From Dehalococcoidia bacterium UBA5620 (lineage in GTDB: Bacteria > Chloroflexota > Dehalococcoidia > GIF9 > UBA5629): a DNA stretch of 64,000 nt. Shown piece after piece: positions 1 to 64,000 of the stretch; positions within the stretch are counted from its first letter, which is position 1; the number at the start of each line of letters is the position of its first letter. The notes under the pieces are model-generated. The model saw nothing but the letters and a program-made list of their open reading frames with translations, did not search any database and was not told the DNA's origin. The position numbers and the translations under genes were made by a program. Location: positions 34,882 to 98,881 of the forward strand of contig DIKK01000022.1 in NCBI GenBank assembly GCA_002423605.1, in the 5' to 3' direction.

Positions 1-402
1 AGGCATAAGTTCGCCATCTGTTGTAAGCTCATAGCCTTCTGTTCTAAACGCATCTGCAGCATTTGCTATGCAGTCAGGACCAATGTAGTTTGGTGATTCA
101 GGTCGAAACCCACCACACCCTTTAATTAACGAGATCAGATTGGCCACTAAAAGCTCACCTGCCTCAGGCGCATTCTGCATTGCCCACATTAAGGTACCAC
201 GGACGCGTTTTGCTTTGCCTACAACTTGGCCCGATGCCTTCGGGTCGCCATTCTGGAGTTGCGTACGATTTATTTGAAATTCGATGTCTGAGTGGCTAGG
301 CTCACGCGTGACCGATTGGGCGTCATCGACGAGACGAGCGACTGCTATTATGATAGCATCAGATAATGGCCCTCCAGTCTTTGATCCATCAGCATTCAGC
401 AT
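1..402 (-). CDS. Hypothetical protein, N-terminal 134 aa only; the gene runs off the window start. Possibly Abi-like, unverified.
   Basis: Open frame on the minus strand from ATG (complement of 400-402) to position 1 with no stop. GGGAG sits 6 nt upstream of the ATG. Translation MLNADGSKTGGPLSDAII...GTLMWAMQNAPEAGELLVANLISLIKGCGGF. Not in the ORF track because it is partial. Confidence 0.4.
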   Translation of the reverse strand, partial: MLNADGSKTGGPLSDAIIIAVARLVDDAQSVTREPSHSDIEFQINRTQLQNGDPKASGQVVGKAKRVRGTLMWAMQNAPEAGELLVANLISLIKGCGGFRPESPNYIGPDCIANAADAFRTEGYELTTDGELMP

Positions 403-621
403 TTGATGCTCCCTTACTCCTCCACTTCGATCTTTAACCCAGCACTTGACCAATTGGACACCGTCGTAATTGCCCAGATGGATTATACCACTCCTTAGAA
501 TCCCCTGGCACTGTTGTTGACTACTGTTATTCTTAGGGAGTAGGGAGCGATCACTGAACTTCTGGCTACAAGGTGTAGTAGACTGCGGGCGAATATTAAT
601 TTACCTGCACATTAAATGTCC

Positions 622-652
622 TTAAAAATATAACAGTTATTATTGTATAATA
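622..652 (+). promoter_or_regulatory. Candidate sigma70-type promoter with extended -10 (TGTATAAT) for the MTase-HNH operon
   Basis: TGnTATAAT at 644-651 and a weak -35 TTAAAA about 17 nt upstream. The start codon at 667 follows a GAGGAG RBS. Confidence 0.4.
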
Positions 653-666
653 CGAGGAGAACAAAT

Positions 667-1581
667 ATGCTGAATAAAACAAACGTCCCCCATCCGATAC
701 CCTACCAAGGAAGCAAACGTATGCTTGCCCCAATAATATTAGACTACTTCCCAAAAGATGTAAGCACGTTATATGAACCATTCGCAGGATCAGCTGCAGT
801 ATCCATTGCTGCGTTATTTTCAGATAAAGTAAAACGAGTGCATCTTAACGATATTAATAAGCCACTTATCAATTTGTGGAAAATGATAACTGACAATCCT
901 ATATCAATATCATCCGCATATAAATCAATGTGGCAGGAGCAGATAGGGAATGAACGTACCTACTATGATCTCGTGCGTGATCGCTTTAACGCTAATCAGC
1001 AAGAAGCAGATTTACTCTATTTAATGGCACGTTGTGTAAAAGCCTCAATACGGTATAATGCATGTGGTCAGTTTAATCAAAGTCCTGACAATAGACGTAA
1101 AGGAATGAATCCAACTACAATGACCTATCATATTCATTCCGCCTCTCGCTTATTAAAGGGCAGGGCTATTTTCACAGCGATAGATTACCTTGAGATATTG
1201 AACCAAGCAACCGTTAGCGACATTGTCTATATGGATCCGCCCTATCAGGGAGTATGCGGACAAAGAGATTCAAGGTATTCCAATAGTATAGCTTTTGACA
1301 GATTTGTTTCCGCTCTACAATCTCTATCGGATAACAATATCCCGTATATTGTTAGTTACGATGGTAGAACAGGTGACAAGACCTATGGCATGAAACTTCC
1401 TGAATCCCTGCGGTTAAATCATATCGAAGTTCATGCTGGACGTTCATCTCAAGCCACACTCTTGGGGAGGAATCATGATACGTATGAGTCTCTTTATATC
1501 TCGCCTGCCCTAATATCCCGTCTTAATGCGCATGACTCAAGACTCTCATCTGTTGGCCAAACACCACTATTTGTCTATTAG
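667..1581 (+). CDS. N6-adenine DNA methyltransferase, Dam/D12 class
   Basis: DPPY catalytic motif (VYMDPPYQG). N-terminal AdoMet region PYQGSKR...EPFAGSAAV. ATG at 667 preceded by GAGGAG; the track ORF begins at 643. Confidence 0.85.
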   Translation: MLNKTNVPHPIPYQGSKRMLAPIILDYFPKDVSTLYEPFAGSAAVSIAALFSDKVKRVHLNDINKPLINLWKMITDNPISISSAYKSMWQEQIGNERTYYDLVRDRFNANQQEADLLYLMARCVKASIRYNACGQFNQSPDNRRKGMNPTTMTYHIHSASRLLKGRAIFTAIDYLEILNQATVSDIVYMDPPYQGVCGQRDSRYSNSIAFDRFVSALQSLSDNNIPYIVSYDGRTGDKTYGMKLPESLRLNHIEVHAGRSSQATLLGRNHDTYESLYISPALISRLNAHDSRLSSVGQTPLFVY

Positions 1582-1583
1582 TT

Positions 1584-2318
1584 ATGAATAATCAAGATTT
1601 ACCCGAAGACTTTATCAGGAAATTGAAAGCCGTTACAAACAAACGTCCACGGACAGTAATCGACCATATATTGAAAAATGGATATATCACCACTGAGGAG
1701 CTCAAAACACTATATGGCTATCAACACCCCCCACGTGCAGCACGTGATGTACGTGAAGAAGGCATTCCTTTAGAAACATTCCGCGTTACAGATAGTTCAG
1801 GCCGATCTATAGGTGCTTATCGTTTTGCCAATATCTCTGAAGCACGTTTTGGTCGTCTGGGTGGTAGGAAGATATTCCCAAAAGATTTCAAGACCGGTCT
1901 TATTAAGTTGTTAGGATGCAAATGTTCCATATGCTTGGATGATTATGAAGATCGTTATTTGCAAGTTGATCATAGAGTTCCATATGAGGTTACAGGTGAC
2001 GATAAATCTTTAGAGCGAGATTATAATGGTTATATGCTATTATGCGGCTCTTGTAATCGAGCAAAATCATGGTCTTGTGAACATTGTGTTAATTGGTCCA
2101 AAAATAAGAAACCCGATATATGCGGAGACTGTTATTGGGCACAACCAGACTCATATAAACATATAGCTATGCGTGAAATAAGGAGACTCGATATTGTATG
2201 GCATGAAGAAGAGGTTGCCGATTATGAGGAGTTGAAGAGACAGTCTGATTCTGTTATGACGAACATTCCCGATTTTGTCAAAGCTGTTCTAAAAAAGCAC
2301 ATTAGACGAATCCCTTGA
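1584..2318 (+). CDS. HNH endonuclease, candidate cognate restriction enzyme of the upstream MTase
   Basis: ATG lies 2 nt after the MTase stop, suggesting translational coupling. Zn-finger/HNH core: CKCSICLDD...QVDHRVPY...CGSCNRAK...CEHC. Confidence 0.65.
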   Translation: MNNQDLPEDFIRKLKAVTNKRPRTVIDHILKNGYITTEELKTLYGYQHPPRAARDVREEGIPLETFRVTDSSGRSIGAYRFANISEARFGRLGGRKIFPKDFKTGLIKLLGCKCSICLDDYEDRYLQVDHRVPYEVTGDDKSLERDYNGYMLLCGSCNRAKSWSCEHCVNWSKNKKPDICGDCYWAQPDSYKHIAMREIRRLDIVWHEEEVADYEELKRQSDSVMTNIPDFVKAVLKKHIRRIP

Positions 2319-2579
2319 CATGGATTATGGTTCATATTAGATTGCACGGTAAGACATCACGCAATACTATTGCCTCCGTTGTTTATAGAATGCCCGATGT
2401 ACGCAGAGTAAGGCTTGCACGTTATTAAAAATATCAATAAAACAGCAACAAATCCTTTTCCGTGTTTCGCCCAATCATTCTTCTATATAATTGATGCCCT
2501 GTTTTAGACCCCCCTGTATCCCCATCTTCCCCTTCATCTGAGATTTCCAATTTTCCCTGGATGGTTTACGATTTTCAGC

Positions 2580-2753
2580 ATGGATAAACGCACTGAGCGT
2601 ATCTTTTACACGTTCAAAGAGGCCATGGAACATCTGGCGGTTAGCAGATACACGCTGCGCAAGCTGATGAGGTCAGGGCTACCGAGCCACAGGATAGGTA
2701 GGAAAATCGTGTTTCTGAAAGAAGATGTAGCGGACTGGATAAAAAGGCACTAA
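2580..2753 (+). CDS. Excisionase-like HTH DNA-binding protein, 57 aa, paralog 1
   Basis: MDKRTERIFYTFKEAMEHLAVSRYTLRKLMRSGLPSHRIGRKIVFLKEDVADWIKRH. Matches the excisionase/MerR-type HTH pattern. Shares a conserved leader (ttcccctggatggtttacgattttcagcaATG) with the copies at 6469 and 13351. Confidence 0.7.
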   Translation: MDKRTERIFYTFKEAMEHLAVSRYTLRKLMRSGLPSHRIGRKIVFLKEDVADWIKRH

Positions 2754-2878
2754 ATCTCATTCAGAACAGCAGTTTGATGCAAGAAACGCAAAATGATATT
2801 GTTAGGCACAGCCGGAGGCGCATAGTCGGTAAAGATAGTTTTCTGCTTACTTCTAAGTAAAAGGAGAATGCGATATAT

Positions 2879-3457
2879 ATGAGTGCAAGTATTATTGCGG
2901 CCATAGTAGTTATTATTGCCATTGAGTGTTACTACATAATATCGGAGATTAGGCTTGCCGCCCGCACTACACGGGGAACGGACAATACCCTTGATAAGGG
3001 AACGAGGCGACTTGTCTGGAGGCTTAGTGCAATCTCTTACAATATGGCGTGGATCCCCGTAATATTTGACTTCGGCCGCCTGATTATTCTGGGTGGCTGG
3101 CTAACATGGGTGGGCGTAGCTATCATGATTTTTGGTATTGTATTCCGGCAATATGCTATTTCTACCCTGGGGAAGTTCTTTACAGCAACAATACAGATTA
3201 AAAATGACCACGAATTAATCCAGACCGGCCCCTACCGCTATATCCGGCATCCGTCATACCTGGGAATACTCATCATGACCTTGGGTTTAGGAATTGCCCT
3301 AGCCAACTGGATTTCCCTGATACTATGTATAGTGCTTCCTACCATCGGCTTGATGCAGCGCATCAAGTTTGAGGAGAAGGAATTGGAACAGCACTTTGGT
3401 AACCAATACCAGGACTACAGGAAAAACACTTGGCGTGTTATCCCGTACATATATTAA
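2879..3457 (+). CDS. Isoprenylcysteine carboxyl methyltransferase (ICMT/PEMT) family membrane protein
   Basis: Multi-TM protein. C-terminal signature TGPYRYIRHPSYLGILI...EEKELEQHFG. Confidence 0.75.
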   Translation: MSASIIAAIVVIIAIECYYIISEIRLAARTTRGTDNTLDKGTRRLVWRLSAISYNMAWIPVIFDFGRLIILGGWLTWVGVAIMIFGIVFRQYAISTLGKFFTATIQIKNDHELIQTGPYRYIRHPSYLGILIMTLGLGIALANWISLILCIVLPTIGLMQRIKFEEKELEQHFGNQYQDYRKNTWRVIPYIY

Positions 3458-3514
3458 ATCGGGCTTATATATTGGACACAGGCCAGATGGAAGATGGGGA
3501 GGCACTACATCCCT

Positions 3515-3566
3515 CCTTTGACGCTTTCCCTGCCGCTTCCCGGCGGTGGTACTAACTGTGGCGACC
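3515..3566. repeat. R2 repeat copy: a highly degraded integrase 3'-end/att scar
   Basis: cctttgacgctttccctgccgcttcccggcggtggtactaactgtggcga. About 80% identical to the 3' tail of the integrase remnants (ttgacgctcccctgccgctcc...ccccgacggcagcac). Further copies at 4597-4648 and 8014-8065. Confidence 0.5.
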
Positions 3567-3652
3567 TGTCCCCTTAATCTACAGGCTGACATGGAAGCTG
3601 GACTGATTTTAGGGGGGCGGGTCAGGCTAGTACTACACGGGATGATGTGACT

Positions 3653-3817
3653 GTGTCTAGAAGTGACTTCAGCGAGAGCATGTGGTTTACATTTACCGAG
3701 ACCCAGGAGTTCTTGGATGTCAGACATCAGACTATATATAAGCTCATGGAATCGGGCTTGCCATCTCACAAGATAGGCAAGAAGCGGGTCTTTCTAAAGG
3801 ACGACCTGGTAGAATAG
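3653..3817 (+). CDS. Divergent excisionase-like HTH protein (GTG start 3653, or ATG 3680)
   Basis: ...MWFTFTETQEFLDVRHQTIYKLMESGLPSHKIGKKRVFLKDDLVE. Same fold signature (LPSH+IG+K+VFLK+D) as the 57-aa paralogs. Sits directly downstream of an R2 copy. Confidence 0.55.
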   Translation: MSRSDFSESMWFTFTETQEFLDVRHQTIYKLMESGLPSHKIGKKRVFLKDDLVE

Positions 3818-3917
3818 ATTAAAGAACACTAACCGAATTTAACTCCTAAACACTTAAGCTCTGTCATACTAAGGTTGCGATAGCGCTGTAATACTTTGTT
3901 ATGCCGCGACTCATTAC

Positions 3918-4334
3918 TTATTTAGTTAAGTGGTAGCCTTCATCAGTCAGTGCTTTTCTAGCAGCGTTTCTTTGGCCAAGAGAGGCTCCATTATTTCTGG
4001 CGAATATGAGCACCTTGTCGAGTATTGCCCTAATTCCAGCCTTATCATTGCGATCAGGTAATGTCCAAGAGGAGGAAGCACCGTCTTGGAATTCGATATG
4101 AAGCTGATTGTTATGAATCTGAGAGGTCATTCTTTGTTTGGCGATTGACCTACCACGTCCTGTTGAGGTTCGATAAGAACTTCCTCCGTCTCCAGTGAGC
4201 GTTTGAATTCCCTCATACGTCGAATTCGGAGGCAATTCAAATACACGTCTAAGAACGTCATCCTCAGTCTCTCCAAATTTACCACGACCTGCGATAGCTT
4301 GCCAGACTTCTTCAGATATTTTAATAGTACGCAT
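3918..4334 (-). CDS. Hypothetical protein, island cargo
   Basis: 138-aa ORF MRTIKISEEVWQAIAGRGKFGETEDDVLRRVFELPP.... No motif I can assign. Confidence 0.45.
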   Translation of the reverse strand: MRTIKISEEVWQAIAGRGKFGETEDDVLRRVFELPPNSTYEGIQTLTGDGGSSYRTSTGRGRSIAKQRMTSQIHNNQLHIEFQDGASSSWTLPDRNDKAGIRAILDKVLIFARNNGASLGQRNAARKALTDEGYHLTK

Positions 4335-4596
4335 AAGTAACTCCTTAATAAGTATTACTTCTTATATTATCACTACTTCTTATAGAAGTCAAGCGCCTTT
4401 TAAGATAAGTAAATCGGAATGTCCTATTTACAGGTAAGTTTTCCTACGTGTCGTTTGGTTGGGGGTGACTTCTATTGAATTAACTATTTAATAGCGAGGA
4501 TTGTATTTGAAATGATGACATGACGATGCAAGGGCACCAGCTTATACTGAGAGCACACATTATTAGGCCAACCTCATCTCAGCGGGTTCTCATCTC

Positions 4597-4648
4597 CCCT
4601 TTGCCGCTCCCGTGCCGCTTCCGCGCCGTGGTACTAACTGTGGCGATC
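4597..4648. repeat. R2 repeat copy
   Basis: ctttgccgctcccgtgccgcttccgcgccgtggtactaactgtggcga. Followed about 75 nt later by the tRNA-like fragment, the same arrangement as at 8014. Confidence 0.5.
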
Positions 4649-4728
4649 TGTGGTCACACGTATATTGGGCCAATACAGGACGGTATTTAATGATATTCCA
4701 CGGGATGGGACGGTATGTCTGGCTCATC

Positions 4729-4766
4729 GTTACGAAACCGCTGCTCTACCACTGAGCTACGCTGGC
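4729..4766 (-). other. tRNA 5'-half-like fragment (acceptor strand, D arm and anticodon loop; reads as Thr-CGU-like). Not an intact tRNA.
   Basis: Minus strand GCCAGCG TA GCTC AGTGGTA GAGC A GCGGT TTCGTAA, then no complementary anticodon-stem 3' strand, no T arm and no acceptor 3' strand. Lies 12 nt downstream of the integrase-remnant stop. Confidence 0.55.
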
Positions 4767-4781
4767 GCTCACGATGCAGGG

Positions 4782-4967
4782 TTAAAGTTTTGACGCTCCC
4801 CTGACGCTCCGGGCTACCCCCGACGGCAGCACTTCATCAAGTAACGCCATGGCATCTTCCTGCATGCCAGATATTATATGTGAATATGTATCCATGGTAA
4901 AGGCTACGCTGGCATGTCCCAGAGCCTCAGAAATCACCTTGGGCTTGGCTCCCACATGGAGTCCCAA
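4782..4967 (-). pseudogene. Tyrosine recombinase (phage-integrase family) C-terminal remnant
   Basis: ...KPKVISEALGHASVAFTMDTYSHIISGMQEDAMALLDEVLPSGVARSVRGASKL*. Carries the catalytic-Tyr box. Only about 60 aa; the upstream part is non-coding. Confidence 0.75.
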
Positions 4968-5250
4968 GTAATGGGAAACTATGCAGACCCGTCAGACCCT
5001 GCAGGTATGAATTTATAATCCTGGTGTGTGATGCAGCCCATTATTATTTTATTGCTATTGTCGCCATGTTTGAGACCCGGTGGGGGTCGCAGGAATCATC
5101 CGCATCCGTGGCATTATTGGAATACTGGATGCAGTCTGTGTGTGTTGCGGCCTGCTGTTTGAGCGTCAGCCGAGCGTCCGTGTATTTGGTCGTCAGGATG
5201 GACAGCGGGTTGGGAGACCGCCGTCCACTATACATCTCAATGCCCAGATT
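4968..5250. repeat. R3 conserved non-coding block, copy 1 of 2
   Basis: About 85% identical over ~250 nt to 11160-11400 (cagcccattatt.ttttattgc...ccatgtttgagacccggtgggggt.gcagga...). No convincing protein in any frame. Confidence 0.5.
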
Positions 5251-5439
5251 ATTGCATCTGGTGGGCAAAGGCCTATTCCAGATTGACCTGTTCTTGAGGT
5301 CATTGTGCTTGTGGGACTAGTTGAAAAAGTGGTATAAGTATTGACGGAAGGCTCAAGATGGCTTTGACAGGCGTTGACTTTGCATAACGTCAATATAGTT
5401 TATTACATCTATACAGTATAATATTGGCCCTGAGAATAG

Positions 5440-6201
5440 ATGCTAAAAAGAAAGAGGCAAAACTACTTCAGCCTAATTTTCTCAGTAATTACTGCCATCC
5501 TGTCGATAGCTGCCATCTGTATATCAATAATAGCTGTTCGTCAATCCGAAAAAGCAAACTTACTATCTGAAATCGTAAATTCACCTATTATCGTAGTGAC
5601 AAACACAAACGAATTTGATTTCGCTACCCGCCAAGGCACCGAGAAGGTATCCATCATGAATACTGGCGGCCCGATAAGAGAATATACCTCTGGTTTCGCG
5701 TATATAATAGAAATATACTGCGTCTGTAGAAATAGTGGAGGAATGTTTAATGAAGGGCTGGAGTTGGAATTTAACGGTTATTTCGATACGGTTCAACGAA
5801 GTAATTCTCTTCAAGGTATAATCGAAACTGCCTGGTGTGATAATAACTACGGTAAAGACCTGGCGCTAAGTGATGAATTTGACGACGCTGCTGCCAAAGA
5901 TGGCTATAGTTACAGCATCAGATCCCGTAAATTAGTATGGATTAGTTATAAAAATTTCTTAGGGAATGAATATATGAAAGCCTTTAGCATAAACCCTTAT
6001 ACTAATACGAATACGGCATCAGAAATACATTATCAATCTTTTAGAGACAAAGCGTTACTACCGTCCTTTATGAACGCGAATGAACCAAAAAGCAAAGGTG
6101 TATCTTGTGATTTAAATACAACCACAGGAACACAGCTATGGGACTGGTACAAAAATCGTGGATTAGGTGACGATTGTCGTTCTGATTGTGCTGGTAGATA
6201 G
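5440..6201 (+). CDS. Hypothetical membrane-anchored protein, island cargo
   Basis: 253-aa ORF with an N-terminal TM helix (LIFSVITAILSIAAICISIIAV), a Cys-rich C-terminus, and lower GC than the backbone. Confidence 0.45.
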   Translation: MLKRKRQNYFSLIFSVITAILSIAAICISIIAVRQSEKANLLSEIVNSPIIVVTNTNEFDFATRQGTEKVSIMNTGGPIREYTSGFAYIIEIYCVCRNSGGMFNEGLELEFNGYFDTVQRSNSLQGIIETAWCDNNYGKDLALSDEFDDAAAKDGYSYSIRSRKLVWISYKNFLGNEYMKAFSINPYTNTNTASEIHYQSFRDKALLPSFMNANEPKSKGVSCDLNTTTGTQLWDWYKNRGLGDDCRSDCAGR

Positions 6202-6468
6202 AATTGATAATCCGCTTCAGCACCTGACCTGCTTCCCAATACTCATACCATCTCTTAAGTCACTCCCACAAGCACTTAGGCATGCCAATAAACTGATTGG
6301 CATGCCCCCCGTGCTAGCTATAACATGCAGGGAAGGATCCGGGTTTGTTATTTAACCTATCATTGTTTATGCCGTTATCTCCAATGTTTTAGACCCACCC
6401 CCATATCTCCCATCTTCCCCTTCATCTTAGCTTTCCAATTTCCCCTGGATGGTTTACGATTTTCAGCA

Positions 6469-6651
6469 ATGGATAAACGCACTGGGCGTATCTTCTACAC
6501 GTTCAAAGAGGCTATGAATCATCTGGCGGTTAGCAGGTACACGTTGCGCAAGCTGATGAAGTCAGGGCTACCAAGCCACAGGATAGGTAGAAAGATCGTG
6601 TTCCTGAAAGAAGACGTGGCCGACTGGATAAAAAGGCAGAGCCCTCAGTAA
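6469..6651 (+). CDS. Excisionase-like HTH protein, paralog 2 (60 aa)
   Basis: MDKRTGRIFYTFKEAMNHLAVSRYTLRKLMKSGLPSHRIGRKIVFLKEDVADWIKRQSPQ. Same leader as paralog 1. Confidence 0.7.
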   Translation: MDKRTGRIFYTFKEAMNHLAVSRYTLRKLMKSGLPSHRIGRKIVFLKEDVADWIKRQSPQ

Positions 6652-6772
6652 TCCGAGCTTCCGCTAGATCGCATCACTGAAGGCCGGAGATGGCGATGCT
6701 ACCTGACTCGACGATTAAGAGTCCTTGTTGGCCATATTCTAGGCTTGCGTCAAATATATAAGCTAGGACTCT

Positions 6773-7933
6773 TTATTCGAACTTAAAGCCCTTATTCTTG
6801 AAAACTATCAAACAGGCATCCACTACATCGGCGTCGTAGAGTCTACCTCTGTTTTGTGAAATCTCCTCCAGTGCCTTATCTATGCCTAGCGCTGGGCGGT
6901 AAGGACGGTGAGAAGACATGGCCTCAACCACATCGGCAACAGCCAAGATTCTAGCCTCTAGGGAAATGTCTTCTCCAGAAAGACCGTTAGGATAGCCAGA
7001 ACCATTCAGCTTTTCATGGTGTTGGAGTATCGCCTGGGCAACTGGCCAAGGGAAATTTACCCCTTTCAGTATATCATGAGCGACTTGTGGATGAGTCTGA
7101 ATAATACCGAGTTCATGATTGCCTAACTTACCAGGTTTGCTCAAAATTTCGGATGGCACAGCTACTTTCCCAATGTCGTGGATGAGCCCTATAATACGTA
7201 TTCCCTCAATCTGGTCTTCTGAAAGACCCACCTCAGTGGCAATAGCACAAGAGAGCCGAGCTACTCGCTTTTGGTGAGATGCAGTATAGGGATCCCTGCT
7301 CTCACATAGGATTATTATGGAGTTAACGGTTTCACTAAACGTCACTCGTGAACTATCGAAATCTTGTAGAATTCCTGTTTCCCGTTTTGTTAGCCCTACT
7401 ACAGTAGCTGAGCGTCCTTCCATCTTGACAGAGAACTCAACCTTTCCATTAGTAATAACATTTCTGTCTTTGGCAGTAAAGAGCTTAATAGCTATATTAT
7501 CAGCCAGTTGCAGTTTATAAGTCTGTCCTTTATAAGCTTTGAACATCAGGAAAAACCATAGGAATAAGGTTAAGGCAATCACAATCCAGTACAAGACGAC
7601 TAGGAACCAATAGAGAGTATCATTGGCGATTTTAACTAAGCTCAGAACTATAATCGGCACGGTGAGTATTCCAAAGGTTACAATTGATTGACGAGCGTGG
7701 AAGCGAACGAAGCTATCTTCTCTCTTTATAATTAGCAGAATTATTCCAGATATCCAGCCAAGTGAATAGCAGAGAAGTCCAGCAATATTAGGTCGCAGGT
7801 AGGTAACAGCAGTTATATACCATACTCTTGTCTTACAGATCGCCACTTTACTGTTACGGTAAAGCTCTTTAATGTAATCGACTGCCTTTGTAACTATAAC
7901 GTTCACTGAATATCGCATCTCTCTAATTTGCAT
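6773..7933 (-). CDS. Membrane-anchored HD-GYP domain protein (predicted c-di-GMP phosphodiesterase)
   Basis: N-terminal TM helices. HD domain HDIGKVAVP ... HHEKLNGSGYP (HD-GYP signature). Confidence 0.75.
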   Translation of the reverse strand: MQIREMRYSVNVIVTKAVDYIKELYRNSKVAICKTRVWYITAVTYLRPNIAGLLCYSLGWISGIILLIIKREDSFVRFHARQSIVTFGILTVPIIVLSLVKIANDTLYWFLVVLYWIVIALTLFLWFFLMFKAYKGQTYKLQLADNIAIKLFTAKDRNVITNGKVEFSVKMEGRSATVVGLTKRETGILQDFDSSRVTFSETVNSIIILCESRDPYTASHQKRVARLSCAIATEVGLSEDQIEGIRIIGLIHDIGKVAVPSEILSKPGKLGNHELGIIQTHPQVAHDILKGVNFPWPVAQAILQHHEKLNGSGYPNGLSGEDISLEARILAVADVVEAMSSHRPYRPALGIDKALEEISQNRGRLYDADVVDACLIVFKNKGFKFE

Positions 7934-8013
7934 TATTATCCCATGCGCACTAAGCTGTCCCCAAGTATTTATACCACTTCCTAAGTTAGTCGTGCAAGAG
8001 ATTGAACTTACCC

Positions 8014-8065
8014 TATTTGGACGCTTTCCACGCCGCTCCCCGGCGGTGGTACGAACTGTGGCGAT
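8014..8065. repeat. R2 repeat copy
   Basis: tatttggacgctttccacgccgctccccggcggtggtacgaactgtggcga. Confidence 0.5.
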
Positions 8066-8147
8066 ATATGGTAACCCGTATATAAGACCAATACAGGGCT
8101 ATATCAAACAATATCTAACAGGATAGGATTGTATGTCTGGCTCCTCG

Positions 8148-8184
8148 TTACGAAACCGCTGCTCTACCACTGAGCTACGCTGGC
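8148..8184 (-). other. tRNA 5'-half-like fragment, copy 2
   Basis: Identical core to copy 1: GCCAGCGTAGCTCAGTGGTAGAGCAGCGGTTTCGTAA. Confidence 0.55.
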
Positions 8185-8199
8185 CCGCACGATGCGGGG

Positions 8200-8385
8200 T
8201 TAAAGTTTTGACGCTCCCCTGCCGCTCCGAGCTACCCCCGACGGCAGCACCTCATCAAGCAACGCCATGGCATCTTCCTGCAGCCCCGATATTATATGCG
8301 AGTAGACATCCATTGTAAAAGCTACGCTAGAATGTCCTAGGGCTTCTGAAATGACTTTAGGCTTTGCCCTACGCATCAAGGTCAC
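8200..8385 (-). pseudogene. Tyrosine recombinase C-terminal remnant
   Basis: MTLMRRAKPKVISEALGHSSVAFTMDVYSHIISGLQEDAMALLDEVLPSGVARSGRGASKL*. Confidence 0.75.
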
Positions 8386-8442
8386 TAGCGAAGATGTACC
8401 GTGGGTCGTGACTTATGCTCTCTAGGCTTGCCCGTCAGAGTG

Positions 8443-10665
8443 TCATTGACCATTTGATTCTGCAGTTCCTCTACTATAGCCTTCTTCTGCTAGCTTCTCC
8501 ATGATGCGGGCGGCTCTAGGGTAGCCGATACGTAGACGGCGCTGCAAAAAGGAACTTGAGATGTTTTTATGTTCTTGGGCTAACTGTCTGGCAGCTTCCA
8601 GCATTGCGTCTTCGCCGTTTTTTTCGGTTGAAGCAAGTTCACTCATCTCCTCGAATCTGAGTGGTTTCATCTCGGGTCTTTTTTGATTACCCCAGAACGA
8701 TACTATCCTCTCTATTTCAGCATCGGAGATAAAAGTCCCCTGAAGACGTTTTGGTTTGCTGGCATCTGTGGGCATATAAAGCATATCGCCTCTGCCCAGC
8801 AGCTTTTCAGCTCCAGCAGCATCAAGGATGGTTCTTGAGTCCACCTGTGAAGTGAGCGCAAAACTTATACGTGTTGGGAAGTTAGCTTTGATGAGACCGG
8901 TGACCACGTCGACAGACGGACGCTGGGTCGCTACGACCATATGGATACCGGTAGCCCGGGCTAGTTGAGCTAAACGGCAAAGAGTATGCTCCACCTCGTC
9001 GAAAGCTGCCATCATCAGGTCAGCTAGCTCGTCGATAACCACCACTATATAGGGCATTGTGTCTCCGTAATGTCGATTTGTGTTGTAGCTATCGATGTTA
9101 CGTGCGCCGGCCCGGGCGAACTTGTTATAGCGGTTGTCCATCTCCTGGTTAAGCCAACGTAACGCCAGGATTGCTTTATCAGAATCTACAACCACAGGAG
9201 CTGCCAGATGAGGCAGGCTATTAAAATTAACCAGCTCCACGCGTTTTGGATCAATCATAATGCACTGGACATCATCGGGGGTATTGTGGATAAGAAGGCA
9301 GCAGATGATCGAGTTGAGACAGGCGGTCTTACCACTGCCGGTGGCTCCAGCAATAAGCAGATGGGGCATTCTATCCAGATAGCCAGCTACTGTTTCTCCT
9401 CCAGCTCCCTTGCCCAAAGCCAGAGCCAGTTTTGATTTGGCATGCGCTTTTTGAAAGGCGGAGCTCTCAATTACGCCCCGCAGATTGACCAAACTAAAGG
9501 TAGTATTTGGTACCTCGATGCCTACCACTGATTTTCCTGGCACTGGAGCTTCGATTCTGATGCTTGGCGCAGCCAGTGCCAGAGCTAGGTCGTTAGCCAG
9601 GGCGCTAATACGGTCAACTTTAACTCTAGTTTTTGACACCTCCTCCAGGCGGGTTATATCATTGCCAAATTCATCGCGCTCTCGGATTTTTTTGTATTTG
9701 CGGTCCCATCCAGGCTCGACTCCGAACTGGGTTACGGTAGGGCCGACATTGATCTGGACTACTTTAGCCTCAACGCCGTAGCTGTTTATAGCTTCTTCGA
9801 TGAGCTGTGCACGCTTCTCAACATCACTCTGGTTTAGCTCTATTTCCGTGGGCTTATTCAGGATATTTACCGGGGGTAAGCACCAGCCACCGGTGGTAAA
9901 TATCGATTGGTATTTTCTTGGCTCCCATGACTCGGGAGCAGGTACTTTGCGTGTTGGTGGAGGGGTGACAAAAGGAGGTTCTGTGTTGGTCTGTTTTTCC
10001 TCGGGAACGTGCATCTCTGTTTTTAGAGGCGTGACACTAATGACTTCTGTAACCAGCTGTATTTCCCTGGGAGCTAGGGCTGCCAGTGCTGCTGCGGGTA
10101 TGATACTAAGGGCTTGCATAACTACCTGTATTTCCTTTGGGGAAGGCACTGCCGGTATTGCTGGGGGTATGATGCTAATGGCTTGTGAAACAGGTTGTTC
10201 TTCCTCGATAGCAGGTGCTTCGGCTGCAGGTTGAGGCGTGGCGATGATGTCTTGCATAGCTGGTTGCTCTTCCTCAGGAGCAGGCACTTCGTCTGTTGTT
10301 GGAGATGCACTACTGCGGGCTTGTGAAACAGGTTGTTCTTCCTCGGTAGCAGGTACTTCAGCTGCAGGTTGAGGCGTGATACTAGGGGTCTGCGTAACTG
10401 GCTGATTTTCCTCGACATTGGAAAGTCCGAAGAATTTTGTTACCGGGTCAGGTTTGGCTTTAGGCGGCCGATGGCCGGTGACACTTTGCGGTGTTGGTGT
10501 AGTTGATGGTCTGGTTGGTTGTGGCTTGTGAGGTTTCTGCTGCTGTTGTTCCGCTCGATGCTTGTTCCCAAAAAGTAAGCCACAACTCGGGCAGCGACCA
10601 GATGCCTTATTTGTCTTGATACCACATCGCGGGCAATCGTTAAGGTGGTTTGTAGCGTTGTCCAT
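8443..10665 (-). CDS. ftsK: FtsK/SpoIIIE-family DNA translocase with an N-terminal C4 zinc ribbon, no TM domain, and a long Pro/Glu-rich repeat linker
   Basis: CPRCG...CPSCG at the N-terminus. Walker A GATGSGKT, Walker B VVVIDELADL. C-terminal gamma-like winged helix (SSFLQRRLRIGYPRAARIMEKLAEEGY). Confidence 0.85.
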   Translation of the reverse strand: MDNATNHLNDCPRCGIKTNKASGRCPSCGLLFGNKHRAEQQQQKPHKPQPTRPSTTPTPQSVTGHRPPKAKPDPVTKFFGLSNVEENQPVTQTPSITPQPAAEVPATEEEQPVSQARSSASPTTDEVPAPEEEQPAMQDIIATPQPAAEAPAIEEEQPVSQAISIIPPAIPAVPSPKEIQVVMQALSIIPAAALAALAPREIQLVTEVISVTPLKTEMHVPEEKQTNTEPPFVTPPPTRKVPAPESWEPRKYQSIFTTGGWCLPPVNILNKPTEIELNQSDVEKRAQLIEEAINSYGVEAKVVQINVGPTVTQFGVEPGWDRKYKKIRERDEFGNDITRLEEVSKTRVKVDRISALANDLALALAAPSIRIEAPVPGKSVVGIEVPNTTFSLVNLRGVIESSAFQKAHAKSKLALALGKGAGGETVAGYLDRMPHLLIAGATGSGKTACLNSIICCLLIHNTPDDVQCIMIDPKRVELVNFNSLPHLAAPVVVDSDKAILALRWLNQEMDNRYNKFARAGARNIDSYNTNRHYGDTMPYIVVVIDELADLMMAAFDEVEHTLCRLAQLARATGIHMVVATQRPSVDVVTGLIKANFPTRISFALTSQVDSRTILDAAGAEKLLGRGDMLYMPTDASKPKRLQGTFISDAEIERIVSFWGNQKRPEMKPLRFEEMSELASTEKNGEDAMLEAARQLAQEHKNISSSFLQRRLRIGYPRAARIMEKLAEEGYSRGTAESNGQ
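10060..10420. repeat. Roughly 141-bp tandem DNA repeat, about 2.5 copies, encoding the FtsK linker repeats
   Basis: gcttgtgaaacaggttgttcttcctcg.tagcaggt.cttc.gctgcaggttgaggcgtg recurs at about 10178 and about 10319. Confidence 0.6.
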
Positions 10666-10907
10666 ATGGGATGGCTGTGGTGCCTTCTTTACGGCAGCCT
10701 TCTTCCTATAGCTTTTCCATGATTCTGGTGAAATGCATCAAATATTTGTACCACTTTTTGAGTTAGTCCTGCAAATATAATAGCCTAAGGAGCGAGTTAT
10801 CTTAGTTAGCATTCTTTAGTGCATGCCACTGTCTTTAACGATTCTCTGCCATTAAGGTTTAGTAGTGTTTTGTATTGTTACATAATTTGGGCTGTTGATG
10901 AGAGTAT

Positions 10908-10942
10908 CGCGAACCGCTGCTCTACCACTGAGCTACGCTGGC
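10908..10942 (-). other. tRNA 5'-half-like fragment, copy 3 (ends in the anticodon-loop region)
   Basis: GCCAGCGTAGCTCAGTGGTAGAGCAGCGGTTCG, then divergent. Confidence 0.5.
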
Positions 10943-10957
10943 ATGCACGATGCGGGG

Positions 10958-11179
10958 TTAAAGTTTTGACGCTCCCCTGCCGCTCCAGTCTACCCCCGGC
11001 GGCAGCACCTCATCAAGGAGCGAAATTGCATCTTCCTGCATCCCCGATATTATATGCGAATAGGTGTCCATGGTAAAGGCTACGCTGGCATGTCCCGGAG
11101 CCTCGGAAATGACCCTGGGCTTTGCTCCCACATGGAGTCCCAAGTAATGGGAAACTATGTAGACCCTGCAGGTATGCAT
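10958..11179 (-). pseudogene. Tyrosine recombinase C-terminal remnant
   Basis: ...IVSHYLGLHVGAKPRVISEAPGHASVAFTMDTYSHIISGMQEDAISLLDEVLPPGVDWSGRGASKL*. Confidence 0.7.
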
Positions 11180-11400
11180 CTATGCTCCGGGTTTGTGTTT
11201 CAGCCCATTATTGTTTTATTGCCATGTTTGAGACCCGGTGGGGGTAGCAGGAAACATCCTCACCTATGGCATTATTTGAATACTGGACGCGGTCTGTCGG
11301 TGTGTGTGTTGCGACCTGCTGTCCGAGCGTCAACCGAGCGTCAGGATATGTGGCTGTCAGGATAGACAGCGGATCAGCAGACCGCCGCTCAATATGCTGA
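11160..11400. repeat. R3 conserved non-coding block, copy 2
   Basis: See 4968-5250. Confidence 0.5.
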
Positions 11401-11786
11401 CGTTAATAACAGGTATAACATTAAGACCATTATCTGAAGCAGGCAGAATACAATACGGTATGACCTAATAGTGCACTTAGATATCGGCCTCCTGCTCTGG
11501 AAGCTGTATCGGTAGCATCTCCAACTCAAGAGGTGATACACTTCTTTGGGACAGGCCTAAGTAAATAATTCCGCTATAGTGAATCATTTTACGGGGCTAT
11601 CAGGACTCATCACTGGATATCGCTGACAGCACACCGGCATAGGTATTCATACTAGGCATTGAAAGAATAAATAAAGTATTGTAGAATTATGATGTAAGCG
11701 CAATTGAACCTATTCTTGGTGCAACCATTTTACTGGTCTAAGAATGTGTGTTATCTTATTTCTGGGTGTAAGATATTTAGTGGTAG

Positions 11787-13127
11787 ATGACGTTGAAACC
11801 TAGAGGACTGTTCGTAAAAAAGCAAGAAGCACCACTTCAACAGATTGCGGAACTTCCTATCCGTGAAGGTCTCCTGAATTATTTCGATGATCTTCCTATT
11901 GGCATAAATACCGTGGATATCCTGGGCAATTTTACCTATGTTAACAAGAGATTTCTGGAAGTATCAGGTTATTCCAAAGAGGAAGTTATTGGAAAGAACG
12001 GGTTAAAAATTGGCTTGTTTCCCCCAGATAGCTTAAAACGCTTAGCCAAAAGGATGCGGGCTAGGTTATCTGGAAAACCCTCGCAATATTTGGAGCTTCA
12101 GTTCAAATGCAAGGATGGCAGGTTGATCTGGGTAGAGCTTGAAGCTAGGTTGCTCAAAAATCATGGTTTTCCAATCGGCTTTCAAATTACTTCAAGGGAC
12201 ATCACCTATCGTAAGCAAGCTGAGGAGATGCTTGCCGACGAAGCGAACCGATGGCGTATGCTAATGCAACAGTCCAGAGACGGGATAGTTATCATCGATG
12301 AGGACGGCAAGGTGCATGAGGCAAACCAGCGTTTTGCCGAGATGCTCGGATATTCTCCCGATGAAGTCAGCCAGCTATACTTATGGGATTGGGATACTCA
12401 ATATACACGTGAGCAACTGCTCGAGATGGTGCGGACTGTTAGCGAGGCGGGCGACCATTTCGAGACATACCACCGTCGTAAGGACGGTACTACTATTGAT
12501 GTTGAAATCAGCAGCAATGGGGCTATGTTTGCAGGACATAAACTGATTTTCTGCGTGTGTCGTGATATAAGCGAACGCAAGAAGGCAGACGAGGCTATAA
12601 AGAGAGTTAATAAGCAGTTAATGGAATCGTCCAACCATGATATTATGACCGGCTTGCCAAATAGAAGGTTATTATATGAACATTTTGACATAGCACTGGC
12701 GAGTGCACAGCGAAACAAGAAAATACTGGCAACAATATCCCTCGATCTTGACAAATTCAAGGCTATAAATGACGCATTTGGTCATGACGTAGGAGATAAG
12801 CTATTAGTTGCCGCTGCAGACCGGATGACCAGCATTTTACGTAAGACTGATACAGTTGCCCGCATGGGCGGAGATGAATTTGTTGTGCTTTTATGGGATC
12901 TTGACCATAAAAGCACAACAGTTAAAGTTGCACAAAAAATATTAGAGGGGTTCCGACAACCGTTCAGTGTTGATGGTCACACGCTTAATAATACTGTCAG
13001 TGTGGGCGTCGCAATATATCCGGAAAATGGCAGTAACATCGAAGAATTGCTGAAGAGTTCCGATAAATCACTGTATCGAGTAAAAGAAAGTGGCAGGAAT
13101 AATTATCAATTGTCTGCTAGCAGCTAA
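11787..13127 (+). CDS. PAS-PAS-GGDEF diguanylate cyclase
   Basis: Two PAS blocks followed by GGDEF (RMGGDEFVVLL). The last ~450 nt are about 90% identical, in inverted orientation, to the 3' end of the 15469-18423 gene. Confidence 0.85.
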   Translation: MTLKPRGLFVKKQEAPLQQIAELPIREGLLNYFDDLPIGINTVDILGNFTYVNKRFLEVSGYSKEEVIGKNGLKIGLFPPDSLKRLAKRMRARLSGKPSQYLELQFKCKDGRLIWVELEARLLKNHGFPIGFQITSRDITYRKQAEEMLADEANRWRMLMQQSRDGIVIIDEDGKVHEANQRFAEMLGYSPDEVSQLYLWDWDTQYTREQLLEMVRTVSEAGDHFETYHRRKDGTTIDVEISSNGAMFAGHKLIFCVCRDISERKKADEAIKRVNKQLMESSNHDIMTGLPNRRLLYEHFDIALASAQRNKKILATISLDLDKFKAINDAFGHDVGDKLLVAAADRMTSILRKTDTVARMGGDEFVVLLWDLDHKSTTVKVAQKILEGFRQPFSVDGHTLNNTVSVGVAIYPENGSNIEELLKSSDKSLYRVKESGRNNYQLSASS

Positions 13128-13350
13128 TTCCGTAATTAAACGCAAAAGTAATCCCTTCTGCCATATCCGAGCAGATAACCTGTTTTACGCAGCGCTAGCT
13201 GGCTGTAACATGCATAGCTAAATCCGTGTTTGTCATTTGACCTGTCGTTCTTTATGCCGCCATCTCCCACGTTTTAGACCCCTGTATACCCCACCTTGCT
13301 ATTCATCTCAGCTTTCCAAATTTCCCCCGGATGGTTTACGATTTTCAGCA

Positions 13351-13523
13351 ATGGACAAGCGCACCGAACGGATCTTCTACACGTTCACAGAAGCTATGAA
13401 TCATTTGGCAGTCAGCAGGTACACGCTGCGCAAGCTGATGAAGTCAGGGCTACCGAGCCACAGATAGGTATAAAGATCGTGTTCCTTAAGGACGATGTGG
13501 CTGAGTGGATAAAGAGGCACTAG
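13351..13523 (+). pseudogene. Excisionase-like HTH gene, paralog 3, disrupted
   Basis: MDKRTERIFYTFTEAMNHLAVSRYTLRKLMKSGLPSHR* (TAG), then out of frame IGIKIVFLKDDVAEWIKRH. Confidence 0.6.
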
Positions 13524-13591
13524 ATTTTGTCACTGAAGGCTGGAGGCGAGCAGAGCAGTGATACTCCCTGAGTCGATGATTAAGATATAGT

Positions 13592-13879
13592 TTATGGGCG
13601 GTAAGTAGTCTCGGTACGGCGGGTTATCTGGATTATAAGCACCAACTTCTGAGAATCGTACACTTCGTAGACAACTCTGTAGTTGCCGGCTCTTATTCTA
13701 TAGGCTGCCTCGGCGCCTTTGATTTTTCTGACGCCATGGGGACGTGGTTCAACGGCTAAGGCTACAATGGAGAAGCTTAGACGCTCGAAATCGTGGAGTC
13801 GTATTCGGCCTTTCAGTTTTTGTAGGTCACGATCAGCGGCAGGTGATACTTCGATGCGGTACGCTTTTGGCTTGTTCAT
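13592..13879 (-). CDS. RelE/ParE-family toxin
   Basis: 95 aa, YRIEVSPAADRDLQKL...YRIRAGNYRVVYEV. Immediately downstream of a small RHH-like gene. Confidence 0.7.
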   Translation of the reverse strand: MNKPKAYRIEVSPAADRDLQKLKGRIRLHDFERLSFSIVALAVEPRPHGVRKIKGAEAAYRIRAGNYRVVYEVYDSQKLVLIIQITRRTETTYRP

Positions 13880-13887
13880 TGGCTGAA

Positions 13888-14148
13888 TTACGTTTTGCTT
13901 TCACGTTTGGTCAGCGCCTCTGTCATCTCCCTCTCTACCTCAGCCCAGGGACGACCACCTTTTTCCTCCCATTCAGCTCGGGCAGCATCGATTACAGGCA
14001 ATAGCTCAGCATCCTCCCTGTTTTCCAGCCACTCAAGTACAGCTTCACTGACTATATCGCTGGCAGGCTTGCGCCGCCTCACGGCCTCTACTTTCAGATT
14101 GGTGTAGAGGTCATCATCGTGAAAGACTACGGTCATTCTTCTGCTCAT
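13888..14148 (-). CDS. RHH/CopG-type antitoxin (start taken at MSRRM; the track ORF is longer)
   Basis: MTVVFHDDDLYTNLKVEAVRRRKPASDIVSEAVLEWLE. Confidence 0.55.
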   Translation of the reverse strand: MSRRMTVVFHDDDLYTNLKVEAVRRRKPASDIVSEAVLEWLENREDAELLPVIDAARAEWEEKGGRPWAEVEREMTEALTKRESKT

Positions 14149-14232
14149 CGGTATCCTCCATTCAAGCGTATAGGCATAAAAGCATACACGTGCATGTATT
14201 GTATCAATAGATGTTTTGGCAGTCAACTTCTA

Positions 14233-14502
14233 TCAGTCATATGTAGGTGGACTCGCCTCCTCCTTTGACATTTCCATGCCGCTCCGGGCCACCCCCGACG
14301 GCAGCACCTCATCTAATAGCGCCATGGCATCTTCCTGCATGCTATGATAGACGTCCATCGTAAAGGCAACGGAGGCATGCCTCAGGGCCTCGGAAATCAC
14401 CTTGGGCATTGATACCGAAGTGCGTGTTATAGATTTACGATACGATAACATTATGGGAATAGCCCATAATGTACTTGACAAAATATATAGTGTGCTGTAC
14501 AC
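14233..14502 (-). pseudogene. Tyrosine recombinase C-terminal remnant (diverged 3' tail, no adjacent tRNA-like piece)
   Basis: ...MPKVISEALRHASVAFTMDVYHSMQEDAMALLDEVLPSGVARSG.... Confidence 0.6.
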
Positions 14503-14534
14503 TTAGCATACGATACTATACAGGAGGCATCGGA

Positions 14535-14915
14535 ATGAAAATAAGTAGATATCGTATTTACAAGGCGATCATAGGAGGTGGGCTGGGTGCTGCTGTGGGA
14601 ATTGCGGTTGCTACTGACACCGCCATAATTGCGCTGGTGGCGGTTGTTGTAGCTATTGTAATTGCGGTTATTCTGGAACGTAGAAACAAGGAGATAGTTC
14701 GGGATGAGCGAATCTTGCAGATCGGCAGGAAAGCTACTTCTACCTCTTTCTATGGCATGCTTATTCTGGCGGGAGTCGCCTCATTGGGCACCGCCCTTTT
14801 CCGCAACCAGTTGCCGGAGAGTGTTGTTTTTGCTGGTTCTATCATGGGCTATTTTGTCTGTGTTGCATTAATACTATATATGTGTTTGTACGCCTATTTC
14901 AGCCGGAAGCTATAG
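14535..14915 (+). CDS. DUF2178-like small membrane protein
   Basis: MKISRYRIYKAIIGGGLGAAVGIAVAT..., three or four TM helices. Abuts an XRE regulator, the usual pairing for this family. Confidence 0.55.
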   Translation: MKISRYRIYKAIIGGGLGAAVGIAVATDTAIIALVAVVVAIVIAVILERRNKEIVRDERILQIGRKATSTSFYGMLILAGVASLGTALFRNQLPESVVFAGSIMGYFVCVALILYMCLYAYFSRKL

Positions 14916-14916
14916 G

Positions 14917-15162
14917 GTGCGACAGATGAAAAACAGGCTAAAGGTATTTCGTGCCATGCATGACCTCACACAGGAGGCGCTGGCCGATCAATTGCGCGTG
15001 ACCAGGCAGACGGTCGTTTCCATCGAAAATGGTAAATACGATCCTTCCCTGCCGCTTGCTTTTCGTATCGCCAATCTTTTTAATGTAAAAATTGAGGACG
15101 TCTTTTTATACGAAGGTGAACCGGGTGAATTTCATGGCTATCCACCCATGTCTAAGAAGTAG
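14917..15162 (+). CDS. XRE-family HTH transcriptional regulator
   Basis: LTQEALADQLRVTRQTVVSIENGKYDPSLPLAFRIANLF. Confidence 0.8.
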   Translation: MRQMKNRLKVFRAMHDLTQEALADQLRVTRQTVVSIENGKYDPSLPLAFRIANLFNVKIEDVFLYEGEPGEFHGYPPMSKK

Positions 15163-15227
15163 CGCCTATTTATATAGGGATACCATCTGCGCAGTTGTTA
15201 AAAGCCGTGCCAGGTGCAGAATCGATG

Positions 15228-15245
15228 CCACTGAGCTACGCTGGC
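15228..15245 (-). other. Truncated tRNA-like fragment (acceptor 5' strand plus start of D arm only)
   Basis: GCCAGCGTAGCTCAGTGG, then unrelated sequence. Confidence 0.4.
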
Positions 15246-15260
15246 ACGCACGATGCGTGG

Positions 15261-15420
15261 TTAAAGATTTGACGCTCCCCCTGCCGCTCCGTGCTACCCC
15301 CGACGGCAGCATCTCATCAAGGAGCGACATCGCATCTTCCTGCATGCTATGAGTAGACGTCCATTGTAAAAGCAGCTGAGCTATGTCCTAGCGCCTCCGA
15401 TATTACTTTAGGCTTTGCGT
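15261..15420 (-). pseudogene. Tyrosine recombinase C-terminal remnant, copy 5
   Basis: Complement encodes ...KPKVISEALGHSSAAFTMDVYSHSMQEDAMSLLDEM...; below the ORF-track size cutoff. Confidence 0.55.
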
Positions 15421-15468
15421 CTCTTAATGGCATATGACTGGCAAAGGTATTCTTAGGCTCTTTGATAA

Positions 15469-18423
15469 CTAGCAAGACTTATGTTTGGTGGGCTTTGTAT
15501 CTTGAGGTGGCGGGTTAAGGTTGCTGTAAGAGGAGAATTTATAGTTATCCCGGCCACTTTCCTTCACTCGATACATTGATTCATCGGAGCCCTTCAATAA
15601 ATCTCTAATGTCTTTGCCATCTTCCGGATATATTGCTATGCCCAAACTGATAGTGTTGTTAAGTGTATGACCATCGATAAGAAATGGTCGCCGAAATTCC
15701 TCTACTATCTTTTTTGCGACTTTGACCGCATCCTCCTTGTGGTCAACATCCCATAAAAGCAAAGCAAACTCATCTCCGCCCATCCGGGCAACTGTATCAA
15801 CCTTACGTAGAATGCTGGTCAGCCGGTCTGCAGCGGCAACTAATAGCTTATCTCCTACGTCATGACCAAGTGCGTCATTTATAGCCTTGAATTTGTCCAG
15901 ATCGAGGGACATTATTGCCAGCCTTTTCTTGTTTCGCTGTGCGCTTGCCAGTGCTATATCAAATCGGTCATATAATAACCTTCTATTAGGCAAGCCCGTA
16001 AGGGCATCATGGGTGACCAATTCTATTAACTCGTTACGGGCTTTTTCCAGACCTTTTTCTATCTCCTTGCGCTCGGTGATGTCCCTGGCTATACCGATGA
16101 CCGCTATAACCTTACCGTTGACATCTTTCACTGGGCTAAGGCTGGTGCTAGTCCACATACTTTTGCCACCGAGAAGCAGAGCCTCCTCTTTTTTAATATT
16201 CATTCCAGTTTCGAATACCTCCTGGATATTTTTTGACGTACTGGCAGCGATTTCGCTTGGGAATATTTCAGTAAGTGACTTACTGACCATATCTTCCGGC
16301 TTCTTGTGGAAAAGTCCGGCAGCGAAGATATTCATGGACAAAATTTTCATTTCACTATCGACCATAAATATTTGGTCAGATGCGGCTTCAATAATAGCCC
16401 TATATTTTGCTTCGCTTTCTTCTAGCTTCTCCCTCGCCTGCTTGCGCTCAGTGATGTCCCAGAAGATACCTATTAGGCCAGTGATATTGCCTTCTTCATC
16501 TCTGACGGGCACCTTAGTTGTGTGAACCCAGCTTTCTCTTTCGTCCTGTGTATACTCCTCTTCAATTTCTTCTATTCTGCCGGTTTCGATAATCTTTTTA
16601 TCGTCTTGCACATATTTTTCTGCCAATCCCTTGGGGTAGAAATCATAATCTGTCTTTCCAGCGATTTCTTCAGCTTTAATATTTAAAGCTCTAGCGTAAT
16701 TCTCACTGCAGGAAATATAAACTGAATTCTTATCTTTGAAAAATATCTTTTGGGGAAGATTCTGAAGAAGCATTCGATGCTTTTCCTCGCTCTGCCGCAG
16801 TGCTTCATCCGCCTTCTTGCGCTCGGTGATGTTTTCAAACACGACCACAAAATGGTCTCTTCGCGGACTATATATCGATATGGAAAGCCATATTCCCAGG
16901 GCATTAAAATAGGACTCAAAACTCTCTGGTATCCCGGTAGAAGCTACCCTACCATAGATTTCAAGGAATAGAGGGTCAGACTCTCTTATACCCGGAATAA
17001 CTTCGGATACCTTTTTCCCGGCAACATCCATCAAACCTGTTAGCTTTTCAAAAGCATCATTGACATCAAGATAGATAAAGTCTACGGGCTTATTTTCTTC
17101 GTCAACCAGTATCTTACAGAAGGCATACCCGTTGAGCATATTCTCAAACAAGGAGCGGTATTTCTCCCCTGATTCTCGTAATAACTCTTCTACCTGCTTG
17201 CGCTCAGTGATGTCAAGCAGCGTGCCAAACGTGAGCGTGGGTTTGCCGTCGACGTCATTGGATACAAAGCCAATGCTATGAACAAATCTAATGGCGCCAT
17301 CAGGCCTAACAACACGGTACGTAATATCGTGGGGTTTCGCTGCGTTTCCATCATATATATAAGTTTTGAATACGTCGGCACGATCATCTGGATGGACAAG
17401 ACTCTCCAGAATCTTCAGGTCAACCGGTGGCTTTTGGGATTGAATACCGAGGACGCGGCAGGCTCCATCAGACCAAGTTGTATAGCCACTTCTTAGGTCT
17501 TGACTCCAGAAGCCGAGATGTGCAGCCTGCTCGGCCAGCGTCTTATAAAGCTGTCCACTTTCCTGCGCCTTATCTTCGGCTTTAATACGGGATTCCGTAT
17601 ATAGGGATAGAATGTATCCGACTAAAGAGCCTGTGAAAATAAAAATAACTACTGAGATAAATTCATGAGCATCGCCAAATTGGAGTAAACTCTGAGGGAA
17701 TGTCTTATAAATAAAGATGCGATAAAAAATGTCTAATACATACCAAATCAGGATAGAACCAAGAAGTGATAAAATCATGATTTTCCCGTTTAAGCGGGAT
17801 TCCCTTTTTATTGCAAGGCCCAGCAATTGTCGAATGAATGGGACTTTCAGAATAGCTACATCAATGACTATATATAAATACATCAATGCCACACCTTTTG
17901 TTAACATCCCGGTTAGCACTGTTGCAGGTATTGATGTCTCAGCCTTTGGCTCCCAGAAAGGAGGATTAGACGAAAAGGCGACCGGATATAACAGGTAGCT
18001 GATACAGAAATATAGTAGTAAATAGGGGACGCTGATTAATAGGGGATTATTCCACAATGAAGGCCGCTTCTGCCTCAATTTTCCAAAATAACCCATCCAT
18101 GAAAACAATACAACATAGAGAATCGCCGTGACCAAATTGGCCCATCCGTTTGTTGGCCAAAGGATGAACGGGAAGAAGGCCCCCAATCCTACCACACCTG
18201 AAATTAAACCATATCTTCCACCGTATGCCATCCCTGCAAGAAGAGGGAACAGATAACTCCAAAGGATTGAAATAGAAAACGGTGGATTGTTGAATGACAA
18301 CGTGAATGAGGAGCATAAGAAACCTGCTAATCCAAGAATTATTGATATAACAAATTCTTTGGGTTTAAATAAACGCAGGTGAGAAGATTGCCGCTCGCCA
18401 ACCCTTTTGGTTTTACTGCCCAT
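15469..18423 (-). CDS. Membrane sensor diguanylate cyclase (multi-TM N-terminus, about four PAS, GGDEF)
   Basis: 984 aa with about 8 N-terminal TM helices, repeated PAS blocks and GGDEF (RMGGDEFALLL). Confidence 0.85.
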   Translation of the reverse strand: MGSKTKRVGERQSSHLRLFKPKEFVISIILGLAGFLCSSFTLSFNNPPFSISILWSYLFPLLAGMAYGGRYGLISGVVGLGAFFPFILWPTNGWANLVTAILYVVLFSWMGYFGKLRQKRPSLWNNPLLISVPYLLLYFCISYLLYPVAFSSNPPFWEPKAETSIPATVLTGMLTKGVALMYLYIVIDVAILKVPFIRQLLGLAIKRESRLNGKIMILSLLGSILIWYVLDIFYRIFIYKTFPQSLLQFGDAHEFISVVIFIFTGSLVGYILSLYTESRIKAEDKAQESGQLYKTLAEQAAHLGFWSQDLRSGYTTWSDGACRVLGIQSQKPPVDLKILESLVHPDDRADVFKTYIYDGNAAKPHDITYRVVRPDGAIRFVHSIGFVSNDVDGKPTLTFGTLLDITERKQVEELLRESGEKYRSLFENMLNGYAFCKILVDEENKPVDFIYLDVNDAFEKLTGLMDVAGKKVSEVIPGIRESDPLFLEIYGRVASTGIPESFESYFNALGIWLSISIYSPRRDHFVVVFENITERKKADEALRQSEEKHRMLLQNLPQKIFFKDKNSVYISCSENYARALNIKAEEIAGKTDYDFYPKGLAEKYVQDDKKIIETGRIEEIEEEYTQDERESWVHTTKVPVRDEEGNITGLIGIFWDITERKQAREKLEESEAKYRAIIEAASDQIFMVDSEMKILSMNIFAAGLFHKKPEDMVSKSLTEIFPSEIAASTSKNIQEVFETGMNIKKEEALLLGGKSMWTSTSLSPVKDVNGKVIAVIGIARDITERKEIEKGLEKARNELIELVTHDALTGLPNRRLLYDRFDIALASAQRNKKRLAIMSLDLDKFKAINDALGHDVGDKLLVAAADRLTSILRKVDTVARMGGDEFALLLWDVDHKEDAVKVAKKIVEEFRRPFLIDGHTLNNTISLGIAIYPEDGKDIRDLLKGSDESMYRVKESGRDNYKFSSYSNLNPPPQDTKPTKHKSC

Positions 18424-18712
18424 TACCGTACCAACACTCTTGGGGTTGATTTTGTTCTGCCACTAAACTACGCTGGTATGCCTTTATTATATCTGAATAC
18501 TATAAGGATGAGCAATGGCAAATCTTAGTCAATCTGATTTCTAATGAACGTATATTATTATGAGAAATGCGATGCCAATTTAAGGAGCGATACTGATGAT
18601 GACCGAAAGAGCAGGCTCGAGTTTGACAGAAGGGTTTGCAGGTATTTTTGTTTGAAGCGTGGAATTTGAAGTTTGGAACTTCATTCGATTGATATGTTAA
18701 TATTGACGAGCT

Positions 18713-19636
18713 TTGTCTGATATAGCTAGTTCAACGAGCAAGATAGAACAGGGCGTCAAGCGCAGCCGTGAGAGCTGGTTTGGCAGGATTGCCCGTCTCC
18801 TCGACCGGTCAGCAATAGGAGATGAGACATGGGATGAGCTGGAGGAGTTGCTCATCGCTGCGGATGTTGGCGTGGGTACCGCCAGCAAGCTTATTGGCAG
18901 GGTAAAGCAGCGGGCAAGGGCTGAGAAGTTGAACGATGGTGCGCAGATACGCTCTGCCCTGAAAGAGGAGATGGTGAATCTGCTGAGTGTTGATGCCACA
19001 GGGGAAAATCCGCCCGCTAACGGCGATGACAGACGCATACTTTTGGTGGTAGGAGTTAATGGCTCGGGCAAGACCACGAGTATTGCTAAGCTCGCCCGTA
19101 GCTTCAAAGATAACGGGGGAAAGGTTATCCTGGCTGCGGCTGATACCTTCAGGGCGGCTGCGGTTGACCAGCTTAAGCTGTGGGGTGATAGGGTGGGGGT
19201 AGATGTGGTAGCGCACCAGTCTGGCGGTGACCCTGGGGCGGTGGTATTCGATGCTCTGCAGGCAGCCCAGAACCGGCAAGCGGACGTGGTTATCGTCGAT
19301 ACTGCTGGCCGTCTCCACACTAAGTTTAACCTTATGGAGGAGCTTAAGAAGATAAAGCGCGTTGCTGGCAAATATGATACCTATCGTCAGGAGGTGCTTT
19401 TGGTAATTGATGCCACCACCGGCCAGAATGGGCTGTCCCAAGCCCGGAATTTCACCGAAGCAGCCGGCGTAAACGCCGTTTTCCTGACCAAACTCGATGG
19501 CACAGCCAAGGGTGGTATTGTATTTGCGATTTGCGATGAGTTGAAGATACCTATTGCCTATATTGGGACAGGCGAGCGGCTTGATGATATATCGATTTTT
19601 GATGCTAATACATTCGTTGAGGCGATTTTCAGTTAG
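18713..19636 (+). CDS. ftsY: Signal recognition particle receptor FtsY
   Basis: SRP GTPase motifs [35 protein letters not shown] start as given by the track. Confidence 0.85.
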
Positions 19637-19649
19637 ATAGGAGATAGAA

Positions 19650-20435
19650 ATGGTTACTATAGGAATCGATCCGGTTGCTTTCACCATCGGTACCCTTGAT
19701 GTGAGATGGTATGGAATTATGGTGACGCTGGGTGTATTGGCAACTATCTTGGTCTCTTTGCGGGAGGCCAAGCGTGTTGGCTTTCCTCAGGATGATATCT
19801 ATAATATCGCTCTGTGGGCGATTATCAGCGGCATATTGGTTTCCAGGCTGTTTCACGTTATCGACCGCTGGGACTACTACGTGCAGCATCCCGAGCAGCT
19901 TCTTAACTTTGCCGGCTTGACTATTTACGGTGCGGTTTTTGGCGCCATTCTGGCGATTATCATTTATTGTTGGATTAAGAAGCTCTCCTTCTGGAAATTA
20001 GGGGATATCGTGGCGCCGGGGGCAATTTTAGGGCAGGCTATAGGCCGGGTTGGTTGTCTTATAAATGGCTGCTGCTATGGTTTCGAAGACCCACCTGCTT
20101 GGGCTGGCGCGATAATATACACTCATCCTAATCACAGCCTTTTTGGCACACCACTGGGCGTGCCTCTGCTCCCCACAGCCTTTTATCATCTGGTGTGGAA
20201 CCTTGTAGTGTTCGGCATACTCTGGAGCTTGCGCCGCCGAATCAAGGTACCGGGAGTGCTTTTCCTTATATATCTTCCCCTTTATGCGCTGGGCGACCTG
20301 ACCATCAGGTCGTTCCGGGTGGGGGAGCCGTTCCTCTTTGGTCTGCAGCAGGCGCAGCTAATCGGCATAGTGGTCTTATTGATAACGGTACCCTGGCTGG
20401 CGGTAAAGCTCTGGCGTGGCAGGAAGGTTAGCTAG
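19650..20435 (+). CDS. lgt: Prolipoprotein diacylglyceryl transferase
   Basis: Polytopic membrane protein with Lgt signature region ...YGIMVTLGV...RLFHVID.... Confidence 0.75.
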   Translation: MVTIGIDPVAFTIGTLDVRWYGIMVTLGVLATILVSLREAKRVGFPQDDIYNIALWAIISGILVSRLFHVIDRWDYYVQHPEQLLNFAGLTIYGAVFGAILAIIIYCWIKKLSFWKLGDIVAPGAILGQAIGRVGCLINGCCYGFEDPPAWAGAIIYTHPNHSLFGTPLGVPLLPTAFYHLVWNLVVFGILWSLRRRIKVPGVLFLIYLPLYALGDLTIRSFRVGEPFLFGLQQAQLIGIVVLLITVPWLAVKLWRGRKVS

Positions 20436-22104
20436 AAGGCGGCGCAAAATCAATAAGGTTGAGCCTGAGTTTTTCTGCTCCGTTCCAGCGGTCCAGTTCC
20501 AGGCTGTAGGCTATGTCCAGGGGGTTGGTTATTTCCTGTGCCAGGTTGCCAAACCTGAAGCCAATGGCGTTCCAGACCACGCCGTGATGCCTTAGTTTCA
20601 GCTTCAGATGTTCGTTCTGGCTGCCGATCTGGTTTTGCTGCACTACTTCCACGTTACGGCTGACAAATGTAGGCACAGGGTTGCCGCAGCCGAAGGGCGC
20701 TAGCTGCTGTATCTTGTCGAATGTTCCCTGCGCGAATATGGATAGGGGCACCTCGGCATCGATGTCGAGATGGGGGCGGAGGTCGAGGCCAGCCAACTGG
20801 TCTTGAGCCATGGCCGTCATCCTTTCCTGGAACTCTGGCAGTTTATGCGACGGTAGACTGAAGCCAGCAGCTTTAGTATGGCCGCCGAAGTTAATCAATA
20901 TATCGCGGCACTTTTCTAGCGCCGCCATAAGGTTGAACTGAGTTATGCTTCTGCCGCTGCCGCGGCAGGTCTCCGCACCATATTTGAATAGGATTACCGG
21001 ACGGTTAAATTCATCTGCCAGCCTGCCGGCAACGAGCCCTATGACGCCGGGAGGGTAATCTTCTTCTCCTGCCATCAGCAGCGGCAGGTCGATTCCCATG
21101 GCTAATACCTTCTCTCTGGCTCTGCTCAGTAGGCTATCGGCAAGCTGCCTTCTCCTGGCATTCTTCTCTTCAAGCTCTGAAGCCAGTGCATTAGCTTCTT
21201 TTATGTCTTGGGTGAGAAGAAGCTGGTAGCTGGTGGTGGCATCGTCCAGCCTGCCTGCGGCATTGAGGCGAGGTCCCAATGTCCAGGATATGCGCTGGAC
21301 ATCGATATTGCCTGGTTCGATGTTGACACAGCGCATCAGTTCTTGCAGCCCAACGCGCTTGGTGCTGTTAATGAGTTGCAATCCCCGTTTTACCCAGTAG
21401 CGGTTTTCTCCGAAAAGGGGGACCATATCGGTTATGGTGCCCAGGGTTACCAGGTCAAGTACCTCGTCCGCCAGGTCATCACGTCCTCTATTCTGCAGTA
21501 ATGCTTGTAGAAATTTGAAAGCTACGCCTACGCCCGCCAACTCGGTATCGTGATAGTTGGAGTCGCTCCGTTTGGGGTCGACTACTGCATGGGCAGGCGG
21601 CAACGTGGCAGGCGGCAGATGGTGGTCGGTAATTACTATATCCAGCCCCATCTTTCGGGCTTTTGCCACCTCGGCACAGGCGCTGATACCGGTATCAACG
21701 GTTATGACCAGGCTAACGTCCTGGTCCTGGAGCTTTTTCAGGGCAGAGACATGCAGTCCATAGCCTTCGGAGGAACGGCGTGGGATATAGGGGATAACAT
21801 TGCCGCCGAGTGCGGATAGGCCCTGAACCAAAAGCGCTGTGGCAGTGACTCCATCGGCGTCGAAATCGCCATAGACTGCTATTTTTTCTCCTGAAAGCAG
21901 GGCATGATAGGTTCTATGCACAGCCTGATGCATATCTGGAAGGAGGAACGGGTCGGCTTCCAACCGCTGGTCAGCGCTGATAAAGGCGTCTGCCTGGGAT
22001 GGGTCAGTGATGCCACGGTTATAAAGTATTTGAGCTACTAGCGGATGGATTCCGGGGATGTTGTTTGCTTGCTGTGGTGGTAGTTTCCAGTGAGTATGCG
22101 CCAA
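20428..22104 (-). CDS. recJ: Single-stranded-DNA-specific exonuclease RecJ
   Basis: DHH motifs YGDFDADGVTA, ITVDTG, ITDHH, plus a DHHA1 region. Confidence 0.9.
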   Translation of the reverse strand: MAHTHWKLPPQQANNIPGIHPLVAQILYNRGITDPSQADAFISADQRLEADPFLLPDMHQAVHRTYHALLSGEKIAVYGDFDADGVTATALLVQGLSALGGNVIPYIPRRSSEGYGLHVSALKKLQDQDVSLVITVDTGISACAEVAKARKMGLDIVITDHHLPPATLPPAHAVVDPKRSDSNYHDTELAGVGVAFKFLQALLQNRGRDDLADEVLDLVTLGTITDMVPLFGENRYWVKRGLQLINSTKRVGLQELMRCVNIEPGNIDVQRISWTLGPRLNAAGRLDDATTSYQLLLTQDIKEANALASELEEKNARRRQLADSLLSRAREKVLAMGIDLPLLMAGEEDYPPGVIGLVAGRLADEFNRPVILFKYGAETCRGSGRSITQFNLMAALEKCRDILINFGGHTKAAGFSLPSHKLPEFQERMTAMAQDQLAGLDLRPHLDIDAEVPLSIFAQGTFDKIQQLAPFGCGNPVPTFVSRNVEVVQQNQIGSQNEHLKLKLRHHGVVWNAIGFRFGNLAQEITNPLDIAYSLELDRWNGAEKLRLNLIDFAPPSS

Positions 22105-22211
22105 TACTATTCCTTCGCTGTTCTGATTATGGCTTTATACCATAACCTGGCTCCACCTGCAAGTTATTGGTGGATTCATTGTTTGACCTTGCGAGTGTAT
22201 GACAAATATAA

Positions 22212-23495
22212 TTGCCTGCGGGAAGCATCATGGAAACTAAGCCCAAGGTAGCCATTCATACCCTTGGTTGCAAACTCAATCAGGCGGAGAGTGAGCTTTT
22301 AGCCCGTAAATTTACAGAAGCTGGATGCACTATGGCTAACGGGGAGAAGGCTGATATCTGCGTTGTCAATACCTGCACGGTGACCCATATTGCTGACCGC
22401 AAGTCCCGCCATCTGGTTAGGCTGCTACGCAGAAGAAACCAGGGAGCATTGATCGTCGCCACAGGCTGTTATGTGCACAGGATGCCTCAGGCCCTGGCTC
22501 AAGTTGGCGCCGACCTAATTGTGGACAATGAACAGAAGCCAGACCTGGTGAAGTTGATAATCGACAGGTGTATTCCAACGGCTGGCTTGGCGGTGTCAGG
22601 CGCTGGTGGCATTCAGCGTATCCGCAGCTTTATCAAGATACAGGACGGCTGCAGTAGCGCCTGTGCCTACTGTGTGGTCCCCCAGGTGCGGAGGCGGGAA
22701 TATAGCCTGCCTGTGGATGAGATAGTTGATATGATTAAGGGGAGGGTGGCTGATGGTTACCATGAAGTGGTACTCACCGGCACTAAAATCGGCACGTATA
22801 ACTATGAGGGGATAGACCTCAGGCATTTGCTAGAACGGATTCTTGCTGAGACGGAGGTGGTGCGGTTGCACCTTTCTTCATTGCAACCGCAGGAGATTTC
22901 TCCAGAGCTACTTGGCCTGTGGTTGAGCCCTCGTCTGTGTCGCCATTTTCATTTGGCGCTGCAGAGTGGCAGTGATATTGTGCTCAAGCGAATGAGGCGA
23001 CGTTACAGTATAGACGACTATATGAGAGCGGTGTCTCTGATTCGCCAGTTGGTACCAGCGGTAGCTATCACCACCGATATCATGGTTGGTTTTCCCGGCG
23101 AAAGCGATGCGGAATTTGAGGAAAGTTATAACTTCTGCAGGGGAATGGGCTTCGCTGATATCCACGTTTTTGCCTATTCTGCTCGTCCTGGAACTGTGGC
23201 AGTGGGGATGCAGAGACAAGTCCGTGACAAGGTGAAGAAGGAACGCACTCTGAAGATGCTGGAACTGGCACAGCAGGCAACTGCCGAATTTGCTGAGAAG
23301 TTGTTAGGGCGGACTACTCTGATATTATGGGAGAACGAAGTAACTCCGGGGAGCGGCGTATACTCCGGACTTAGCGATAACTACGTCAGAGTATTTACTC
23401 AAAGCTATGAGCTGTTGACCAACCGATTGTTGCCTACTAAGTTGCTTCGAGTACAGGAACAGGGATTATGGGGAAAGGTGATAGATGAGGATTAG
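22212..23495 (+). CDS. mtaB: MiaB-family radical-SAM tRNA methylthiotransferase (MtaB-like)
   Basis: UPF0004 N-domain (VAIHTLGCKLNQAESE), radical SAM CSSACAYC, C-terminal TRAM-like region. Confidence 0.8.
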   Translation: MPAGSIMETKPKVAIHTLGCKLNQAESELLARKFTEAGCTMANGEKADICVVNTCTVTHIADRKSRHLVRLLRRRNQGALIVATGCYVHRMPQALAQVGADLIVDNEQKPDLVKLIIDRCIPTAGLAVSGAGGIQRIRSFIKIQDGCSSACAYCVVPQVRRREYSLPVDEIVDMIKGRVADGYHEVVLTGTKIGTYNYEGIDLRHLLERILAETEVVRLHLSSLQPQEISPELLGLWLSPRLCRHFHLALQSGSDIVLKRMRRRYSIDDYMRAVSLIRQLVPAVAITTDIMVGFPGESDAEFEESYNFCRGMGFADIHVFAYSARPGTVAVGMQRQVRDKVKKERTLKMLELAQQATAEFAEKLLGRTTLILWENEVTPGSGVYSGLSDNYVRVFTQSYELLTNRLLPTKLLRVQEQGLWGKVIDED

Positions 23496-23724
23496 AGTTA
23501 GGGTAGCCCCTAATGCAAAACGTGAGGAAGTTACCGGGGAAGGTGATTATTTTGTGGTCAGGGTGAAGGAGCCGCCGAAGGAAGGGAAAGCCAACAGGGC
23601 GGTGATAAAAGCGTTAGCGCTCCATTTCAAAGTCCCGCAAAGCTCAGTAAGCATTTCCAGCGGCTTCAAGAGCAAGGATAAAATTGTCGAGATTTCGGGA
23701 CTGGACGCTGGATCATCTCGATGA
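23485..23724 (+). CDS. DUF167/YggU-family protein
   Basis: IRVRVAPNAKREEV...VKEPPKEGKANRAVIKALA. Confidence 0.7.
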   Translation: MRIRVRVAPNAKREEVTGEGDYFVVRVKEPPKEGKANRAVIKALALHFKVPQSSVSISSGFKSKDKIVEISGLDAGSSR

Positions 23725-23755
23725 TTTTGTGATAATACTTCAGTTTGTTGAAATT

Positions 23756-23790
23756 GCTCCCCCTCTGATACGGGGAGGTTTTACTTTTAG
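23756..23790. terminator. Candidate bidirectional intrinsic terminator between convergent genes
   Basis: CTCCCC-9-nt loop-GGGGAG followed by GTTTTACTTTT. Confidence 0.4.
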
Positions 23791-24260
23791 CCTTTGACCA
23801 CGCCATAGAAATCCCAGCGAATGCCGCACGGGAACTTCTTCTTATCGTCAACTGCCTCTACGTTCGGCTCCAATTCGCATATTTTAGTTCTCAAGACATC
23901 TTCTGCCGTCGCCTTGCTAAAAGTTGTGCTGGAACGCCCTCCGGCTTTTGCGCCGGTAGCCCCTGAGACCATGCCAGCACGATTCTTTCTCTTCTCGTCC
24001 TTTACTTTCTCCATGACCTGCTCCGGCAAATGTGCTAGTACAACTGTCACACACTCTTGAGCTTTATAGCTACTTTCCCATCGCCGCGCCCGGGATGCCA
24101 AATCCTCGTCCAGCACTACGAGATACCCCTGCGCACTCTCTCCTTGTGCCCGAAGGTCTTTAACGGTGTACACCAGGCGCAAGTAGTCGAGCTCCAGTTT
24201 TTCTCTCTTTGCACCATTAAGGTTCAAATGTGATTTTGCCATTCCAAGCACGTGTCTCAT
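23787..24260 (-). CDS. Hypothetical protein
   Basis: 157-aa ORF with no recognisable motif. Confidence 0.45.
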   Translation of the reverse strand: MRHVLGMAKSHLNLNGAKREKLELDYLRLVYTVKDLRAQGESAQGYLVVLDEDLASRARRWESSYKAQECVTVVLAHLPEQVMEKVKDEKRKNRAGMVSGATGAKAGGRSSTTFSKATAEDVLRTKICELEPNVEAVDDKKKFPCGIRWDFYGVVKG

Positions 24261-24364
24261 TTCCTACCCCCAAAAGTCATTTCTTCCCCAGCTTTATTAA
24301 CCATATGAAATGTCAGCAGATTCACAGTGGGATTTCGTCTCACCTCAACATCTCCATATTCTAC

Positions 24365-25645
24365 TTACGTGCCCGGGTTCAGGACGCGGCCGATGAACAG
24401 GACAGCGCCAGTCTGATTGTCACGGATGAGAAAGATAAATGGACGGTCGATAGTGACTGCTATAGGCGATGCCGGAGCAGAGGTCAATCTCATTATCACT
24501 GCGGTGGCAGCAGCTGCCTCGGTGCCTTCCTCGTCAACGGAGACAAACGCCTTATGGATCACGTCTGAGATATACAGGTCGCGCTTTCCGGTCATGCCCG
24601 AGAAATCAGCGCTACCTGTGAAGGCATCCACCATGCCCATAGCTGCCAGCGCTTCTTTAACGCTGAAGCCGGAGGTAAATTCAAACTTGGGCATGGTAAG
24701 TGCAATCTGCTTCGGAGATAATGCCTGGATAATATTGCTAGCTAGCTTTGCATCCAGGGCAAACGCTGAAAACTGGCCAGGCTGTGGCAGCAAGATGAGC
24801 ATAGAAAGCTCACGGCCGTCGTAGGGCAGCTCCACCGCTTGGTAACCATTGCCTTCTGTATATCTAAACGATTCGGTCTTACTCATCATGGGTACGGTGA
24901 TATCGTGCTCATCAAGCAGATGAAAACTGCCATCCTTGGTGGCATCCTTCTGAAAGGGGTATTGCCAGGCGGCATTGAAATAGATAGCGTTGGTCAGTAC
25001 CAGCCGGGTCAGGGTATCGATAGCGCCCTGCGGGATAAGGTCTTTTATCTTGCCCTCCGTCTGGTCGCTCACCCAGTTATTGATGGTGATGCGTGAAGGC
25101 TCCGGCGCTGTCATAAAATCGAGCGTTCTCAGCCCGGCGCCGTAGTTCAGTGCCAGGGCATCCAGAAACTCAGTGAGGAACTTATAGCCTTTCTGCCCCC
25201 AGATGGCGTTGACGATATTTAAGCGGAAGCCCTTCTCATCCTTGCCTTTGGCTCCCTGACCGCGCTGGCTTAGCTCCGTATCTAGGCCATTCATTGCCGG
25301 ATGCAGCCGATCCTGGGGTAGAGTGAAATGGAGCGTGTTCGCCATCTGCTGGGCAGTAGTGCCTCGGGCGCCGGCATAGGTCATGGCTAGCGCCACAGAG
25401 ATACTATATGGCGAATAAAACAGGTTATCCTCATCCTTGAGCGTATGGTACAGGTCAAAGGCAAAGGCATTGTTGCCCTCGACCAGCGCTGACAGGTCAG
25501 GTTGATTTACGACTGGAGAAGTCACACGTTGTTTATCTGATTTCAGTACCTCGCTTGATTGCAGCTGCGCAGGGACACAGGCTACAAGAGTTACTATCGC
25601 CGTAATCATCAATGTAATCGTATAAATCAAATTCTTCAATTTCAT
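24365..25645 (-). CDS. Serpin (serine protease inhibitor) with lipoprotein-type signal peptide
   Basis: Serpin core NAIYFNAAW..., C-terminal signature IDRPFIFLIRDNQTGAVLFIGRVLNP, signal plus lipobox LVAC. Confidence 0.85.
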   Translation of the reverse strand: MKLKNLIYTITLMITAIVTLVACVPAQLQSSEVLKSDKQRVTSPVVNQPDLSALVEGNNAFAFDLYHTLKDEDNLFYSPYSISVALAMTYAGARGTTAQQMANTLHFTLPQDRLHPAMNGLDTELSQRGQGAKGKDEKGFRLNIVNAIWGQKGYKFLTEFLDALALNYGAGLRTLDFMTAPEPSRITINNWVSDQTEGKIKDLIPQGAIDTLTRLVLTNAIYFNAAWQYPFQKDATKDGSFHLLDEHDITVPMMSKTESFRYTEGNGYQAVELPYDGRELSMLILLPQPGQFSAFALDAKLASNIIQALSPKQIALTMPKFEFTSGFSVKEALAAMGMVDAFTGSADFSGMTGKRDLYISDVIHKAFVSVDEEGTEAAAATAVIMRLTSAPASPIAVTIDRPFIFLIRDNQTGAVLFIGRVLNPGT

Positions 25646-25918
25646 GCCTGCTTTCTCCAGTTTAATTGTCTCTTAACTAAAACGAAGAATTCTGGCCAAG
25701 GTTTAGTATAATCACGCAGCGGAAAAAGTCAACGATAATAGGCAGCTAAAAACACGATGGACGAAGGTAAAAAAATTAATATTTCCCCTGTCATTGCAAG
25801 TAGTCCCTATATAATCGGGACAACGAAGCAATCTCGGAGGGAATTGGTAGCCCTGCCCTGAATATCGCTCAGCCAATGAGGGTGAATCTGAGACAAACCT
25901 GCCTCAGTGGGGAACCCC

Positions 25919-26110
25919 TCAGGTGGGGCGGCCTGGAGCACAGCTCCCGCCGGAAAAAGACGAAGGCCCCCTGGCAAATGCCGAGAAAACCCTCCGCGGC
26001 TCCTTAGCCCCACATTTGGGGCACTTCACCTTGCTATCGCTCTCAGCTATCCCGCGCTTCCGCTCAAACTTCTCTCCACAACTCTTACACTCATACTCAT
26101 AAACTGGCAT
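25919..26110 (-). CDS. FmdB-family zinc-ribbon protein
   Basis: MPVYEYECKSCGEKFE...CPKCG. Confidence 0.7.
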   Translation of the reverse strand: MPVYEYECKSCGEKFERKRGIAESDSKVKCPKCGAKEPRRVFSAFARGPSSFSGGSCAPGRPT

Positions 26111-26326
26111 CACAAAGCCTCCAAGATTCCAAACTAGCATAATTATAACGCAGGACTATCCAGCGGGTCAGATTCATTTGCCATCCCTAGCGGCAAACGT
26201 ATGGCCGTTTACAGAGTATGTAGGTGTGCCGAACATAAACTTTTTCTGGCAATCAAAGGGCGACATGCTCTTTTCAAGCAGATCACGGAGCTCCGGATAG
26301 ACTTTTTCCCACTCCATATTACATCC

Positions 26327-26554
26327 TCATTGGTCTGAGTATAATTTAACTCTTCCCTTTATCCATCCCCAATCTGGATCACCATGGTCAAAGAACGACT
26401 TGAAGTTATCCCTAAGCCACTCGGAAAGATCATCTTCTACATATCGGCAAAAGGTCTCTACCAGAGTCGCTTTTTCAATGTATTTGGGTATTTCCCATTC
26501 TCGTTCCTCAAATTCCCAGTCAAGGAACTCTTTTACAATATCTCTATCAAGCAT
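26327..26554 (-). CDS. Small acidic hypothetical protein (AT-rich patch)
   Basis: 75-aa ORF upstream-adjacent to the EVE-like gene; same AT-rich composition. Confidence 0.4.
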   Translation of the reverse strand: MLDRDIVKEFLDWEFEEREWEIPKYIEKATLVETFCRYVEDDLSEWLRDNFKSFFDHGDPDWGWIKGRVKLYSDQ

Positions 26555-26568
26555 AACTCACCTCCTGA

Positions 26569-27591
26569 CTACACCAACCTATCAAAGATAATCTCTCTGT
26601 CACCAAGACGATATGTGTAACAACTTAATGAGTATATCTTGTCGAAGTGTGCAATTCTATTGAGTACAGCTTCTCTAGCATCCACCTGCTTTCCAAAATC
26701 TCTACCGATAATGATGCCCTTAATCATCTCATGCTTAGCACCCGGTATTAACCTTGCAGTCCACTCGATATATCGAGTAAGTTGGTCAACGAAATACGGA
26801 ACAACCACACCTTTCTTTAGCTCAAAAACTGCAGCACTGAGAGTCAGCCAAATATCCAGCACTTTCTTCTTATATAGACAGGCAATATCTATTGCTCCGC
26901 CGGCTATAAAGGTACTCACCTGATTTAAAACATCAACTTGATATTTGTCATTAGAGAAGTCATTAAAACCAGCAATTTCGTGAAGCCTCCACGGATTCAT
27001 AAGAAGATAGGCCTCTAGATAGGCCTCCATGTTCAATTCCTGAACATCTTTGCCTTTAGCCTTCAGGAGATCAAAGGTCTTTTCTTCGAAATGGTGCCCC
27101 CTGTAGGGCGACTTATCTATTCCCGCGACTTGATTCGCCTGTAGCAAGGTCTGCATCAGAAGAACACCTTCCTGGTAAAGCAAGGTGTATACTGCCTTGT
27201 CTATTAAGGCTGAACTGTCAACAATGGATTTGATTTTACCCTCTTCTCTTAGATCCCAAAAAGCCTGAACTGGTACGGGATTTAAGCATACGTGTTCGTG
27301 TAGATACTTGATTTTGATACGGAAAGGATATTTGTCCCTGTTGCGATGTTTAGTGTCTGGCGTCCAAATGAGTTGGTCATTAAAGAAAATATCACTTATA
27401 ATTTCAAACGGACCATATATCACGCCCTCGGTTCTGGGTCCGGCCTTACGAGCAGTATAATAAAAAGCTACATCACCTTTCCTGATGTTGGCAAGCTGAT
27501 TCAGGTTTCTTTCACTTACACCAAATAGACCATACTCCAAGCTCTTCGAGAAGTATTTTGGGGAGATCAGTAAATGAAATCTACGTTCCAA
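26569..27591 (-). CDS. EVE/PUA-like domain protein with a C-terminal putative PD-(D/E)xK nuclease fold; candidate modification-dependent restriction enzyme
   Basis: N-terminus matches the EVE pattern (RNLNQLANIRKGDVAFYYTA ... GVIYGPFEIISDIFFND). C-terminus carries AID-x24-ELK. Markedly AT-rich relative to its neighbours. Confidence 0.5.
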   Translation of the reverse strand: MERRFHLLISPKYFSKSLEYGLFGVSERNLNQLANIRKGDVAFYYTARKAGPRTEGVIYGPFEIISDIFFNDQLIWTPDTKHRNRDKYPFRIKIKYLHEHVCLNPVPVQAFWDLREEGKIKSIVDSSALIDKAVYTLLYQEGVLLMQTLLQANQVAGIDKSPYRGHHFEEKTFDLLKAKGKDVQELNMEAYLEAYLLMNPWRLHEIAGFNDFSNDKYQVDVLNQVSTFIAGGAIDIACLYKKKVLDIWLTLSAAVFELKKGVVVPYFVDQLTRYIEWTARLIPGAKHEMIKGIIIGRDFGKQVDAREAVLNRIAHFDKIYSLSCYTYRLGDREIIFDRLV

Positions 27592-27676
27592 ATTTCACCC
27601 CCTATGCCAGAACTCGCTTTTCATAATCGAATGACTAATGCGTTGAATTTTGTCGAAGCGCTACCATTTTGCGATT

Positions 27677-29695
27677 TTACCTTAACTTCAGCTGCGCCTT
27701 AAGCGCCTCCGGCGTGGTGGTGGGGGCCTGGCAGGCGTTGTTCTGGCAGACGTAGGCCGTGGGTTTGCCGTTGAGCATCTCGCGGTTCTGTAGAAGCCTT
27801 AAGCCTGCCATCCGGGTAGAATCTGCGGGTTCATAGCAGGCAACTACCTTGTTGGGCAGCCACATGCTATACAGAGCCTCCAGGAGCTTTCTGGTGTCGG
27901 AGTCACTCCTGCTGCCGATAACGGCAATCTCTTTGGTATCTGATAAATAAAAGTCCAGGGCGCAGAGCCAGTTGCCAGCGGCAAACGGCTGGCGTCCCAT
28001 CAGCTCCTGCACCGACCTCAAGGAATGCTCTGCCACCTGTTGAAACCTGGCTTCTCCGGTCAACGCAGCCAGCTTGAGCAAAACAAAGGTGGCTGCAGAG
28101 GAACCGCAGGGTGCCGATGAGTCGAATATATGGCGGGGACGGACAAAAAGCTGCTGGTGACCATCCTCGGTATCATAGAAAACGCCGGCGCTGTTGTCCC
28201 AGAAGCGGTCAACCATGACATTCGCCAGCTTGATGGCTCGCCTCAGCCAATCTCCCTTGAACGTAGCCTGGTGCAGCATCACCAGACCTTCTATAATCAG
28301 CGCATAGTCATCGAGGTAGCCCTGTATCCGCGCTTTGCCGTCTTTGTACACGTGCTTTACATGTCCATCATGAACCATGTGCTTGACCAGGAATTCGCCA
28401 CTCTCCACGGCGGCAGCCAGGTAGTCCTTGCGTTCCAAAACGCAGGCAGCTTCAGCCAAACTGGCTAACATCAACCCGTTCCATGAAGCCAAGATTTTCT
28501 CGTCCAACGCCGGCTTGATTCTCCCCTCCCGCGCCTTCAACAAGGCTTCTTTTGCATTAGCTATCGGGCCTGACACCGCTATATCGGGGCTGGTGACATG
28601 CAGGATGTTCCCTCCTTCGAAATTGCCAGTGGTGGTAACGCCGAAATAGGGTAATACCTTGGAAGCATCGTCCTTGCCCAATACCTTGGTGATTTCCTGC
28701 TCCGTCCATAGGTAGTATTTGCCCTCGATGCCTTCGCTATCGGCGTCCTGGGTGCTATAGAATCCGCCTTTCTTATCGGTCATCTCACGGAGCACATAAT
28801 TCAGCGTCTCCTCCGCGACAACTCGATATAAGGGTTTACCTGTTTGCATATAGGCATGGAGATATAGTTGACTGAGCAGCGCCTGGTCATAGAGCATCTT
28901 CTCAAAATGGGGCACCAGCCAGTGCTGGTCGGTGGAATAGCGATGGAAGCCGCCGCCCACATGGTCATAGATGCCTCCCCTGGCTATTCTGCCCAGCGAT
29001 AGTTCCACCATCTCCAGCGAGGTTTCAATCTTGCTGCGCAGGTAATACCGCATGAGAAACTCCAGCGCCATTGGCTGGGGAAACTTGGGCGTGGTGCCGA
29101 AGCCACCATTGCGCTCATCGAAGCTTCTCTTAAGAATTACTTGTGCCTGTCTGATAGTGTCCGCTGTCACCATCTCATCGGTGGAACGGGCTTGCATGGT
29201 TGCCGATACCAATGCCACAATTCTGGCTGTTGTTTTATTGACATCATCACGTTGATTACGATAGGCATCTGCCACCGATGTGAGAACGCCGGGAAAGCCG
29301 GGCAGGCCATGCCTGTCCTCGGGCGGGAAATAAGTACCGCCATAGAAAGGTTTGCCATCCGGCGTCAGGAACATGGTAAGCGGCCAGCCGCCTCTGCCGG
29401 TCATAGCTTGCACCGCTTCCATGTAAACGCTATCGAGGTCAGGATGTTCTTCCCTGTCCACCTTGATGCTGATGAAGTTCTGATTTATTAGTTCGGCGAT
29501 TTCAGGGTTCTCGAAGCACTCGTGCGCCATGACATGGCACCAGTGGCATGCCGAATAACCGATGCTCAGCAATATGGGCTTATCTTCAACCTTGGCACGG
29601 AGGAACGCTTCTTCGCACCAGGGATACCATTCCACCGGATTATCGGCGTGTTGTAGTAGATAGGGACTTGTCTCTTTAGCCAGGGGGTTAGACAT
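27677..29695 (-). CDS. Thioredoxin-domain protein, YyaL/DUF255 family (thioredoxin-like N-domain plus six-hairpin glycosidase-like domain)
   Basis: [17 protein letters not shown]...[13 protein letters not shown]. Confidence 0.8.
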
Positions 29696-29797
29696 AATGG
29701 CTATATGTTACTACGCCTACTGCCACTTTACCACCCCAGCGCTGGAAATTTTTGACAGCAAGGGCTATAAGCCTATACAATTCTCAAGCCTCAAAGA

Positions 29798-31042
29798 ATG
29801 ACACCGACTCATTACAAGAAAGGACCTTCCCTAATGCATGCTGCTTATAATAGAAACCGATTTTGGTTTATCTTCTTGGTTATTTTGCTCAGCGCCTTAT
29901 CACCGGTAATAAGCTCTACTGTGGCCTTGGCTGACGAGCCTCTAGCCTTTGCCAGCACTCAGCCAACAGACGTATTGGAGGATGTGGAGTATTCCTGGCA
30001 GATAATAATCACAGGAGGGAAGGCACCCTATAGCTGCAACCTCACCGGCGCGCTGCCTCCAGGGCTGTTTCTGAACGCTGCAAGCTTGAGAATATATGGG
30101 AAGCTGCCAAGGGGCGCTGCCGTTGCCAGGTATGCTTTCAACATCAAAGCCGCAGATAGCTCTAACCCTCCCCGTTCCATTGAGTCGCCATTTATTATCA
30201 ATGCCCAGTATAGGTCAAACATCTCTATATCCCCTGCGCTCCCCGGCGAAACGAATGTGTATGTTGATGGCCAATACATGGCCAAGCTGCATGGCGGCGA
30301 GCAAACCAGCAGAATCTTCAATTCAGGAACAAAACATACAATCAGCGTTGATTCTTCTGTCTCAGCTGCCAATGAAGACGGCGTTAGACTGAAGCCGGTT
30401 ACAGACAAGATAGTGATCGATGGGCTTTCGCCTGATGCTGTCTTTGACTATTCCCCTGAGTATGAGATTCGTGTCAAGAGCAACCAGCCAGATATACTTC
30501 CTTTGCCCGGCTCTGGCTGGTATAAAACAGGTGTCCTGCTAGAATCCGCTGCTCCGGCTCAAATTGAAACTAAAGCTGGCACGCAGTATCGTTTTGCTCG
30601 CTGGCTGCTGCCCACGGGTGAGGTGATGGGAGACGCTAAGCTGAACTGGAAAGTAACCAAATCGGGAGATGCGACTGCTGTTTATGACATCTATTATCAA
30701 CTGACAATAAATTCTGAACACTGCGATGTGGAAGGTGATGGCTGGTATAAAGCTGGAGAAAAGGCTAGATGGAGGGTCAACTGCGCTCAATCAGTGCCTG
30801 TGCCCGGATTTTTGGGCCATCTGGGGGTTGAATTAAAAGCTGAGCAAGACACTGGCACTGTGCTCATGGATGCCCCCAAGGAAATAAATATAACCTGGGA
30901 AGCAGACTACTCCAGAATTATTATCCCCGTCGTCACTGGCGTCATCGCCGCAGTTGTTCTGGCCATCATCGGTCTGCTACATGACAGAAGCAAGAAAGTA
31001 GTGGCAAAGATAAAAGAAAAACGTGCCTCCCGCTGGCAGTAG
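29798..31042 (+). CDS. Hypothetical exported protein with C-terminal TM anchor
   Basis: N-terminal signal/TM helix, C-terminal TM helix plus KK-rich tail. Confidence 0.5.
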   Translation: MTPTHYKKGPSLMHAAYNRNRFWFIFLVILLSALSPVISSTVALADEPLAFASTQPTDVLEDVEYSWQIIITGGKAPYSCNLTGALPPGLFLNAASLRIYGKLPRGAAVARYAFNIKAADSSNPPRSIESPFIINAQYRSNISISPALPGETNVYVDGQYMAKLHGGEQTSRIFNSGTKHTISVDSSVSAANEDGVRLKPVTDKIVIDGLSPDAVFDYSPEYEIRVKSNQPDILPLPGSGWYKTGVLLESAAPAQIETKAGTQYRFARWLLPTGEVMGDAKLNWKVTKSGDATAVYDIYYQLTINSEHCDVEGDGWYKAGEKARWRVNCAQSVPVPGFLGHLGVELKAEQDTGTVLMDAPKEINITWEADYSRIIIPVVTGVIAAVVLAIIGLLHDRSKKVVAKIKEKRASRWQ

Positions 31043-31046
31043 GGGA

Positions 31047-31289
31047 CTATGTGTTGTTGCGTTTGCCTACACCTTGGTAAATGTGCAAAACTAACAACAC
31101 AACAAACGGCAGCCACAGATAATTATGAATCTGGAAAGATAGTGCCTTACCCAATAGCCCAAAAGTGGCTCCTTCAACGATCCTGAACTGAGTTATGCCC
31201 AATCCGCTGATCATATACAGGATGATAATGACTAACAGCATTACTTGGGTGATCCGCCGAGCCAAGCGTGACTTCAATGCATCACTCAT
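31047..31289 (-). CDS. Small two-TM membrane protein, translationally coupled to the upstream Mo-domain gene
   Basis: 80 aa; its start overlaps the stop of 31289-31954 by 1 nt. Confidence 0.45.
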   Translation of the reverse strand: MSDALKSRLARRITQVMLLVIIILYMISGLGITQFRIVEGATFGLLGKALSFQIHNYLWLPFVVLLVLHIYQGVGKRNNT

Positions 31290-31954
31290 TACTCGAAGAA
31301 GCCCTTATCCAAGTCTCCGCTATTTGAGTATCCTCTTTGTTCCCAATAACCCTTATAATTGACATCGTCAGATAGCTCGATCTGGCTTATCCATTTTATC
31401 CACTTGTAGCCCCATTTGCTCTCTGCCACCAGTTGAAACGGGAAACCTCGTTCCGAAGGAATAACTACGCCATTCATTTTATAGGCCATGATTATGCCAT
31501 TATCCAGGATATATTCGATGGGGAAAGAAGTGGTGTAGCCATCGTAGGCATGGAGAATGACCACCTTGGCATTGGGCAGAGGCTCTGCCTTAGCCAGCAA
31601 GTCTTTTACCAGCACGCCTTCCCAGAGAATCTTTACGCTCCATCCCTCGACGCAGTCCAGCGTCACCAGTTTCTCGTAGCCCTTATAGTTGCTGAGGACA
31701 TCGGTATACTTGTATTCTTCAGGGTTTTGCACCAGCCCGGTTATGCTAAGCCGGTATTTCTTGGCATCAATCTGCTGCGGACCCGCTATTGAATTCTCCC
31801 TGAAATCATTTATGGAGGATAGATTTTCTCCTTGATACTCTTTGACCTCCACCGACGCCAAGCTGCCCGTCGAAGATAGAGCACAGCTACCCGTAGACAG
31901 AAGGACAACAAGAAGGATGCCCACCGAAACTAAAACTCGCAATTTACGCCACAT
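31289..31954 (-). CDS. Sulfite-oxidase-family molybdopterin-binding domain lipoprotein (YedY/MsrP-like)
   Basis: LVTLDCVEGWSVKILWEG (Mo-domain Cys motif). Signal peptide with lipobox STGSC. No twin-arginine motif. Confidence 0.65.
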   Translation of the reverse strand: MWRKLRVLVSVGILLVVLLSTGSCALSSTGSLASVEVKEYQGENLSSINDFRENSIAGPQQIDAKKYRLSITGLVQNPEEYKYTDVLSNYKGYEKLVTLDCVEGWSVKILWEGVLVKDLLAKAEPLPNAKVVILHAYDGYTTSFPIEYILDNGIIMAYKMNGVVIPSERGFPFQLVAESKWGYKWIKWISQIELSDDVNYKGYWEQRGYSNSGDLDKGFFE

Positions 31955-32144
31955 ATGTCACCTCTTCTATGAAGCACATCAATTTAGATTGATTTTAACG
32001 GGTGATGTGGCAATCGTATGTGACTTTTGTCGCTATGTGATGACATAATGTAAATATCGGCCTAAGGAGCAAATGCCGCGCGCGCTTTTTTGACTCCCGA
32101 CTTCTCCGCCCTTTTATTGAATACCCGCTCAAAACATATCCCGA

Positions 32145-32387
32145 TTAAAACGGTATGCCAAAGAAGGCAATTGCCAGGGTGGCATGGAGGAATACCGATG
32201 GCCAGAATATGCACCAGATATAGCAGTGATACTTGCTGAACTTCTGATAAGCACGATATTTCGTTAATTTTCCCATTATTTTGGCGCCAGGGATACACCT
32301 GCAGGAAAATAATATAGCCGCACCCGTAATTAAGTTCAATATACCTAAGATGAATATCAATCTGGCTACTAGTATCGTTTGAAACAT
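32145..32387 (-). CDS. Small two-TM membrane protein, His/Cys-rich
   Basis: 80 aa, between the DOMON and Mo-domain genes on the same strand. Confidence 0.4.
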   Translation of the reverse strand: MFQTILVARLIFILGILNLITGAAILFSCRCIPGAKIMGKLTKYRAYQKFSKYHCYIWCIFWPSVFLHATLAIAFFGIPF

Positions 32388-32422
32388 GCTTCCTCCTGCG
32401 CCATCAAAAGACTACCAGGTAA

Positions 32423-33058
32423 TTAAAGGGTTATTTCACCATAGCCACGGTTAACGTGTTTGGATGTTGCTGTATCATCCGGGCCATAGGACCACAGTAT
32501 CTGGTTCTTCCCCTTAGCAAGCGGATTATCGTACTTATCGCCGGTATCGAGCTTGCGCTTGAATTCGATGGTGGTATATCCACCTTCCTCTTTGCCAGCG
32601 AACTCAAGTATATCATTGGTTCCGCCAAGCTCCGTATCCTGGGGATGGGGACCAAAATCAACATCGCTGAACTGGTCATATACAGTTGCCTTACCATCCT
32701 TAACAAAGCCGAGCACGATATCGGCGTTCTTCATCCTGGAACCGGGCTGAATCGCCATTGCCACCCAGCCAGTGGTTTTAGCTTTCATGCCGATGTAAAT
32801 GTATTGCCCATCGCTGAGCCAGCTTAGCTCACAGTCAGTATAGCTCTGCATGCCGGCATATTCGCCGGGTTGGATAACACCATCTGCCGACCAGCTTACT
32901 GCTGATGCCGTCTGCGCAGGCAGTGGAGGGGCCGGCGCTGGTGTCGGCGAAGGAACCGCCGGTTGAACACACGACATAAGGAAAGCCAGGGACAGCATCA
33001 TAATTAAAGAAAATCCTATCAGGAATCTAGCTGCCATTTTGCTGGCGACTTGTCTCAA
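32423..33058 (-). CDS. DOMON-like domain lipoprotein
   Basis: Lipobox LMSC, Pro-rich linker, then a beta-rich domain consistent with DOMON/heme-binding folds (tentative). Confidence 0.45.
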   Translation of the reverse strand: MRQVASKMAARFLIGFSLIMMLSLAFLMSCVQPAVPSPTPAPAPPLPAQTASAVSWSADGVIQPGEYAGMQSYTDCELSWLSDGQYIYIGMKAKTTGWVAMAIQPGSRMKNADIVLGFVKDGKATVYDQFSDVDFGPHPQDTELGGTNDILEFAGKEEGGYTTIEFKRKLDTGDKYDNPLAKGKNQILWSYGPDDTATSKHVNRGYGEITL

Positions 33059-33068
33059 GTGATTTACC

Positions 33069-33497
33069 TCACGTCTTTTTGCCGATTTTAACGGCGTGAT
33101 TTTGACCGCTTAAGTTTATAAGCTGCTTGCGCATACACTTGCCCATAACGACCAGCAGGCCGGCATCCTTGGCCCGGGCTGCTGCTTCTTCGTTTACGAT
33201 TCCTTCTTGCATCCAAACTGCCTTGACGCCGATCTCGATAGCCTGGCCAATGATAGGCATCACCTGGTCTGGCTTGCGAAAAATATCTACCACCTCAACC
33301 TCCCCCGGTATAGAAAGAAGGTCGGGATAGCTGGTTTTGCCCATTACCTCCTGCTCGTTCGGATTCACCGGAATCACATTGTAGCCCTGCAGGGTTAGAT
33401 AAGAAAAAACCCTGAAGCTGGGATGTTCCTCGTTGGACGATACGCCTACCATGGCCACATTGTGGTAGTTTTTTAATATAGTTTCTTCTGGGCTCAT
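33069..33497 (-). CDS. CoA-binding domain protein (YccU family)
   Basis: NVAMVGVSSNEEHPSFRVFSYLTLQGYNVIPVNP. Confidence 0.7.
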   Translation of the reverse strand: MSPEETILKNYHNVAMVGVSSNEEHPSFRVFSYLTLQGYNVIPVNPNEQEVMGKTSYPDLLSIPGEVEVVDIFRKPDQVMPIIGQAIEIGVKAVWMQEGIVNEEAAARAKDAGLLVVMGKCMRKQLINLSGQNHAVKIGKKT

Positions 33498-33511
33498 AAT
33501 TCAGCCGGCAC

Positions 33512-34366
33512 CTACAAAAACTCATCCAGCAATTTCTCCACTCTGGTAGGTTCGATTGGCTGTTTCACCAGCGCTCCTTTCTGCAAAGCCGGCAACTGCT
33601 CCTCAAATGTAGGGGATTCTTTGTTATAAATAATCCCGATGGGTATGCGGTCGCCCCATTCCTGTGCTTTCTGAAAAGCCTTCAGCTTATCACCCGGGTC
33701 ATAGCCAGCATCCTGCTCCAGCTTGTATACTCTCTCCTGATACCAGCTATAGGTATTTTTATGGTTGAATGTAACGCATGGCTGCAAAATGTCGATCAGG
33801 GCAAAACCCTTGTGCCTGATGCCCGCTATTATCAGGTTAGCCAGATGTTCTATGTCACCGGCAAACCCCCTGGCCACAAAGCCGGCACCGGCGGCTATGG
33901 CTATTGCCATAGGATTAAGCGGCACACCCGCTCCTTCCAGCGTTGTCTTGGTGACAAAGCCGAGGTCGCTGGTGGGAGACGCCTGCCCCTTAGTTAGGCT
34001 ATATATCTGGTTATCATGCACCAGATAGGTTATATCGTGGTTACGCCGCATGGCATGGAGAAAGTGATTTCCACCCTCGGCATAGCCGTCACCATCGCCA
34101 CCCACAGCGATGACAAAAAGCTCCTGATTGGCTATCTTGGCTCCTGCTGCCGAGGGCAATGCCCTGCCGTGAAGAACATTGAGCACATTGCACCTGGTAT
34201 AGTGGGGCAGCTTGCCAGCCTGCCCTATGCCAGAGACCATGAGGACCTGGTGTGGTTTAATACTGAGGCCAACCAGTGCCTGGTTAACGGCGCGTAAGAT
34301 GCCGAAGTTGCCGCAACCGGGACACCATGCCGTGGGGCCGCCTACGTAATCATCCATTGTTATCAT
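33512..34366 (-). CDS. korB: 2-oxoacid:ferredoxin oxidoreductase, beta (TPP-binding) subunit
   Basis: WCPGCGNFGIL ... GGDGDGYAEG TPP motif. Confidence 0.85.
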   Translation of the reverse strand: MITMDDYVGGPTAWCPGCGNFGILRAVNQALVGLSIKPHQVLMVSGIGQAGKLPHYTRCNVLNVLHGRALPSAAGAKIANQELFVIAVGGDGDGYAEGGNHFLHAMRRNHDITYLVHDNQIYSLTKGQASPTSDLGFVTKTTLEGAGVPLNPMAIAIAAGAGFVARGFAGDIEHLANLIIAGIRHKGFALIDILQPCVTFNHKNTYSWYQERVYKLEQDAGYDPGDKLKAFQKAQEWGDRIPIGIIYNKESPTFEEQLPALQKGALVKQPIEPTRVEKLLDEFL

Positions 34367-34367
34367 C

Positions 34368-36077
34368 TCAACATCCCCTCTTTTTCACCTGTTCCACAAT
34401 CTGCGACGGCGTAAAGGGACGACCGTCGAACTTCAATATCTTATCATCGACTTCTTTGCCTGTCTCCGACCGGATAAGGCGAGCCAATTGTCCCGTGGCA
34501 TTGTTTTCCACTACGTAGTTGTTCTTCGAACTGGATAGGACATCGGCAACAGCCTCGGCAGGGAATGGCCATATCTCGCTCAGGTGAAGCAGATTGACAC
34601 TGGTTTTTTCCTTTCGCAAGATGTCAATGGCTTCACGCAAAGCTCCGTAGGTGCTGCCCCAGCCTATCAGCGTATTATCTGCTCTTTCAGTACCATATAG
34701 TCTGGGAGGAGCGATGTCTTGTTTCAAACCGAAGAGCTTGCGCAGCCGCTTTTGTACCATCCGTGTCCTGGTCTCAGCGTCCTCGATGATATGACCTACC
34801 TCGTTATGTTCATCGGCATCTGCTACCACCAACGCACCCTCCTGTCCTGGAAACGCCCTGGGTGAGATGCCCGAATCTGTTATTTTATAACGCAGGTACT
34901 CACCTGATATACCAGAAAAGAGGAGCCCTCTATCGATAGTTACCTTGGAAACGTTGAAACGTTCTACCGTGGCGTATGAACTGGCAAGGTAGTGGTCGGT
35001 AAGCATAATGACCGGCAGTTGGTATTTTTCTGCCAGATTGAATGCTTTTACTGTGAGCCAGAAGGCGTCTTCGACGTTGGCTGGAGCCAGCACAGCCCGC
35101 GGGAAATCACCATGGTGTGCATGAAGCACGAACTGGAGGTCGCCCTGCTCTGTCCGCGTAGGCAATCCGACGGCTGGGCCAGATCTTTGACCATCCACGA
35201 TAACCACCGGCGTCTCAGTGATTCCTGCCAATCCCAGACCTTCTACCATAAGGCAGAAGCCGCTGCCGGAGGTAGCTGTCATAGCCCTGGCGCCGGCATA
35301 GCCCGCGCCGACTATCATGTTTATCGCCGCTATCTCATCCTCCGGCTGTACTACCACCAGGTCGAATTCCCTGGCTTTAGCCTCCAGATATTCCATGATA
35401 GGAGTGGATGGCGTCATGGGATAGGCGGCTATGAATTTGCAGCCGGCTGCTATGGCGCCAAGGGCTATAGCTTCATTCCCATTCAGCAGCATACGCTTTG
35501 AATCGCCCAGGGGACTGATGCGCTGGTTGAAGATACCCTTGAAATTACGCTGGGTATAGTCATAACCTGCTCTAGCTGCTCTGGCATTGTCCTCTCCTGC
35601 TTCCTCAGCGCCGAAGTGGTCACGCAAGACCTTTTCAATTATCCCAAAATCGTATCCCACCAACCCCAGAGCGGCAGCAAGAGCTACAGTGTTAGCCATC
35701 ACCTTGTTCCCAGTCCTCTCCTCAGCTATGCTAGCCAGTGGTACTCCAAACAGATTGCCTCCAGTACTTATATCCTTGACCGACTCAGCATCAAACACTA
35801 TTACGCCATCGTTGGTCACCTCTTTCCGATGCAAGTCAATGCTTTCCTTGTTCAAAGCAATCAAGACATCGACCGGCTCGGCGGCGGCCATAACCTGCGA
35901 TTCCTTCACCCTGACACGGAAGAAGTTGTGGCCGCCCCTCACCCTGGACTCATAGTCCTGGTCAGCAAAAACGTGGTAACCACTACGAGCGAAGACTTTA
36001 GCCAGAAGGAAACCTACCGACTGGACTCCCTGACCGGCTTCTCCTCCAACCATAAAATTGATGTTATGAGTCATCAC
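34368..36077 (-). CDS. korA: 2-oxoacid:ferredoxin oxidoreductase, fused gamma-alpha subunit
   Basis: 569 aa: gamma-like N-domain (GGEAGQGVQS) fused to alpha (pyruvate-flavodoxin oxidoreductase N-domain). Start overlaps korB. Confidence 0.85.
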   Translation of the reverse strand: MMTHNINFMVGGEAGQGVQSVGFLLAKVFARSGYHVFADQDYESRVRGGHNFFRVRVKESQVMAAAEPVDVLIALNKESIDLHRKEVTNDGVIVFDAESVKDISTGGNLFGVPLASIAEERTGNKVMANTVALAAALGLVGYDFGIIEKVLRDHFGAEEAGEDNARAARAGYDYTQRNFKGIFNQRISPLGDSKRMLLNGNEAIALGAIAAGCKFIAAYPMTPSTPIMEYLEAKAREFDLVVVQPEDEIAAINMIVGAGYAGARAMTATSGSGFCLMVEGLGLAGITETPVVIVDGQRSGPAVGLPTRTEQGDLQFVLHAHHGDFPRAVLAPANVEDAFWLTVKAFNLAEKYQLPVIMLTDHYLASSYATVERFNVSKVTIDRGLLFSGISGEYLRYKITDSGISPRAFPGQEGALVVADADEHNEVGHIIEDAETRTRMVQKRLRKLFGLKQDIAPPRLYGTERADNTLIGWGSTYGALREAIDILRKEKTSVNLLHLSEIWPFPAEAVADVLSSSKNNYVVENNATGQLARLIRSETGKEVDDKILKFDGRPFTPSQIVEQVKKRGC

Positions 36078-36108
36078 ATCTCCCTATACCCATTTTTGAT
36101 AAAGATGC

Positions 36109-36459
36109 CTAAATCTCTGCCAGTATGGAGTCGCCCTCGACTTTGACCTTGTAGACGCCAAGCTGCTTAGACCCTTTTAGAACCTTAATTGTGGCAGAGA
36201 GGACACCGGAGCCTCTCAACCACCTGGACACATGCCCATCTTTGAGGTCGAACTGTGATCCGTGAAGCGGGCAGGTGACCACCGTGCCCTCCAGCTTGCC
36301 TTGCGCTAACCTGCCACCCATGTGAAGACAACGGCCATCAGCAACATAGTATTTGCCCCCGGCCATAGCCAGCAGAAACTCATGCCCCTGCACCTTCACC
36401 TCCTTCATTGTCCCATCAGTAAGCTCACCAACCTTGGCGATTGAGATAAAGCTACTCAT
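36109..36459 (-). CDS. Rieske [2Fe-2S] domain protein
   Basis: CLHMGGRL...CPLHGSQF (CxH...CxxH). Confidence 0.75.
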   Translation of the reverse strand: MSSFISIAKVGELTDGTMKEVKVQGHEFLLAMAGGKYYVADGRCLHMGGRLAQGKLEGTVVTCPLHGSQFDLKDGHVSRWLRGSGVLSATIKVLKGSKQLGVYKVKVEGDSILAEI

Positions 36460-36509
36460 AACCTACCTCCAAGCTAAATGTATGTTGACAAAAATTATAA
36501 GAAACCCGA

Positions 36510-37088
36510 CTATTTCAAGCGGTTCTCTGCTGCAGCCCAGTCAACATTATTGAAGAAAGCCTCGATGTAGTCAGCCCGCTTCAAGCCGTAATCGGTGATG
36601 AAGGCGTGCTCGAAGACGTCCAATATCAGGATAGGGATACAGCCGGCAGGATGCCCTACATCATGTTCATTTATCCATTGGTTTATTAACTTACCGCTGA
36701 CATTATCCTGATATTGGATAGTCCAGCCGATGCCGCGCATGGTCCCTGTACCCTTGAAGTCCTGAAGCCAGGCCTCGTAGCTGCCAAAGTCCTGAGCCAG
36801 CTTTCTGCCCAGTTTGCTTGCTGGGTCCAATGCCTTCTTACCGCCCAAATTTCCAAAATAAAGCTCGTGCAGGCGCATGCCGTTGAATTCCCAACCCAGA
36901 CGCCGCTTAAGCTCGGCATACTCCGGCGTGCCCACCTTGCCATCCTTAAGCATGGCTGCCAGCGTATCCATGACATTATTGGTGTTGGTTACATAGCCCT
37001 TATAGAGCGTGAAGTGATTGTTCAGTAAGGTATCGCTGAACCCCTGCATACCGATTAATTTGCTATAGTCCTTTGCCTCGTAAGCCAT
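36510..37088 (-). CDS. Fe/Mn superoxide dismutase
   Basis: Fe/Mn-SOD signature DVFEHAFITDY plus N-terminal His ligand region. Confidence 0.85.
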   Translation of the reverse strand: MAYEAKDYSKLIGMQGFSDTLLNNHFTLYKGYVTNTNNVMDTLAAMLKDGKVGTPEYAELKRRLGWEFNGMRLHELYFGNLGGKKALDPASKLGRKLAQDFGSYEAWLQDFKGTGTMRGIGWTIQYQDNVSGKLINQWINEHDVGHPAGCIPILILDVFEHAFITDYGLKRADYIEAFFNNVDWAAAENRLK

Positions 37089-37194
37089 TTTCTTTGCCTC
37101 CTATCTCATTCTATGTTTTGCCAAATATGTCTTCAGCGTTCAATTTCGCCAACAGGCGACAGTTTACTAATTGGCTTATGGTAACCGAAACCCC

Positions 37195-37428
37195 TCAATT
37201 TTTCTTCGAGGAAAAGCGGAAGGGCAGATAAAGAGGGCAGAAGCCGATGATGCTGGTGATGAGAAGGATGATCGCTATGATGCCCAGGACTATTGCGAAT
37301 ACACCATTTATTACGCCCGTAAAGCACAAGATACCGATAACAACGGCTACAATTGCTCGAATGATTCGGTCAAGCGTTCCCATGTTCTGTTTCATTTTAT
37401 TTCTCCTCTTTCGTTTTATTGATATCAT
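37195..37428 (-). CDS. DUF2892 (YgaP-like) small membrane protein
   Basis: MGTLDRIIRAIVAVVIGILCF...FCPLY. Confidence 0.6.
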   Translation of the reverse strand: MISIKRKRRNKMKQNMGTLDRIIRAIVAVVIGILCFTGVINGVFAIVLGIIAIILLITSIIGFCPLYLPFRFSSKKN

Positions 37429-37457
37429 TAGTTTGCCGTAGCAAACCAGTTAACCAC

Positions 37458-38297
37458 CTACTTCTCTACTTCCTTAAGTAAGTCGCTGAAGACATCCGCA
37501 TGATAAACCTCGTGGTCTCTTATCCGTGTAAGCAGCTTTTTCAGCCCGGCATCCGCAACTTCCCTGGCAGCGCGGTCATATTCGGCAGCCACCTCTTTCT
37601 CAATCTTGATATCTGCCTTGAGCATATCGCTCATCTTGACTGATTTATCAACTCCCATATGCTCCAGCCTGGGCGTTCCCTTGCCGCCCACCATCTCCTC
37701 AGCCAGCCAGCCCATGTGCTGCATCTCATTGACAGCCTGGTCCTGCATTTCCTTTTTCATTTCCTCATTCTTCGCTATATATGAGTGCAACAGATACTGC
37801 AACACCACGGTATATTCATGTTCAATGCCCCAGTTCAATATGTCCGTCTCTTTGCCTTTGTGGTCTCCTCTCAGGTCCTTAGCACCTTCCTTCACCGCCT
37901 TATCTACGAAATGGGCAAAGTCGCCATGGTGTGACTCCTCGTCCGATAGAATACGCTTCAGTAAACGTTTAATCGTATGGTCATCGATCATCTCAATATG
38001 CTTCTTATAGAGGGAGATGGCATCCTCTTCCAAAAGCACACCGTTCTTCATCCAGTCAGAAACAGTTTTCCCTTCCATACGCATTTTGCCTCGTTGCAAG
38101 CTGGGCATACCCCCTAACCCAACTACGGCTTCAGCCAGCCAGTCGAGATGGCGCATCTCTTCTCTGCTGATCGCTTCGATCTCGCAGGCCATCTCACCTT
38201 CGCCCATAGCATAAGCGTGGGTTAAATACTGGATGATGGCTCCATGTTCTCCCTCAAGGTCTTCATTCAGCATAACGACGATTTCTTCTTTTTTCAT
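37458..38297 (-). CDS. Tandem ferritin-like diiron-domain protein
   Basis: Two repeats, each with E..H diiron ligand motifs (EEMRHLDWLAE / NEMQHMGWLAE). Confidence 0.6.
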   Translation of the reverse strand: MKKEEIVVMLNEDLEGEHGAIIQYLTHAYAMGEGEMACEIEAISREEMRHLDWLAEAVVGLGGMPSLQRGKMRMEGKTVSDWMKNGVLLEEDAISLYKKHIEMIDDHTIKRLLKRILSDEESHHGDFAHFVDKAVKEGAKDLRGDHKGKETDILNWGIEHEYTVVLQYLLHSYIAKNEEMKKEMQDQAVNEMQHMGWLAEEMVGGKGTPRLEHMGVDKSVKMSDMLKADIKIEKEVAAEYDRAAREVADAGLKKLLTRIRDHEVYHADVFSDLLKEVEK

Positions 38298-38340
38298 TCA
38301 CCCCTCCTTGATTTTTTAAGCAATGAGTTCAGCTTACAGT

Positions 38341-38472
38341 AATCATCGCCTCACTTTTTCTCTCTGGACAGATACTTCTCGGGATTCTGGTCGAAAGCCT
38401 TCTTACAGCCAACAGCGCAGAAGAAGTACCGCTCTCCCTTGTAGTCTGATGTGGCTGGGGCTTTCCTCTCGT
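38341..38472 (-). CDS. YHS/TRASH-like mini-protein (43 aa), putative copper-binding partner of CopA
   Basis: MEVDERKAPATSDYKGERYFFCAVGCKKAFDQNPEKYLSREKK; YFFC..GC...F matches YHS. Below the ORF-track size cutoff. Lies 48 nt upstream of copA. Confidence 0.5.
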
Positions 38473-38520
38473 CGACTTCCATCTTGCATACTGGATCGAT
38501 CGCTATAGTGACACCTCCTC

Positions 38521-41019
38521 TTATTTACTCACTTTAGCCGGCTTGAACCGTCTCAAGCGCAACGAATTTGAAACTACTGTGATGGAGCTGGCTGCCATAG
38601 CCGCCGCCGCCATAATCGGGTTCAAAAAACCATAGTCACCAAAGATAAAGTGCAATCCCTCAGGAACACCAGTGCGCGAAAAAATAGGATATAGCACGCC
38701 CGCTGCCACCGGGATAAGGAGAACGTTGTAGGTAAAAGCCCAGAACAGGTTCTGCTTGATTATGCGCATGGTGCTCTTGCTCAGTGAGATGGCGGTCACA
38801 ATCCCCATCAAATCTCCTCGCATCAGCGTCACCTCTGCGGTCTCCATCGCAACGTCGGTGCCGGTGCCGATGGCAATGCCCACATCTGCCTGTGCCAGCG
38901 CCGGCGCGTCATTGATACCATCGCCTACCATCGCCACCACCTTACCCTGCTGCAGTTTCTTAACCTCACTTGCCTTATGCTCCGGCAGCACCTCGGCCAG
39001 GACCCGCTCGATGCCCGCTTCCCGTGCAATGGCCTCAGCCGTGCGCCTGTTATCACCAGTGATCATTGCCGTCTCTATGCCCATCTTATGTAAGGCCTGC
39101 ACCGCATCCCTGGCGTTGGGCTTAATAGTATCAGCCATGGCAATGATACCTGCCAACTCATTATCTAAGCTCAGGAACATTGCTGTCTTGCCTTCGGCAA
39201 AAAGCCTCTCGGCTCTCTCATCCAATGCTCCCAAGGAAATGCCTCTCTCCTGCATCAACCTGAGGTTGCCCAGCAGAAGCTTTTTGTCATCCACCACAGC
39301 TTCCACACCATGACCGGGAATAGCCTTGAAATCCGAAACTGGTGATACTTCCAGTTTCTTTTCCGCAGCCGCCCTGACTATAGCCTCACCCAGGGGATGC
39401 TCCGACACGCGCTCGGCAGACGCTGCTAGGCGTAGAACCTCGCCTTCAGACGATGCTGGAACAGCTACCACATCGGTAACCTCCGGCTTGCCGCCGGTCA
39501 GCGTTCCTGTTTTATCCAGCAACACCGTATTTATCTGGTGCGACCTCTCCAGAGATTCGCTGCTCCGGAAAAGGATGCCGTTCTCAGCGCCTTTGCCTGT
39601 GCCCACTATAATAGCCGTGGGGGTTGCCAATCCCAGAGCACAGGGGCAGGCGATAATAAGTACGGCTACAAAGTTCAGTAGGGACAAAGTAAGCGTTGGA
39701 GGCGGGCCAGCAAAATACCAGACACTGAAGGTAACTATAGCAATCCCAATCACCGTTGGCACAAAATAGCTGGCAATGACATCAGCCAGACGCTGGATAG
39801 GGGCCTTGCTGCCCTGCGCCTCATCTACCAGCCTGATGATACGTGCCAGCGTGGTATCTTTACCCACGCGTGTCGCCTCGAACTGAAAACTGCCTGTTTT
39901 GTTGATAGTGGCGCCGATAACCTCATCGTCCACCTTCTTATCCACCGGTATGCTCTCTCCTGTGATCATGGACTCGTCAACGCTGGAATAGCCCTGCTTG
40001 ACGGTGCCATCCACAGGTATGCGTTCTCCAGGGCGCACCACGATGATATCACCCACCTGGACGTCCTCCACTGGAATCTCTTTCTCCTGTCCCTGGCGTA
40101 TGACCACTGCGGTCTTGGGATTCAGGCCGATGAGCTTCTTTATCGCCTCCGATGTCTGCCCCTTAGCTCTGGTCTCCAAATAGCGCCCCAATAAAATAAG
40201 GGCGATAATCATGGCTGAGGTATCGAAATAAAGATGAGCTTCCATGCTGGCGGCAGTAAAAATGCCGGGGAACAGGACAGCCACCACACTATAGAAATAT
40301 GCTGCCGAAGTGCCTACGGCGATCAAGGTATTCATATCGGCAGTCTTGTGTTTGAGTGCCCCCCAAGCCCCTCTATAGAACCGCCAACCCGCCCAGAACT
40401 GTACCGGCGTGGCTAACGACCAGAGCAGATAAGGCATATATGGCTGTATCATTAAATAAGGCACAAAGCCCAATACCATGATCAACGAGCCAAGGGCGAT
40501 AGACACGATGAGTCGGTTTCTCACAATCCTGAGATCCCGCTGCGAAGCTGTGGTCACATCCTCCAATGTCTCCGCTTCCGCTCCCAGGTCGTAGCCGGCA
40601 TCTTTCACCGCCTTACGCAAGTCGGTTACCTTGGTATCCTCGGTATATTCCACGGTAGCCCTCTCGGAACCCAGGTTGACGCTGGCAGAAATAACCCCGG
40701 GCACACTGGATAAGGCCTCTTCGACGCGGGCAACGCAAGAGGCACAGGTCATGCCGCTAACCGGGAAGATTGACTTCTTGCTGGCTATCCCATAGCCTAG
40801 CTGCGATATGGTATCCTTGAGCTTGGCGAGTCCTACTTTGTTAGGGTCATATTCGACAGATGCTTCCTCCGAGGCAAAATTGATGTTCGCCCGCTCCACG
40901 CCAGGCGTCTCAGTCAGTCCCTTCTCGATAGTACCGGCGCAGGTAGTGCAGGTCATGCCAGTGATGTGAATCCGAGCCTTCTCAGGCTTCTTAGAACCCG
41001 TTTTCTCCAATGTATTCAA
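38521..41019 (-). CDS. copA: Copper-translocating P1B-type ATPase with two N-terminal HMA domains
   Basis: [12 protein letters not shown] and [12 protein letters not shown] (HMA), [18 protein letters not shown]. Confidence 0.9.
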
Positions 41020-41030
41020 CTCCTCAAGCC

Positions 41031-41351
41031 TTACGCCTCAACTCTGATATCCCAACTATCTATTTTCTTGTCTACATCTTTTAGCGAAGAGATAAGCGCA
41101 GTTAAAGTATTGCATATAATATCGTTGGGGAAAGGTGTCAGAGGAACGTCTTCATCGTTAGCAGTAATCTTGACATTACCTCTCTCTTGATGGATTTCTA
41201 GGCTCTGTATCTTATCCACACCTCGCAGTGAGGAGACCATGCCAACTACTATCCTAGCCAAAAAGTCTTCCACGAAGGCGTTCACTTCTATGGTTATCTT
41301 GCCCACCCATAGTTTTGTCTTAAAACTGCCTGCCATATTATACCTCCTCAA
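41031..41351 (-). CDS. Hypothetical protein
   Basis: 106-aa ORF directly downstream of copA; no motif. Confidence 0.4.
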
Positions 41352-41571
41352 CCAAAATCAGGGCTTGACACTTTCTTTGGCGTATTTCATATTTTCCCCA
41401 CCGCTAGCCTGGTCATAAGACAGGCAGGTTCGCTGGTAGGGTTATAGAATTAATCTCCTAGTCGTTTAGCATATTTCTTAATGTTATCTACTATCCTCTG
41501 CACATAGCTACTCTTTATAGCTATTAAAATACACATCCAACCTACTCCCTTGCCGATAATATAAAACGCTG

Positions 41572-42792
41572 CTAGGCGAACTTATTCTCCTTATGTTTGG
41601 CCGCAATGGTATCTGCCAGGTTGTCCAGAGCCTCGAAATCGGTCTCCCTGGGGAACCCTTTAGCCATCACAGGGGTCAGAACCTCCACCTTCAGATTAGG
41701 TATCAGCCCAGCAATGACCTCCACTGTTTTGCCACCCCAGCCGTATGAGCCGATAATAGACGCGAACTTCAAGTTAGGCCTGAGGGCATTAGCTATGAAG
41801 ACGGCATAGACCACGTTGGGATGCGGACCAGCGAACACCGTAGGCGTTCCGATAACGATTGTGGCCGCATCCACCAGTGCCATTGCCAGCTTGCCCAGGT
41901 CGGTCACCGTCAGGTCGAACTGCTTCACCGTTACGCCTCGCTGTGCCAGGGCTTCAACGAAGTACTTCACCATCTCGCGTGTGCTATCATGCATAGAGAT
42001 ATAGGGCAACACCACGATGTTCTTGGGATCATCGAATACCCAGCTATGGTAGGCATTGATAATAAATTCTGGCTTCTTATGCATAGGACCATGGCTTGGT
42101 GCGATGATGTCGATAGCGTAGTCCTTCAGCCTTTCCAGGTTCTTTTGGATGTTGGTGCGAAAGGGCATCATTATCTCGGCAAAATACCTCTTAGCCGCCT
42201 CGTATACCTGTCCCTCATCCGTAACATATAAGTCGGTGGTTGCCAGATGCGAGCCGAAGAAGTCGCAGGAGAATAAAATCTTGTCCTCCTTTAAGTAAGT
42301 AACTATCGTCTCCGGCCAATGCACCCACGGGGTGTAGATAAACTCCAGAGTTTTGTCTCCCAGAGATATAGTGCCCTTGTCCTCGATGGTTATAAACTGT
42401 TCCTCCGGAACCTGAAGCAGATCGATAAGCGTTCCTTTGCATTTAGGTGAGCATACCACCTTGGCATTGGGGTACAGGTCAAGGACGCAAGTGATAGAAC
42501 CAGAATGGTCCTGCTCGGCATGATGAGACACCACATAATCTATCTTCTTCACGCCTAGCTGCATAAGGTGCTCCACCAGCACGTCCTCCTTGGTGGGGTC
42601 TACTGTATCGATCAGAGCAGTCTTATCTTTTCCCTTGATAAGATAAGAGTTATAGCTGGTGCCATCGGGAAGCGGTATCAGAGAGTCGAATAATCGCCTG
42701 TCCCAGTCAGCAGCACCTACAAAGTAGATATTTGGCTTCATCTCCACCGGTTTCATTATGTTCTCCTCCTCTGTTATTTCAGTTCTTTTCAC
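41572..42792 (-). CDS. Flavodiiron protein (FprA-type: MBL-like diiron domain plus flavodoxin domain)
   Basis: HHAEQDHSGS diiron motif region; C-terminal flavodoxin-like domain. Confidence 0.8.
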   Translation of the reverse strand: MKRTEITEEENIMKPVEMKPNIYFVGAADWDRRLFDSLIPLPDGTSYNSYLIKGKDKTALIDTVDPTKEDVLVEHLMQLGVKKIDYVVSHHAEQDHSGSITCVLDLYPNAKVVCSPKCKGTLIDLLQVPEEQFITIEDKGTISLGDKTLEFIYTPWVHWPETIVTYLKEDKILFSCDFFGSHLATTDLYVTDEGQVYEAAKRYFAEIMMPFRTNIQKNLERLKDYAIDIIAPSHGPMHKKPEFIINAYHSWVFDDPKNIVVLPYISMHDSTREMVKYFVEALAQRGVTVKQFDLTVTDLGKLAMALVDAATIVIGTPTVFAGPHPNVVYAVFIANALRPNLKFASIIGSYGWGGKTVEVIAGLIPNLKVEVLTPVMAKGFPRETDFEALDNLADTIAAKHKENKFA

Positions 42793-42878
42793 ATCTGTGA
42801 TGCCCCGAGTAGCTTTCAGACATCCCAGAGGCCTGCTTTCCTACCTTTCACAGGTTTACTCTCTCCTTAATGCTTCCT

Positions 42879-43568
42879 TTAGCCCGCCATTTTCTCGAAC
42901 TTGTCTTTGCTGGCACCGCACACAGGGCATGTCCAGTTATCCGGTATGTCTTCAAAGGCTGTGCCTGGCTTTATGCCACTATCTGGGTCACCCAGTTCGG
43001 GGTCATAGATATAATTACAAACAGAACATTGATATTTTGCCATCTTAGGCTTTTCCTCCTTTTTTATATCAACATAGCTCGGGGCCGTCTTAGGAGTGGT
43101 ACCTCTTTTGACAATTTGGTAATAAGCATAGGTCATTGGCTCGCCTTCCTTCACCACATCTGCTCCCATAATCTCGCCCACGAAGATGGTGTGCGTCACG
43201 ATGTCTAGATGGTCTATCACTTTAGCCTCAAGATAGGCTAGGGTATTGTCCAGCACCAGCGGCACATTGGTTTCGCCCAGCTTGTAGTCGATATCTTTAA
43301 ATTTATCCACGTCCCTGCCCGACCTGAAGCCGAAACTACCGATAAAATTCAGCGGTGTGCCCTGAGAAAGGATGGAAACGGTGAAAACCTTGCTCTTGGA
43401 AATAAACGTATGGGTCAAATTGCTCCTGTTGATAGCCACCGCAATAATAGGTGGCTCAGAGCAAACCTGGAAAACCGTGTTGGCAATCTGGCCATTGAAC
43501 TTGCCATCATTCCTGGAACAGACAACATAGAGACCGTAACCTAGCTGATAAAGAGCCTTAAGATTCAT
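42879..43568 (-). CDS. Flavin-reductase-domain/rubredoxin fusion (high-molecular-weight rubredoxin-like)
   Basis: Flavin_Reduct N-domain; C-terminal rubredoxin CSVCNYIYD...CPVCG. Confidence 0.75.
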
Positions 43569-43570
43569 TA

Positions 43571-44101
43571 TTAACCTCCATCCAGCGAATGGTGTTCGGT
43601 TTTGCGAAACCAGCCTGCAGGGTCGATGAGATATTCCCTATAATCCACCAGGGCCAGGTAGTGCCCCATCTCCTCCATGGCTAAAGCCTTATAGAAATTA
43701 CTCTCGGCTTCATATGTGGCCTCCTCATTTTGGCTCTTATAAAAGTCCCGTGTCTTATTCTCCATCTCCATAGCCTTGGCTATGGCATTCAGCTCAGCCT
43801 GTTGCGCTTCCCCTTTAGGAACAGCCTTATTTTTAGCCTTGGAGAATAAAGTGCTCAACTTTATCCCCTTGCCGGGCTGCATATCCATTTCAGGCCAGGC
43901 TTTATTGGCCTCGATAGCCTTATATATTTGTTCAAATTTCCGCCGGTGTTTATCCTCTTCTCCAGCTAACCATTGGAAAAGCTCCTTGCCCGTCTTACCG
44001 CTGCTTTCACGGCTTGCCTGCTGGTAATATTCCTTGCCGTCAATCTCCATCTGGATGGAAAATCGAAGCGCCTCTATGGTTTTATCTTGTTCGTCTTTCA
44101 T
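43571..44101 (-). CDS. Rubrerythrin-family ferritin-like protein (no rubredoxin tail)
   Basis: Paired E..H-type helices (EIDGKEYY ... EEMGHYLAL). Confidence 0.5.
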
Positions 44102-44125
44102 TAATCGGCCTCCTTTTCCGTAAAC

Positions 44126-44407
44126 CTATCCTGTTTTTCTCACAAAGACATGGTAGATGCCTTCTCTTTCCGCGATGTCCAGGAACTCATTGCCCGTAGT
44201 TTTGCACCAGCTAGGCATATCTTGCTTGATGCCTGCATCATCAGCTAGTAACTCCAGCACCTGCCCGACCTTCATCTCCTTCATCTTTTTAGCCACATTA
44301 ACAATTGGCATAGGGCAATATAATCCAACACAGTCAAGCGTTTCTTCCGGTTTAATCTTCTCCTGTTCAGCCATTCCACGCCTCATTGCTTCAGCGGTGC
44401 ACCGCAC
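44126..44407 (-). CDS. TusA-like sulfurtransferase
   Basis: CVGLYCPMP motif. Confidence 0.75.
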   Translation of the reverse strand: MRCTAEAMRRGMAEQEKIKPEETLDCVGLYCPMPIVNVAKKMKEMKVGQVLELLADDAGIKQDMPSWCKTTGNEFLDIAEREGIYHVFVRKTG

Positions 44408-44580
44408 TCAGGACATGTGGTGGCTTTCTTGTCCAGCAGCACCACCTTACAGGCAGCACAGCGATAAAAGGTTACCTCGCAAAGCTGGCAAAAAGGGGAT
44501 TCGGCAACAATCAATTTCTCTTCACAGTAAGGGCAGAAACATCCTTCTTTCTTAGCAGACATTTTCTTCTTTTCCTTCAT
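44383..44580 (-). CDS. Small Cys-rich zinc-ribbon protein
   Basis: Four CxxC pairs in 65 aa. Confidence 0.45.
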   Translation of the reverse strand: MKEKKKMSAKKEGCFCPYCEEKLIVAESPFCQLCEVTFYRCAACKVVLLDKKATTCPECGAPLKQ

Positions 44581-44989
44581 CTTCCTCTCCTTTCTCTTCT
44601 AGACCTTGAATTTTGATACCTTTTTTGGTGGCGTAGTCGCGTATCGCCTTATGCAAAGCCTGAGCCCCAAGGTTGGAGCAGTGAAATTTCTGCTTAGGCA
44701 GGCCCTCTAGCTCCGTGGCTACCGAAGCCGGCGTTATAGTTAAAGCTTCTTCCAAGGTCTTGCCCTTTGCCATCTCGCTGACCATGCTAGAGACTGCAAT
44801 AGCAGCACCACAGCCGAACGTTTGGTATTTAACGTCCTCAAGGTGGTTATCTTTCACCTTGATATAGAATGTCATCATATCGCCGCAGACAGGATTGCCC
44901 ACCTCACCAATTCCATCGGCATCCTTAATCTCGCCAACGTTTCGCGGCTTCATAAAATGGTCCATCACCTTTTCGCTATATATCGGCAT
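44552..44989 (-). CDS. iscU: Fe-S cluster scaffold IscU/NifU-like
   Basis: GNPVCGDMM...FGCGAAIA...HCS. Confidence 0.85.
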   Translation of the reverse strand: MPIYSEKVMDHFMKPRNVGEIKDADGIGEVGNPVCGDMMTFYIKVKDNHLEDVKYQTFGCGAAIAVSSMVSEMAKGKTLEEALTITPASVATELEGLPKQKFHCSNLGAQALHKAIRDYATKKGIKIQGLEEKGEEDEGKEENVC

Positions 44990-44992
44990 AAC

Positions 44993-46183
44993 TTAACCCC
45001 CTCTTTGTTTCATAAATTTGGCGTATAACGGAGACATTTGCCTCAGCCTATCCACGATATGCGGCAATTTCTCCAAAACATAATTTATATCATCTTCACT
45101 GGTATCTAAGCCCAGACCAAAAAGCAAAGAGCCCTGGGCAATCTCGTGCGATATGCCCATGGCGATAAGAACGTGTGAGGCTTTAAGCGCCCTTGAGGTG
45201 CAAGCCGAGCCGCTGGAGACTGCGATGCCCTGGCTGTTGAGCAGCATAAGCATAGCCTCGCCCTCAATGAACTCGATGCAAAAGCTGGCATGGTGTGGCA
45301 GTCGCTTGGTAGGATGCCCAGTGAGGGTAGCATGGTCTATATTAGTCAAAACGCCATTTACCAGTCGGTCTCTGATGCGAGAAAGCTTCTGAGATCGGGA
45401 ATCCATGTCCCGTTTAGCTAGCTCGGCAGCCTTGCCTATGCCAACTATAGCCGGCACGTCCTCGGTGCCCGGTCTCCTGCCACCTTCTTGGATGCCTCCA
45501 TCCATCAATGGTATGAGCCTCAGTCCCGTACGTATCCATAAAGCACCAGAACCTGTAGGGCCATAAAACTGGTTGCCTGCCAGGCTCAGTGCGTCTACCC
45601 CTAGCCCCTTCACGTCTATAGGTACATGGCCGGCGCTGGCCACAGCATCGGTGTGGAAAACTATCCCGGCTTCTTTTACTTTTTTAGCTATTTCAGCCAG
45701 AGGTTGAATTGTACCTACTTCACCATTGGTGTGCATGACGGACACCAATATCGTGTCCTTTCTGATCTGTCTGGCTACCTCAACTGGGTCAACCAGGCCA
45801 TAGTTATCCACTGGCAATAAAGTCAGTTCAAAGCCGGCTTTCTCCAGAGTCCTTGCAGTATTGAGCACAGAAAAGTGCTCAATAGCAGAAACGATTATAT
45901 GCTTGCCTTTACTGGACTGCGCTTGTGCCAGTCCCTTGAGCGCTAGGTTATTAGATTCACTGCCGCTGGAGGTGAAGATTATCTCATCAGGGCTACCTCC
46001 AATAAGATTGGCGACCTGCTCTCTGGCACCTTCTATAGCCTCTCTGGTTTGGTCACCCCATGCATGTATTGACTGTGGGTTACCGTATATTTCCCGGAGG
46101 TAGGGCAACATTGCATCCACAACCTCAGGCAATAGCGGAGCAGCAGCAGTGTAATCTAAATATACCTTTCGCTCAGCTTCCAT
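44993..46183 (-). CDS. iscS: Cysteine desulfurase (class V aminotransferase, NifS/IscS)
   Basis: [12 protein letters not shown] ... PLP-Lys region; catalytic-Cys loop SSGSACTS. Confidence 0.9.
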
Positions 46184-46262
46184 TTCTCACCTCACTTAGC
46201 AATTTAGACCAAAACGAAGCATCAGTCTGTGACTTTTGTCGCATAGAAATTATGCAGAATCT

Positions 46263-47174
46263 TTACCTTAGCCTTTGTAGGTAGTGATTTGCCCTGAGAG
46301 CGGCTTTAGCGCCCTCGCCAGCTGCTACTACTATCTGCTTCTCAGGAACGGTGGTTACATCGCCTGCGGCGAACAGTCCCGGCACATTTGTCTCATTGTC
46401 GCAATTCACTACAATCTCACTATACTGATTCCGAGCAACAACACCTTCAGCCAGAGTTGAGTTAGGTATAAGCCCTATCTCTACAAAGACGCCGCTGACC
46501 TGCAACGTCCTCTCCGCCTTGTCATTCAAGCCCTTTATTTTTATCCCGTCAACAAACTTGTCGCCAGTTATCTCCATCACCTCGTGCTCCAGAAGCATGG
46601 TCAGGTTACTGGCCGCCTTCACTTTGTCTATCAAAATGGAGTCGCCGGTGATAGGAGTCAGCGACACCAGATAAACGTGCTCAGCGATCTTGAGCATGTC
46701 ATCAACTGCTTCTAATGCCGAGTTGCCGCCACCGATGACCGCTACCTTCATATCGGAAAACAAGGGACCATCGCAGCTAGCACAATAGGCAACTCCCCTT
46801 CCCTTGAGCCTTTCCTCCCCTGGTACGTTCAACTGCCGGGGGCGTTTGCCTGAGGCAATTATCACTGCCTTCGACTGATATGCTTCGCCTTTATCCGTCC
46901 TGACTTCAAATATACCATCCTTCTGAGATAAACTGGGAACACTTTCTCCCAGTTTTATATCCAGTGGAAACTGCTTTACCTGTTCTTCAAACTTGCGTAT
47001 CAGCTCAGCCCCCTCAATAAACTGGTAGCCCATGTAGTTCTCTATGCCCATCGTCCAGTTCACCTGACCGCCTATGTCTTTGCTGATGAGCAAGGCCTTC
47101 AGCTTCTTCCGCGCGGCATATACCGCTGCGGTCATGCCTGCGGGGCCGCCTCCGATAATGATTAACTCATACAT
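46263..47174 (-). CDS. trxB: Thioredoxin-disulfide reductase
   Basis: GGGPAGMTAA FAD motif; redox-active CASCDG. Confidence 0.9.
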   Translation of the reverse strand: MYELIIIGGGPAGMTAAVYAARKKLKALLISKDIGGQVNWTMGIENYMGYQFIEGAELIRKFEEQVKQFPLDIKLGESVPSLSQKDGIFEVRTDKGEAYQSKAVIIASGKRPRQLNVPGEERLKGRGVAYCASCDGPLFSDMKVAVIGGGNSALEAVDDMLKIAEHVYLVSLTPITGDSILIDKVKAASNLTMLLEHEVMEITGDKFVDGIKIKGLNDKAERTLQVSGVFVEIGLIPNSTLAEGVVARNQYSEIVVNCDNETNVPGLFAAGDVTTVPEKQIVVAAGEGAKAALRANHYLQRLR

Positions 47175-47190
47175 CTTCGCTAGCTTTCCC

Positions 47191-47466
47191 TCACAAACTC
47201 AGCTTTTCTCTAAGCCACTTTTCATCGAAGCCGACCGATATATCACTATCAACTTCAATTACCGGTACACCGATTTGTCCTGTCTTGGCTATCATCTCAT
47301 CGCGGGCGGCCTTATCAGCAGCCACATCAATATTTTGATAGTAAATTTTGTTGTCATCGAGGAATTGCTTTGTCCTTTTGCACCAGGGACAGGTTGTCGT
47401 GGAGTAGACCTTAACTTGATGTGCCATTATGTTCTCCTCAGCTTCCGTGATTAGGGGATAGGACAA
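47191..47466 (-). CDS. Glutaredoxin-like protein (YruB/NrdH-like)
   Basis: VKVYSTTTCPWCKRTKQFL. Confidence 0.7.
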   Translation of the reverse strand: MSYPLITEAEENIMAHQVKVYSTTTCPWCKRTKQFLDDNKIYYQNIDVAADKAARDEMIAKTGQIGVPVIEVDSDISVGFDEKWLREKLSL

Positions 47467-47683
47467 ATAAAGCTTGTCCCATCCTTATAATCCCTTAAAC
47501 TTAAATAAAAAATGCCAACTCCTATGTTGGCAGCATAACACGAGCACCTACTTCACAAAATAACTTTTGTCACAAATTACGGGCGCATTTACCATCACGA
47601 ATCTACATCCGAAAAGCATCACCTGTATGTAATCACTATAGACATTAGCAAATTTATTGTCAATAGGTCGAAACTCGTCTTGT

Positions 47684-47857
47684 CTAGGTAGGGTATTTCC
47701 GCAACTTATCTATGCCGCAGCGGGTATTTTGAGTGGCTTTAACCCTTGCCCTTATTTCAGCCAATAGCTCCCATGCCCCTTTCTCATCGCGGTCTATCAT
47801 AATCTGCTCCAGCCTGGTTATTTGCTGCTCATCCAGCGTTATCACAGCCTTGGGCAT
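47684..47857 (-). CDS. Small hypothetical protein (57 aa)
   Basis: ORF MPKAVITLDEQQITRLEQIM...; below the track cutoff; weak support. Confidence 0.25.
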   Translation of the reverse strand: MPKAVITLDEQQITRLEQIMIDRDEKGAWELLAEIRARVKATQNTRCGIDKLRKYPT

Positions 47858-47880
47858 AAATCACCTCCATGTTTCATTGT

Positions 47881-48558
47881 CTACCTTCGCAACCTTTTCT
47901 GAACTGCATCACTGATCAGCTCTCTGATTGCGTCAGAGGCGATCCACTTGGCGCTGGCTGAGTCAATTTGCTTTATCTCAGTCGCCATTTTGATTGCCAC
48001 CTCATTCAGAGCATGGCTGCGCTTGCCGAGCTGGCGTAACGCCCAGTTAACTGCCTTTTTCACAAATGTTCTGCTGTCACAGGCCTCCCTTTCTATAACA
48101 GGCAAAAACTTGAGAAATTCCCTGTCATCTGTTTTCTTATCGCTGACAGCCAAGCAAGCCATCAACACGAACCCCGCCCGCTTCACAAACTCCTCATCGC
48201 AAGCGCCCCACTCAACAGCTTTCGTGTAGGCGAACCTGGTTCTTTTAAATAGTTTCATGCAGCACTGGTCACACACCTCCCAACTATCGAGGTCTTTAGC
48301 CCAGCTTTCCATCTGGTCTTCGGTGACCAACCTCGGGTCATCTATCATCGCCGCCAGTATCCGCGCCTCTCTGATACCTGCATTCCAGAGTTGCTGCGCC
48401 AGAAGATGGTCCTTGCCGATTTCCTTAGCAAGCTCGGTCAGCTTCGGCATGGATACGCCGAAGTTTTTCTCCGCGGCTATGCCATACCTGGCCATACCTT
48501 TTACAGCTTCGGGGTTAGACAGCATCCTTAGTCGCTCAAGTATATCTTTGTACTGCAT
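47881..48558 (-). CDS. DNA alkylation repair enzyme family protein (AlkD-like HEAT repeats)
   Basis: All-alpha HEAT-like repeats with the family pattern ...LAQQLWNAGIREARILAA.... Confidence 0.55.
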   Translation of the reverse strand: MQYKDILERLRMLSNPEAVKGMARYGIAAEKNFGVSMPKLTELAKEIGKDHLLAQQLWNAGIREARILAAMIDDPRLVTEDQMESWAKDLDSWEVCDQCCMKLFKRTRFAYTKAVEWGACDEEFVKRAGFVLMACLAVSDKKTDDREFLKFLPVIEREACDSRTFVKKAVNWALRQLGKRSHALNEVAIKMATEIKQIDSASAKWIASDAIRELISDAVQKRLRR

Positions 48559-48560
48559 AC

Positions 48561-48971
48561 TTATCTTTGCAACATATCCTTCGGACGGACAACCAGCGTC
48601 ATGCCTTCAACCCCCAGCACCTCGACCACATCGCCATTTCTGCATTCGTATCCTTCACATATTGCCTTCCACAGCTCGCTCCTGACCTTTATGTACCCCG
48701 CCGGAGCTAGTGGTTTGACCACCACACCTTCGTACCCAATCAAGGCTTCAAGGGTACCCCTCGGCTTGATAAAAAAGGTCCCTCTGCCGATACGATAGGT
48801 AACATAGGCAACTATGGCCAGAGCTAGCATCAGGAGACCTAGTCCCCACCAGGGAACATGTATGTCAAAAATGGGCAGCACCCAGAGTGCAATGAACACC
48901 AGTCCGGCTTCCTCCACCAGCGTGCCCAATACTGCCTGTAGCGTATACCACAACGGTGTCCTAGTTCTCAT
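48561..48971 (-). CDS. NfeD-like membrane protein (C-terminal OB domain)
   Basis: Two TM helices plus ALIGYEGVVVKPLAPAGYIKVRSELWKA. Confidence 0.65.
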   Translation of the reverse strand: MRTRTPLWYTLQAVLGTLVEEAGLVFIALWVLPIFDIHVPWWGLGLLMLALAIVAYVTYRIGRGTFFIKPRGTLEALIGYEGVVVKPLAPAGYIKVRSELWKAICEGYECRNGDVVEVLGVEGMTLVVRPKDMLQR

Positions 48972-49558
48972 TTTCTCGTATATGATAGCTCATTATACTA
49001 ATTTGGCTATCGCAGCAAAAGGCTGATGTCGCCCAATTTAGCCTGCATTTCCCATATCAAGCTGGCACCAACCTGTCTGCGAGAGATTCGAGGGGGCAGG
49101 TTGGTGCAAGATGAACTGGTGCCGCTGTTGCGTCAGTCGGTGTACAGTCGCCTGGCAGAGCATGAAGACGCCAACGATGCGGTGAGGCTGACGCTGAATT
49201 GGGAAATTCCAGTGTAATACCCCAGACTAGTTTTGAAGTAGTAACAGGCCGTTTTAGAAAATCTTTAAGACCGATACGAAGTAAATAGCAGTGTTGATTG
49301 CTATGTGCTACAATTCATGATGTGGAACGTCTATGAGACGAGATAGTGTGGGCCAGTTGGGGCGAACCTTTTACCCGCAATCAGTAGGTTTTTATTATTT
49401 GCCGCTGCCCAAAGGAAAGCGAGTTGGCATTGTCGATAGACAGGGTGGTTTTGCAGTAACTACCTGTGATGCCTGCGCCGGGTTTGGTCTTAACCTTGTC
49501 GGGCTTTCATCCCAAATTAAAAGTATATGAACAATCAATAAGGAAAGGGGGAACTACC

Positions 49559-51649
49559 GTGAGCGATAAAATTAAGGCTTTTTGTGGGCGGATGTGTGCC
49601 GGAAGCTGTGGTGTATTAGTAACACTAGACCAAGGTAAAGTAGCCAAAGTTGAAGGCGACCCGGATTGCCCTTTAAACCTCGGGACGCTTTGCCCTAAAG
49701 GCTTAGCTATACCTGAACTGCTCTACCATCCGAACCGACTCTTATATCCTTTGAAGCGTGTTGGAAATAAGGGCGAGGGCAAATGGCAGCGAATCTCATG
49801 GAGTGAAGCTTTAACCTCAATCAGCGACCGACTGAAGAGCTTTAAGCAGCAGTTCGGGGGTGAATCTATCTTGCTAATGCTAGGAGCCCCCAAAGGTTTA
49901 GAGTTAGCTTTCACACAGAGATTCGCCAATGTCTTTGGCATACCTAATGTAATCAGCTCAGGCGATGTCTGTCACATGCCTCGTGACCAAGCTGCTACCT
50001 TTACTTTTGGTGGGCCTTCCTTTCCTGATTTCGACCACCCTCCGCGTTGCCTAATAGTTTGGGGTAGTAATCCTCAGACCACCCACGAAGGTGCCATATC
50101 CGCTCCTCGCTTTCGCCCAGCTTACACCAAAGGGACAAAATTTATCGTCATCGACCCAAGAAAGACTGCGCTAGTTTCTCGAGCTGATATCTGGCTTAAA
50201 CCGAGACCAGGCAGCGATGGGTTATTAGCATTGGGGATGCTCAAAGTAATAATTGATAAGAAGCTTTATGATGCCGAGTTTGTGGCTAAATGGACTATCG
50301 GTCTTGATCAACTTCAAGCCCATTTAAAAAATTACTCCTTAGAGCAGATTGAGAGGTTAACCTGGGTCCCTAAAGCCCAAATTGAACAGGTTGCCGAGAC
50401 GTTTGCTACTATTAAACCTGCAGCTATCCACTGGGGCAATGCATTAGACCAGACTAGCAACAGCTTTCAGAACTGCCGAGCTATATCAATACTGCGTGCC
50501 ATCACCGGTAATCTGGATATCCCTGGGGGCGATATACTTGCAGAAATGCCATCCCTCATGAGACCGGGTGATTTTATGCAGGTCAGGACATTCCCCAGAA
50601 GCCAAGAGAAAATGTTGGGTAATAACTTTAAGGTGGCTACTCGGTCGCTAGTTACTCCGGGACAAGCAGCAATTAGAGCTATTTTGGAACAGAAGCCACA
50701 TCCGGTTAAGGCAGCCATGATAATGGGTACCAACCCGCTGCTTAGTTACGGCGATGCCAGGCAGAGCTATGAGGCATTCAGGAATCTTGAGTTTCTAGTA
50801 GTGTCAGAGCTTTTCTTGACTCCTACCGCTGAGCTCGCCGATATAGTTTTGCCTGTGGCAACAAATTTCGAATTCGATGAAATAGGTCATTATGGGGTCA
50901 GGCTAGGTTTTGTGGTGCCCAGGCCTAAAATAGTAGAGCCGCCAGGTGAATGCTGGTCAGATATAAAGATAATAAATGAGCTGGCTAAAAAGTTGGAAAT
51001 AGGAGAGTATTTCTGGGATGACGAGAGGGAAGCCGTTGACCTTATTCTAAAACCTAGCGGCATGAGCTTTGACCAATTCTCGAAATCGGGTATCCTTTAT
51101 GCCGATAAGACATATTACAAGCATGAAGAAGGTGGCTTTAGAACACCTTCTCATAAGGTCGAAATATATTCTTCTAAACTTAAGGAGATGGGATATGAGC
51201 CACTACCTGTTTTCGTAGATCCGCCTGAAACGCCTTTTGGGTCTGCTGAACTTTATGAAAAATACCCTTTGGTGCTAACTAATAACAAAAATCCCTACTT
51301 TTTCCATTCCACTGGTAGAGGTATAGCCAGACTACGCCGACTATCTCCAGAGCCGGTAGCTGAATTGAATCCACAAACTGCAGCCAAACTGGGAATAAAA
51401 GATGGGGACTGGATATATATTGAAACCCCCAGAGGTAGGATAAAACAGAAACTTAAAATAAATGAGGCACTTGACGCACGGGTCATCTTCGCTGCCTTTG
51501 GTTGGTGGTTTCCTGAGAAACCTGCATCCGAGCTGCATGGCTGGCAAGAGTCTAACCTAAATATTTTGACTACCAGTGATCCTCGCGACCCAGCTCTGGG
51601 CTCACCCAACTTACGAGGCGGCTTATGTAGAGTTTATAAGGCAGATTAA
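49559..51649 (+). CDS. Molybdopterin oxidoreductase (MopB superfamily), cytoplasmic, no Tat signal
   Basis: N-terminal 4Fe-4S motif CGRMCAGSCG...C. GTG start at 49559 after a GGAAAGGGGG RBS; the track ORF starts at 49466. Confidence 0.75.
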   Translation: MSDKIKAFCGRMCAGSCGVLVTLDQGKVAKVEGDPDCPLNLGTLCPKGLAIPELLYHPNRLLYPLKRVGNKGEGKWQRISWSEALTSISDRLKSFKQQFGGESILLMLGAPKGLELAFTQRFANVFGIPNVISSGDVCHMPRDQAATFTFGGPSFPDFDHPPRCLIVWGSNPQTTHEGAISAPRFRPAYTKGTKFIVIDPRKTALVSRADIWLKPRPGSDGLLALGMLKVIIDKKLYDAEFVAKWTIGLDQLQAHLKNYSLEQIERLTWVPKAQIEQVAETFATIKPAAIHWGNALDQTSNSFQNCRAISILRAITGNLDIPGGDILAEMPSLMRPGDFMQVRTFPRSQEKMLGNNFKVATRSLVTPGQAAIRAILEQKPHPVKAAMIMGTNPLLSYGDARQSYEAFRNLEFLVVSELFLTPTAELADIVLPVATNFEFDEIGHYGVRLGFVVPRPKIVEPPGECWSDIKIINELAKKLEIGEYFWDDEREAVDLILKPSGMSFDQFSKSGILYADKTYYKHEEGGFRTPSHKVEIYSSKLKEMGYEPLPVFVDPPETPFGSAELYEKYPLVLTNNKNPYFFHSTGRGIARLRRLSPEPVAELNPQTAAKLGIKDGDWIYIETPRGRIKQKLKINEALDARVIFAAFGWWFPEKPASELHGWQESNLNILTTSDPRDPALGSPNLRGGLCRVYKAD

Positions 51650-52013
51650 AGGCTGTAGTCTAAATAGGGATTTCCTATTTCAATTGACGATAAGGCGCTT
51701 CTGCTTTCGTCATTTCTGGCGTAAAGTCTACCCCCATAGCACAGCATCTGCGTAGCCATCCGACCATCAATTTTTAGAGGGCTGGCAGTTCGCGCTCCTG
51801 GAGCAGCGCTTCCCTCGTCAGGGCGAAGCCTGAAGCCTGTACCAGACAGTCTCCACCTCCTTAACCAAGCTATTAACCTGCAAGGGGCAAATCTCTTTCA
51901 GAAAAGAAGTAGTATGGCGGAAAGACTAGCACTGGACGAGGTAAAATATACTTACGATTCAGAAGGTGATGTACTGTATATCAGCAAATGCCTCTATTTG
52001 ACATAGATTGTTT

Positions 52014-52292
52014 TTATGCCTCATACCGCCCATCACCACATAAATAGGCACAACTGGGGCAATATCTGGAATCAGCGGGGACAGCAGAGCCGCAGTTAGG
52101 GCAATTGGTATTCAGCTTAACGCCGCACATTCCGCAAAACCTGTAATTGGCAGGATTTTGCGCTGCACACTTTGAACAGGCCTTCGGCGAGTCACTTTTC
52201 TCAGCAGCAAGCCTTGCCCCACAATCAGCGCAGAATCTAGCATTCATAGCGTTTTCCGCACCACACTGAGGGCAAATAAAGTTTTGTGTCAT
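52014..52292 (-). CDS. Double zinc-ribbon (DZR) protein
   Basis: CPQCG..C..CG..CSKC..C..CG..CPNCG..CPSC. Confidence 0.5.
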   Translation of the reverse strand: MTQNFICPQCGAENAMNARFCADCGARLAAEKSDSPKACSKCAAQNPANYRFCGMCGVKLNTNCPNCGSAVPADSRYCPSCAYLCGDGRYEA

Positions 52293-52373
52293 ACTGTCAC
52301 CGTTCCAAAACTATTGCGTGAATCACCAAATTTTAACTGTTTACTGCTGATATCTCAAGATTAACCTGATTGC

Positions 52374-53084
52374 CTATACCTTGGCTCTACGATTAAGCTC
52401 TGACATCAGCTCTGTCTGAATCTCCTGGATTTCCAAAAGTCGTTGCCACTGGTTCACCAAGAGATGGTCTAACTTCTCATGCAAATGGCGAATCTCCAGC
52501 TCCGCCTTCAAATTAACCCGATAGTCATATTCGGCCCGCAAGCGGTCCTTAGCCTCCACACGATTCTGACTCATCAGGATAATCGGGGCCTGTACAGCAG
52601 CAATGCAAGAAAGGACCAGATTTAGCAGGATAAAAGGGTATGGGTCAAATGGTTTAAAAATGAGCACGATAGAATTCATCACCACCCATATCACCAATAC
52701 AATAGCAAAGCCTATGAGAAAGCCCCAGCTTCCCGCCGTATCAGAAAACGTGTCAGCCAGACGCTCTCCAAATGTCAACGTCTGATCAAATGCCACATTC
52801 ATGTCCTGAGATAAGACTGCCTGATCTTCCATAGATTTAACCACCTGCTCCTCGGCAGAAGAAAGCTCTCCCTTTTCCCTCTCCAGAACATCTCTGACAT
52901 ACTTCGCTCTGAAGCTGTTAAGGTCAGGGATGCAGATAAAACCGCTGGATGACCAGTCCGGATGTGTCTTCTGTATTGTCTCCACCAAGGATGGGCGAAC
53001 AGACTCCGCCGGCAAAACCTCACTCAGCTTCTTCGTTTTCTTACAAATCTGACATACGACTGTCTTTGGCTGTCCTTTGCTCAT
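52374..53084 (-). CDS. DUF1003-like membrane protein
   Basis: GSWGFLIGFAIVLVIWVV...; C-terminal DRLRAEYDYRVNLKAELEIRHLHEKLD coiled coil. Confidence 0.5.
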   Translation of the reverse strand: MSKGQPKTVVCQICKKTKKLSEVLPAESVRPSLVETIQKTHPDWSSSGFICIPDLNSFRAKYVRDVLEREKGELSSAEEQVVKSMEDQAVLSQDMNVAFDQTLTFGERLADTFSDTAGSWGFLIGFAIVLVIWVVMNSIVLIFKPFDPYPFILLNLVLSCIAAVQAPIILMSQNRVEAKDRLRAEYDYRVNLKAELEIRHLHEKLDHLLVNQWQRLLEIQEIQTELMSELNRRAKV

Positions 53085-53117
53085 CTACTTGCCTCCATTT
53101 ACTTCGCTATAAGATGA

Positions 53118-54707
53118 TTAAATCGTGATTGTCCCGCCGACATCAGGCAATATGACTTCTATCTCACTGCTGCCCAGATGCTCAGAGTAAAACTCCGGCT
53201 CTTCGGAATGCACTGGGATTAGTATCTCTGGCTTGATACTAAGTGCCACCTCCAGTAAATCTGGCCCACAGGCATGGCCAGAGGCATGCAAGCCCCTTCC
53301 TGCCTCAGGGATTTCCCATTTGTCACCAACTTCTATAGGTAACCCCACCCCCTTAAGCCCGAAGTACTTAATCCATCTGTGCAACCGACGGAAGTCGATC
53401 TCTTGCTCTTCATCATGGGGCTCGCTGGAGCTGAACACATACAGGCTTCCCTGCCCGGGACGGATACTGGGCAGCTCATTTATGTCCCAGAAGCTGAAAC
53501 AGAGGATGAATTTATCCTGCGCCGACCGCACGTCCTCGGCCAGTACCATCTTGCTCCCATACTCCTTACACAAGTTCTGCACCCACATATTAGGGCTTTT
53601 GCTGGCGATAGTATCCTGATAAATAACCAGAGAATCTTCATGCGCAATATCCGGCACTTCCGGCTCCAGCAGGCGCATGGTCTTCAATAGATACGCATCT
53701 TTGGGCAAGATTGCCAGCTTTCTGCCCATCTCCCGGGCAATGTCCAGAAAAGTAAGCAGCCGATATACATCACGAGGGGGAAAGTCAGCGATAACCAGAC
53801 CTGTGGCATCTTTTATGGCTTTCAGTCCGTTCTTATACACTTCATCCTCATATACATTCTCAGTACGTTTTACGTTCGTTCCCTCCAGTACCAGCGCCCT
53901 GGGATGCAATTTGCCTGCTTCTTCCATGAATTCCCTGGTACGATCGCCTTGCCTGCCATGCAACCGCAGGTCGCCGCTATATATAACCCAGCCTGAACTG
54001 GTCTCGATACCCCAAGCGCAGGCACCAGGGATGGAATGGTCAACGGGAAATGAGCGTAGGGGCAAGCTGCAACTGCTATGGCCTAGTAAGGAACAGGATA
54101 TAAGAGGTCTCCGCCCTGGTGGCTTGTGCCAGAATATCCTGGCGTCATCGCTCAAATTTGCTACATCAGCATCGTTAATACAGAACTGCCGTTGCTGCTT
54201 GGTATCGGTAGTAAGCAATGCATCCTGTTTCCAACCAGCAGGACGCCCCGGTTGCTTGTAATCAAAGTAGCTTACCTGCTGGTCAAAGTCCGCTTTTCCT
54301 GAGTCCTGAACAGCCTTGGCAATGAATGCCGTGGTCATAGTGGAATAGACAGGGATGTCCTCCCTGAGGAAGGCTATGTTCCCGGAATGATCGAGGTGAG
54401 CGTGAGAAAGCAGCACGCCGTCAACGCAGTCGAGCTTACGATAGTAAGGAGCCTGGCGGAACTGCTGCCACAAACTAGGTGGCTCGAGGTCAGCGCGGTA
54501 AAGCCCCTCCAATGGTGGAATCAGCCCTATAGACAACGGGTCGAGCAGCCCTGCGCCGCCTCGAGGCTTTAAGTATTCTTCATAAAACTCTTTATGCCGC
54601 TTGTAGGGAAAGCCGAAATCGAGGAATAGCCTTAGCTCGCCGTCCTCCAGCAGTATCTTATTGCCGCCGATCTCATTTATGCCGCCATAGAAGGTCAAAC
54701 TAACCAT
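53118..54707 (-). CDS. MBL-fold metallo-hydrolase with beta-CASP-like extension (RNase J-like)
   Basis: YGGINEIGGNKILL N-terminus; HAHLDHSGN (HxHxDH). Confidence 0.5.
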   Translation of the reverse strand: MVSLTFYGGINEIGGNKILLEDGELRLFLDFGFPYKRHKEFYEEYLKPRGGAGLLDPLSIGLIPPLEGLYRADLEPPSLWQQFRQAPYYRKLDCVDGVLLSHAHLDHSGNIAFLREDIPVYSTMTTAFIAKAVQDSGKADFDQQVSYFDYKQPGRPAGWKQDALLTTDTKQQRQFCINDADVANLSDDARIFWHKPPGRRPLISCSLLGHSSCSLPLRSFPVDHSIPGACAWGIETSSGWVIYSGDLRLHGRQGDRTREFMEEAGKLHPRALVLEGTNVKRTENVYEDEVYKNGLKAIKDATGLVIADFPPRDVYRLLTFLDIAREMGRKLAILPKDAYLLKTMRLLEPEVPDIAHEDSLVIYQDTIASKSPNMWVQNLCKEYGSKMVLAEDVRSAQDKFILCFSFWDINELPSIRPGQGSLYVFSSSEPHDEEQEIDFRRLHRWIKYFGLKGVGLPIEVGDKWEIPEAGRGLHASGHACGPDLLEVALSIKPEILIPVHSEEPEFYSEHLGSSEIEVILPDVGGTITI

Positions 54708-54917
54708 GGATTTATTATAACATCTTGTATGGGCACAGATGACCGAAAGACAAAGTTCGGTAACGGTGCCTTTCCGAATGGCTCCGGCGAGGGGTTCCTA
54801 AACTTTCTGTTTTCGTCCTCGTTTTAACTATCTGAAACTGCCCTTCAAGGAGGAAATAGATGAGTACATGAGCAGTACGATATGGTAATTCAAGCACTAT
54901 ATAAAAGGAGGTTCTAA

Positions 54918-56663
54918 TTGAAAAAGGTTTTTCTTAGTTTATTCTCAGCAGTTCTGGCACTAGCCATGATACTGCCCTTGGCCACACCGGCGATGGCTGA
55001 CTCTGAGCAGGAGGCAAAGGTGCAGGCCATAGCAAAGGCTGCCCTGATGCTCAGGAACCCCAGCGTCGCAGATGTGAGTCAGCCGGTAACCATCACCGTC
55101 TTCGGAAAGTACAACCACGAACCAGTTGACGGGGCCGGGGTTTATGCGCTGAAGACCAATGAATTGGCTATCACGGCTGACGATTCTGATTCTACCATAA
55201 TTGCCAACTATGCAGCTATAGTCACCGAAAAAGGAAAATTACTGGGCTATACGGGCGATGACGGCACCGTAAACTACAAGTTCACGGAGAACGGTAAATA
55301 TATGCTGGTTGCGGTCAAAAGTGGTTTTACTGCAGGCTTCTCACAGATTACTATTACCCTTTCTGCAAGCCAGGGACTGGACGTCAAAGCGCCAGGCGCT
55401 GCCAAAGTTGGAGAGGCAATTACCATAACTGTAAGTGAGATATTTTCAGGTCAACCGGTGGAGGGCGCTGCAGTCTACGCCAGGAAGATAAAAGAAATCA
55501 GTCTGCCACAGGTCGTACGGCAAAGCAATGTGGTTCAAGCCAAAGGTATTGCTGGAATCATTCACCCGTTATGGGAAGTACTGCAAAAAAAGGTCAGACC
55601 CAATGCTATCGCTGCTACCAGCGATAATGAAGCGGTGCAATCTTCAGTGGAGGCGGTTGAAACTGCTCCAGAGGAAACCCTAAAGTACGCAGCAGATATA
55701 AAGGGGACCGGCATCTTCATCGGCAACACCGACTACAAAGGTGAAGTAAGCTATGCCTTTGCTCAATCAGGCATGTATGTCCTAATAGCCACTAGGGATG
55801 GCTATGCGCCTGGGTTTGCCAGAATTACGGTGAACCCAGGCAACCAGGATAAACTGGGCATCAAGGCACCGGCCACAGCAAATGTAGGCAAACCGGTCAC
55901 CATTACAGTTATTGAGAGGAACACAGGTAATCCGGTAGGCGGAGCCGCAGTCTACGCCGTGAAAATAGACAACGCAGACGGCTATCCTCTACCTCTGGAG
56001 TCAGCCACCAGCGCCGATGCTTTCGGTGCTGCTGAAGTCGAGAAATATGCCACAGTGGCCCGGGAAAGAGGCGCCTTCATCGGCAACACCAATGACTCCG
56101 GCCAGTTGATGCATACTTTCAATGAAACCGGACGGTATATTCTGATGACAACGAAGGATAACTATATGCCCGGCTTCGCTCGTCTCACCATAACGCTGGC
56201 AGTGGCTAAGGCACTGTTCATTAAGGCTCCTGGTGAGGCGAACACTGGCCAGGAGATACCTATTGCAGTATACACGCGCCAAGGATACCAGCCAGTGGAA
56301 AATGCAGCGGTATATGCCATAAAGTGGGAGATACTATCAGCGCCTATGCCCATAGAGAACGGCACCGCTACCCAAATTCTTAAACCACAACCACCTTATA
56401 CTACCGAGGCGGAGAAATATGCTGCCCTGGCTGCGGAGGAAGGCATCTTCATCGGCTACACCGATGGCAATGGCCAGGTATTCCACACTTTCGATGAAGC
56501 CGGCAGATATACGCTGGTAGTCATCAAGGACGGGTACACCCCTGCGTTTACAACTATAAACATCGGGCAGTACAGGGTGATGAATCTTAAGAAGCCTGAA
56601 GAAGCAAAGACGGCTATACTTCAAAGCACCTTAGGCTCATCAAATTCAAAGAAGCCCAAATAA
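54918..56663 (+). CDS. Secreted protein of five tandem ~85-100 aa beta-rich repeats (CarbopepD_reg/Ig-like)
   Basis: Signal peptide; recurring blocks ...GAAVYA.K...G.Y.L.A.KDGY.PGFA.ITV.... Confidence 0.6.
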   Translation: MKKVFLSLFSAVLALAMILPLATPAMADSEQEAKVQAIAKAALMLRNPSVADVSQPVTITVFGKYNHEPVDGAGVYALKTNELAITADDSDSTIIANYAAIVTEKGKLLGYTGDDGTVNYKFTENGKYMLVAVKSGFTAGFSQITITLSASQGLDVKAPGAAKVGEAITITVSEIFSGQPVEGAAVYARKIKEISLPQVVRQSNVVQAKGIAGIIHPLWEVLQKKVRPNAIAATSDNEAVQSSVEAVETAPEETLKYAADIKGTGIFIGNTDYKGEVSYAFAQSGMYVLIATRDGYAPGFARITVNPGNQDKLGIKAPATANVGKPVTITVIERNTGNPVGGAAVYAVKIDNADGYPLPLESATSADAFGAAEVEKYATVARERGAFIGNTNDSGQLMHTFNETGRYILMTTKDNYMPGFARLTITLAVAKALFIKAPGEANTGQEIPIAVYTRQGYQPVENAAVYAIKWEILSAPMPIENGTATQILKPQPPYTTEAEKYAALAAEEGIFIGYTDGNGQVFHTFDEAGRYTLVVIKDGYTPAFTTINIGQYRVMNLKKPEEAKTAILQSTLGSSNSKKPK

Positions 56664-56689
56664 CCGTAGGCATCTGCTGCTATAGTGCT

Positions 56690-56730
56690 AAGGAGGAGCC
56701 GGTCTAAAACCGGCTCCTCCTTGTTATTTC
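56690..56730 (+). terminator. Rho-independent terminator
   Basis: GGAGGAGCCGGT-ctaaa-ACCGGCTCCTCC followed by TTGTTATTT. Confidence 0.7.
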
Positions 56731-56949
56731 ATATTAGAATATAGGGACAGATCTGGCTCTTATCAGTATCATCACTATGTCCCAGGGTTTAATCTTGTAG
56801 CCGATTTTATCCAGCACTTTCCGTAGTGTCAGCTTTGCCGAACTCTCTTAGCCCCAGATGTCCAGTTTCAGGGGGTCACTCCACTATACGGCTCCGAAGT
56901 GGTTTGACAACCAGGCACAGATGGTCATATATTTCAGGTGACAGGGGCG

Positions 56950-56982
56950 ATGAGGGATAAATATCGACTTATCGTGAATTGA
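56950..56982 (+). other. Conserved 10-codon upstream mini-ORF, copy 1: MRDKYRLIVN
   Basis: atgagggataaatatcgacttatcgtgaattga. Its paralog at 60450-60482 encodes MRGKYYLIVS. About 60 nt of flanking leader are also similar. Confidence 0.4.
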
Positions 56983-57099
56983 AATGGGGAATCCCGGTTA
57001 AATCCCGAGCGTGAGAGGGTTGTAACGAAAAGGTTTCTTTTAGTTGCCACAGCACTTTTAGCCCTGTTTTTCGGTGGCATAAGTTGTGCACCCTCGGCT

Positions 57100-57459
57100 T
57101 TGCCGATTCCGGCATCCATGCCTACTCCCACCCCCGCTCCTCCAAAGGCTCCAAGTGTAATTTCTTGGGATAAGGCTAAAGATCATATCGGCGAGAGGAC
57201 GAGTGTATATGGGGCTGTCGTTGATGTAAAATGGGCCAGTGGTAGTAAGGGTCAGCCTACTTTCCTGAACATAGGTAATCCTTATCCTGACCCAAGCCGA
57301 TTTACAGCGGTTATCTGGATTCAAAATCGTAGTAAATTCCCTGAAGCCCCAGAAGTCTACTATTTAGGTAAAACCATTCATGTCACTGGACTAATAACAG
57401 AGTATAAGGGGGTTGCCCAGATTGAAGTCAAGGACCCGTCTCAAATTCAAGAACGGTAA
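57100..57459 (+). CDS. OB-fold-like protein (possible lipoprotein whose signal/lipobox is encoded upstream in frame without a canonical start)
   Basis: TTG start per the track. In-frame upstream sequence ...KRFLLVATALLALFFGGISCAPS has no ATG/GTG/TTG. Confidence 0.4.
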   Translation: MPIPASMPTPTPAPPKAPSVISWDKAKDHIGERTSVYGAVVDVKWASGSKGQPTFLNIGNPYPDPSRFTAVIWIQNRSKFPEAPEVYYLGKTIHVTGLITEYKGVAQIEVKDPSQIQER

Positions 57460-57922
57460 GCTGGCCGTTTTGGCGGTTTTCCTCCTGGGGCTGGCCATAG
57501 GTTTGGGCGCAGGGTACATTTATGGGCACACCAGGGCAGCGCCCTACATGGAGCAAGCATTCGTAGCTCGGGTCATAGACGGGGATACAATAGAACTGGC
57601 GGATGGTCAGCGCGTTCGCTACCTCGGCATAGACACCCCAGAGAGCGGAGATCTCTATGCTGATGAAGCTACCGCTGAGAATAAAGAGCTTGTAGAACGA
57701 AAGATGGTTGAATTGCAGCGGGGTAAACGAGACAAAGATGAATATGGGCGTCTCCTTAGATATGTTTATATAGACGGCATATTTGTAAACGCTGAACTGG
57801 TTGTGCAAGGTTGCGCAAAAGCCTATATATTTGACGCTGATGAACGATACAGTCAAATTCTAGTCCAGTTGGAGCAATATGCCAAGATGGCCAAACGAGG
57901 TCTATGGACGGTTAAAGAGTAG
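57413..57922 (+). CDS. Staphylococcal-nuclease-like (SNase/thermonuclease) protein with N-terminal TM anchor
   Basis: ARVIDGDTIEL...VRYLGIDTPE...RLLRYVYIDG; overlaps the upstream ORF in another frame. Confidence 0.75.
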   Translation: MPRLKSRTRLKFKNGKLAVLAVFLLGLAIGLGAGYIYGHTRAAPYMEQAFVARVIDGDTIELADGQRVRYLGIDTPESGDLYADEATAENKELVERKMVELQRGKRDKDEYGRLLRYVYIDGIFVNAELVVQGCAKAYIFDADERYSQILVQLEQYAKMAKRGLWTVKE

Positions 57923-58247
57923 ACGCCGCTTCGGTGCATTTGGAGATGGCAAAGGATAGCCCTCACAACTCAGCCTTTCGCATTGTCTCACCGTGCTCAG
58001 GGTCCCGTATAGGAGGGCACAGGCTGACGTCTTGTGTAATTTGTTCGTTTGATTTTCTCGGTTCGCAGGTGTATAGTTAACAGCGATTTGAAACTATGGT
58101 ATATCTCCTTTAACAAAATACCTGCACCTCTTCGAAGGTCTATTGCACAAAATTAACAGAATTTTGACATTTGCTTAGCACATGTTTAACAGTCCCCCTG
58201 TAAGATAAAATTATGTCCAGACATATAGACAACTCAAAGACTACCAT

Positions 58248-58838
58248 ATGGCAATTTATGATTTTCTGCTAGTTCCTCTTGGCTATCTACTAGGTTCCAT
58301 CCCATCCGCATATATTATAGGCCGGCTGGCCAAGGGCGTTGATGTGCGAACCGAGGCTGATGGCCGTATAAGTGCTGCTGCTGTATACAGAAGGGCTGGT
58401 GTTATTCCCTTCCTGGCGGTTATCGCAATGGATGTAGGTCAGGGAGCCGCTGCTATCCTAATAGCCAAATTCCTTACTGATTCTCTTTTGGTTATATTGC
58501 TTGCCGGCTTGGCTGCAGTGGTCGGCCACAATTGGTCGGTTTTCCTAAAATTCAGGGGTGGACTTGGTGCTACCACAACCTACGGGGTATTAGCTGGTCT
58601 GGCTATATGGCAATTATTAATTGCGGGACTGGTAGCAGTGGTGCCTTTTGTAGTGACACGCAAATCGGGGCTAAGCACCGGGGTTTTGATTGGTACCATA
58701 TCTATAATATTTTTAGTCCAGAGGATATTCTTCGACCAAGAGATCTCCGTGTTTTTGATCGTTTACCCGCCTATGCTTATCGCCTGTATGCTGTTAAAAC
58801 GTTTCCAGATAAGGAGGCCAGTTTCAAATAGTATATGA
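58248..58838 (+). CDS. plsY: PlsY-family (G3P acyltransferase fold) membrane protein, divergent
   Basis: GYLLGSIPSAYIIGRL ... GHNWSVFLKFRGGLGATT, but the GSGNxGATN motif is replaced by ADGRISAAA. Confidence 0.5.
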   Translation: MAIYDFLLVPLGYLLGSIPSAYIIGRLAKGVDVRTEADGRISAAAVYRRAGVIPFLAVIAMDVGQGAAAILIAKFLTDSLLVILLAGLAAVVGHNWSVFLKFRGGLGATTTYGVLAGLAIWQLLIAGLVAVVPFVVTRKSGLSTGVLIGTISIIFLVQRIFFDQEISVFLIVYPPMLIACMLLKRFQIRRPVSNSI

Positions 58839-59437
58839 ACAATTTAGTTAGGATAGCCGTTTTATCTGATACACACGCTGGTAAAGTCAACGAGCTACCG
58901 CTCGCTTTAGTGGATGCTTTGATAGGTATGGATATGGTTGTTCATCTTGGTGATTACTCTTCTGGGGGGTTGGTGAACGAGCTAAAAAAGACAGGCAAAT
59001 TCCGTGGTGTCCGGGGCAACCATGACCTTGGGGATATTCATACCATGTTACCCAAAAAGGACGTCGTTGAAGTAAATGGGAGAAGGATAGGTCTTCTTCA
59101 TGGCCACGGTTGTTCTTTTCCCAGGGGGCTTCATAAAGGGTTGATAGCCCAGTTCAAAGAAGAAAAGATGGATGTTATACTTTTTGGGCATACTCATATA
59201 GCGTCGAGTAAGGTTGTGGAAGATGTCCTGCTTTTCAACCCTGGCAGTGCCGCTGGCAGATTTCCTGCCCGTAATAGGACATACGGCATTCTGACTATCG
59301 GGGAAACCGTCAACGCAGATATAGTCAATATAGCCGGAGGGCATCACTGGGCGCATAACGCTTCTATACCGGAGCCCATACGCTATCTAGTTCACCGCAT
59401 GGCGTACGATTGGGGCATTTTAATCAAAAATATCTAG
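58835..59437 (+). CDS. Metallophosphoesterase (YfcE/MJ0936 family)
   Basis: LSDTHAG...HLGDY...GNHD...GHTH. Confidence 0.8.
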   Translation: MNNLVRIAVLSDTHAGKVNELPLALVDALIGMDMVVHLGDYSSGGLVNELKKTGKFRGVRGNHDLGDIHTMLPKKDVVEVNGRRIGLLHGHGCSFPRGLHKGLIAQFKEEKMDVILFGHTHIASSKVVEDVLLFNPGSAAGRFPARNRTYGILTIGETVNADIVNIAGGHHWAHNASIPEPIRYLVHRMAYDWGILIKNI

Positions 59438-59561
59438 ACACATTATGTGATAAGCTCTTCCCACTACGGAGCAAGTTTGCTGTCCTACTATAGTCTTAGC
59501 CATTTTCTGCTCAGTAAAATAAATCGGATTCCCTGAATGGTATACTATACCACCAAGCGCT

Positions 59562-60200
59562 ATGTACTCTATGGATGTCTGGTTTAACCAACTTGTTTCC
59601 CAGGCTATGGATGCTCTTAACCAGGGCAGCGCTGCAGGTCTGGTAGCTTTGTTCTGCGTGGTAGCCTTTACCGAGATGGGTGTGCCTTTCCCTTACTTGC
59701 TGGATAGCGTTATCTTTCTGACCAGCTATGAAAACGGCCCGTTATCTGTCCAGGTAGTCCGCACAGTCTTGGTTGTATTTCTGGGGCGGCAATCTGGAGC
59801 CGCCATTATTTACCGGCTGACGCATTTCCTGGGCGATCGACTTATTGGCCGGTTGGAAAAGCGCTTTGCTTCGCTCCGCAGTAATATCGAGCGGATTACA
59901 TGTAGGCTCAGCAGCCAGACATATTTCGCTGTGGCTATAACCAGGCTGACAGGGCTTCTGACTTTAGTCTCTGCTACCGCAGGGGCTTTGCGCTTACGCT
60001 ATCGTTCCTTTTTCTTGGGCGTTGCCTTGTCAGCGTTTATCTTTGATGGCAGCCTGGTTATCTTGGGTTTTGTTACTCGGCAGTCGTTTAAGTGGCTGGG
60101 GTTCACACCTCCGCTATGGATGGTTGTCATCGGGTTTATCTTGGTTACCCTGGCTTGGACACTACGCCAGTTTGTGTTCAAACGTAGATTGCCCACATAA
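59562..60200 (+). CDS. DedA/TVP38-like membrane protein (tentative)
   Basis: Multi-TM with F.E.G.PFP... motif region. Confidence 0.4.
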   Translation: MYSMDVWFNQLVSQAMDALNQGSAAGLVALFCVVAFTEMGVPFPYLLDSVIFLTSYENGPLSVQVVRTVLVVFLGRQSGAAIIYRLTHFLGDRLIGRLEKRFASLRSNIERITCRLSSQTYFAVAITRLTGLLTLVSATAGALRLRYRSFFLGVALSAFIFDGSLVILGFVTRQSFKWLGFTPPLWMVVIGFILVTLAWTLRQFVFKRRLPT

Positions 60201-60449
60201 AACTAGCATCTAGATAGGTTGGTAGAGTAAGATAGCTTCAGAAGCCTGCCTGTCCAAACCGAACAGACGAGGCTATCTGGAGGAACCCAATAGGTGAAAA
60301 GACTCAGGAGGCGATAAGATACAATTTGACGGGTGGTTGAGGTTGGAGTTCCACGGGGTCAGGGGTACCTCAGATGCAGGGCTACTGGACTAGCACAGTT
60401 GTTTGGCAAACCAGTCCCAAAGGATCACGTACTCTAGATGGCAGGAGCG

Positions 60450-60482
60450 ATGAGGGGTAAATATTATCTTATCGTGAGTTGA
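60450..60482 (+). other. Conserved 10-codon upstream mini-ORF, copy 2: MRGKYYLIVS
   Basis: atgaggggtaaatattatcttatcgtgagttga, 72 nt upstream of the SDR start. Confidence 0.4.
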
Positions 60483-60554
60483 GATGTAATTGTGTCCACA
60501 GGCAAGTCCGGCAACCTAGGTGTAGCCTGTTTAATAAATTTAAGGAGGTGTAAT

Positions 60555-61346
60555 ATGGACTTGAATCTGGCTGGCAAAACAGTGGTGATTACCGGCGGCG
60601 GTTCCAACATCGGTCGGGGTATGGTCTTGGCTTTTGCACGGGAAAAAGCCCGCGTGGTAATTGCTGACATAGATGAGTCACAGGGGCAGAAGGTGGCTCG
60701 GGAAGCTGGTGGCTTAGGTGGCAAGGCGGTGGCCATCAAAGTAGATGTTACCGATGTTGACTCGGTCACTGCCATGGTCAAGAAAACGCTCGAGCAGTTC
60801 GGCAAAATAGATATACTGGTCAACAATGCCGGCTGGGTCATGGACCGGCTATTTATTGAGAAGCCGAGGGCAGAATGGGAGAAAGAAGTAAATATCAATT
60901 TCTGGGGGGTTATAAACTGCACCAGGGCGGCCTTAGACCATATGATTGAGCGGAAATACGGAAAGATTATCAACATCGGTTCTGATGCTGGCAGGATGGG
61001 GGAGTACAGGGAGGTAGTCTATGCGGGTACCAAAGGTGGCATTATTGCTATGTCTAAAGCCTTGGCCCGAGAATTAGGTCGCTTTGGCATAAATGTCAAT
61101 GTTGTCTGTCCTGGAACTACTATGCCTGAAAGCCTAGAGCATTCTGGCGAGCTAAGTATGTGGAAAGGCCCGATGGGGCAAATATTCACCACGGCAGCTC
61201 AGGAGAAAGCAGCCAAATTATATCCTTTGCGCCGTCTAGGCAAGCCAGAAGACATGGCTAACCTGGCCATCTTCTTAGCTTCGGACGCTGCTGGCTATAT
61301 TACAGGACAGACTATCAGCGTTAGCGGCGGCTATACTATGATGTAA
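60555..61346 (+). CDS. Short-chain dehydrogenase/reductase (SDR)
   Basis: TGGGSNIGRG...NNAG...YAGTKGG (Y...K); strong RBS AAGGAGG. Confidence 0.85.
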   Translation: MDLNLAGKTVVITGGGSNIGRGMVLAFAREKARVVIADIDESQGQKVAREAGGLGGKAVAIKVDVTDVDSVTAMVKKTLEQFGKIDILVNNAGWVMDRLFIEKPRAEWEKEVNINFWGVINCTRAALDHMIERKYGKIINIGSDAGRMGEYREVVYAGTKGGIIAMSKALARELGRFGINVNVVCPGTTMPESLEHSGELSMWKGPMGQIFTTAAQEKAAKLYPLRRLGKPEDMANLAIFLASDAAGYITGQTISVSGGYTMM

Positions 61347-61361
61347 CAGGAGGTTTTCAAG

Positions 61362-62224
61362 ATGAAAGCTATTGATGTCCATGTTCACCCCAGCACAGCA
61401 GCCTTTGACCGTAAGCGTATCTGGGGTCATGAGCTGATGGAGTATACCTCCAAATACTACGGAGTCGAATATAAAGTTAAGACGGATGAGGAGATGGCCC
61501 AGGATTTCAGGGCGCTGGATTTAAAAGCTATCTTGATAGGCTGGGACACCCAGACCAATAGTGGCATTGATTCCAATAACTCCAATGACGAGGTTGCAAA
61601 GCTAATCAAGAAGTTTCCAGATGTATTCATCGGCGGTTGGGCTATGATTGACCCTTGGAAAGGGAAAGCAGCCATAAAAGAATTGGAGAGATGCGTTAAG
61701 GAGCTAGGGTTAATAGGGCTGAAGTTCCAGCAAGCTCTCCAGGCTTTCTACCCTAACGATAGGCGGTTTTATCCTCTATATGAGAAGTGTGTGGAGTTGA
61801 AGATACCGGTTTCCTTCCACACCGGGACCACTGGTGCTGGTGTGGAATGCCCGGAGGCCACGGCATACACTTGAGCTATGCTATGCCTATCCCCCATATC
61901 GATGATGTGGCTGCCGATTTTCCTGAACTGACTATAATCATGATTCACCCTGCCTGGCCCTGGCATGAGGAGCAGATCGCCGTCTTGTTGCATAAGGGGA
62001 ATGTCTACGCTGACCTCTCTGGCTGGGCGCCGAAGTATTTTCCTGAGGTTATCAGGCGTGAGGTAAATGGGCGTCTGCAGAATAAGTTCATGTACGGCTC
62101 TGACTATCCTGAGATTCTGCCCCAGCGCTGGCTACGGGAATTTGAAACTGGCGGCTACAAACTGGAGGTTATCGAGAAAGTTTTTTATAAAAACGCCCAG
62201 AGGATACTGAAACTCAAGGTTTGA
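61362..62224 (+). pseudogene. Amidohydrolase-2-family gene split by a frameshift near 61840-61870
   Basis: Frame 1 runs MKAIDVHVHP...SFHTGTTGAG then stops. Frame 2 continues ...HPAWPWHEEQIAV...YGSDYP. Confidence 0.6.
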
Positions 62225-62475
62225 AGGCTGTAATCAGCATGGCCAAGACAGGCGACCCCTACGATAATGCTATGATGGAGATCTTCTTCAGGACATTAAA
62301 ATACGAGGAGATGTACCTGTACGAGTTTTAGACTATGGGGGACGTGATAACCATGCCCCCTTATTTTATTGAGGAGGTCTATGATAAGAAGTGCCTACAT
62401 TCAGCCCTGAATTATTGTTCACCTAATGAATTTGAGGGACTATTGTTTATGCAACAGAAAAAAGAAGGTAGCTAC
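62225..62475 (+). mobile_element. IS3-family transposase 3' remnant, frameshifted
   Basis: ...AKTGDPYDNAMMEIFFRTLKYEEMYLYEF* then ...YFIEEVYDKKCLHSALNYCSPNEFE. Confidence 0.65.
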
Positions 62476-62547
62476 CAGACTCTCCTAACCTTTTCTGTAC
62501 CAGCCATAAGGATGCAGTCCAAGGCTATATCGGTTTGTCCAACTTGC

Positions 62548-63252
62548 TCAGTTAAAATCTTCGGTGACGTAGACTTTGTTGTCGGCTGATATACCTGCTC
62601 CAATGCCCTGGGATGTCCAAAACCCGTTGAGGATATTATTTCTATGTCCCGGGCTATCCATCCAACCTTGCACCACCAGCGAGGCGATGTTATCCTGACT
62701 GTGATAATCTGAGTGGGAATAAACGTTATTGACATACCAGTTGACCCTGGCCTGGGGACAGAGAAAGATATTCTCGGCACAGCCCCGGATGGTGAGTCCA
62801 GCTTGTTCACAGCGCTCCATAGGTCCATAACCTTCCGGGCTGGTGTGGTCGAAGTAGTTTCGTTGCACCATATCTTCACTGTGCTTTCTGGCGATCATGC
62901 TGAGACTGTCATTCCAGGCCAGTGGTGGCAAACCCTGCTTTGTCCTCTCGGTATTGATAAGACTGTGGATTTGTGTCTCAAGCTCTGCTACGTTTATCCC
63001 CGGAACTTTTGCCACTGAAGCACCAGGTGACATTTTATTCACCGGAGGTGTTGGATTTAGTTTAGTATCGGCTTCTGGGCCGGTCTCATCTGGCTTGTTG
63101 GTTGGTGGATTCTGGGTGATGGTTGACTGGTTGACTTCAAGGGTTATCTCTTCGATAGGACCTGATGTCTGAGGTGGTTCAGCAGCGGCACAGCTCGCCA
63201 GTAAACTGGTCAGCAACAGAAACAGACTTACTATAGCTATGCGCCGCTGCAT
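62548..63252 (-). CDS. CAP/SCP (YkwD-like) domain secreted lipoprotein
   Basis: Signal plus lipobox LASC; CAP motifs HSEDMVQRNYFDHTSPEG...GCAENI. Confidence 0.75.
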   Translation of the reverse strand: MQRRIAIVSLFLLLTSLLASCAAAEPPQTSGPIEEITLEVNQSTITQNPPTNKPDETGPEADTKLNPTPPVNKMSPGASVAKVPGINVAELETQIHSLINTERTKQGLPPLAWNDSLSMIARKHSEDMVQRNYFDHTSPEGYGPMERCEQAGLTIRGCAENIFLCPQARVNWYVNNVYSHSDYHSQDNIASLVVQGWMDSPGHRNNILNGFWTSQGIGAGISADNKVYVTEDFN

Positions 63253-63267
63253 CGTATGATTTAGTGT

Positions 63268-64000
63268 TCAATAAGCGGAGATGGTTTCTGATGGCAGCTT
63301 GTCAGCAGAAACCATCTCGCGAGCCGATACATCTACCTGGGGCATGCTGTCGGTATAGTGCGGTTTGGGCGGCGTTAGCTCTTGCTCGAGCTTGTACATC
63401 TTCACCTCGGTGACGGTATTGATTAGGCTGTAGACTATCTGTACCGACCCGTCGTGCTTTCCTTCGTGTCCGCGTTGCAACCAGCAGGTTAGTATCTCCC
63501 ACTCTTGGTAGATATCACGTGCCCAGACCACCACGGGACCGGAGGCGCCTTCTCCAGTTTCTTCTTCAGATTGCTGTGGCGCATCTTTGCTTGCCATCTT
63601 TCTCCAATTAACGGACACTACCCTCAGCGGTCTTTTTGAAGCATAGTCGCACTGTGCGTTTTCTTTTTCCGAAGCAATCTCTGATTCCACAAAGCTTGGA
63701 GGAGGTAATTCGGGCGCTGGCGGCGCTTTGGCTTCCGCGATCGCCTTCATTCCGGGCATCCCCTCGGGAGAAATCTTAGTTTTGATTTCGTCTTCATATT
63801 TTTCGAGGAGTTCACCGAACTTCTCCATAAGCTGCTCTCTGGTTGATGGCGGACCAAGCCTTTGCTTTTCTCCCCCTATCATTACCACGGTAGCTGGTGG
63901 AGGTGGCATCTGTGGTGGCATAGGCTGGAATGGTGGCTGGAAATACGGTGGGAAAGGCGCTGGCCTGTGAGGCCTGTTAGATAGTTTATAAATGCCATAG
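63268..64000 (-). CDS. Pro-rich hypothetical protein, probably continuing past the window end
   Basis: Track ORF starts at 63921 (MPPQMPPPP), but the frame stays open upstream to 63999 (…PFPPYFQPPFQP). Confidence 0.4.
   Translation of the reverse strand, partial: YGIYKLSNRPHRPAPFPPYFQPPFQPMPPQMPPPPATVVMIGGEKQRLGPPSTREQLMEKFGELLEKYEDEIKTKISPEGMPGMKAIAEAKAPPAPELPPPSFVESEIASEKENAQCDYASKRPLRVVSVNWRKMASKDAPQQSEEETGEGASGPVVVWARDIYQEWEILTCWLQRGHEGKHDGSVQIVYSLINTVTEVKMYKLEQELTPPKPHYTDSMPQVDVSAREMVSADKLPSETISAY

Follow-up and report, generated by a model that had tools for sequence, protein, structure and literature searches.

In archaeal SSV-type elements attP lies within the integrase ORF, so that the gene is split on integration, and SXT inserts at the 5' end of prfC, supplying a new 5' end. 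The dusA-specific integrases behave likewise, the element entering the 5' end of the gene and supplying its new 5' end (PMC4482086). Arrays of tDNA islands have a tyrosine integrase beside the tDNA and a displaced fragment at the far end, and arise by re-integration into the restored site; a recognised minority, 159 of the 3919 islands in Islander, have 5' tDNA fragments, an Islander array requires its own integrase for each member, and only four arrays of at least three were found (PMC4383910, PMC7192596). In Dehalococcoides mccartyi, ssrA-specific islands are stacked at one small-RNA gene, with repeats of 20 bp of ssrA, and the tRNA-Arg island is marked by a 58-bp repeat of the 3' end (PMC3146451, PMC2764846). 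At tRNA-Ala, a direct repeat was found alongside a truncated homologue of the neighbouring recombinase gene (PMC2764846).

The locus described here was analysed in a 64-kb stretch of DNA, referred to as the window. As a whole it is probably best explained as a tandem array of small integrative elements, ~20.8-21 kb long, all at a single tRNA-Thr(CGU) target.

The array and its units

The window covers the distal 15.5 kb of the ~20.8-kb array, and the rest lies to its left. No intact tRNA was found within the 64-kb window. The intact integrase and true target called for in the original prediction are both present 5.2-8.4 kb left of the window in the extended contig (L001), where the live tRNA-Thr(CGU) and a full-length 384-aa integrase adjoin hisS; the integrase (L001 3191-4342) stops 16 nt upstream of the tRNA. 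The self-comparison that had been suggested recovered the repeat families independently by repeat search and self-BLAST. A second contig, from a different metagenome, shows 100% identity across 20.7 kb and a third assembly crosses the junction at 4782. Since these independent assemblies are identical, the array is no assembly artefact.

The array comprises ~7 units, only one of which has a full integrase, and the cargo differs in every unit. The youngest unit lies beside the tRNA and decay is greatest at the far end, an order supported by the observations, albeit one that need not be strictly chronological, as a new element can also enter internal junctions (PMC7192596). U1, the only autonomous element, has its distal part at 1-3569 and extends a further 5.3 kb beyond the left edge of the window, as far as the integrase and the tRNA. 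Within the window it encodes a D12 DNA methyltransferase (643-1581, plus strand), an HNH protein (1584-2318, plus), excisionase-like HTH_17 gene 1 (2580-2753, plus) and an ICMT-family methyltransferase (2879-3457, plus), and it carries the P'-arm site pair R2' (3511-3564, minus). The heavily reduced U2 (3647-4334), from which its own integrase end and tRNA half are absent, keeps a divergent excisionase-like HTH_17 gene 2 (3647-3817, plus) and a 138-aa ORF whose N-terminus is SeqA_N-like (3918-4334, minus). A P' arm (4591-4729, minus), made up of spacer X (4652-4729) and R2 (4591-4651), follows beside a tRNA-half copy. The body of U3 (5440-7933) contains a 253-aa ORF with no function assigned (5440-6201, plus), an intact HTH_17 gene 3 (6469-6651, plus) and an HD-GYP-type HD_5 protein (6773-7933, minus); its P' arm, again spacer X and R2 (8011-8064), spans 8011-8147 on the minus strand. 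U4 is a single FtsK-family translocase gene (8443-10665, minus) encoding alpha, motor and gamma domains behind a zinc-ribbon and Pro-rich N-terminus. In U5 (11161-14226), the segment "seg" (11161-11395) is accompanied by a PAS-GGDEF gene (11787-13127, plus), a frameshifted HTH_17 gene 4 (13351-13523, plus), a ParE toxin (13592-13879, minus) and its likely antitoxin (13888-14226, minus). The cargo of U6 (14469-15162, plus) is a DUF2178 membrane protein and an HTH_3 (XRE-type) regulator. The outermost scar (15228-15454, minus), an 18-nt tRNA 5' end plus an integrase remnant, abuts the stop codon of a flanking 984-aa PAS-GGDEF gene (15469-18423). The HTH_17 protein clears the TIGR01764 cut-off for the excisionase family.

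The conserved non-coding backbone segment "seg" is found at 4994-5231 (minus strand) as well as in U5 and in U1 (L001 7606-7849). The copy at 4994-5231 carries an inverted arm-type motif pair (5162-5179) and abuts an integrase remnant, which marks the place where ~4.2 kb, with the primase-helicase module and the N-terminal part of the integrase, has been deleted.

Integrase remnants, tRNA halves and attachment sites

The integrase has three parts, an N-terminal extension, a SAM-like core-binding domain and a catalytic domain, and its closest solved relative by sequence is Tn1549 Int (6EN0, E 3e-15). Using the full-length protein (L001 3191-4342) as tblastn query, the five minus-strand C-terminal remnants expected from the original prediction were all recovered in the window, and no N-terminal fragments were found among the matches. 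The remnants at 4782-4967 (match 4788-4967, residues 324-383, 93% amino-acid identity) and 8200-8403 (match 8206-8403, residues 319-383, 85%) have intact frames. The remnant at 10958-11143 (match 10964-11143, residues 324-383, 83%) has accumulated further non-synonymous changes, one of which turns L into P in the ALGH motif. At 14263-14406 (residues 332-383, 79%, 4-aa gap) a 12-nt deletion takes out the -10 box discussed below and the tail is altered, and at 15268-15454 (residues 318-383) the match is split by a frameshift caused by an 11-nt deletion, which likewise takes out the -10 box. A Tyr box and GASKL-stop tail had been ascribed to four remnants; three are intact, but the fourth, at 15268, is frameshifted and keeps the tail only at the DNA level.

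Displaced copies of nt 1-37 of tRNA-Thr(CGU), from acceptor stem to anticodon loop, lie at 4730-4766 and 8148-8184, each identical to the live gene at 37 of 37 positions. A displaced 31-nt 5' fragment (10912-10942, 31/31 nt) ends in the anticodon loop without an X/R2 block after it, and an 18-nt piece of the 5' end lies at 15228-15245 (all minus strand); no tRNA fragment was found after the 14263-14406 remnant. Four remnants are thus followed by a tRNA copy, as claimed, although with lengths of 37, 37, 31 and 18 nt rather than ~38 nt throughout. The point at which the displaced copies stop, nt 37, is within the anticodon loop.

The course of integration can be read from the sequences. The elements belong to a family found across Dehalococcoidia in which the tyrosine integrase gene lies at the very end of the element, reading into the tRNA, and the element brings its own copy of the tRNA 5' half, with the anticodon loop as crossover point. 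Integration thus rebuilds the tRNA from the element's 5' half and the chromosomal 3' half, with the old 5' half displaced to the far end of the element. Every later integration into the rebuilt tRNA shifts outward the integrase 3' end and tRNA 5' half of the unit before it, giving a stack; such outward displacement had been predicted and agrees with the rise in decay away from the live tRNA. The further idea, that each insertion truncates the preceding integrase, was rejected: entry at the anticodon loop falls downstream of the integrase stop codon, whereas the missing side is N-terminal, and the truncations are consequently internal deletions.

Repeat and motif searches confirmed three R2 copies (3511-3564, 4593-4646 and 8011-8064) resembling the integrase tail. 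Their interpretation as older, decayed scars was abandoned, since two of the three lie at a fixed distance, ~85-140 nt, past a tRNA-half copy (the motif pair ~105-135 nt past the core) inside a conserved block, other genomes have the same arrangement, and the motif tracks each element's own integrase tail, also in unrelated elements. In two subfamilies it switches in step at the integrase tail and beyond the far-end repeat, being of AGCGKCA type in one and TAACGCCAA type in the other. This co-variation points to R2 as putative tandem arm-type integrase sites on the second arm of attP. The tandem motif AGCGGCAcgggAGCGGCA occupies 4602-4619 within R2 (4591-4651), and P-arm motif pairs lie inside the integrase remnants at 4791-4808, 8209-8226 and 10967-10984; overall, the motif pair occurs 8 times in the window, where 1.24 occurrences are expected, and 9 times in L001, where 0.52 are. 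Judging from these co-varying repeats, the first arm of attP would be two arm-type sites of 7-9 nt in tandem, repeating every 11 nt, within the final ~35 nt of the integrase ORF; the core would be the tRNA 5' half, and the second arm would be a further pair of the same motif beyond the core, with the small HTH_17 excisionase gene near it. The arm-type reading is based on these DNA motifs; the 64-aa N-terminal region of the integrase gave no match to an arm-binding domain model.

Propagation of the units and persistence of integrase stubs

The remnants at 14263 and 15268 have a common 11/12-nt deletion directly after the Tyr codon, and those at 4782 and 10958 have one common deletion junction plus ~260 nt beyond it. 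These shared defects show that some dead remnants propagated after dying, which explains part of the array, the route being trans-mobilisation or local duplication. The scars are serial, as predicted and as the synonymous-dominated divergence and differing cargo indicate, but not fully independent.

It is possible, though less likely than not, that most units are satellites that never had a full integrase here and were inserted singly, with cis-acting parts only (both attP arms, core, "seg" and excisionase), by an integrase acting in trans. Such a reading varies the best explanation and does not oppose it. One illegitimate junction, in which the seg hairpin "...ACTCCATGT" is fused to codon 328 of the integrase, is common to U3 and U5 despite ~17% divergence and different cargo, and perfect 37-nt repeats enclose U3, which has both arm-site pairs and an intact excisionase gene. 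Moreover, mini-elements of 2-3.4 kb with truncated integrases and tRNA 5' repeats at their ends occur elsewhere (L024, L030, L036, L040). Conversely, the junction in L036 differs, unequal crossing-over inside the array would look alike, and the exact U3/U5 junction had no match in viral contigs or the metagenome scan, a weak objection as the metagenome collection evidently lacks the source contigs too. In the main reading as well, U3 and U5 appear to descend from one integrase-less ancestor and, as they retain both arms, core, excisionase gene and "seg", may have been mobilised in trans by the intact integrase.

It is very unlikely that a single unit of dead integrase end plus tRNA half was duplicated in tandem, followed by divergence and replacement of the intervening sequence. 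The defects shared by the two remnant pairs would fit such an origin, as would the recurrence of the backbone pieces (excisionase region, seg and X-R2). However, codons with synonymous changes outnumber those with non-synonymous ones by 13 to 2 and 21 to 4 in remnants against the intact gene (13:2, 21:4 and 17:4 over comparisons between remnants and with the live gene), which is not expected of dead DNA and argues that the remnants stem from separately evolving functional integrases. In addition, the tRNA copies closest to the tRNA are perfect at 37 nt and the outer ones eroded, every unit has different cargo, the live end holds an autonomous element of the same family, and many tRNAs of other genomes carry a single element with ends built in the same way. 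The predicted repeated, site-specific insertion of related elements at one hotspot is thus borne out by the synonymous-dominated divergence and the different cargo of each unit.

The codons for A-F-T ... H-I-I around the catalytic Tyr appear to form a candidate sigma-70-type promoter, TTTACA-17-TATAAT. The site reads TTTACC-17-TATAAT in the 4782 remnant (4873-4901) and TTTACA-17-TATAAT in the 8200 remnant (8291-8319; 11 of 12 consensus positions), and lies at 11049-11077 in the 10958 remnant. Around the live tRNA, a scan of 600 nt (L001 3050-3650, including the last ~460 nt of int) gave no other promoter-like match on the strand of the tRNA. TTTACN-17-TATAAT was found in 34/34 and 78/80 relatives, and the codons at the hexamers are nearly invariant (TTT 80/80, CAT 80/80, ATA 79/80) compared with 46%, 39% and 47% elsewhere in the same genes; the following Ile codon, with its third base outside the hexamer, varies freely. 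Both hexamers are kept in all 21 remnants adjoining live tRNAs, three of which (L041, L042, L046) are cut ≤10 nt from the -35, and in L043 the Tyr codon is gone, with both hexamers and the 17-nt spacing retained. In principle, such constraint at synonymous sites might also have a different function. After integration the embedded promoter would replace the displaced native one and drive the rebuilt tRNA. Older units would shed the primase-helicase module and integrase N-terminus through internal deletion; while a unit adjoins the live tRNA, deletions could not go past the promoter. We propose that ~40-130-aa C-terminal stubs persist for this reason and are later carried outward. The remnants in the window begin 13-27 codons upstream of the -35 and not at it, so the promoter limit would account for their minimum size, not their exact boundaries.

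That the C-terminal ORFs were kept because the peptides themselves act, e.g. as decoys against incoming integrases, is highly improbable: three remnants have open frames and hundreds of 51-107-aa homologues, highly conserved in amino-acid sequence, are called as metagenome genes, but residues 321-360 are the most conserved stretch of the full-length family anyway (0.92-0.98 column identity), stub start points and start codons vary with unrelated junk upstream, L043 has lost the Tyr box as protein and not the hexamers, and the two outer copies are frameshifted or deleted.

Relatives and known systems

The comparison set comprised 41 other genome loci and 80 metagenome loci (~120 Dehalococcoidia relatives). 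An integrase or remnant lies directly upstream of a co-oriented tRNA at 39/41 genome and 65/80 metagenome loci; the remaining loci have no co-oriented tRNA in the 250 nt downstream, and 5 of the 15 such metagenome contigs end <~400 nt from the gene. Nine tRNAs are targeted (Thr-cgt, Leu-taa, Trp-cca, Lys-ctt, Ser-tga, Arg-cct, Arg-tct, Phe-gaa and Met-cat), and complete elements bounded by a far-end repeat of tRNA nt 1-37/42 were found at L008, L009, L024, L030, L036, L040, L097, L115 and L121. A second multi-scar array was not seen in 121 related loci, which is weak evidence because most metagenome contigs break at such repeats.

The locus resembles the Islander/TIGER arrays in its integrase next to the tDNA, displaced fragments and repeated integration at a restored site, but has ~7 units with one full integrase, the others carrying stubs. 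The published island descriptions searched mention neither a promoter embedded in the integrase ORF nor arm sites at its tail. The arrays of D. mccartyi, in the same class Dehalococcoidia, are similarly stacked at one small-RNA gene; the present family, unlike their ssrA and tRNA-Arg islands, lies on the 5' side of the tRNA, and its cargo is c-di-GMP signalling, toxin-antitoxin, restriction-modification and FtsK-like genes instead of reductive dehalogenases. As with dusA and SXT elements, the insertion lies upstream of its target and replaces the 5' part and expression signals, yet those elements target protein-coding genes, whereas the present ones target a tRNA and their replacement promoter apparently lies within the catalytic-Tyr codons of the integrase. 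Integrase fragments beside tRNA pieces, stacked at tRNA genes, recall the archaeal SSV-type int(N)/int(C) (reviewed in PMC8371274), except that here the tRNA piece follows the stop codon and the autonomous copy has an intact 384-aa gene. Lambda-type heterobivalent integrases with Xis share the core between arm motifs, the small excisionase-family gene and the three-part integrase; here the arm sites are deduced from sequence, one putative arm is within the integrase ORF and the N-terminal domain matches no arm-binding model. Pile-ups at tRNA genes are a well-known kind of feature, and the family-level variant found here is possibly undescribed: an integrase family that inserts on the 5' side of tRNA genes, which is unusual, and whose own coding sequence appears to contain a promoter driving the tRNA.

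The tandem array beside tRNA-Thr

The source contig, recovered via an exact-protein look-up, carries hisS and an intact tRNA-Thr(CGU) gene (3098-3172, minus strand, in coordinates of the contig locus L001, which exceed window positions by 8417) to the left of the window; within the window, no tRNA was found by ARAGORN or Rfam. A 384-aa tyrosine integrase ORF (L001 3188-4342) reads into this tRNA, its stop codon lying 16 nt upstream. The protein matches PF00589 (residues 171-353), PF14659 and PF22022, and the catalytic motifs HDLRHT and LGH...Y(351)SH are legible in its sequence. Residues 1-64, ahead of the SAM-like domain, matched no Pfam or NCBIfam model and were covered by no PDB match. Counting tandem units outward from the live tRNA, this gene belongs to U1 (L001 3136 to window 3569, 8.9 kb), together with a 158-aa ORF, a Prim-Pol/AAA_25 primase-helicase, Abi_C, a D12 methylase with HNH, an HTH_17 excisionase and an ICMT-family gene. 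U1 accordingly has what Islander looks for, a tyrosine integrase inside the island and adjoining an intact tDNA. The excisionase, a 57-aa HTH_17 protein, reaches 34.5 bits against TIGR01764, above the cut-off of 28.8; the array holds four copies, of which only the outermost is frameshifted, and tblastn gave no match to this gene in the loci of other genomes. The D12-class adenine methyltransferase is followed by an HNH protein with a winged-helix N-terminus (window 643-2318), and the Abi_C gene lies just outside the window. These genes are likely to constitute restriction-modification and abortive-infection defence cargo of the autonomous U1.

Repeat finding and self-BLAST confirmed the five minus-strand integrase remnants of the original prediction, at approximately 4.8, 8.2, 11.0, 14.3 and 15.3 kb, and also revealed three accompanying repeat families: the excisionase region, a ~50-nt repeat (R2) and a non-coding repeat of about 230 nt (seg). 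In tblastn with the 384-aa integrase, the window matched only at the five remnants, each covering just residues 318/332-383, and N-terminal integrase fragments were found neither in the window nor in its left flank. Pfam returned nothing at E ≤ 0.01 for the remnants alone because they are too short; their identity came from the full-length gene and database homologues. The tRNA 5' copies said to accompany four remnants at ~38 nt are indeed present after four of the five, although their lengths are 37, 37, 31 and 18 nt. Both 37-nt copies end in the anticodon loop, and all four minus-strand fragments (nt 1-37, 1-37, 1-31 and 1-18) lie upstream of the minus-strand tRNA, as Islander expects of tDNA fragments.

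Beyond U1, the reduced U2 (3647-4766) is devoid of its own integrase stub and tRNA fragment. U3 (4782-8184) consists of an integrase stub, seg, ORF253, an excisionase and HD-GYP; U4 (8200-10942) of a stub and an FtsK-like gene; U5 (10958 to ~14226) of a stub, seg, PAS-GGDEF, the frameshifted excisionase and ParE with its antitoxin; and U6 (14263-15245) of a stub, DUF2178 and HTH_3. An outer scar (15268-15454) lies directly against the 984-aa PAS-GGDEF gene that flanks the array. The tRNA copies shrink outward (37, 37, 31, none and 18 nt), and the stubs decay in the same direction, from intact frames through a Leu-to-Pro change and a 4-aa deletion to a frameshift. An assembly artefact can be dismissed, since a 20.7-kb stretch has an identical counterpart in a contig of another metagenome, and the 4782 junction is spanned in a third assembly. 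All assemblies recovered have the same integrated arrangement.

Several cargo genes have features of their own. The FtsK-family translocase gene (8443-10665, minus strand), the sole content of U4 between two scars, is complete (alpha, motor and gamma), with a zinc-ribbon and Pro-rich repeat N-terminus in place of membrane helices. It contains an internal 61-nt repeat (10180-10240 versus 10318-10378, 95%), and its G+C of 0.50 exceeds the 0.43-0.44 of neighbouring units. The U5 PAS-GGDEF (12564-13124) partially duplicates, in inverted orientation, the C-terminal region of the flanking 984-aa gene (15523-16083; ~83% over 500 nt), and at least some cargo may therefore stem from local duplication rather than import. 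The HD-GYP-type gene of U3 is a further instance of the c-di-GMP theme.

Repeated insertion of related elements, as originally proposed, accounts for part of this pattern. Compared with the live gene, the 4782 stub has 13 synonymous and 2 non-synonymous codon changes, the 8200 stub 21 and 4, and the 10958 stub 10 and 8. Change that is mostly synonymous indicates that the stubs diverged as working genes and decayed later, which fits separate arrivals. However, the scars are not all independent. U3 and U5 have one deletion junction in common, where the hairpin region beside seg ('...ACTCCATGT') is joined to integrase codon 328 with the loss of the primase-helicase module and the N-terminal part of the integrase, ~4.2 kb in all, and an 11/12-nt deletion is common to both outer stubs. 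Hence some units were copied after they had died, either through mobilisation in trans or through unequal crossing-over.

The exact U3/U5 junction had no match in viral contigs or the metagenome collection, and one relative, L036, which had appeared to share it, was rejected after alignment. At this junction, 36 nt (CATAGTTTCCCATTACTTGGGACTCCATGTGGGAGC; within 4930-4975 and 11106-11150, minus strand) are 100% identical, whereas the surrounding sequence is ~83% identical and predicts ~6 differences within the stretch. It holds the inverted repeat TCCCA-N5-TGGGA, and its identity could reflect either constraint or recent gene conversion.

Targets and putative attachment arms of the integrase family

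A scan of species-representative genomes yielded 42 loci and a metagenome scan 80 more. All but three of the former are titled Dehalococcoidia/-ales, Chloroflexota/Chloroflexi or 'uncultured Chloroflexia' MAGs, the exceptions being fragment loci binned as Aenigmatarchaeota, Deltaproteobacteria and 'bacterium'. An integrase or stub immediately precedes a tRNA of the same orientation in 39 of the 41 other genome loci and in 65 of the 80 metagenome loci; the remainder have no co-oriented tRNA within 250 nt, and 5 of the 15 such metagenome contigs end ≤ ~400 nt from the gene. Nine targets were recognized: Thr-cgt, Leu-taa, Trp-cca, Lys-ctt, Ser-tga, Arg-cct, Arg-tct, Phe-gaa and Met-cat. Where a contig holds both ends of an element, tRNA nt 1-37/42 recur as a direct repeat at the far end (partial, nt 1-30, in L020). 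Elements measure 6-11 kb (L008, L009, L097, L115 and L121), and mini-elements with a truncated integrase 2-3.4 kb (L024, L030, L036 and L040). IMG/VR gave one distant match only, so that these are not recognisable prophages.

A crossover inside the integrase gene, whether SSV-like or with icd-like restoration at codon ~320, was ruled out because the tRNA copies stop exactly in the anticodon loop, what precedes the far-end repeats of single elements is a native promoter and not integrase sequence, and the points of truncation in other genomes scatter over residues 253-345.

Two further arrangements were observed among relatives. In L020 (3816-4945), the integrase start directly follows the tRNA-Lys 5' repeat (nt 1-30), and the element is therefore little more than an integrase gene of ~1.1 kb. 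Some relatives carry a second, different integrase 3' of tRNA-Thr on the opposite strand (54% or 26% identical), and in other cases a short interval is approached by two converging family members; the loci with one or the other arrangement are L005 (11265-12422), L012 (11698-12309), L056 and L113. This tRNA can thus be a hotspot from both sides.

The last ~35 nt of the integrase ORF contain a short motif twice, 11 nt apart, which reads AGCGGCAggggAGCGTCA in the window's subfamily and TAACGCCAAatTAACGCCAA in most other members. The same pair recurs ~105-135 nt past the tRNA repeat at the far end, and its type invariably matches the integrase tail of the element concerned (TAACGCCAA in L008 and L009; AGCGKCA in L024, L040 and the window). 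The pair occurs 8 times in the window and 9 times in L001, against 1.24 and 0.52 expected from shuffled sequence. R2, which the original prediction took for older scars, is not a scar: the copies at 4591-4651 and 8011-8064 are the second motif pair beyond the tRNA half, and lie within a P' arm, made up of R2 and the spacer between it and the tRNA half, that is conserved between both junctions. The third copy (3511-3564) has no adjoining spacer or tRNA half and is probably the U1 arm after a deletion that took the U2/U1 junction. Of the components of a heterobivalent integrase system, a catalytic domain, arm-type repeats on both sides of the core and an excisionase are present, with arm binding predicted from sequence. 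R2 is thus a putative attP arm, and with co-varying repeats on either side of the core and a gene of the excisionase family close by, the predicted layout is of lambda type.

In subfamily B (L006-L035), a TTTAGCTTCA / TAGCTTCAA motif is conserved 10-20 nt ahead of every tRNA, irrespective of its species, and it recurs just past the P'-arm motif pair in L008 and L009; the window's subfamily has CTGCATCGTG in its place. The motif may serve as an additional site for protein binding or as a second promoter element. The seg repeat (4994-5231, 11161-11395 and L001 7606-7849) is 77-83% conserved across U1 and two integrase-less units, and every copy contains an inverted arm-type motif pair (5162-5179, 11326-11343 and L001 7759-7776). 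As it is kept in units without replication and integrase genes, seg may be a cis-acting site, e.g. a replication origin or operator. Three sequences gave no meaningful covariation for RNA structure in seg.

A predicted promoter within the integrase codons

A promoter scan of the tRNA strand identified TTTACC-17-TATAAT within the last 110 codons of the live integrase, and no other promoter-like match in the 600 nt from L001 3050 to 3650, an interval that covers only the last ~460 nt of the gene. The two hexamers coincide with codons Phe346-Thr347 and His353-Ile354-Ile355, on either side of the catalytic Tyr351. Among relatives, TTTACN-17-TATAAT was found in all 34 from the genome set whose upstream sequence is long enough and in 78 of 80 from metagenomes, the two exceptions being one base off. 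Codon choice within the hexamers is nearly invariant (TTT 80/80, CAT 80/80 and ATA 79/80), compared with 46%, 39% and 47% elsewhere in the same genes, and the Ile355 codon varies freely at its third base, which falls just beyond the -10 box (A/C/T = 28/18/34). Both hexamers and their spacing are also kept in 21 of 21 stubs beside live tRNAs; in three of the relatives' loci (L041, L042 and L046) the cut falls no more than 10 nt ahead of the -35 box, and another (L043) has lost the Tyr codon and kept the hexamers. In the window, promoter-like sites occur in the three inner stubs (4873-4901, 8291-8319 and 11049-11077), while the two outer stubs have no -10 box. The displaced tRNA half of single elements is preceded by an ordinary close-in -10 box and no integrase sequence, as expected for a first integration.

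From this conservation we infer that the predicted embedded promoter drives the rebuilt tRNA, the native promoter having been displaced with the old 5' half. A promoter needed by the tRNA would set a limit for deletions, and deletions that stop there would explain the hundreds of short C-terminal 'integrase' ORFs (51-107 aa) in the protein database, where the best 120 of 728 matches were all short. The stubs in the window start 13-27 codons ahead of the -35 box, and a limit at the promoter therefore leaves their exact ends unaccounted for.

A joint reading, which we hold tentatively and at slightly below an even chance, is that the family is partly irremovable. The integrase would target the 5' side of at least nine tRNA genes, displacing the native promoter, and would supply as replacement a consensus promoter written in synonymous positions of its own catalytic-Tyr codons; as the element decays, the integrase 3' stub would become an essential part of the host tRNA gene. 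In arrays, displaced stubs would stay as outward-firing promoters before the first gene of the next unit, and U3 and U5, lacking an integrase, would be satellites moved in trans. The HD-GYP, FtsK-like and ORF138 genes in the window are co-oriented with displaced stubs. Co-orientation of the displaced promoter with the first gene past the P' arm is not a general rule, as only four of seven other elements conform to it. If true, the joint reading would account for the orphan 'integrase' ORFs of 50-100 aa that Dehalococcoidia metagenomes contain by the hundreds, and it is suggested that such short genes in Dehalococcoidia genomes should not be taken as recent integration events. Promoter and protein-coding information would then overlap in the most conserved codons of the enzyme. 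Such a family-level mechanism is neat and testable, if not field-changing.

Comparison with known systems

For annotation, the hisS/tRNA-Thr locus is a strain-variable hotspot whose cargo comprises genes for c-di-GMP signalling, a toxin-antitoxin pair and probable restriction-modification. Together, the co-varying arm sites and 37-nt cores are candidate attP/attB for at least nine tRNA targets, and could serve integration tools in a group with almost no genetics.

The array differs from an integron, defined by IntI, attI and attC cassettes, as the integrase scores 48.9 bits against a cut-off of 265 and unit boundaries are tRNA halves rather than attC. Likewise, it is not a partitioned integrase of SSV type, in which attP lies in the ORF and the gene is split on integration, because the integrated U1 gene is unsplit and the tRNA-derived core lies 16-20 nt past its stop codon. 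The feature is a tandem tDNA island array, which is a known kind (PMC4383910, PMC7192596). Islander requires an integrase and a tDNA fragment for each member of a tandem array; here the full integrase occurs only in U1, the remaining units being reduced to stubs of 52-66 aa; stub and fragment are both missing from U2, and the far end of U5 (at the 14263 stub, which belongs to U6) has no tRNA fragment. Integration on the 5' side, shared by the present family, is a known but minor class, with 5' fragments in 159 of 3919 Islander islands (~4% of those mapped) and only four arrays of three or more (PMC4383910). A limited literature search found no description of the embedded promoter, of 5' targeting of multiple tRNAs or of arm sites in the integrase tail, and at most the combination of these three is new. 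The family is a clean example of an element living 5' of a tRNA gene. The array itself is an ordinary, textbook outcome of repeated tRNA-gene integration, with precedents within the same bacterial class in the stacked ssrA islands of Dehalococcoides and its tRNA-Ala repeat paired with a truncated recombinase (PMC3146451, PMC2764846).

Follow-up and report, generated by a model that had tools for sequence, protein, structure and literature searches.

A small excisionase-family gene and its conserved upstream DNA in stacked integrative-element relics at a tRNA-Thr gene of a Dehalococcoidia genome

Small genes with helix-turn-helix (HTH) proteins of excisionase type recur at the left end of the window (the whole 64,000-nt stretch of contig DIKK01000022.1 of Dehalococcoidia bacterium UBA5620 that was analysed), and the question is what these copies are, why the DNA in front of them is alike, and what their product does. 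A first-pass annotation had listed loci at 2580, 6469 and 13351 and a fourth, divergent one at 3653. All four were found at these positions.

The three principal loci are here called HTH1 copies A, B and C. Copy A (2580-2753, + strand) is an intact ORF of 57 aa, matching HTH_17 with E 6e-12 and TIGR01764 above its cut-off. It is part of the newest, complete element, E1, whose intact integrase and tRNA-Thr lie 7–8 kb to the left of the gene (context in L001). Copy B (6469-6651, + strand; 60 aa) is also intact and lies in a remnant without integrase body. Copy C (13351-13523, + strand) is a pseudogene, as had been annotated: one base is absent within CACAG^GATAGG, and the resulting frameshift leads to a stop TAG at 13465-13467. 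Two independent assemblies (L006, L007) carry the identical frameshift, which rules out a read error.

The likeness of the copies is far above chance. In blastn of the array segments, A and B are 90.6% identical over 254 nt (2500-2749 versus 6385-6638; E 4e-96), A and C 83.7% over 258 nt (E 1e-71), and B and C 83.2% over 327 nt (6313-6638 versus 13198-13519; E 2e-94). The proteins are 89–93% identical (A-B 53/57, A-C 51/57, B-C 51/57), with copy C compared after 1-nt repair. The identity above 85% that had been proposed for both protein and upstream region does not hold throughout the latter: upstream identity within the window is 93% at -1 to -40, 72% at -41 to -80 and 64% at -81 to -120, and the global identity among the three copies over -110 to -1 is 72–79%. 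The alike block consists of the upstream region and the gene only, and in the same blastn comparison the sequence on either side is unrelated, so the likeness is not a piece of a bigger duplicated block, the explanation that the first-pass annotation had set against its own proposal.

The fourth locus, copy D (3647-3829, + strand; ORF 3647-3817; tblastn, alignment and sequence), is present as annotated, although not as a member of the same gene. By sequence comparison it is evidently a 5'-truncated HTH2 paralogue and not a diverged HTH1, with 81% identity to HTH2 of related elements (L013) versus 53% to HTH1 (tblastn). Copy D lacks a 5' end of its own: in the alignment its homology begins at about residue 11, and the opening codons of its ORF are derived from the neighbouring right-arm spacer. 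A TAG at 3815-3817 stands in place of a conserved Trp codon.

The first ~15.5 kb of the window consists of relics of a single integrative-element family stacked in tandem, with about seven generations as counted from integrase remnants and tRNA fragments. The insertion target is the anticodon loop of tRNA-Thr(CGU). The window is directly preceded on its left by an intact tRNA-Thr (L001 2102-2176) and a 384-aa integrase, while 5' fragments of the tRNA, all on the - strand, occur at 4730 and 8148 (exact 37-nt halves), 10906 (diverged) and 15228 (an 18-nt piece), and every one abuts an integrase C-terminal remnant. The Islander definition of a tDNA island asks for an intact tDNA, a displaced cognate fragment in the same orientation and an integrase (PMC4383910), and the array has all three.

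The junctions are arranged as follows. The right arm of E1 (3511-3655) stops ~10 nt before the crossover site, where it is fused to copy D. The junction at 4593-4967 (- strand) is composed of right arm (4593-4729), tRNA-Thr 5' half (4730-4766) and integrase C-terminus remnant (4782-4967), and that at 8011-8403 (- strand) has the same parts at 8011-8147, 8148-8184 and 8200-8403. At 10906-11402, a tRNA 5' half (10906-10942, - strand) and integrase remnant (10958-11179, - strand) adjoin a repeated module and conserved non-coding segment (11184-11402, + strand). Two older junctions (both - strand) contain an integrase tail alone (14233-14502), and the 18-nt tRNA fragment (15228-15245) with integrase remnants (15262-15475). 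Each element carries a fresh tRNA 5' half beside its integrase gene, and a new insertion rebuilds the tRNA and displaces the previous 5' half and element rightward. Neither an empty site nor a circular junction was found in three metagenome assemblies, all with the same array. Among the about seven generations, HTH1 is present in three, truncated HTH2 (copy D) alone in one, and neither in three; the earlier idea of one copy per generation thus fits the three HTH1-bearing generations and fails for the other ~4.

The assignment as an excisionase-like HTH protein was borne out by family models. The Pfam HTH_17 model (PF12728; gathering cut-off 27 bits) is passed by A (46 bits), B (45 bits) and D (34.4 bits), and the NCBIfam model TIGR01764 for excisionase-family DNA-binding domains (cut-off 28.8 bits) by HTH1 (34.5 bits) and HTH2 (32.8 bits). 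PHROG 66, "excisionase and transcriptional regulator", was matched with E 4e-10. HTH_17 is the only Pfam match, with no match to Phage_AlpA (PF05930) at E <= 1, and a PDB sequence search with HTH1 gave no match. The AlphaFold2 model of HTH1 (pLDDT 90.2) has a beta-alpha-alpha-beta-beta-alpha topology, for which the top Foldseek match is the excisionase RdfS (TM 0.78), with Pukovnik Xis at TM 0.71 and Tn916 Xis at TM 0.66. With a query of 57 aa, weak Foldseek E-values are to be expected (here 3e-3 or worse), and sequence identity to any solved example is only ~20%. The fold also matches proteins that are not recombination directionality factors (RDFs), including BldC, RacA, MerR N-domains and small-terminase DNA-binding domains. 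A full-length MerR protein has a C-terminal coiled-coil dimerisation helix and an effector-binding domain, while HTH1 stops after the wing and one helix at 57–60 aa. We infer that HTH1 is a small MerR/Xis-type winged-helix protein of the excisionase family.

Within the element, HTH1 belongs to the backbone and lies close to the end far from the integrase. Besides a tyrosine integrase, the elements encode a PrimPol-helicase, and complete relatives (L013/L032, L018) have the order Int, p143, PrimPol/AAA_25, cargo, HTH1, Zn-ribbon, HTH2. L012 is built in the same way, its 11-kb island being bounded by a 46-nt repeat. Tyrosine integrase and HTH1 occur together within one bounded element in L001, L013/L032, L018 and L012. 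Relatives of HTH1 are confined to Dehalococcoidia/Chloroflexota assemblies, usually in the order HTH1, zinc-ribbon gene, HTH2. The neighbours of HTH1 differ at every copy while the cassette itself is conserved, and between the gene and the right attachment arm, 0.7–1.4 kb away, lies a single cargo gene, which is variable. Copies B and C would be cassette leftovers in older, integrase-less generations, B still intact and C newly inactivated. HTH1 itself is ordinary, and automatic annotation had already given it the excisionase-family label. It anchors, however, the definition of a Dehalococcoidia integrative-element family characterised by a tyrosine integrase, a PrimPol-helicase, an HTH1/zinc-ribbon/HTH2 distal module, phased arm repeats, and defence and signalling cargo, for which we found no description in literature searches.

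The upstream regions of A (2447-2579), B (6313-6468) and C (13198-13350), all on the + strand, each combine a distal repeated module detected by nhmmer (2447-2510, 6333-6395 and, weakly, 13220-13280) with promoter-like hexamers seen in the alignment. In A, TTTCCA (2544-2549) and TACGAT (2567-2572) are separated by a 17-nt spacer, 7 nt before the ATG; in B, the same hexamers (6432-6437 and 6455-6460) have a 17-nt spacer and lie 8 nt before the ATG; in C (13313-13318 and 13337-13342), the spacer is 18 nt. Over ~120–170 nt the region is conserved in 17 HTH1 loci from different assemblies, whose proteins are only 63–82% identical. The pattern TTT[CT][CTA]A-17-TA...T, which was picked after the alignment was viewed, keeps its spacing in 17/17 of these loci and ends 7–12 nt before the ATG. 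The hexamers agree with the sigma-70 consensus at 8/12 positions and were not listed by a consensus promoter scan. No Shine-Dalgarno sequence precedes the HTH1 ATG. From this geometry, the last ~45 nt are most likely the HTH1 core promoter, and the mRNA leaderless or nearly so. The conserved "leader" would accordingly be predicted promoter DNA reaching the start codon, with no transcribed leader. Co-inheritance of the region with the gene, as earlier suggested, is confirmed by its retention in 17 loci and the unrelated sequence around the block, but the suggested inverted-repeat operators were not recovered, no inverted repeat being common to the leaders of A, B and C. A 52-aa antisense ORF called by JGI runs across 2475-2633 in copy A and is absent from B and C.

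Two other accounts of this region were weighed. Non-coding conservation over ~120–170 nt, and the JGI antisense ORF, could mean that the region acts as RNA, as a structured leader or a small RNA of the riboswitch or antisense-regulator kind. RNAalifold predicted 0 pairs on 15 leaders, Rfam gave no match in the window at gathering thresholds, and the antisense ORF is missing from two of the three copies, which makes this account very improbable. Alternatively, B, C and their leaders may be neutral debris, alike by recent common ancestry and with neither present function nor constraint on the leader. This is in keeping with the frameshift of C, the missing integrases of the B and C elements, and a leader identity at -41 to -120 (64–72%) no higher than that of HTH1 third codon positions within the window (70%). 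However, the last 40 nt exceed the third positions (93% versus 70%), synonymous codon differences outnumber non-synonymous ones about 3:1 (11:4 for A-B; 19:6 and 15:6 for the other two pairs), and region and hexamer spacing are kept over 17 loci despite the divergence of their proteins. We thus consider the debris account unlikely, with the qualification that selection may have acted before insertion, so B may still be debris today.

The distal module (~65–90 nt), upstream of the core promoter, is also used elsewhere by the element family. Its left edge is a sharp, invariant AATCC and its right end GCCATGxTTTAGxCC. L017 has three copies and L013 two, directly oriented and placed around cargo genes, and in three generations of the window a copy precedes a conserved non-coding segment, for example at 5016-5077 (+ strand; nhmmer), followed by ~160 nt of this segment to 5236. 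The integrase-less generations of B and C share one identical internal deletion junction, yet their cargo differs. Tentatively, and with a low probability in our estimate, the module could be a cargo-swap boundary or recombination site, and the B and C generations non-autonomous mini-elements moved in trans by the integrase of a complete element; such mini-elements would keep only attachment arms, non-coding segment and HTH1.

As for function, family membership and context suggest that HTH1 takes part in excision. Its most likely job would be that of an RDF, possibly also an element regulator, binding direct-repeat DNA in the element arms and aiding the integrase in excision. Known RDFs such as RdfS act both as excisionase and regulator. 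The window contains the paired motif AGCG[GT]C-N4-6-AGCG[GT]C 9 times against an expectation of 0.06, and each occurrence falls within the array. It is found here in integrase tails and right arms, and its distribution takes in both arms and an internal non-coding segment, for example in the E1 right arm (AGCGGC-N-AGCGTC, 3520-3537, - strand), in the right arm at 4603-4619 and in the non-coding segment at 5162-5178 (motif scans). Ten related loci also have the motif at their right ends (L012, L013, L014, L016, L017, L018, L024, L025, L030 and L001, the last of which re-samples the window's own genome). These pairs are candidate HTH1 sites, and their distribution is explained by integrase arm-type sites no less well than by RDF sites; in either case the attachment-arm repeats are candidate protein-binding sites. 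Counting against the RDF role are a fold common to non-RDF proteins, the distance of 7–8 kb from int on the integrated map, and the two paralogues, HTH1 and HTH2, in related elements. We favour, with modest confidence, the joint explanation of an element stack at tRNA-Thr, HTH1 as likely RDF or regulator, and a near-leaderless promoter; it predicts that the directionality factor would be expressed as a near-leaderless transcript from the conserved promoter.

HTH1 could instead be a BldC/AlpA-like transcription factor of the element, switching replication or integrase genes and its own promoter on or off, and no architectural excisionase. Its fold matches to BldC, RacA and the MerR N-domain nearly equal those to excisionases, PHROG 66 carries both functions in its name, and the gene, far from int, is preceded by a conserved promoter region of its own. 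The ~65-nt module, lying also before a second conserved non-coding segment and beside cargo, could be a shared operator, but no operator-type repeat or palindrome is conserved in it, and we regard this alternative as possible, though on the unlikely side. A role as defence-system regulator like MAD1 of methylation-associated defence systems was suggested by a weak likeness (NCBIfam 28.8–38.5 bits; PADLOC E 8e-7) and by the position of copy A, which follows immediately on a Type II methyltransferase and an HNH nuclease; these neighbours at 643-2318 are a Type II MTase and REase. The NF047737 score is far under the 80-bit family cut-off, and B, C and all relatives have unrelated neighbours; this candidate was rejected on both cut-off and gene context, and is scarcely credible.

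With HTH1 taken as a probable RDF or regulator, it resembles RdfS of ICEMlSymR7A, Tn916 Xis and Pukovnik/L5 Xis in size (55–70 aa), fold and family models. Like MerR-type excisionases it comes from an element that also encodes a tyrosine integrase; it differs in being integrase-distal instead of adjoining int, and in relatives a second paralogue and a zinc-ribbon membrane protein usually accompany it. BldC of Streptomyces has the same minimal fold and size, but is a chromosomal developmental regulator, whereas HTH1 is always within an integrative element. In Hef/AlpA-type RDFs of P4-like islands (Yersinia HPI), a small HTH factor also lies at the island end opposite the integrase; HTH1 differs from these in matching HTH_17 and not Phage_AlpA.

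Stacked insertions bearing an excisionase gene at a tRNA gene are an ordinary kind of feature. Prochlorococcus tycheposons carry a tRNA-targeting tyrosine recombinase, primase/helicase, excisionase and cargo, and new copies push older ones into the island, where partial tRNAs and degraded integrases remain (bioRxiv 10.1101/2020.12.28.424599). Gene content and stacking are alike here, in another phylum, with unrelated sequences and about seven generations. The Dehalococcoides ssrA islands, from the same class, are likewise in tandem at one small-RNA gene, with integrase-less members read as accreted or cis-mobilizable, but their recombinase is of the serine type (DsiB), their target is the 3' end of the tmRNA gene and their gene module is another one, and an HTH1-type gene is absent from their description (PMC3146451). 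The stack in the window is unusually deep for a single tRNA gene.

Four loci had been described in the first-pass annotation as a family of short excisionase-like HTH genes, and all of them are present where it placed them, within the stack of integrative-element relics at tRNA-Thr(CGU) that occupies the first ~15.5 kb of the window (the array). Copies A (2580–2753, 57 aa) and B (6469–6651, 60 aa) are intact on the forward strand. On the same strand, copy C (13351–13523) has lost one base, which produces a TAG at 13465–13467, and this lesion is identical in two independent metagenome assemblies. Copy D is an ORF at 3647–3817. By sequence, A, B and C are assigned to one gene, HTH1, and copy D to its paralogue HTH2, with 81% identity to HTH2 versus 53% to HTH1. 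Comparing array segments by blastn, identity is 90.6% over 254 nt for A and B, 83.7% over 258 nt for A and C and 83.2% over 327 nt for B and C (E-values 1e-71 to 4e-96). The identity of more than 85% proposed for both protein and upstream region holds for the proteins of A, B and C (89–93%), while the upstream region is graded, falling from 93% (−1 to −40) to 72% (−41 to −80) and 64% (−81 to −120). Synonymous and non-synonymous codon differences among the HTH1 copies stand at 11:4, 19:6 and 15:6, and purifying selection acted on HTH1 during divergence.

A larger duplicated block is ruled out as the source of this similarity, because the blastn matches stop at the edges of the cassette (upstream region plus HTH1 gene) and the genes beside it are different at each copy. 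With the upstream neighbour named first, copy A lies between an HNH nuclease and a methyltransferase-like membrane protein, copy B between a 253-aa ORF and an HD-GYP gene, and copy C between a PAS-GGDEF gene and a ParE toxin pair; B and C are additionally alike over ~60 nt downstream in an alignment judged by eye. The suggestion that the upstream region is inherited together with the gene is therefore borne out, the shared block being these two parts and not a piece of a larger duplication. A 52-aa ORF called by JGI on the reverse strand (2475–2633), opposite the beginning of copy A, is probably spurious, since no counterpart exists at B or C.

Membership in the excisionase family is supported by profile matches to Pfam HTH_17 (46 bits, cut-off 27), TIGR01764 “excisionase family DNA-binding” (34.5 bits, cut-off 28.8) and PHROG 66 “excisionase and transcriptional regulator” (E 4e-10), as well as by fold. 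An AlphaFold2 model built from 28 relatives (pLDDT 90) has a beta-alpha-alpha-beta-beta-alpha topology, and its top Foldseek match in the PDB is the RdfS excisionase (TM 0.78), followed by small-terminase DNA-binding domains, RacA, a MerR-family N-domain, BldC, Tn916 Xis and Pukovnik Xis. The predicted fold is a minimal MerR/Xis winged helix, which serves both recombination directionality factors (RDFs) and small regulators. By sequence, no relative with a solved structure was found at E ≤ 1. The subfamily is narrow, with no more than 26 of 1.84 billion cluster representatives reaching E 1e-10, and every relative with an organism name in its record belongs to an assembly of Dehalococcoidia or of another Chloroflexota group. 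Two weak matches (35–40% identity) were found in phage records and none in the plasmid records searched. A defence-system reading (MAD1) scored below the family cut-off, and an antitoxin reading (AbiEi_4) reached 15 bits (cut-off 25). HTH1 is classed among the excisionase-family HTH proteins, as a new member, and not as AlpA, a full MerR regulator or MAD1.

The 64-kb window contains no tRNA; the intact gene lies to its left, on contigs found by exact look-ups of copies A and B. There, an intact tRNA-Thr(CGU) is directly downstream of an intact 384-aa tyrosine integrase, followed by a 143-aa protein (p143), a Prim-Pol/AAA_25 primase-helicase, a 69-aa protein and Abi_C, then a Type II methyltransferase and HNH nuclease (window 643–2318) and HTH1 copy A. 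The first 37 nt of the tRNA (acceptor stem, D arm, anticodon stem and loop up to TTCGTAA) recur on the reverse strand of the window, exactly at 4730–4766 and 8148–8184 and in diverged form at 10906–10942, with an 18-nt piece at 15228–15245 on the same strand. Each fragment is preceded by an integrase remnant of the last 50–65 codons; each element therefore carries the tRNA 5' half with its integrase, and the crossover is in the anticodon loop. A lone integrase tail at 14233–14502 has no tRNA fragment. Because the elements replace the tRNA 5' half, the integrase stop codon falls ~20 nt upstream of the tRNA start; the regions concerned are 2102–2260 of L001, a locus that re-samples the window's own genome and here lies just left of the window, and 4730–4766 and 8148–8184 in the window. 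The same design is seen in a related locus, L012, which has an intact tRNA-Thr, an integrase remnant, an 11-kb island and the 5' part of the tRNA repeated over 46 nt. L013-type elements have an integrase of 58% identity and no tRNA-Thr, and attachment repeats looked for in them were not found.

Each new insertion displaces older elements rightwards, and from the junction count we infer seven generations: the complete element E1, the relic with copy D, the generation of copy B (4730–8147), one carrying an FtsK gene (8148–10905), the generation of copy C (10906–14232), and those at 14233–15209 and from 15210 onwards. The idea that one HTH copy marks each generation stands in part only: HTH1 is present in three of them, a truncated HTH2 alone in one (copy D), and neither gene in the other three. 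The generations of B and C share a contiguous stretch of 83% identity (4736–5231 and 10912–11395) that includes the tRNA fragment, integrase tail, same internal deletion junction and a non-coding segment, while their cargo differs. Both descend from a single derivative that already had the deletion and no integrase, and that was possibly a non-autonomous element.

Mapping of six marker proteins by tblastn on 44 loci places HTH1 and HTH2 in a common gene order. Complete relatives (L013/L032 and L018) read integrase(−), p143(−), PrimPol(+), variable cargo and HTH1(+), and then a 106-aa zinc-ribbon membrane protein(−), HTH2(+), cargo and the right end. The HTH1(+)/zinc-ribbon(−)/HTH2(+) triad (for example L013 10001–10839) occurs in at least 14 loci, including L012, L013, L014, L016, L017, L018, L024, L025, L027, L029, L030, L034 and L037, several pairs of which are the same contig fetched twice and not all independent. 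HTH2 is 84–97% identical between assemblies, more conserved than HTH1, and the zinc-ribbon gene is completely lost from the window. At copy D, the right arm (integrase-distal attachment arm) at 3511 parallels those at 4593 and 8011 to about 3655 in a three-arm alignment; about 10 nt before the crossover site it is joined to about codon 11 of HTH2. Copy D is therefore a 5'-truncated relic of an older generation, with tRNA fragment and integrase deleted; it also has a TAG at the position of the conserved Trp.

The upstream region is homologous across the HTH1 family to about −170, and its identity between loci (65–74%) is similar to or slightly higher than the 65% of third codon positions and far exceeds background (40%). 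In all 17 loci its proximal part contains TTT[CT][CTA]A, a 17-nt (16–18) spacer and TA...T, which end 7–12 nt before the ATG; this pattern was picked after the alignment had been viewed and agrees with the consensus at only 8/12 positions. No Shine-Dalgarno sequence precedes the ATG, and this part would be the gene's core promoter, giving an mRNA with little or no leader. The distal part is a ~65–90-nt module with an invariant AATCC left edge and GCCATGxTTTAGxCC at its end. The inverted repeats anticipated as operators did not materialize, none being common to the three leaders. A structured RNA leader is likewise rejected, as RNAalifold predicts 0 pairs on 15 aligned leaders and, at gathering thresholds, the window has no Rfam match. 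Between the leader of A and the remainder of E1, common words are only short chance-level matches. By nhmmer, the module also occurs at 5016–5077 and 11184–11235 and at L001 6606–6670. Two or three copies in direct orientation surround cargo genes in L017 (7838–7902, 8574–8636 and 9827–9891), L013 (8788–8852 and 9849–9907) and L014 (18342–18403 and 19914–19978). The direct copies bracket single cargo genes, with a sharp AATCC left edge. Such an arrangement suggests either a cassette boundary or a reused promoter/operator.

A conserved G-rich non-coding segment of ~165 nt follows the module copy at 5078–5236, 11236–11402 and L001 6671–6838, with homologues in at least eight related elements, every time on the HTH1 strand. 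RNAalifold gives 0 pairs on 10 sequences, and Rfam has no match for 4900–5500 at E ≤ 1; the segment may serve as an origin or be bound by proteins. It also holds two of nine copies of a paired motif, AGCG[GT]C-N4-6-AGCG[GT]C, with a repeat period of about one helical turn (0.06 expected from shuffles). All nine lie inside the array (3520–15288), at 3520–3537, 4603–4619, 4792–4808, 8020–8037, 8210–8226, 10968–10984 and 15271–15288 on the reverse strand and at 5162–5178 and 11326–11342 on the forward strand. The sites fall in integrase tails, in right arms (there ~85 nt away from the crossover) and in the non-coding segment, where their orientation is reversed. The motif is also found at the right ends of ten loci (L012, L013, L014, L016, L017, L018, L024, L025, L030 and L001, the last being the window's own genome), even where related loci have a different integrase specificity. 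It is a candidate RDF binding site, and could equally be an integrase arm-type site because it is on both arms.

HTH1 belongs to the excisionase family, is carried by a tyrosine-integrase element and lies near the right arm; it would act as the element's directionality factor and/or regulator. The repeated cassette is genuine and its explanation largely ordinary, namely backbone excisionase-family genes with their putative promoter, left by successive integrations; the repeated module, the phased arm motif and the shared deletion junction are worth follow-up. At element level the nearest described analogue is the tycheposons, with a tRNA-targeting tyrosine recombinase, primase/helicase, xis and cargo, and older copies pushed into islands (bioRxiv 10.1101/2020.12.28.424599). 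In the same bacterial class the nearest are the Dehalococcoides ssrA islands, which differ in having a serine recombinase and another module (PMC3146451). Among Islander islands, those with a 5' tRNA fragment are a minority (159/3919), and arrays of three or more are rare (4/3919) (PMC4383910).

In the complete element, the p143-PrimPol module is bordered on either side by runs of a short repeat, CTGTCTAC/GTCTACG (L001 3440–3540 and 6195–6240, left of the window); these runs may be replication iterons. The FtsK/SpoIIIE-family gene (8443–10665), the sole large gene of its generation, is called with 740 aa here and 786 aa in another sample. Within the 446-aa PAS-GGDEF cargo gene, the GGDEF part (12616–13114) shares 83% identity with 16031–15533, which lies in inverted orientation and is the GGDEF part of a 984-aa PAS-GGDEF gene at 15469–18423.

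Follow-up and report, generated by a model that had tools for sequence, protein, structure and literature searches.

Why should a bacterial chromosome carry several copies of the first half of a tRNA gene with no complete copy among them? The question is raised by a 64,000-nucleotide stretch of a Dehalococcoidia genome (hereafter, the window), in which a first-pass annotation had found only 5′ halves repeated at positions 4,729 to 15,245 and no intact tRNA. It had offered two explanations: either the att core lies in the anticodon loop and the 5′ part of the gene comes from the element, or the tRNA gene has since been destroyed. The description was borne out: ARAGORN found no intact tRNA in the window, Rfam gave no tRNA there at gathering thresholds and none within positions 1-20000 even at E values up to 10, and a search of the window for a matching tRNA 3′ half returned nothing. 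The interval is very probably the older part of a ~20.8-kb array that arose by repeated site-specific integrations into one tRNA-Thr(CGU) gene.

The repeated 37-mer, GCCAGCGTAGCTCAGTGGTAGAGCAGCGGTTTCGTAA, has exactly two exact copies in the window, both on the minus strand (4730-4766 in the scar designated c1 and 8148-8184 in c2), whereas none is expected from 100 dinucleotide-preserving shuffles. It corresponds to nt 1-37 of a tRNA-Thr(CGU) gene and comprises the acceptor 5′ strand, D arm, anticodon-stem 5′ strand and anticodon loop. Both copies stop at the final base of the loop (TTCGTAA) and run on into CGATG in c1 and CGAGG in c2, compared with the stem strand ACCGC in the intact gene, so that the pieces do end, as first reported for the array, where the 3′ strand of the anticodon stem should start. 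Two further pieces are shortened. In scar c3 (approximately 10911-10942, minus strand; an 18-mer match at 10919-10936 and alignments), tRNA nt 1-31 are intact and are followed by small deletions, with only ~4 nt left of the adjoining arm, and scar c5 (15228-15245, minus strand; repeat family D5 and alignments) retains nt 1-18 only. The array of 5′ halves thus holds two complete halves, and the other two of its four pieces are truncated.

Every tRNA piece belongs to a larger repeat, together with the 3′ remnant of an integrase gene and a 15-nt spacer between the two (4767-4781 in c1). The remnants preceding the tRNA pieces are the final 52-66 codons of a decayed tyrosine-integrase gene, and the five detected with tblastn all match residues ~318-383 of a full-length integrase on contig L118. 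The window contains no full-length integrase, but instead five integrase-tail scars and one orphan arm, all on the minus strand. In c1 (4782-4967), the last ~60 codons and the stop are preserved (residues 324-383, 93% amino acid identity), with a translation ending in GAKPKVISEALGHASVAFTMDTYSHIISGMQEDAMALLDEVLPSGVARSVRGASKL before the stop. The c2 remnant (8200-8403; tblastn and translation) covers residues 319-383 at 85% amino acid identity and starts 40 nt past the stop of an FtsK-like gene, and that of c3 (10958-11143) covers residues 324-383 at 83%. Scar c4 (14263-14406; tblastn and alignments) consists of an integrase remnant alone (residues ~332-383), its tRNA piece having been lost. The c5 remnant (15261-15454; tblastn and alignments) is frame-shifted and starts 15 nt past the stop of a PAS-GGDEF gene (15469-18423), which marks the upstream chromosomal flank of the array.

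On the other side of the tRNA piece, the repeats of c1 and c2 additionally include ~135 nt of a conserved downstream arm, here termed X (4593-4729 and 8011-8147, minus strand). The two arms are 85% identical (repeat family D1), and the start of the c1 arm, a candidate P′ arm of attP, is conserved behind the 5′ halves of other genomes (L107 and L067). At its distal end the c1 arm carries paired arm-type repeats, GAAGCGGC (4614-4621) and GGAGCGGC (4603-4610); corresponding pairs lie at 8032-8039 and 8020-8027 in c2, and at 3532-3539 and 3520-3527 in c0, an orphan distal X arm (3511-3564, minus strand; repeat family D7) that marks a further element boundary whose integrase remnant and tRNA piece have been deleted. 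These RGAGCGKC pairs occur on the minus strand only, at integrase 3′ ends and distal X arms, and are candidate arm sites.

The intact gene lies just outside the window. Contigs L118 and L119, which are identical to the window over 12,318 of 12,318 overlapping bases, extend beyond its start, and ARAGORN placed an intact tRNA-Thr(CGU) gene on the minus strand of L118 (3098-3172, equivalent to window positions -5319 to -5245), 5.2 kb outside the window start, in the order integrase, 15 nt, tRNA and then hisS. The c1 37-mer equals nt 1-37 of this gene with no mismatch. The genomic tRNA sought by the first-pass annotation, one beginning with the repeat, is therefore present at the array edge, preceded by a full-length integrase (L118 3188-4342, minus strand; Phage_int_SAM_3 and Phage_integrase; PF14659, PF22022 and PF00589). 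This integrase has the motifs HDLRH and YSH, and its nearest solved relative is the Int protein of Tn1549. The integrase ORF stays whole in the integrated element (365-384 aa), with the tRNA-identical block starting 15 nt past its stop, and a whole ORF with a tRNA block past the stop is also found in L086 and L108. Because the tRNA gene is intact, its supposed destruction proved wrong. The annotation had also considered that its strand might be mis-set, as a flanking intact tRNA with a duplicated 3′ half would indicate; the strand is right and no 3′ half is duplicated, so its orientation stands. The array geometry supports the remaining explanation, in which the element brings the 5′ part of the gene and the att core is in the anticodon loop, the crossover itself being placed there provisionally. 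Since an intact tRNA lies behind a full-length integrase at the array edge, we read the array as integrations stacked one upon another.

This genome itself yielded no excision product, circular form or empty site. In other genomes, CAZNEL010000038.1 carries one complete 10.2-kb element, whose native flank, 5′ half and arm are at 2410; its 395-aa integrase occupies 11391-12578 and the intact tRNA follows at 12593. The MAG VGNY01 contains attB, attL and attR junctions in one genome, and its empty and occupied sites agree at 109 of 120 positions of the upstream flank (attB/attL) and at 88 of 88 positions of the downstream flank (attB/attR); in W31_71, attL and attR lie 4.3 kb apart on one contig. 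Of 80 metagenomic integrase relatives (68-78% identity), 64 have an intact tRNA in the same orientation behind them, mostly 12-15 nt past the stop, and these tRNAs represent eight isoacceptors (Thr, Trp, Arg, Leu, Lys, Ser, Phe and Met). Relatives without an intact tRNA have attP-like junctions that break exactly past the anticodon loop. The shared block ends at the last loop base in c1, in c2 and in the attP-like junctions for Thr, Arg and Lys, and it is from this end point that we infer the exact cleavage positions.

The geometry of the array, its intact edge gene and the att junctions of relatives, all directly observed, are consistent with the following course of events. The elements would be small and related, each with a tyrosine integrase and the youngest also with a Prim-Pol replicase, and their attP would lie directly past the integrase stop and hold tRNA nt 1-37. 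Recombination in or at the anticodon loop would link the 5′ half carried by the element with the 3′ half already resident, giving a working gene in the order integrase, 15-nt spacer, tRNA, and the older 5′ half would be pushed upstream and fused to the far arm (X) of the element. Every new integration would displace the earlier 5′ half and integrase tail ahead of it, and deletions would then strip most of the older elements, leaving five minus-strand scars with the newest nearest the tRNA and the most decayed farthest away. Intactness drops in this direction, from the complete c1 and c2 through the degenerate c3 to c4 and c5, which lack the promoter described below and most or all of the tRNA piece. 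Scar c1 serves as attL of the youngest element(s), and c5, the most upstream, would be the oldest.

Gene content is as follows. The youngest element (E0) lies partly inside the window (1-3510). The window start cuts an Abi_C gene, of which the end is included; further in come genes for a D12 methyltransferase (643-1581) and an HNH nuclease (1584-2318), then an HTH_17 Xis-like gene (2580-2753) and one of the ICMT family (2879-3457). The remainder of E0 in L118 contains a Prim-Pol/AAA_25 gene, the full-length integrase and the intact tRNA-Thr. A decayed element between c2 and c1 (4968-8010) has a gene for an HD-GYP-type HD_5 protein on the minus strand (6773-7933), an HTH_17 Xis-like gene on the plus strand (6469-6651) and an unassigned 253-aa ORF (5440-6201). 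Older decayed elements between c5 and c3 (11144-15227) retain, on the plus strand, genes for a PAS-GGDEF protein (11787-13127) and a DUF2178 membrane protein (14469-14915) and, on the minus strand, a ParE/RHH toxin-antitoxin pair (13592-14226); an HTH_17 remnant lies at 13271-13520. The decayed element between c3 and c2 (8404-10910) contains only an FtsK/SpoIIIE-type translocase (8443-10665, minus strand), an unexpected cargo for the array.

Because such an integration displaces the native promoter of the tRNA, the element must supply another. A near-consensus sigma-70-like motif, TTTACA-17 nt-TATAAT, lies within the catalytic-tyrosine codons of the integrase (AFTMDxYSHII), facing the tRNA and about 106-146 nt upstream of its +1. 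It is found on the minus strand in c1 as TTTACC-17 nt-TATAAT (4873-4901, codons AFTMDTYSHII; exact motif search), in c2 as TTTACA-17 nt-TATAAT (8291-8319) and in c3 (11049-11077), and a promoter scan located TTTACC-17-TATAAT upstream of the intact tRNA (L118 3307-3279). We analysed synonymous sites in 72 unique integrase sequences, four of which are without the exact motif. The -35 Phe codon is TTT in 72 of 72 sequences (26/72 and 38/72 at two other Phe columns), the -10 His codon is CAT in 72 of 72 (33, 63 and 49 of 72 at other His columns) and the -10 Ile codon is ATA in 69 of 70 (6/70 and 22/72 elsewhere), which shows a constraint on the predicted promoter hexamers at the nucleotide level. 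Among 103 intact tRNA-Thr genes from different species, 24 also have the exact motif within the 220 nt ahead of them, 22 of these 24 without a full-length integrase, and several such motifs survive though the protein motif has been entirely lost. The motif is the best candidate for a promoter of the rebuilt tRNA, and an embedded promoter would explain the persistence of integrase tails. The tail also appears to carry P-arm binding sites, and the constrained hexamers could be P-arm protein-binding sites instead. What may be novel here is an embedded, constrained putative promoter that outlasts dead integrases upstream of intact tRNAs.

How strongly do the data separate this history from others? 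One alternative is canonical integration at a tRNA 3′ end read on the wrong strand, in which case the repeats would be ordinary displaced 3′ fragments, or the integrase would belong to a neighbouring canonical island. Canonical integration is by far the commonest geometry, a 3′ fragment being found in 3,760 of 3,919 Islander islands (PMC4383910). Here, however, ARAGORN assigns the intact gene to the minus strand, the repeats are its nt 1-37, nothing of the T arm or the acceptor 3′ sequence is repeated, the intact gene has the fragments upstream of it and, in attB, attL and attR of relatives, the orphan 5′ half keeps the native promoter flank. Strand, repeat content and att junctions together refute the canonical reading, barring misassembly of L118 and L119, and we give it practically no weight. 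It is also very unlikely that the 5′ halves have a function of their own, whether as split-tRNA genes or as templates from which fossil promoters would drive regulatory 5′ tRNA-half RNAs. In c1, c2 and c3 an intact embedded promoter does face the 5′ half, and the next minus-strand gene downstream is co-oriented (RHH, HD-GYP and FtsK-like genes), but a matching 3′ half, leader complementarity and a bulge-helix-bulge context are all absent, and an intact gene for the same tRNA exists. The free decay of older scars disfavours selection on the pieces themselves. Split tRNA genes of the Nanoarchaeota/Caldivirga type are ruled out by the lack of a 3′ half in the window, by the ordinary intact gene and by the bacterial host, evident from its FtsY, Lgt and GGDEF proteins.

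Somewhat less remote, yet still improbable, is a destroyed or pseudogenised tRNA family multiplied by local segmental duplication of an integrase tail and tRNA 5′ piece, without repeated integration. Scars c1 and c3 are 88% identical and have in common a truncation point and a ~215-270-nt upstream repeat (4994-5231 and 11161-11395), and c4 and c5 have in common a ~12-nt deletion that took out the -10 of the embedded promoter. Against this, gene content differs between segments, several of which have their own HTH_17 Xis-like genes and X arms, the remnants differ from one another by 12-36% at the DNA level, the c2 remnant is nearer to the active integrase copy than to c1, the tRNA gene itself is intact and the same architecture is seen as single elements in many genomes. 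The features shared by c1 and c3 and by c4 and c5 mean that, even under repeated integration, some scars are perhaps duplications or integrase-less derivatives mobilised in trans, and the scars may not represent five independent full elements.

Beyond this locus, we lean slightly towards the view that repeated integration here exemplifies an integrase clade, probably of Dehalococcoidia, for which reversed integration is the standard mode, made possible by the sigma-70 promoter in the catalytic-tyrosine codons. The Dehalococcoidia assignment is based on the genomes that have the tRNA half and the integrase clade in common. The tail of a dead integrase (40-90 codons) would become a permanent promoter of the host tRNA, and such tails are seen ahead of roughly a fifth of the tRNA-Thr(CGU) genes sampled that share this 5′ half. 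The tail would double as the P arm of attP, so integrase-less derivatives would stay mobilisable. Small changes in the 5′ half would have retargeted the clade to at least eight tRNAs sharing GAGCAGCGG beside the anticodon loop.

Reversed tRNA integration is a rare but already known kind. The first-pass annotation was right that a 5′-half geometry is unusual, but the arrangement is less exotic than it implied: a displaced 5′ tDNA fragment is reported for 159 of 3,919 Islander islands, or ~4% (PMC4383910), and a reversed orientation of the target gene was described by Zhao & Williams (2002, J Bacteriol 184:859), as cited in PMC6563490. As in those islands, the tyrosine integrase here adjoins attP and the 5′ part of the tRNA gene travels with the element, the intact gene lies at one end with a direct 5′ fragment upstream at the other, the integrase end abuts the intact gene and expression signals must come from the element. 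Our case differs from that class in involving a whole integrase clade (68-78% identity) and at least eight isoacceptors, with a stop codon 12-15 nt from tRNA +1 and a putative promoter in the catalytic-tyrosine codons.

The stacking, too, has counterparts. In Streptococcus, CIME/ICE accretion yields tandem integrative elements with defective derivatives, and in Dehalococcoides, which belongs to the same bacterial class as our genome, island arrays reportedly form at the 3′ end of the tmRNA gene ssrA in canonical orientation. Like such arrays, this locus has multiple internal att sites, decayed integrase remnants and cargo-only segments without a functional integrase at a single RNA gene; it differs from the ssrA islands in its tRNA-Thr(CGU) target and reversed polarity.

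As in the anticodon-loop sublocation class (Williams 2002, NAR 30:866, as summarised in PMC8371274 and PMC4383910), the block common to attP and attB stops at the margin of the 7-nt loop, with the symmetric stem on either side of the loop, which fits a 7-bp overlap and core-site logic; the block differs here in spanning the 5′ end to the loop. The pTN3-like integrases of Thermococcales plasmids and proviruses (Cossu et al. 2017; Krupovic & Bamford 2008), as reviewed in PMC8371274, likewise use a tRNA 5′ half as attB, restore an uninterrupted tRNA and bring an integrase-associated promoter on the element. According to that review they are archaeal and of the 'suicidal' SSV type, with attP inside the int ORF and the gene split on integration, whereas here the host is bacterial, attP lies past the stop and the candidate promoter is of sigma-70 type. 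The tRNA block 15 nt past the stop of a whole int ORF rules out a suicidal integrase. Another unusual tyrosine-integrase solution to inserting inside a tRNA gene is the tRNA-dependent lysogeny of mycobacteriophages, in which a separate tRNA gene on the phage makes up for a tRNA that is not reconstructed (PMC10865867). This is ruled out here, as ARAGORN found no complete tRNA gene within the elements and the resident tRNA is rebuilt precisely.

A 37-nt sequence occurs as two exact copies on the minus strand of the window (4730-4766 and 8148-8184), where none would be expected by chance, and corresponds to nucleotides 1-37 of a tRNA-Thr(CGU) gene: the acceptor 5' strand, the D arm and, from the anticodon arm, the 5' stem strand and the loop (TTCGTAA). 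Directly after the loop, both full copies read CGATG or CGAGG, whereas the stem would need ACCGC. The repeated tRNA 5' halves reported in the first-pass annotation are real, and the outer limits it gave for them are accounted for by two shorter minus-strand copies, which keep nucleotides 1-31 (around 10911-10942) and 1-18 (15228-15245). Its statement that the window holds no intact tRNA was also borne out, both by ARAGORN and by Rfam at gathering thresholds. Relaxing Rfam to E values of up to 10 over positions 1-20000 revealed no tRNA, and a pattern search of the window for the matching 3' half found none. The sub-threshold Rfam matches that did appear, to a KDPG-aldolase RNA (8176-8251) and two snoRNA models, were attributed to chance.

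The tRNA pieces belong to a larger repeat unit. On the minus strand, each starts 15 nt past an integrase stop codon, and the integrase remnants comprise the last 52-66 codons of a tyrosine recombinase (..LGHASVAFTMDTYSHIISGMQEDAMALLDEVLPSGV..). We refer to these remnants, with or without a tRNA piece, as scars c1 (nearest the intact tRNA gene) to c5 (farthest from it); one of the five, at 14263-14406 (c4), has no tRNA piece. In the two full copies, the 5' half is followed by approximately 135 nt of a conserved arm, X, which is a candidate P' arm of attP, and an orphan distal piece of X (c0; repeat family D7) lies at 3511-3564. No full-length integrase is present within the window.

The intact tRNA and integrase lie just beyond it. 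Exact-protein look-up of the open reading frame (ORF) for an HNH nuclease led to two metagenomic contigs, L118 (343.8 kb) and L119, which are identical to the window over 12,318 of 12,318 overlapping bases (subtracting 8417 from an L118 coordinate gives the window coordinate). Left of the window start, both encode Abi_C, a Prim-Pol/AAA_25 replicase and a complete integrase (L118 3188-4342, minus strand), with an intact tRNA-Thr(CGU) (L118 3098-3172, minus strand) 15 nt past the end of the integrase gene and then hisS. A split tRNA had been entertained since the pieces stop at the anticodon loop, and an SSV-type split integrase since only integrase C-termini occur in the window; the intact tRNA-Thr rules out the former and the whole integrase ORF the latter. 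With an intact tRNA at the array edge and an integrase adjoining it, the first interpretation offered in the first-pass annotation, an att core in the anticodon loop with the 5' part supplied by the element, is supported.

Read toward the tRNA, the locus consists of a PAS-GGDEF gene in the chromosomal flank, c5, c4, c3, an FtsK-like gene, c2, c1, c0, the youngest element with the whole integrase at its end, the intact tRNA and hisS. Such an order is predicted if each arriving element supplies a tRNA 5' half and pushes the older one upstream. Scar decay rises with distance from the tRNA: c1 and c2 are both complete, with amino-acid identities of 93% and 85% to the tail of the live integrase, c3 is degenerate, and in c4 and c5 little or none of the tRNA piece is left. 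At the DNA level, the c1 and live integrase tails differ by about 22%. What looked like an odd repeat can be read as a record of six or more integrations at a single tRNA gene. We found no excision junction or empty site for the window's own genome.

The genes between the scars are unrelated, encoding an HD-GYP-type protein, an FtsK-type translocase, a PAS-GGDEF protein, a DUF2178 membrane protein, three HTH_17 Xis-like proteins (plus one HTH_17 remnant) and a ParE/RHH toxin-antitoxin pair; the array also contains a D12 methyltransferase and an HNH nuclease. The cargo of the youngest element is of defence type, with the D12 adenine methyltransferase and adjoining HNH nuclease at 643-2318 (plus strand) and the Abi_C abortive-infection gene running from about 560 to position 1 on the minus strand and beyond the window start. 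The FtsK-type gene between c3 and c2 (8443-10665, minus strand) was unexpected in such an array. Its 740-aa FtsK/SpoIIIE-type product has alpha, motor and gamma domains, a zinc-ribbon-like N-terminus and proline-rich linkers, and lacks N-terminal membrane segments; by analogy with actinomycete integrative elements, it may be a candidate cargo or transfer translocase rather than a housekeeping FtsK. Two PAS-GGDEF genes (11787-13127, plus strand; 15469-18423, minus strand) are inverted relative to each other, with nearly identical GGDEF ends (..LTGLPNRRLLY..FDIALASAQRNKK..). The pair flanks c4 and c5 and could mediate inversion. The longer gene also contains PAS repeats with a period of about 375 nt (16062-17214).

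Scars c1 and c3 have a common truncation point and, directly upstream of their integrase remnants, a common repeat of approximately 215-270 nt (4994-5231 and 11161-11395), of which a third copy (L118 7613-7828) lies inside the youngest element, 3.3 kb from its integrase. This sequence was considered as degenerate integrase and ruled out; it is a separate element repeat. Because the same repeat adjoins both remnants and its third copy is 3.3 kb from an integrase, the two scars have a deletion in common, pointing to an integrase-less derivative that inserted on more than one occasion. Likewise, c4 and c5 (15261-15454) have a single common deletion of about 12 nt (CATATAATATCGGG to CATAGC), and are therefore related by descent rather than products of independent decay. 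Given these shared truncations, repeats and deletions, some scars may be copies of trans-mobilised, integrase-less derivatives or local duplicates and not the traces of five separate full elements.

We also fetched 80 metagenomic relatives of the integrase (68-78% identity). In 64 of them, an intact, co-oriented tRNA starts at most 91 nt from the end of the protein match, usually 12-15 nt past the stop codon, and the targets span eight isoacceptors: Thr(CGU), Trp(CCA), Arg(CCU), Leu(UAA), Lys(CUU), Ser(UGA), Phe(GAA) and Met(CAU). Where the sequence extends far enough downstream and no intact tRNA is present, relatives show attP-like junctions: past the integrase tail comes a tRNA 5' half that stops precisely at the end of the anticodon loop, with a conserved arm (..NNNAA|TTCTAGG..) beyond it. 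An element need supply only the stretch from nucleotide 1 to the crossover, and therefore the 3' edge of the shared block should mark the overlap region; we infer that strands are exchanged within the 7-nt anticodon loop, the site used by the known anticodon-loop class. Just 5' of the loop, the tRNAs targeted by these relatives (L122-L201) have a common sequence: those for Thr, Trp, Arg and Phe read ..TAGAGCAGCGG.., those for Leu, Lys and Met differ by one or two changes, and that for Ser by more. This is a candidate for the conserved core-type site, and may allow the clade to move between targets through changes confined to the loop and the tRNA sequence upstream of it in attP. The closest annotated phage integrases are at most 37% identical; among solved structures, the Tn1549 Int protein and Xer-type recombinases come closest.

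Integration of this kind leaves the native promoter with the orphan 5' half, and the rebuilt tRNA needs a replacement. The best candidate lies inside the integrase gene itself: a putative promoter, TTTACA/C-17 nt-TATAAT. It covers the codons for AFTMDxYSHII, which include that of the catalytic tyrosine, and lies 106-146 nt upstream of tRNA +1. Across 72 unique family sequences, the hexamer codons are frozen at synonymous sites while the same amino acids vary elsewhere: Phe TTT of the -35 in 72/72 (26 and 38 of 72 in other Phe columns), His CAT of the -10 in 72/72 (33, 63 and 49 of 72 in other His columns) and Ile ATA of the -10 in 69/70 (6/70 and 22/72 in other Ile columns). In a sample of 103 intact tRNA-Thr(CGU) genes, each from a different species, 24 have the exact motif no more than 220 nt upstream, and 22 of these 24 have no full-length integrase. 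In several (L019, L020, L045, L077 and L080), the protein motif is destroyed yet both hexamers are kept. In the array, the motif is intact in c1, c2, c3 and the live copy, and lost from c4 and c5 through their shared deletion, which takes out the -10 hexamer. In the sequences examined, neither the 15-nt spacer nor the final 40 nt of the integrase gene contained a convincing or conserved proximal promoter.

The integrase tail also contains a pair of RGAGCGKC repeats, 11-12 nt apart, and a similar pair lies at the distal end of each X arm. All 15 matches in positions 1-16000 fall at integrase tails or X-arm ends on the minus strand, with none on the plus strand, and the pairs look like arm-type integrase binding sites. 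Either role, as promoter or as P arm, would account for the persistence of integrase tails after the remainder of the gene has gone.

This mode of integration is already known, though uncommon. Recombination is described as much rarer with the 5' than with the 3' part of a tRNA gene (PMC6563490); among Islander entries, 159 islands have a 5' fragment and 3,760 a 3' fragment, and tandem arrays of three or more number only four (PMC4383910). Archaeal pTN3-like integrases use the tRNA 5' half, seldom seen in bacteria, with the restored tRNA reportedly expressed from the promoter of the integrase (PMC8371274). Those integrases are split by integration, whereas the one at the tRNA-Thr(CGU) array stays whole. 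What appears, from sequence comparison, to extend the known picture is the range of the clade, in which integrases of about 70% identity reach eight tRNA targets, the putative promoter embedded in catalytic-tyrosine codons and its apparent persistence in fossil integrase tails upstream of working tRNA genes. If real, the embedded promoter would be a compact answer to losing the native tRNA promoter, which is the chief cost of reversed integration, and a host tRNA gene would have come to depend on a fossil integrase fragment. Close relatives on eight tRNAs also form a natural set for studying target change in tyrosine integrases, which is relevant to integrase bioprospecting.

The same geometry recurs in other genomes, and an orphan tRNA 5' half beside an integrase tail is a reliable marker of reversed-polarity islands. 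The 37-mer is common among Dehalococcoidia metagenome-assembled genomes (MAGs), with at least 117 loci; most of those listed are ordinary intact genes with a TATAAT-like box close upstream, and the others are junctions. The host of the array is probably also a member of Dehalococcoidia, an indirect assignment drawn from the genomes that have the tRNA half and the integrase clade in common with it. A complete 10.2-kb element in CAZNEL010000038.1 has the native flank, 5' half and arm at 2410, a 772-aa ORF taken as a putative primase/helicase, a 395-aa integrase (11391-12578) and an intact tRNA at 12593. MAG VGNY01 has all three junction types, with the upstream flank of attB matching attL at 109/120 positions and its downstream flank matching attR at 88/88, and in W31_71 attL and attR lie 4.3 kb apart on one contig. 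Public contigs often end in the tRNA 5' half or a few bases past it (L005, L010, L015, L041, L069, L088, L126, L132, L135, L161, L190 and others), which suggests that repeated scars routinely break short-read assemblies at the tRNA-Thr locus. Downstream of the tRNA in L043 and L108, the sequence may be what is left of an arm from another element, one of canonical orientation. Finally, one Dehalococcoidia MAG (L058) carries two complete tRNA-Thr(CGU) genes 1.1 kb apart (1786-1857 and 2942-3016), the first of which has no encoded CCA and a different 3' flank, unlike the 5'-half scars.

Follow-up and report, generated by a model that had tools for sequence, protein, structure and literature searches.

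The minus strand of the window (the whole 64-kb stretch of DNA that we analysed) carries, at positions 8443 to 10665, a complete gene of the FtsK family, whose product we refer to as ZR-FtsK (zinc-ribbon FtsK paralogue). ZR-ftsK is the sole gene of a 2.5-kb module that lies between two truncated integrase genes, here called scars 2 and 3, and its product has an N-terminal zinc ribbon, a long repeat-containing linker and the three domains of an FtsK motor. In the order of their coordinates, the features of the locus are:

8154..8385 (-): integrase scar 2, made up of the 3'-terminal ~61 codons of a tyrosine recombinase and ~35-45 nt of a tRNA 5' half (PHROG phrog_1, E 4.9e-8; tblastn)
8443..10665 (-): ZR-ftsK, complete CDS (740-aa ORF with an ATG start; three FtsK Pfam domains)
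8476..8613 (-): FtsK gamma domain, residues 685-730, three helices and no beta-wing (PF09397, 54.8 bits)
8911..9483 (-): FtsK/SpoIIIE RecA-like ATPase (beta) domain, residues 395-585 (PF01580, E 9e-54)
9325-9348 (-): Walker A motif of the beta domain, GATGSGKT, residues 440-447
9505..9879 (-): FtsK alpha domain, residues 263-387 (PF17854, E 1.1e-28)
9931..10413 (-): seven tandem 23-aa (69-bp) repeats, residues 85-245 (direct-repeat families and an in-register listing of the units)
10414..10563 (-): Gln/Pro-rich spacer and basic stretch, residues 35-84, ending ...RPPKAKPDPV... (alignment of N-termini)
10579..10635 (-): C4 zinc ribbon, residues 11-29, CPRCG-x9-CPSCG (invariant Cys, AF2, Pfam matches of relatives)
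10912..11179 (-): integrase scar 3, made up of the 3'-terminal ~73 codons of a tyrosine recombinase and a tRNA 5'-half fragment (PHROG integrase, E 1e-4)

Architecture of ZR-FtsK

The features that mark an FtsK/SpoIIIE motor, namely an alpha domain and a RecA-like beta domain with Walker A and B motifs and an arginine-finger region, are all found in ZR-FtsK. In particular, the Pfam models FtsK_alpha, FtsK_SpoIIIE (E 9e-54) and FtsK_gamma (E 8e-15) all exceeded their gathering scores, and the motor matched the FtsK motors of PDB entries 2IUT, 2IUS and 2IUU with E ~1e-100. The Walker A motif (GATGSGKT, residues 440-447), the Walker B motif (DELAD, residues 545-549) and the QRP motif are invariant in 34 relatives, in agreement with an earlier reading of this DNA, made from the sequence only, that had called the Walker motifs canonical. 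The sequence-only reading had also described a gamma-like winged helix; the three helices do match PF09397 (54.8 bits; cut-off, 30.6), but the match takes in only positions 3-48 of the 63 in the profile, corresponding to residues 13-57 of 76 in E. coli FtsK-gamma (2J5P), and the protein ends 10 residues past the third helix, with the wing missing. A wing-less gamma domain is common to the canonical Dehalococcoidia relatives as well. (Note that a protein identical to ZR-FtsK is encoded on two further JGI contigs.)

At the N-terminus, the four Cys, two Pro and two Gly residues of the ribbon are invariant in an alignment of 7 homologues, and the AF2 model reaches a pLDDT of ~78 there, so that the C4 zinc ribbon proposed earlier stands. 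(The AF2 model of the full-length protein is poor overall, with a mean pLDDT of 53, and was consulted only for the ribbon, for disorder and for the absence of a long helix.) We assign the ribbon to the DZR / Zn_Ribbon_1 type by its two conserved CxxC knuckles and by recognition with family models, the latter through homologous three-ribbon relatives that exceed the Pfam thresholds for DZR (PF12773) and Zn_Ribbon_1 (PF13240); the zinc-ribbon Pfam match of the window protein itself is sub-threshold (16.2 bits against 25.7), and its match to Zn_ribbon_LapB is weak (E 0.0085). Profile searches with the zinc-ribbon N-terminus returned generic short zinc-ribbon proteins only, and missed the known members too, while a metagenome scan with the N-terminal alignment found 4 loci.

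Directly after the ribbon, the stretch ...RPPKAKPDPV... of ZR-FtsK matches the linkers of canonical FtsKs (SQRQPKVKPEPV and SQRPPKVKPEP). As had been proposed, ZR-FtsK is an FtsK-family translocase in which the membrane domain has been swapped for a zinc ribbon, and even the start of the canonical juxtamembrane linker has been kept. The linker itself is Pro/Glu/Gln-rich, much as described before, but it is ~220 aa long (residues 35-255) rather than ~330 aa. Likewise, the tandem repeats reported within it are real, although their period is not ~141 bp: seven units of 23 aa (69 bp), with the consensus EEEQPVSQAxSIxPPxxxEVPAP, form an array with a super-period of 138 bp, within which a 61-bp match recurs at 95% identity and an offset of 138 bp. 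With units only 63-81% alike, the array escaped Tandem Repeats Finder. The array is predicted to be disordered, with an AF2 pLDDT below 50 over most of its length. The linker of canonical FtsK contains a single 23-aa unit, which five of the seven units of ZR-FtsK resemble (z 3.4-7.0).

The number of repeats differs between strains, a possibility that had been put forward for checking. A near-identical strain (99.6-99.9% nucleotide identity) carries one additional 138-bp unit, such that the 23-aa unit is present 7 times in the window strain and 9 times in its sister; other lineages have other repeats. Variation in repeat number alters the length of the tether between strains that are 99.9% identical.

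The polytopic (usually 4-TM) N-terminal domain of FtsK/SpoIIIE proteins is missing from ZR-FtsK, no segment of which is as hydrophobic as the TMs of its relatives. Its sole hydrophobic stretch, residues 179-197 (KD 1.93), contains a proline and has an additive Hessa sum of +4.3, as compared with -4.1 to +2.4 for the four TMs of canonical relatives. Moreover, this stretch coincides with one repeat unit, is Pro/Lys-rich in the closest relative and is not conserved. With +4.3 as the Hessa sum of its best 19-mer, ZR-FtsK has, as far as its sequence can tell, no convincing TM helix, in keeping with the earlier claim. AF2 places short helices (pLDDT 57-69) in the fifth repeat unit, the hydrophobicity of which is moderate; for this particular strain, a peripheral contact with the membrane is conceivable.

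Integrase remnants, relatives and descent

Scar 2 lies 57 bp downstream of the stop codon of ZR-ftsK, scar 3 lies ~245 bp upstream of its start codon, and the two are 87% identical over 214 bp. The gene is therefore embedded between integrase scars, as the sequence-only reading held, and both flanking scars are matched by PHROG (E down to 5e-8); however, the window contains five such integrase 3' ends, not two, each with ~35-45 nt of a tRNA 5' half. By tblastn the scars match plasmid site-specific integrases, whereas the integrase fragments, 61-73 aa long, escaped Pfam and had PDB matches at E ~1 only. The window yielded neither an Rfam family nor a tRNA. The surrounding island holds HTH_17 excisionase-like genes together with genes for a Prim-Pol primase, Abi_C, ParE and HNH/Dam methyltransferases.

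Such a setting is what would be expected if ZR-FtsK were a DNA-transfer or mobilisation ATPase of the surrounding elements, either TraB-like or akin to the FtsK-like coupling proteins of ICEs, that pumps element DNA between cells. It is the sole gene in a module bracketed by 87%-identical integrase and tRNA-fragment repeats, the island has excisionase-like, primase, Abi and methyltransferase genes, and conjugation in actinomycetes typically relies on soluble FtsK-like ATPases. Nevertheless, ZR-FtsK scores 60.3 bits against the NCBIfam model plasmid_TraB (NF041214), the cut-off of which is 800, and it possesses FtsK alpha and gamma domains and a motor 87% identical to that of a chromosomal FtsK. 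The five other ZR-ftsK neighbourhoods examined (5/5) contain no mobile-element genes, four of them consisting of ordinary genes and the fifth holding a tandem pair of ftsK genes, and among them is that of the closest ZR relative (89% motor identity); among the neighbourhoods examined, a location amid integrase scars is confined to the window lineage. Phage and plasmid records yielded no relative of ZR-FtsK above 60% identity, with matches covering the motor only, and viral contigs yielded no match.

Phylogeny, which had been named earlier as a way to tell chromosomal FtsK from TraB, points the same way. The closest motors, 80-87% identical to that of ZR-FtsK, are those of canonical 4-TM FtsKs of Dehalococcoidia. 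Zinc-ribbon versions occur in at least 7 lineages, and in an NJ tree of FtsK motors (500 bootstraps) six ZR motors formed one clade (88% bootstrap) that is nested among the canonical chromosomal Dehalococcoidia FtsKs, with branches longer than the canonical ones. The TraB score, this nesting, the neighbourhoods and the phage and plasmid records together largely refute the idea that an element introduced ZR-FtsK as a transfer ATPase, which we now consider very improbable. We regard the position of ZR-ftsK between scars in this genome as secondary: the gene lies within a series of decayed integrative elements at what was once a tRNA site.

A further alternative is that ZR-ftsK is a decaying duplicate, a pseudogene in the making, or else a defence-system ATPase of the SspH/HerA type within a defence island. 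PADLOC models of SspH do match the ATPase region (E 8e-59), and Abi_C, ParE and HNH/methyltransferase genes are found in the island. The SspH match, however, takes in only the terminal FtsK-like domain, at positions 1471-1763 of the 1766-position profile, and genes for Ssp partners are absent from the surroundings. Relative to the closest ZR relative, dN/dS is 0.07 in the motor and 0.16 in the ribbon; ZR-ftsK is an intact gene under strong purifying selection, with its motifs preserved, and it is conserved in at least 7 lineages, with the five other neighbourhoods examined free of mobile-element genes. Given these data we consider decay or a defence role extremely improbable. For the reasons given, the TraB, defence-ATPase and pseudogene readings were rejected.

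Relation to the membrane-anchored FtsK

The sequence-only reading had offered, as one option, that ZR-FtsK is the cell's own FtsK, adapted to a wall-less or unusual divisome. In its strict form, ZR-FtsK would be the only FtsK of the organism, reshaped to fit the unusual divisome of Dehalococcoidia, which have no peptidoglycan wall. Consistent with this, the 64-kb window contains neither a second ftsK nor an RNase J gene, and three ZR-bearing MAGs have no canonical copy listed, in a scan with six exact peptide patterns that could miss a canonical gene. Set against it are the prevalence of canonical 4-TM FtsKs, which account for 108 of the 120 closest database matches and whose gene adjoins that for RNase J in every case examined, and the rarity of ZR forms: a CxxC-x(6-20)-CxxC pattern N-terminal of the motor occurs in 0/150 of the closest 50%-identity cluster representatives. 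The longer branches of the ZR motors are those expected of an accessory paralogue. In addition, both genes share one contig in a relative (CAVVVB010000016.1), where RNase J, 4-TM ftsK and ZR-ftsK follow one another in tandem on one strand. Because canonical 4-TM FtsKs are the rule in the clade and the two genes form a tandem pair in a related genome, ZR-FtsK is better seen as an extra paralogue than as a replacement, and we judge it unlikely that it is the organism's sole FtsK. (Five close canonical FtsKs were traced to other samples, none to those of the window, and tetranucleotide similarity did not discriminate.)

We think it fairly probable, taking descent, docking and division of labour as a whole, that ZR-FtsK is a soluble, lineage-specific chromosomal FtsK paralogue of one Dehalococcoidia (Chloroflexota) subclade, with a role like that of SftA. 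In B. subtilis, SftA is a soluble FtsK-like translocase without a TM domain that is recruited to the septum alongside the membrane-bound SpoIIIE (PMC5357621). Much like SftA, ZR-FtsK is probably a soluble pump of DNA that acts in addition to a membrane-bound FtsK. ZR-ftsK descends, by duplication, from the local membrane-anchored ftsK: the 4-TM N-terminal domain, cut exactly at the end of TM4, was exchanged for one to three C4 zinc ribbons, and the 23-aa unit, present once in the short linker of canonical FtsK, was then amplified. The alpha/beta motor would be a hexameric, ATP-driven pump of double-stranded DNA, as suggested by its 87% identity to canonical motors. The gamma domain hardly differs from that of canonical FtsK and would therefore be predicted to read the same chromosomal polarity signals. 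It has no wing, the part of E. coli FtsK that makes contact with DNA, so that translocation directed by sequence is assumed here. The zinc ribbon, on its long, flexible, acidic linker, may dock the motor to a putative partner, either a division-site component or the nucleoid, with no insertion into the membrane. ZR-FtsK could then move chromosomal DNA either ahead of membrane closure or without regard to it, and the canonical 4-TM FtsK would act at the closing membrane, a split of labour like that between SftA and SpoIIIE in Bacillus subtilis.

A bolder proposal, which we advance tentatively and regard as on balance doubtful, is that the peptidoglycan-less Dehalococcoidia independently evolved paired membrane-bound and soluble translocases, that the ribbon is a new module for docking to the divisome or nucleoid, that rapid expansion and contraction of the 23-aa repeat sets the reach of the motor, and that tandem paralogues undergo gene conversion.

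SftA of B. subtilis was the only soluble FtsK paralogue that emerged from the literature searched. A second, independent soluble FtsK, if true, would suggest that splitting DNA clearance between a membrane-bound and a soluble translocase is a recurrent solution, found here in a phylum whose envelope is atypical and with a targeting domain unlike that of SftA. Bacterial DZR / zinc_ribbon_2 domains, which are abundant and have no established function, would gain a concrete candidate role as a targeting module. There is also a consequence for annotation: ZR genes are now labelled simply 'DNA translocase FtsK', which hides the divisome copy in two-copy genomes.

Comparison with known translocases

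The ribbon of ZR-FtsK has the CPxCG-x9-CPxCG knuckles of DZR / zinc_ribbon_2-type ribbons (PF12773, PF13240, PF13248), a type of domain that also heads other proteins in these genomes and for which, to our knowledge, no function has been established. With TraB of Streptomyces plasmids, an FtsK-like conjugative translocase of double-stranded DNA, ZR-FtsK has in common an FtsK-like ATPase fold and, at this locus, a place among remnants of mobile elements; it differs from TraB in its chromosomal FtsK descent, in its score (60 bits, where the cut-off is 800) and in having relatives outside any plasmid or ICE context. The alpha/beta/gamma motor of E. coli FtsK matches that of ZR-FtsK (2IUS/2IUT, E ~1e-100), and E. 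coli FtsK, like ZR-FtsK, has a long Pro/Gln-rich, repeat-containing linker between its targeting domain and its motor; unlike E. coli FtsK, ZR-FtsK has no membrane domain and its gamma domain has no wing.

SftA (YtpS/T) resembles ZR-FtsK in combining an FtsK-family motor and gamma domain with the lack of a TM domain, and in existing beside a membrane-anchored paralogue, which for ZR-FtsK is seen in the relative represented by CAVVVB010000016.1. Since the ZR clade is nested within the canonical FtsKs of Dehalococcoidia, its origin is independent of that of Firmicutes SftA, and the two are not orthologues. ZR-FtsK has a zinc ribbon and a long repeat linker, neither of which is reported for SftA in PMC5357621. 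Closest of all is the canonical FtsK of Dehalococcoidia itself, which shares with ZR-FtsK a motor 80-87% identical, the truncated gamma domain, the start of the juxtamembrane linker and the 23-aa linker unit. The canonical protein has a 4-TM domain (~190 aa) and a short linker and is encoded downstream of RNase J, whereas ZR-FtsK, encoded at a different genomic location, has instead a C4 ribbon and spacer, followed by a 7-fold amplification of the linker unit.

Architecture of the zinc-ribbon FtsK

[quoted passage not shown]

Features of the window protein
8443-10665, minus strand: complete ftsK-like ORF, 740 aa, ATG start
Residues 11-29: N-terminal zinc ribbon, CPRCG-x9-CPSCG
Residues 85-245 (window 9931-10413): seven head-to-tail 23-aa (69-bp) units, consensus EEEQPVSQAxSIxPPxxxEVPAP
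Residues 263-387: FtsK_alpha
Residues 395-585: FtsK_SpoIIIE
Residues 685-730 (window 8476-8613, minus strand): FtsK_gamma

The top PDB matches are FtsK motor structures (2IUT, 2IUS and 2IUU; E ~1e-100). Walker A (GATGSGKT), Walker B (DELAD) and the QRP region do not vary across 34 relatives, and all four ribbon cysteines are invariant in an alignment of seven homologues. The gamma-like winged helix recognized earlier matches the gamma profile, but it lacks the wing. In particular, it covers profile positions 3-48 of 63 and aligns with residues 13-57 of the 76 of E. coli FtsK-gamma; the protein ends ten residues later, and the beta-wing is therefore missing. All canonical (4-TM, membrane-anchored) FtsKs of the clade that we examined (e.g. 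P0002 and L005a) share this truncation, stopping right after helix 3. The beta-wing, which contacts KOPS DNA in E. coli FtsK, is lacking from gamma in this Dehalococcoidia clade.

Ribbon and motor are separated by a linker of ~220 aa (about residue 35 to 255; P 19%, A 11%, E 11%, Q 10%), shorter than the ~330 aa first estimated. AF2 pLDDT is ~78 at the ribbon and mostly below 50 over the next ~220 residues, which indicates that this stretch is probably disordered. The repeats described as 141 bp long are instead the seven 69-bp units, which are 63-81% identical and recur at 69/138-bp spacing, a 61-bp stretch recurring 138 bp away at 95% identity; TRF run on the window did not detect the array. 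Repeat number does vary among strains, a point that the sequence-only reading had proposed to test: a sister strain (P0124, locus L055; sample 3300000558), 99.6-99.9% identical in nucleotides, has one extra 138-bp double unit and a protein of 786 aa. Each lineage of zinc-ribbon FtsKs (ZR-FtsKs) has amplified its own linker repeats (for example P0094, ~700-aa linker; L005b, ~35-aa units; L004, ELVELPAPEAKELLEPPP units), as has L063, and linker expansion is recurrent and lineage-specific among them.

We found no convincing TM helix by KD or additive Hessa scoring, in agreement with the sequence-only reading. The sole hydrophobic 19-mer (residues 179-197, IQVVMQALSIIPAAALAAL; KD 1.93) has an additive Hessa sum of +4.3 kcal/mol, versus -4.1 to +2.4 for the four TMs of canonical relatives. 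This segment is the fifth repeat unit; AF2 gives it only short broken helices (pLDDT 57-69), and in the closest relative its place is taken by a unit rich in Pro and Lys, ISVMPPKTPAVPAT.

Descent from canonical FtsKs and coexistence with one in a relative

An identical copy of the window protein is encoded on each of two other JGI metagenome contigs. The best 120 database hits are Dehalococcoidia/Chloroflexota FtsKs. In 108 of them the N-terminus contains three or four strongly hydrophobic segments, and these proteins resemble the query (74-87% identity) in the motor only. A minority has the zinc-ribbon architecture: P0030, P0094 (1203 aa; JGI sample 3300075153), P0107 (locus L056), P0079 (locus L004), and proteins of L003/L064/L065, L063 and L005 (L005b). 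In several of these a DZR pair joins the conserved ribbon, making three, and such proteins score above the Pfam thresholds for DZR and Zn_Ribbon_1. A zinc-ribbon N-terminus is absent from all 150 of the closest 50%-identity cluster representatives that P0030 retrieved; 144 carry TM segments, and most others resemble fragments. The called start of P0107 (L056 297-3131; 862 aa) probably cuts the gene short: the stop-to-stop frame runs upstream through two more zinc ribbons, an arrangement like that of the relatives with three. Ribbons of the same DZR/Zn_ribbon_3 type also head unrelated proteins (L065 5186-7144 and 7182-8882; L004 5305-6126), namely a DZR-fn3-AhpC/TSA redoxin and a Zn_ribbon_3/tRNA_anti-like protein; this lineage seems to reuse the ribbon widely as an N-terminal module.

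Neighbour-joining on 49 motor sequences (483 columns, 500 bootstraps) unites all but one of the seven ZR motors in a single clade (88% support), which branches from within the canonical FtsKs of the closest Dehalococcoidia; L003 is the partner of the window protein (100%). The seventh, L005b, groups with its neighbour L005a (84%), though its N-terminus is homologous to that of the ZR clade; this grouping suggests possible gene conversion between the tandem copies, despite a dS of 0.7. Homology extends beyond the motor: the ribbon of the window protein is followed by ...RPPKAKPDPVTKFFGLSNVEENQPVTQTPSITPQPAAEVPAT, and TM4 of the canonical proteins by the linker sequence SQRQPKVKPEPVKREFEFAKAEEKEVVPQAPSFAPPKAAEPPAPEAWEPGKYQ. 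Compared with the canonical linker, five of the seven repeats reach z = 3.4-7.0. This homology points to a swap of the membrane domain at its boundary and amplification of a single canonical linker unit.

The idea of a TraB-like ATPase brought in by an element is disfavoured by this nesting, by a TraB model score of 60 bits where the cut-off is 800, and by the lack of close mobile-element relatives: viral contigs gave no match, and all phage and plasmid matches were below 60% identity and in the motor only. PADLOC matches to the SspH defence ATPase were likewise confined to the generic ATPase domain. Against the closest ZR relative (dS ~0.9), dN/dS is 0.07 in the motor, 0.16 in the ribbon and ~0.36-0.39 in spacer and repeats; the gene is alive and under purifying selection.

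The other proposal, that this is the cell's own FtsK in adapted form, is disfavoured by CAVVVB010000016.1 (267 kb), where RNase J, a 4-TM ftsK (731 aa) and a three-ribbon ZR-ftsK are consecutive on one strand among housekeeping genes. Canonical ftsK immediately follows RNase J in every case examined, the gene order being UDG, RNase J, ftsK; neither a second ftsK nor RNase J was found within the window. The window gene is probably a paralogue rather than a replacement FtsK or TraB.

Genomic context of ZR-FtsK relatives
L005 7374-9584 (CAVVVB010000016.1): canonical ftsK, L005a
L005 9698-12400 (CAVVVB010000016.1): ZR-ftsK, L005b; 894 aa from a GTG start, stop-to-stop frame 900 codons
L065: ZR gene beside seryl-tRNA synthetase, FMN reductase, acyl-CoA dehydrogenase
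L004: ZR gene beside MFS, GyrI-like and HAD genes
L056: ZR gene beside D-Tyr deacylase and NAD genes
P0094: ZR gene beside peptidase S51 and HtrA

Integrase scars around the window gene

The gene is indeed flanked by integrase scars, and the window holds five such units.

Features of the island
4736-5012, 8154-8385, 10912-11179, 14263-14411, 15228-15427: five direct repeats (scars), 74-87% identical by pairwise blastn
2500-2755, 6313-6638, 13198-13525: three HTH_17 excisionase-like genes, 83-91% identical, one per module
6773-7933: HD-GYP phosphodiesterase gene

PHROG integrase families align with the flanking fragments (8200-8385 and 10958-11179) across the C-terminal region bearing the catalytic Tyr (E down to 5e-8), and plasmid 'site-specific integrase' genes match them too; behind each fragment come ~35-45 nt from the 5' half of a tRNA, GCCAGCGTAGCTCAGTGGTAGAGCAGCGGTT. 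Four of the five repeats join the tRNA piece to the final 55-76 codons of a tyrosine integrase; for copy 4 (14263-14411) the integrase portion alone was detected. The repeats divide the island into modules measuring roughly 0.8-3 kb, the ftsK-like gene being the sole gene of one 2.5-kb module; among the scars lie the HTH_17, HD-GYP, PAS-GGDEF, ParE and other genes. The window contains no intact tRNA and no full-length integrase of the scar type. The scars look like the remains of integrative elements that accumulated in tandem, as an array, at a former tRNA site and decayed there. By tblastn with the window's integrase fragments and island proteins, seven ZR-relative loci (L003, L004, L005, L056, L063, L065 and L066) have no integrase fragment or HTH_17 gene; the sole matches to island proteins are weak PAS/GGDEF similarities in L004 (26-32% identity) and one unrelated ORF in L056.

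An inverted duplication of ~500 bp (12616-13114 versus 16031-15533; 83% identical) links two PAS-GGDEF genes through their 3' GGDEF portions, one gene of 446 aa inside the island and one of 984 aa at its edge. Given this duplication and the HD-GYP gene, the cyclic-di-GMP genes appear to be island cargo. A ParE toxin/RHH antitoxin pair (13592-14226) and a Dam-type methyltransferase gene next to an HNH gene (643-2318), with Abi_C just past the window start, are typical island or defence cargo.

A putative soluble pump and its nearest precedent

The best-supported reading of the window protein is a putative soluble, hexameric dsDNA pump, in which the motor would be tethered to a small zinc ribbon by a flexible linker, acidic and rich in Pro, that varies in length; the ribbon presumably docks the motor to a partner. 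Its sequence-reading domain would be about the same as that of membrane FtsK, with which labour may be divided. The literature searched gave no description of a zinc-ribbon FtsK, and we regard the protein as a new architecture within a known type of soluble FtsK paralogue. Its nearest functional precedent is SftA of B. subtilis, an FtsK-like translocase that is soluble, lacks a TM domain, is recruited to the septum and works alongside membrane-bound SpoIIIE (PMC5357621).
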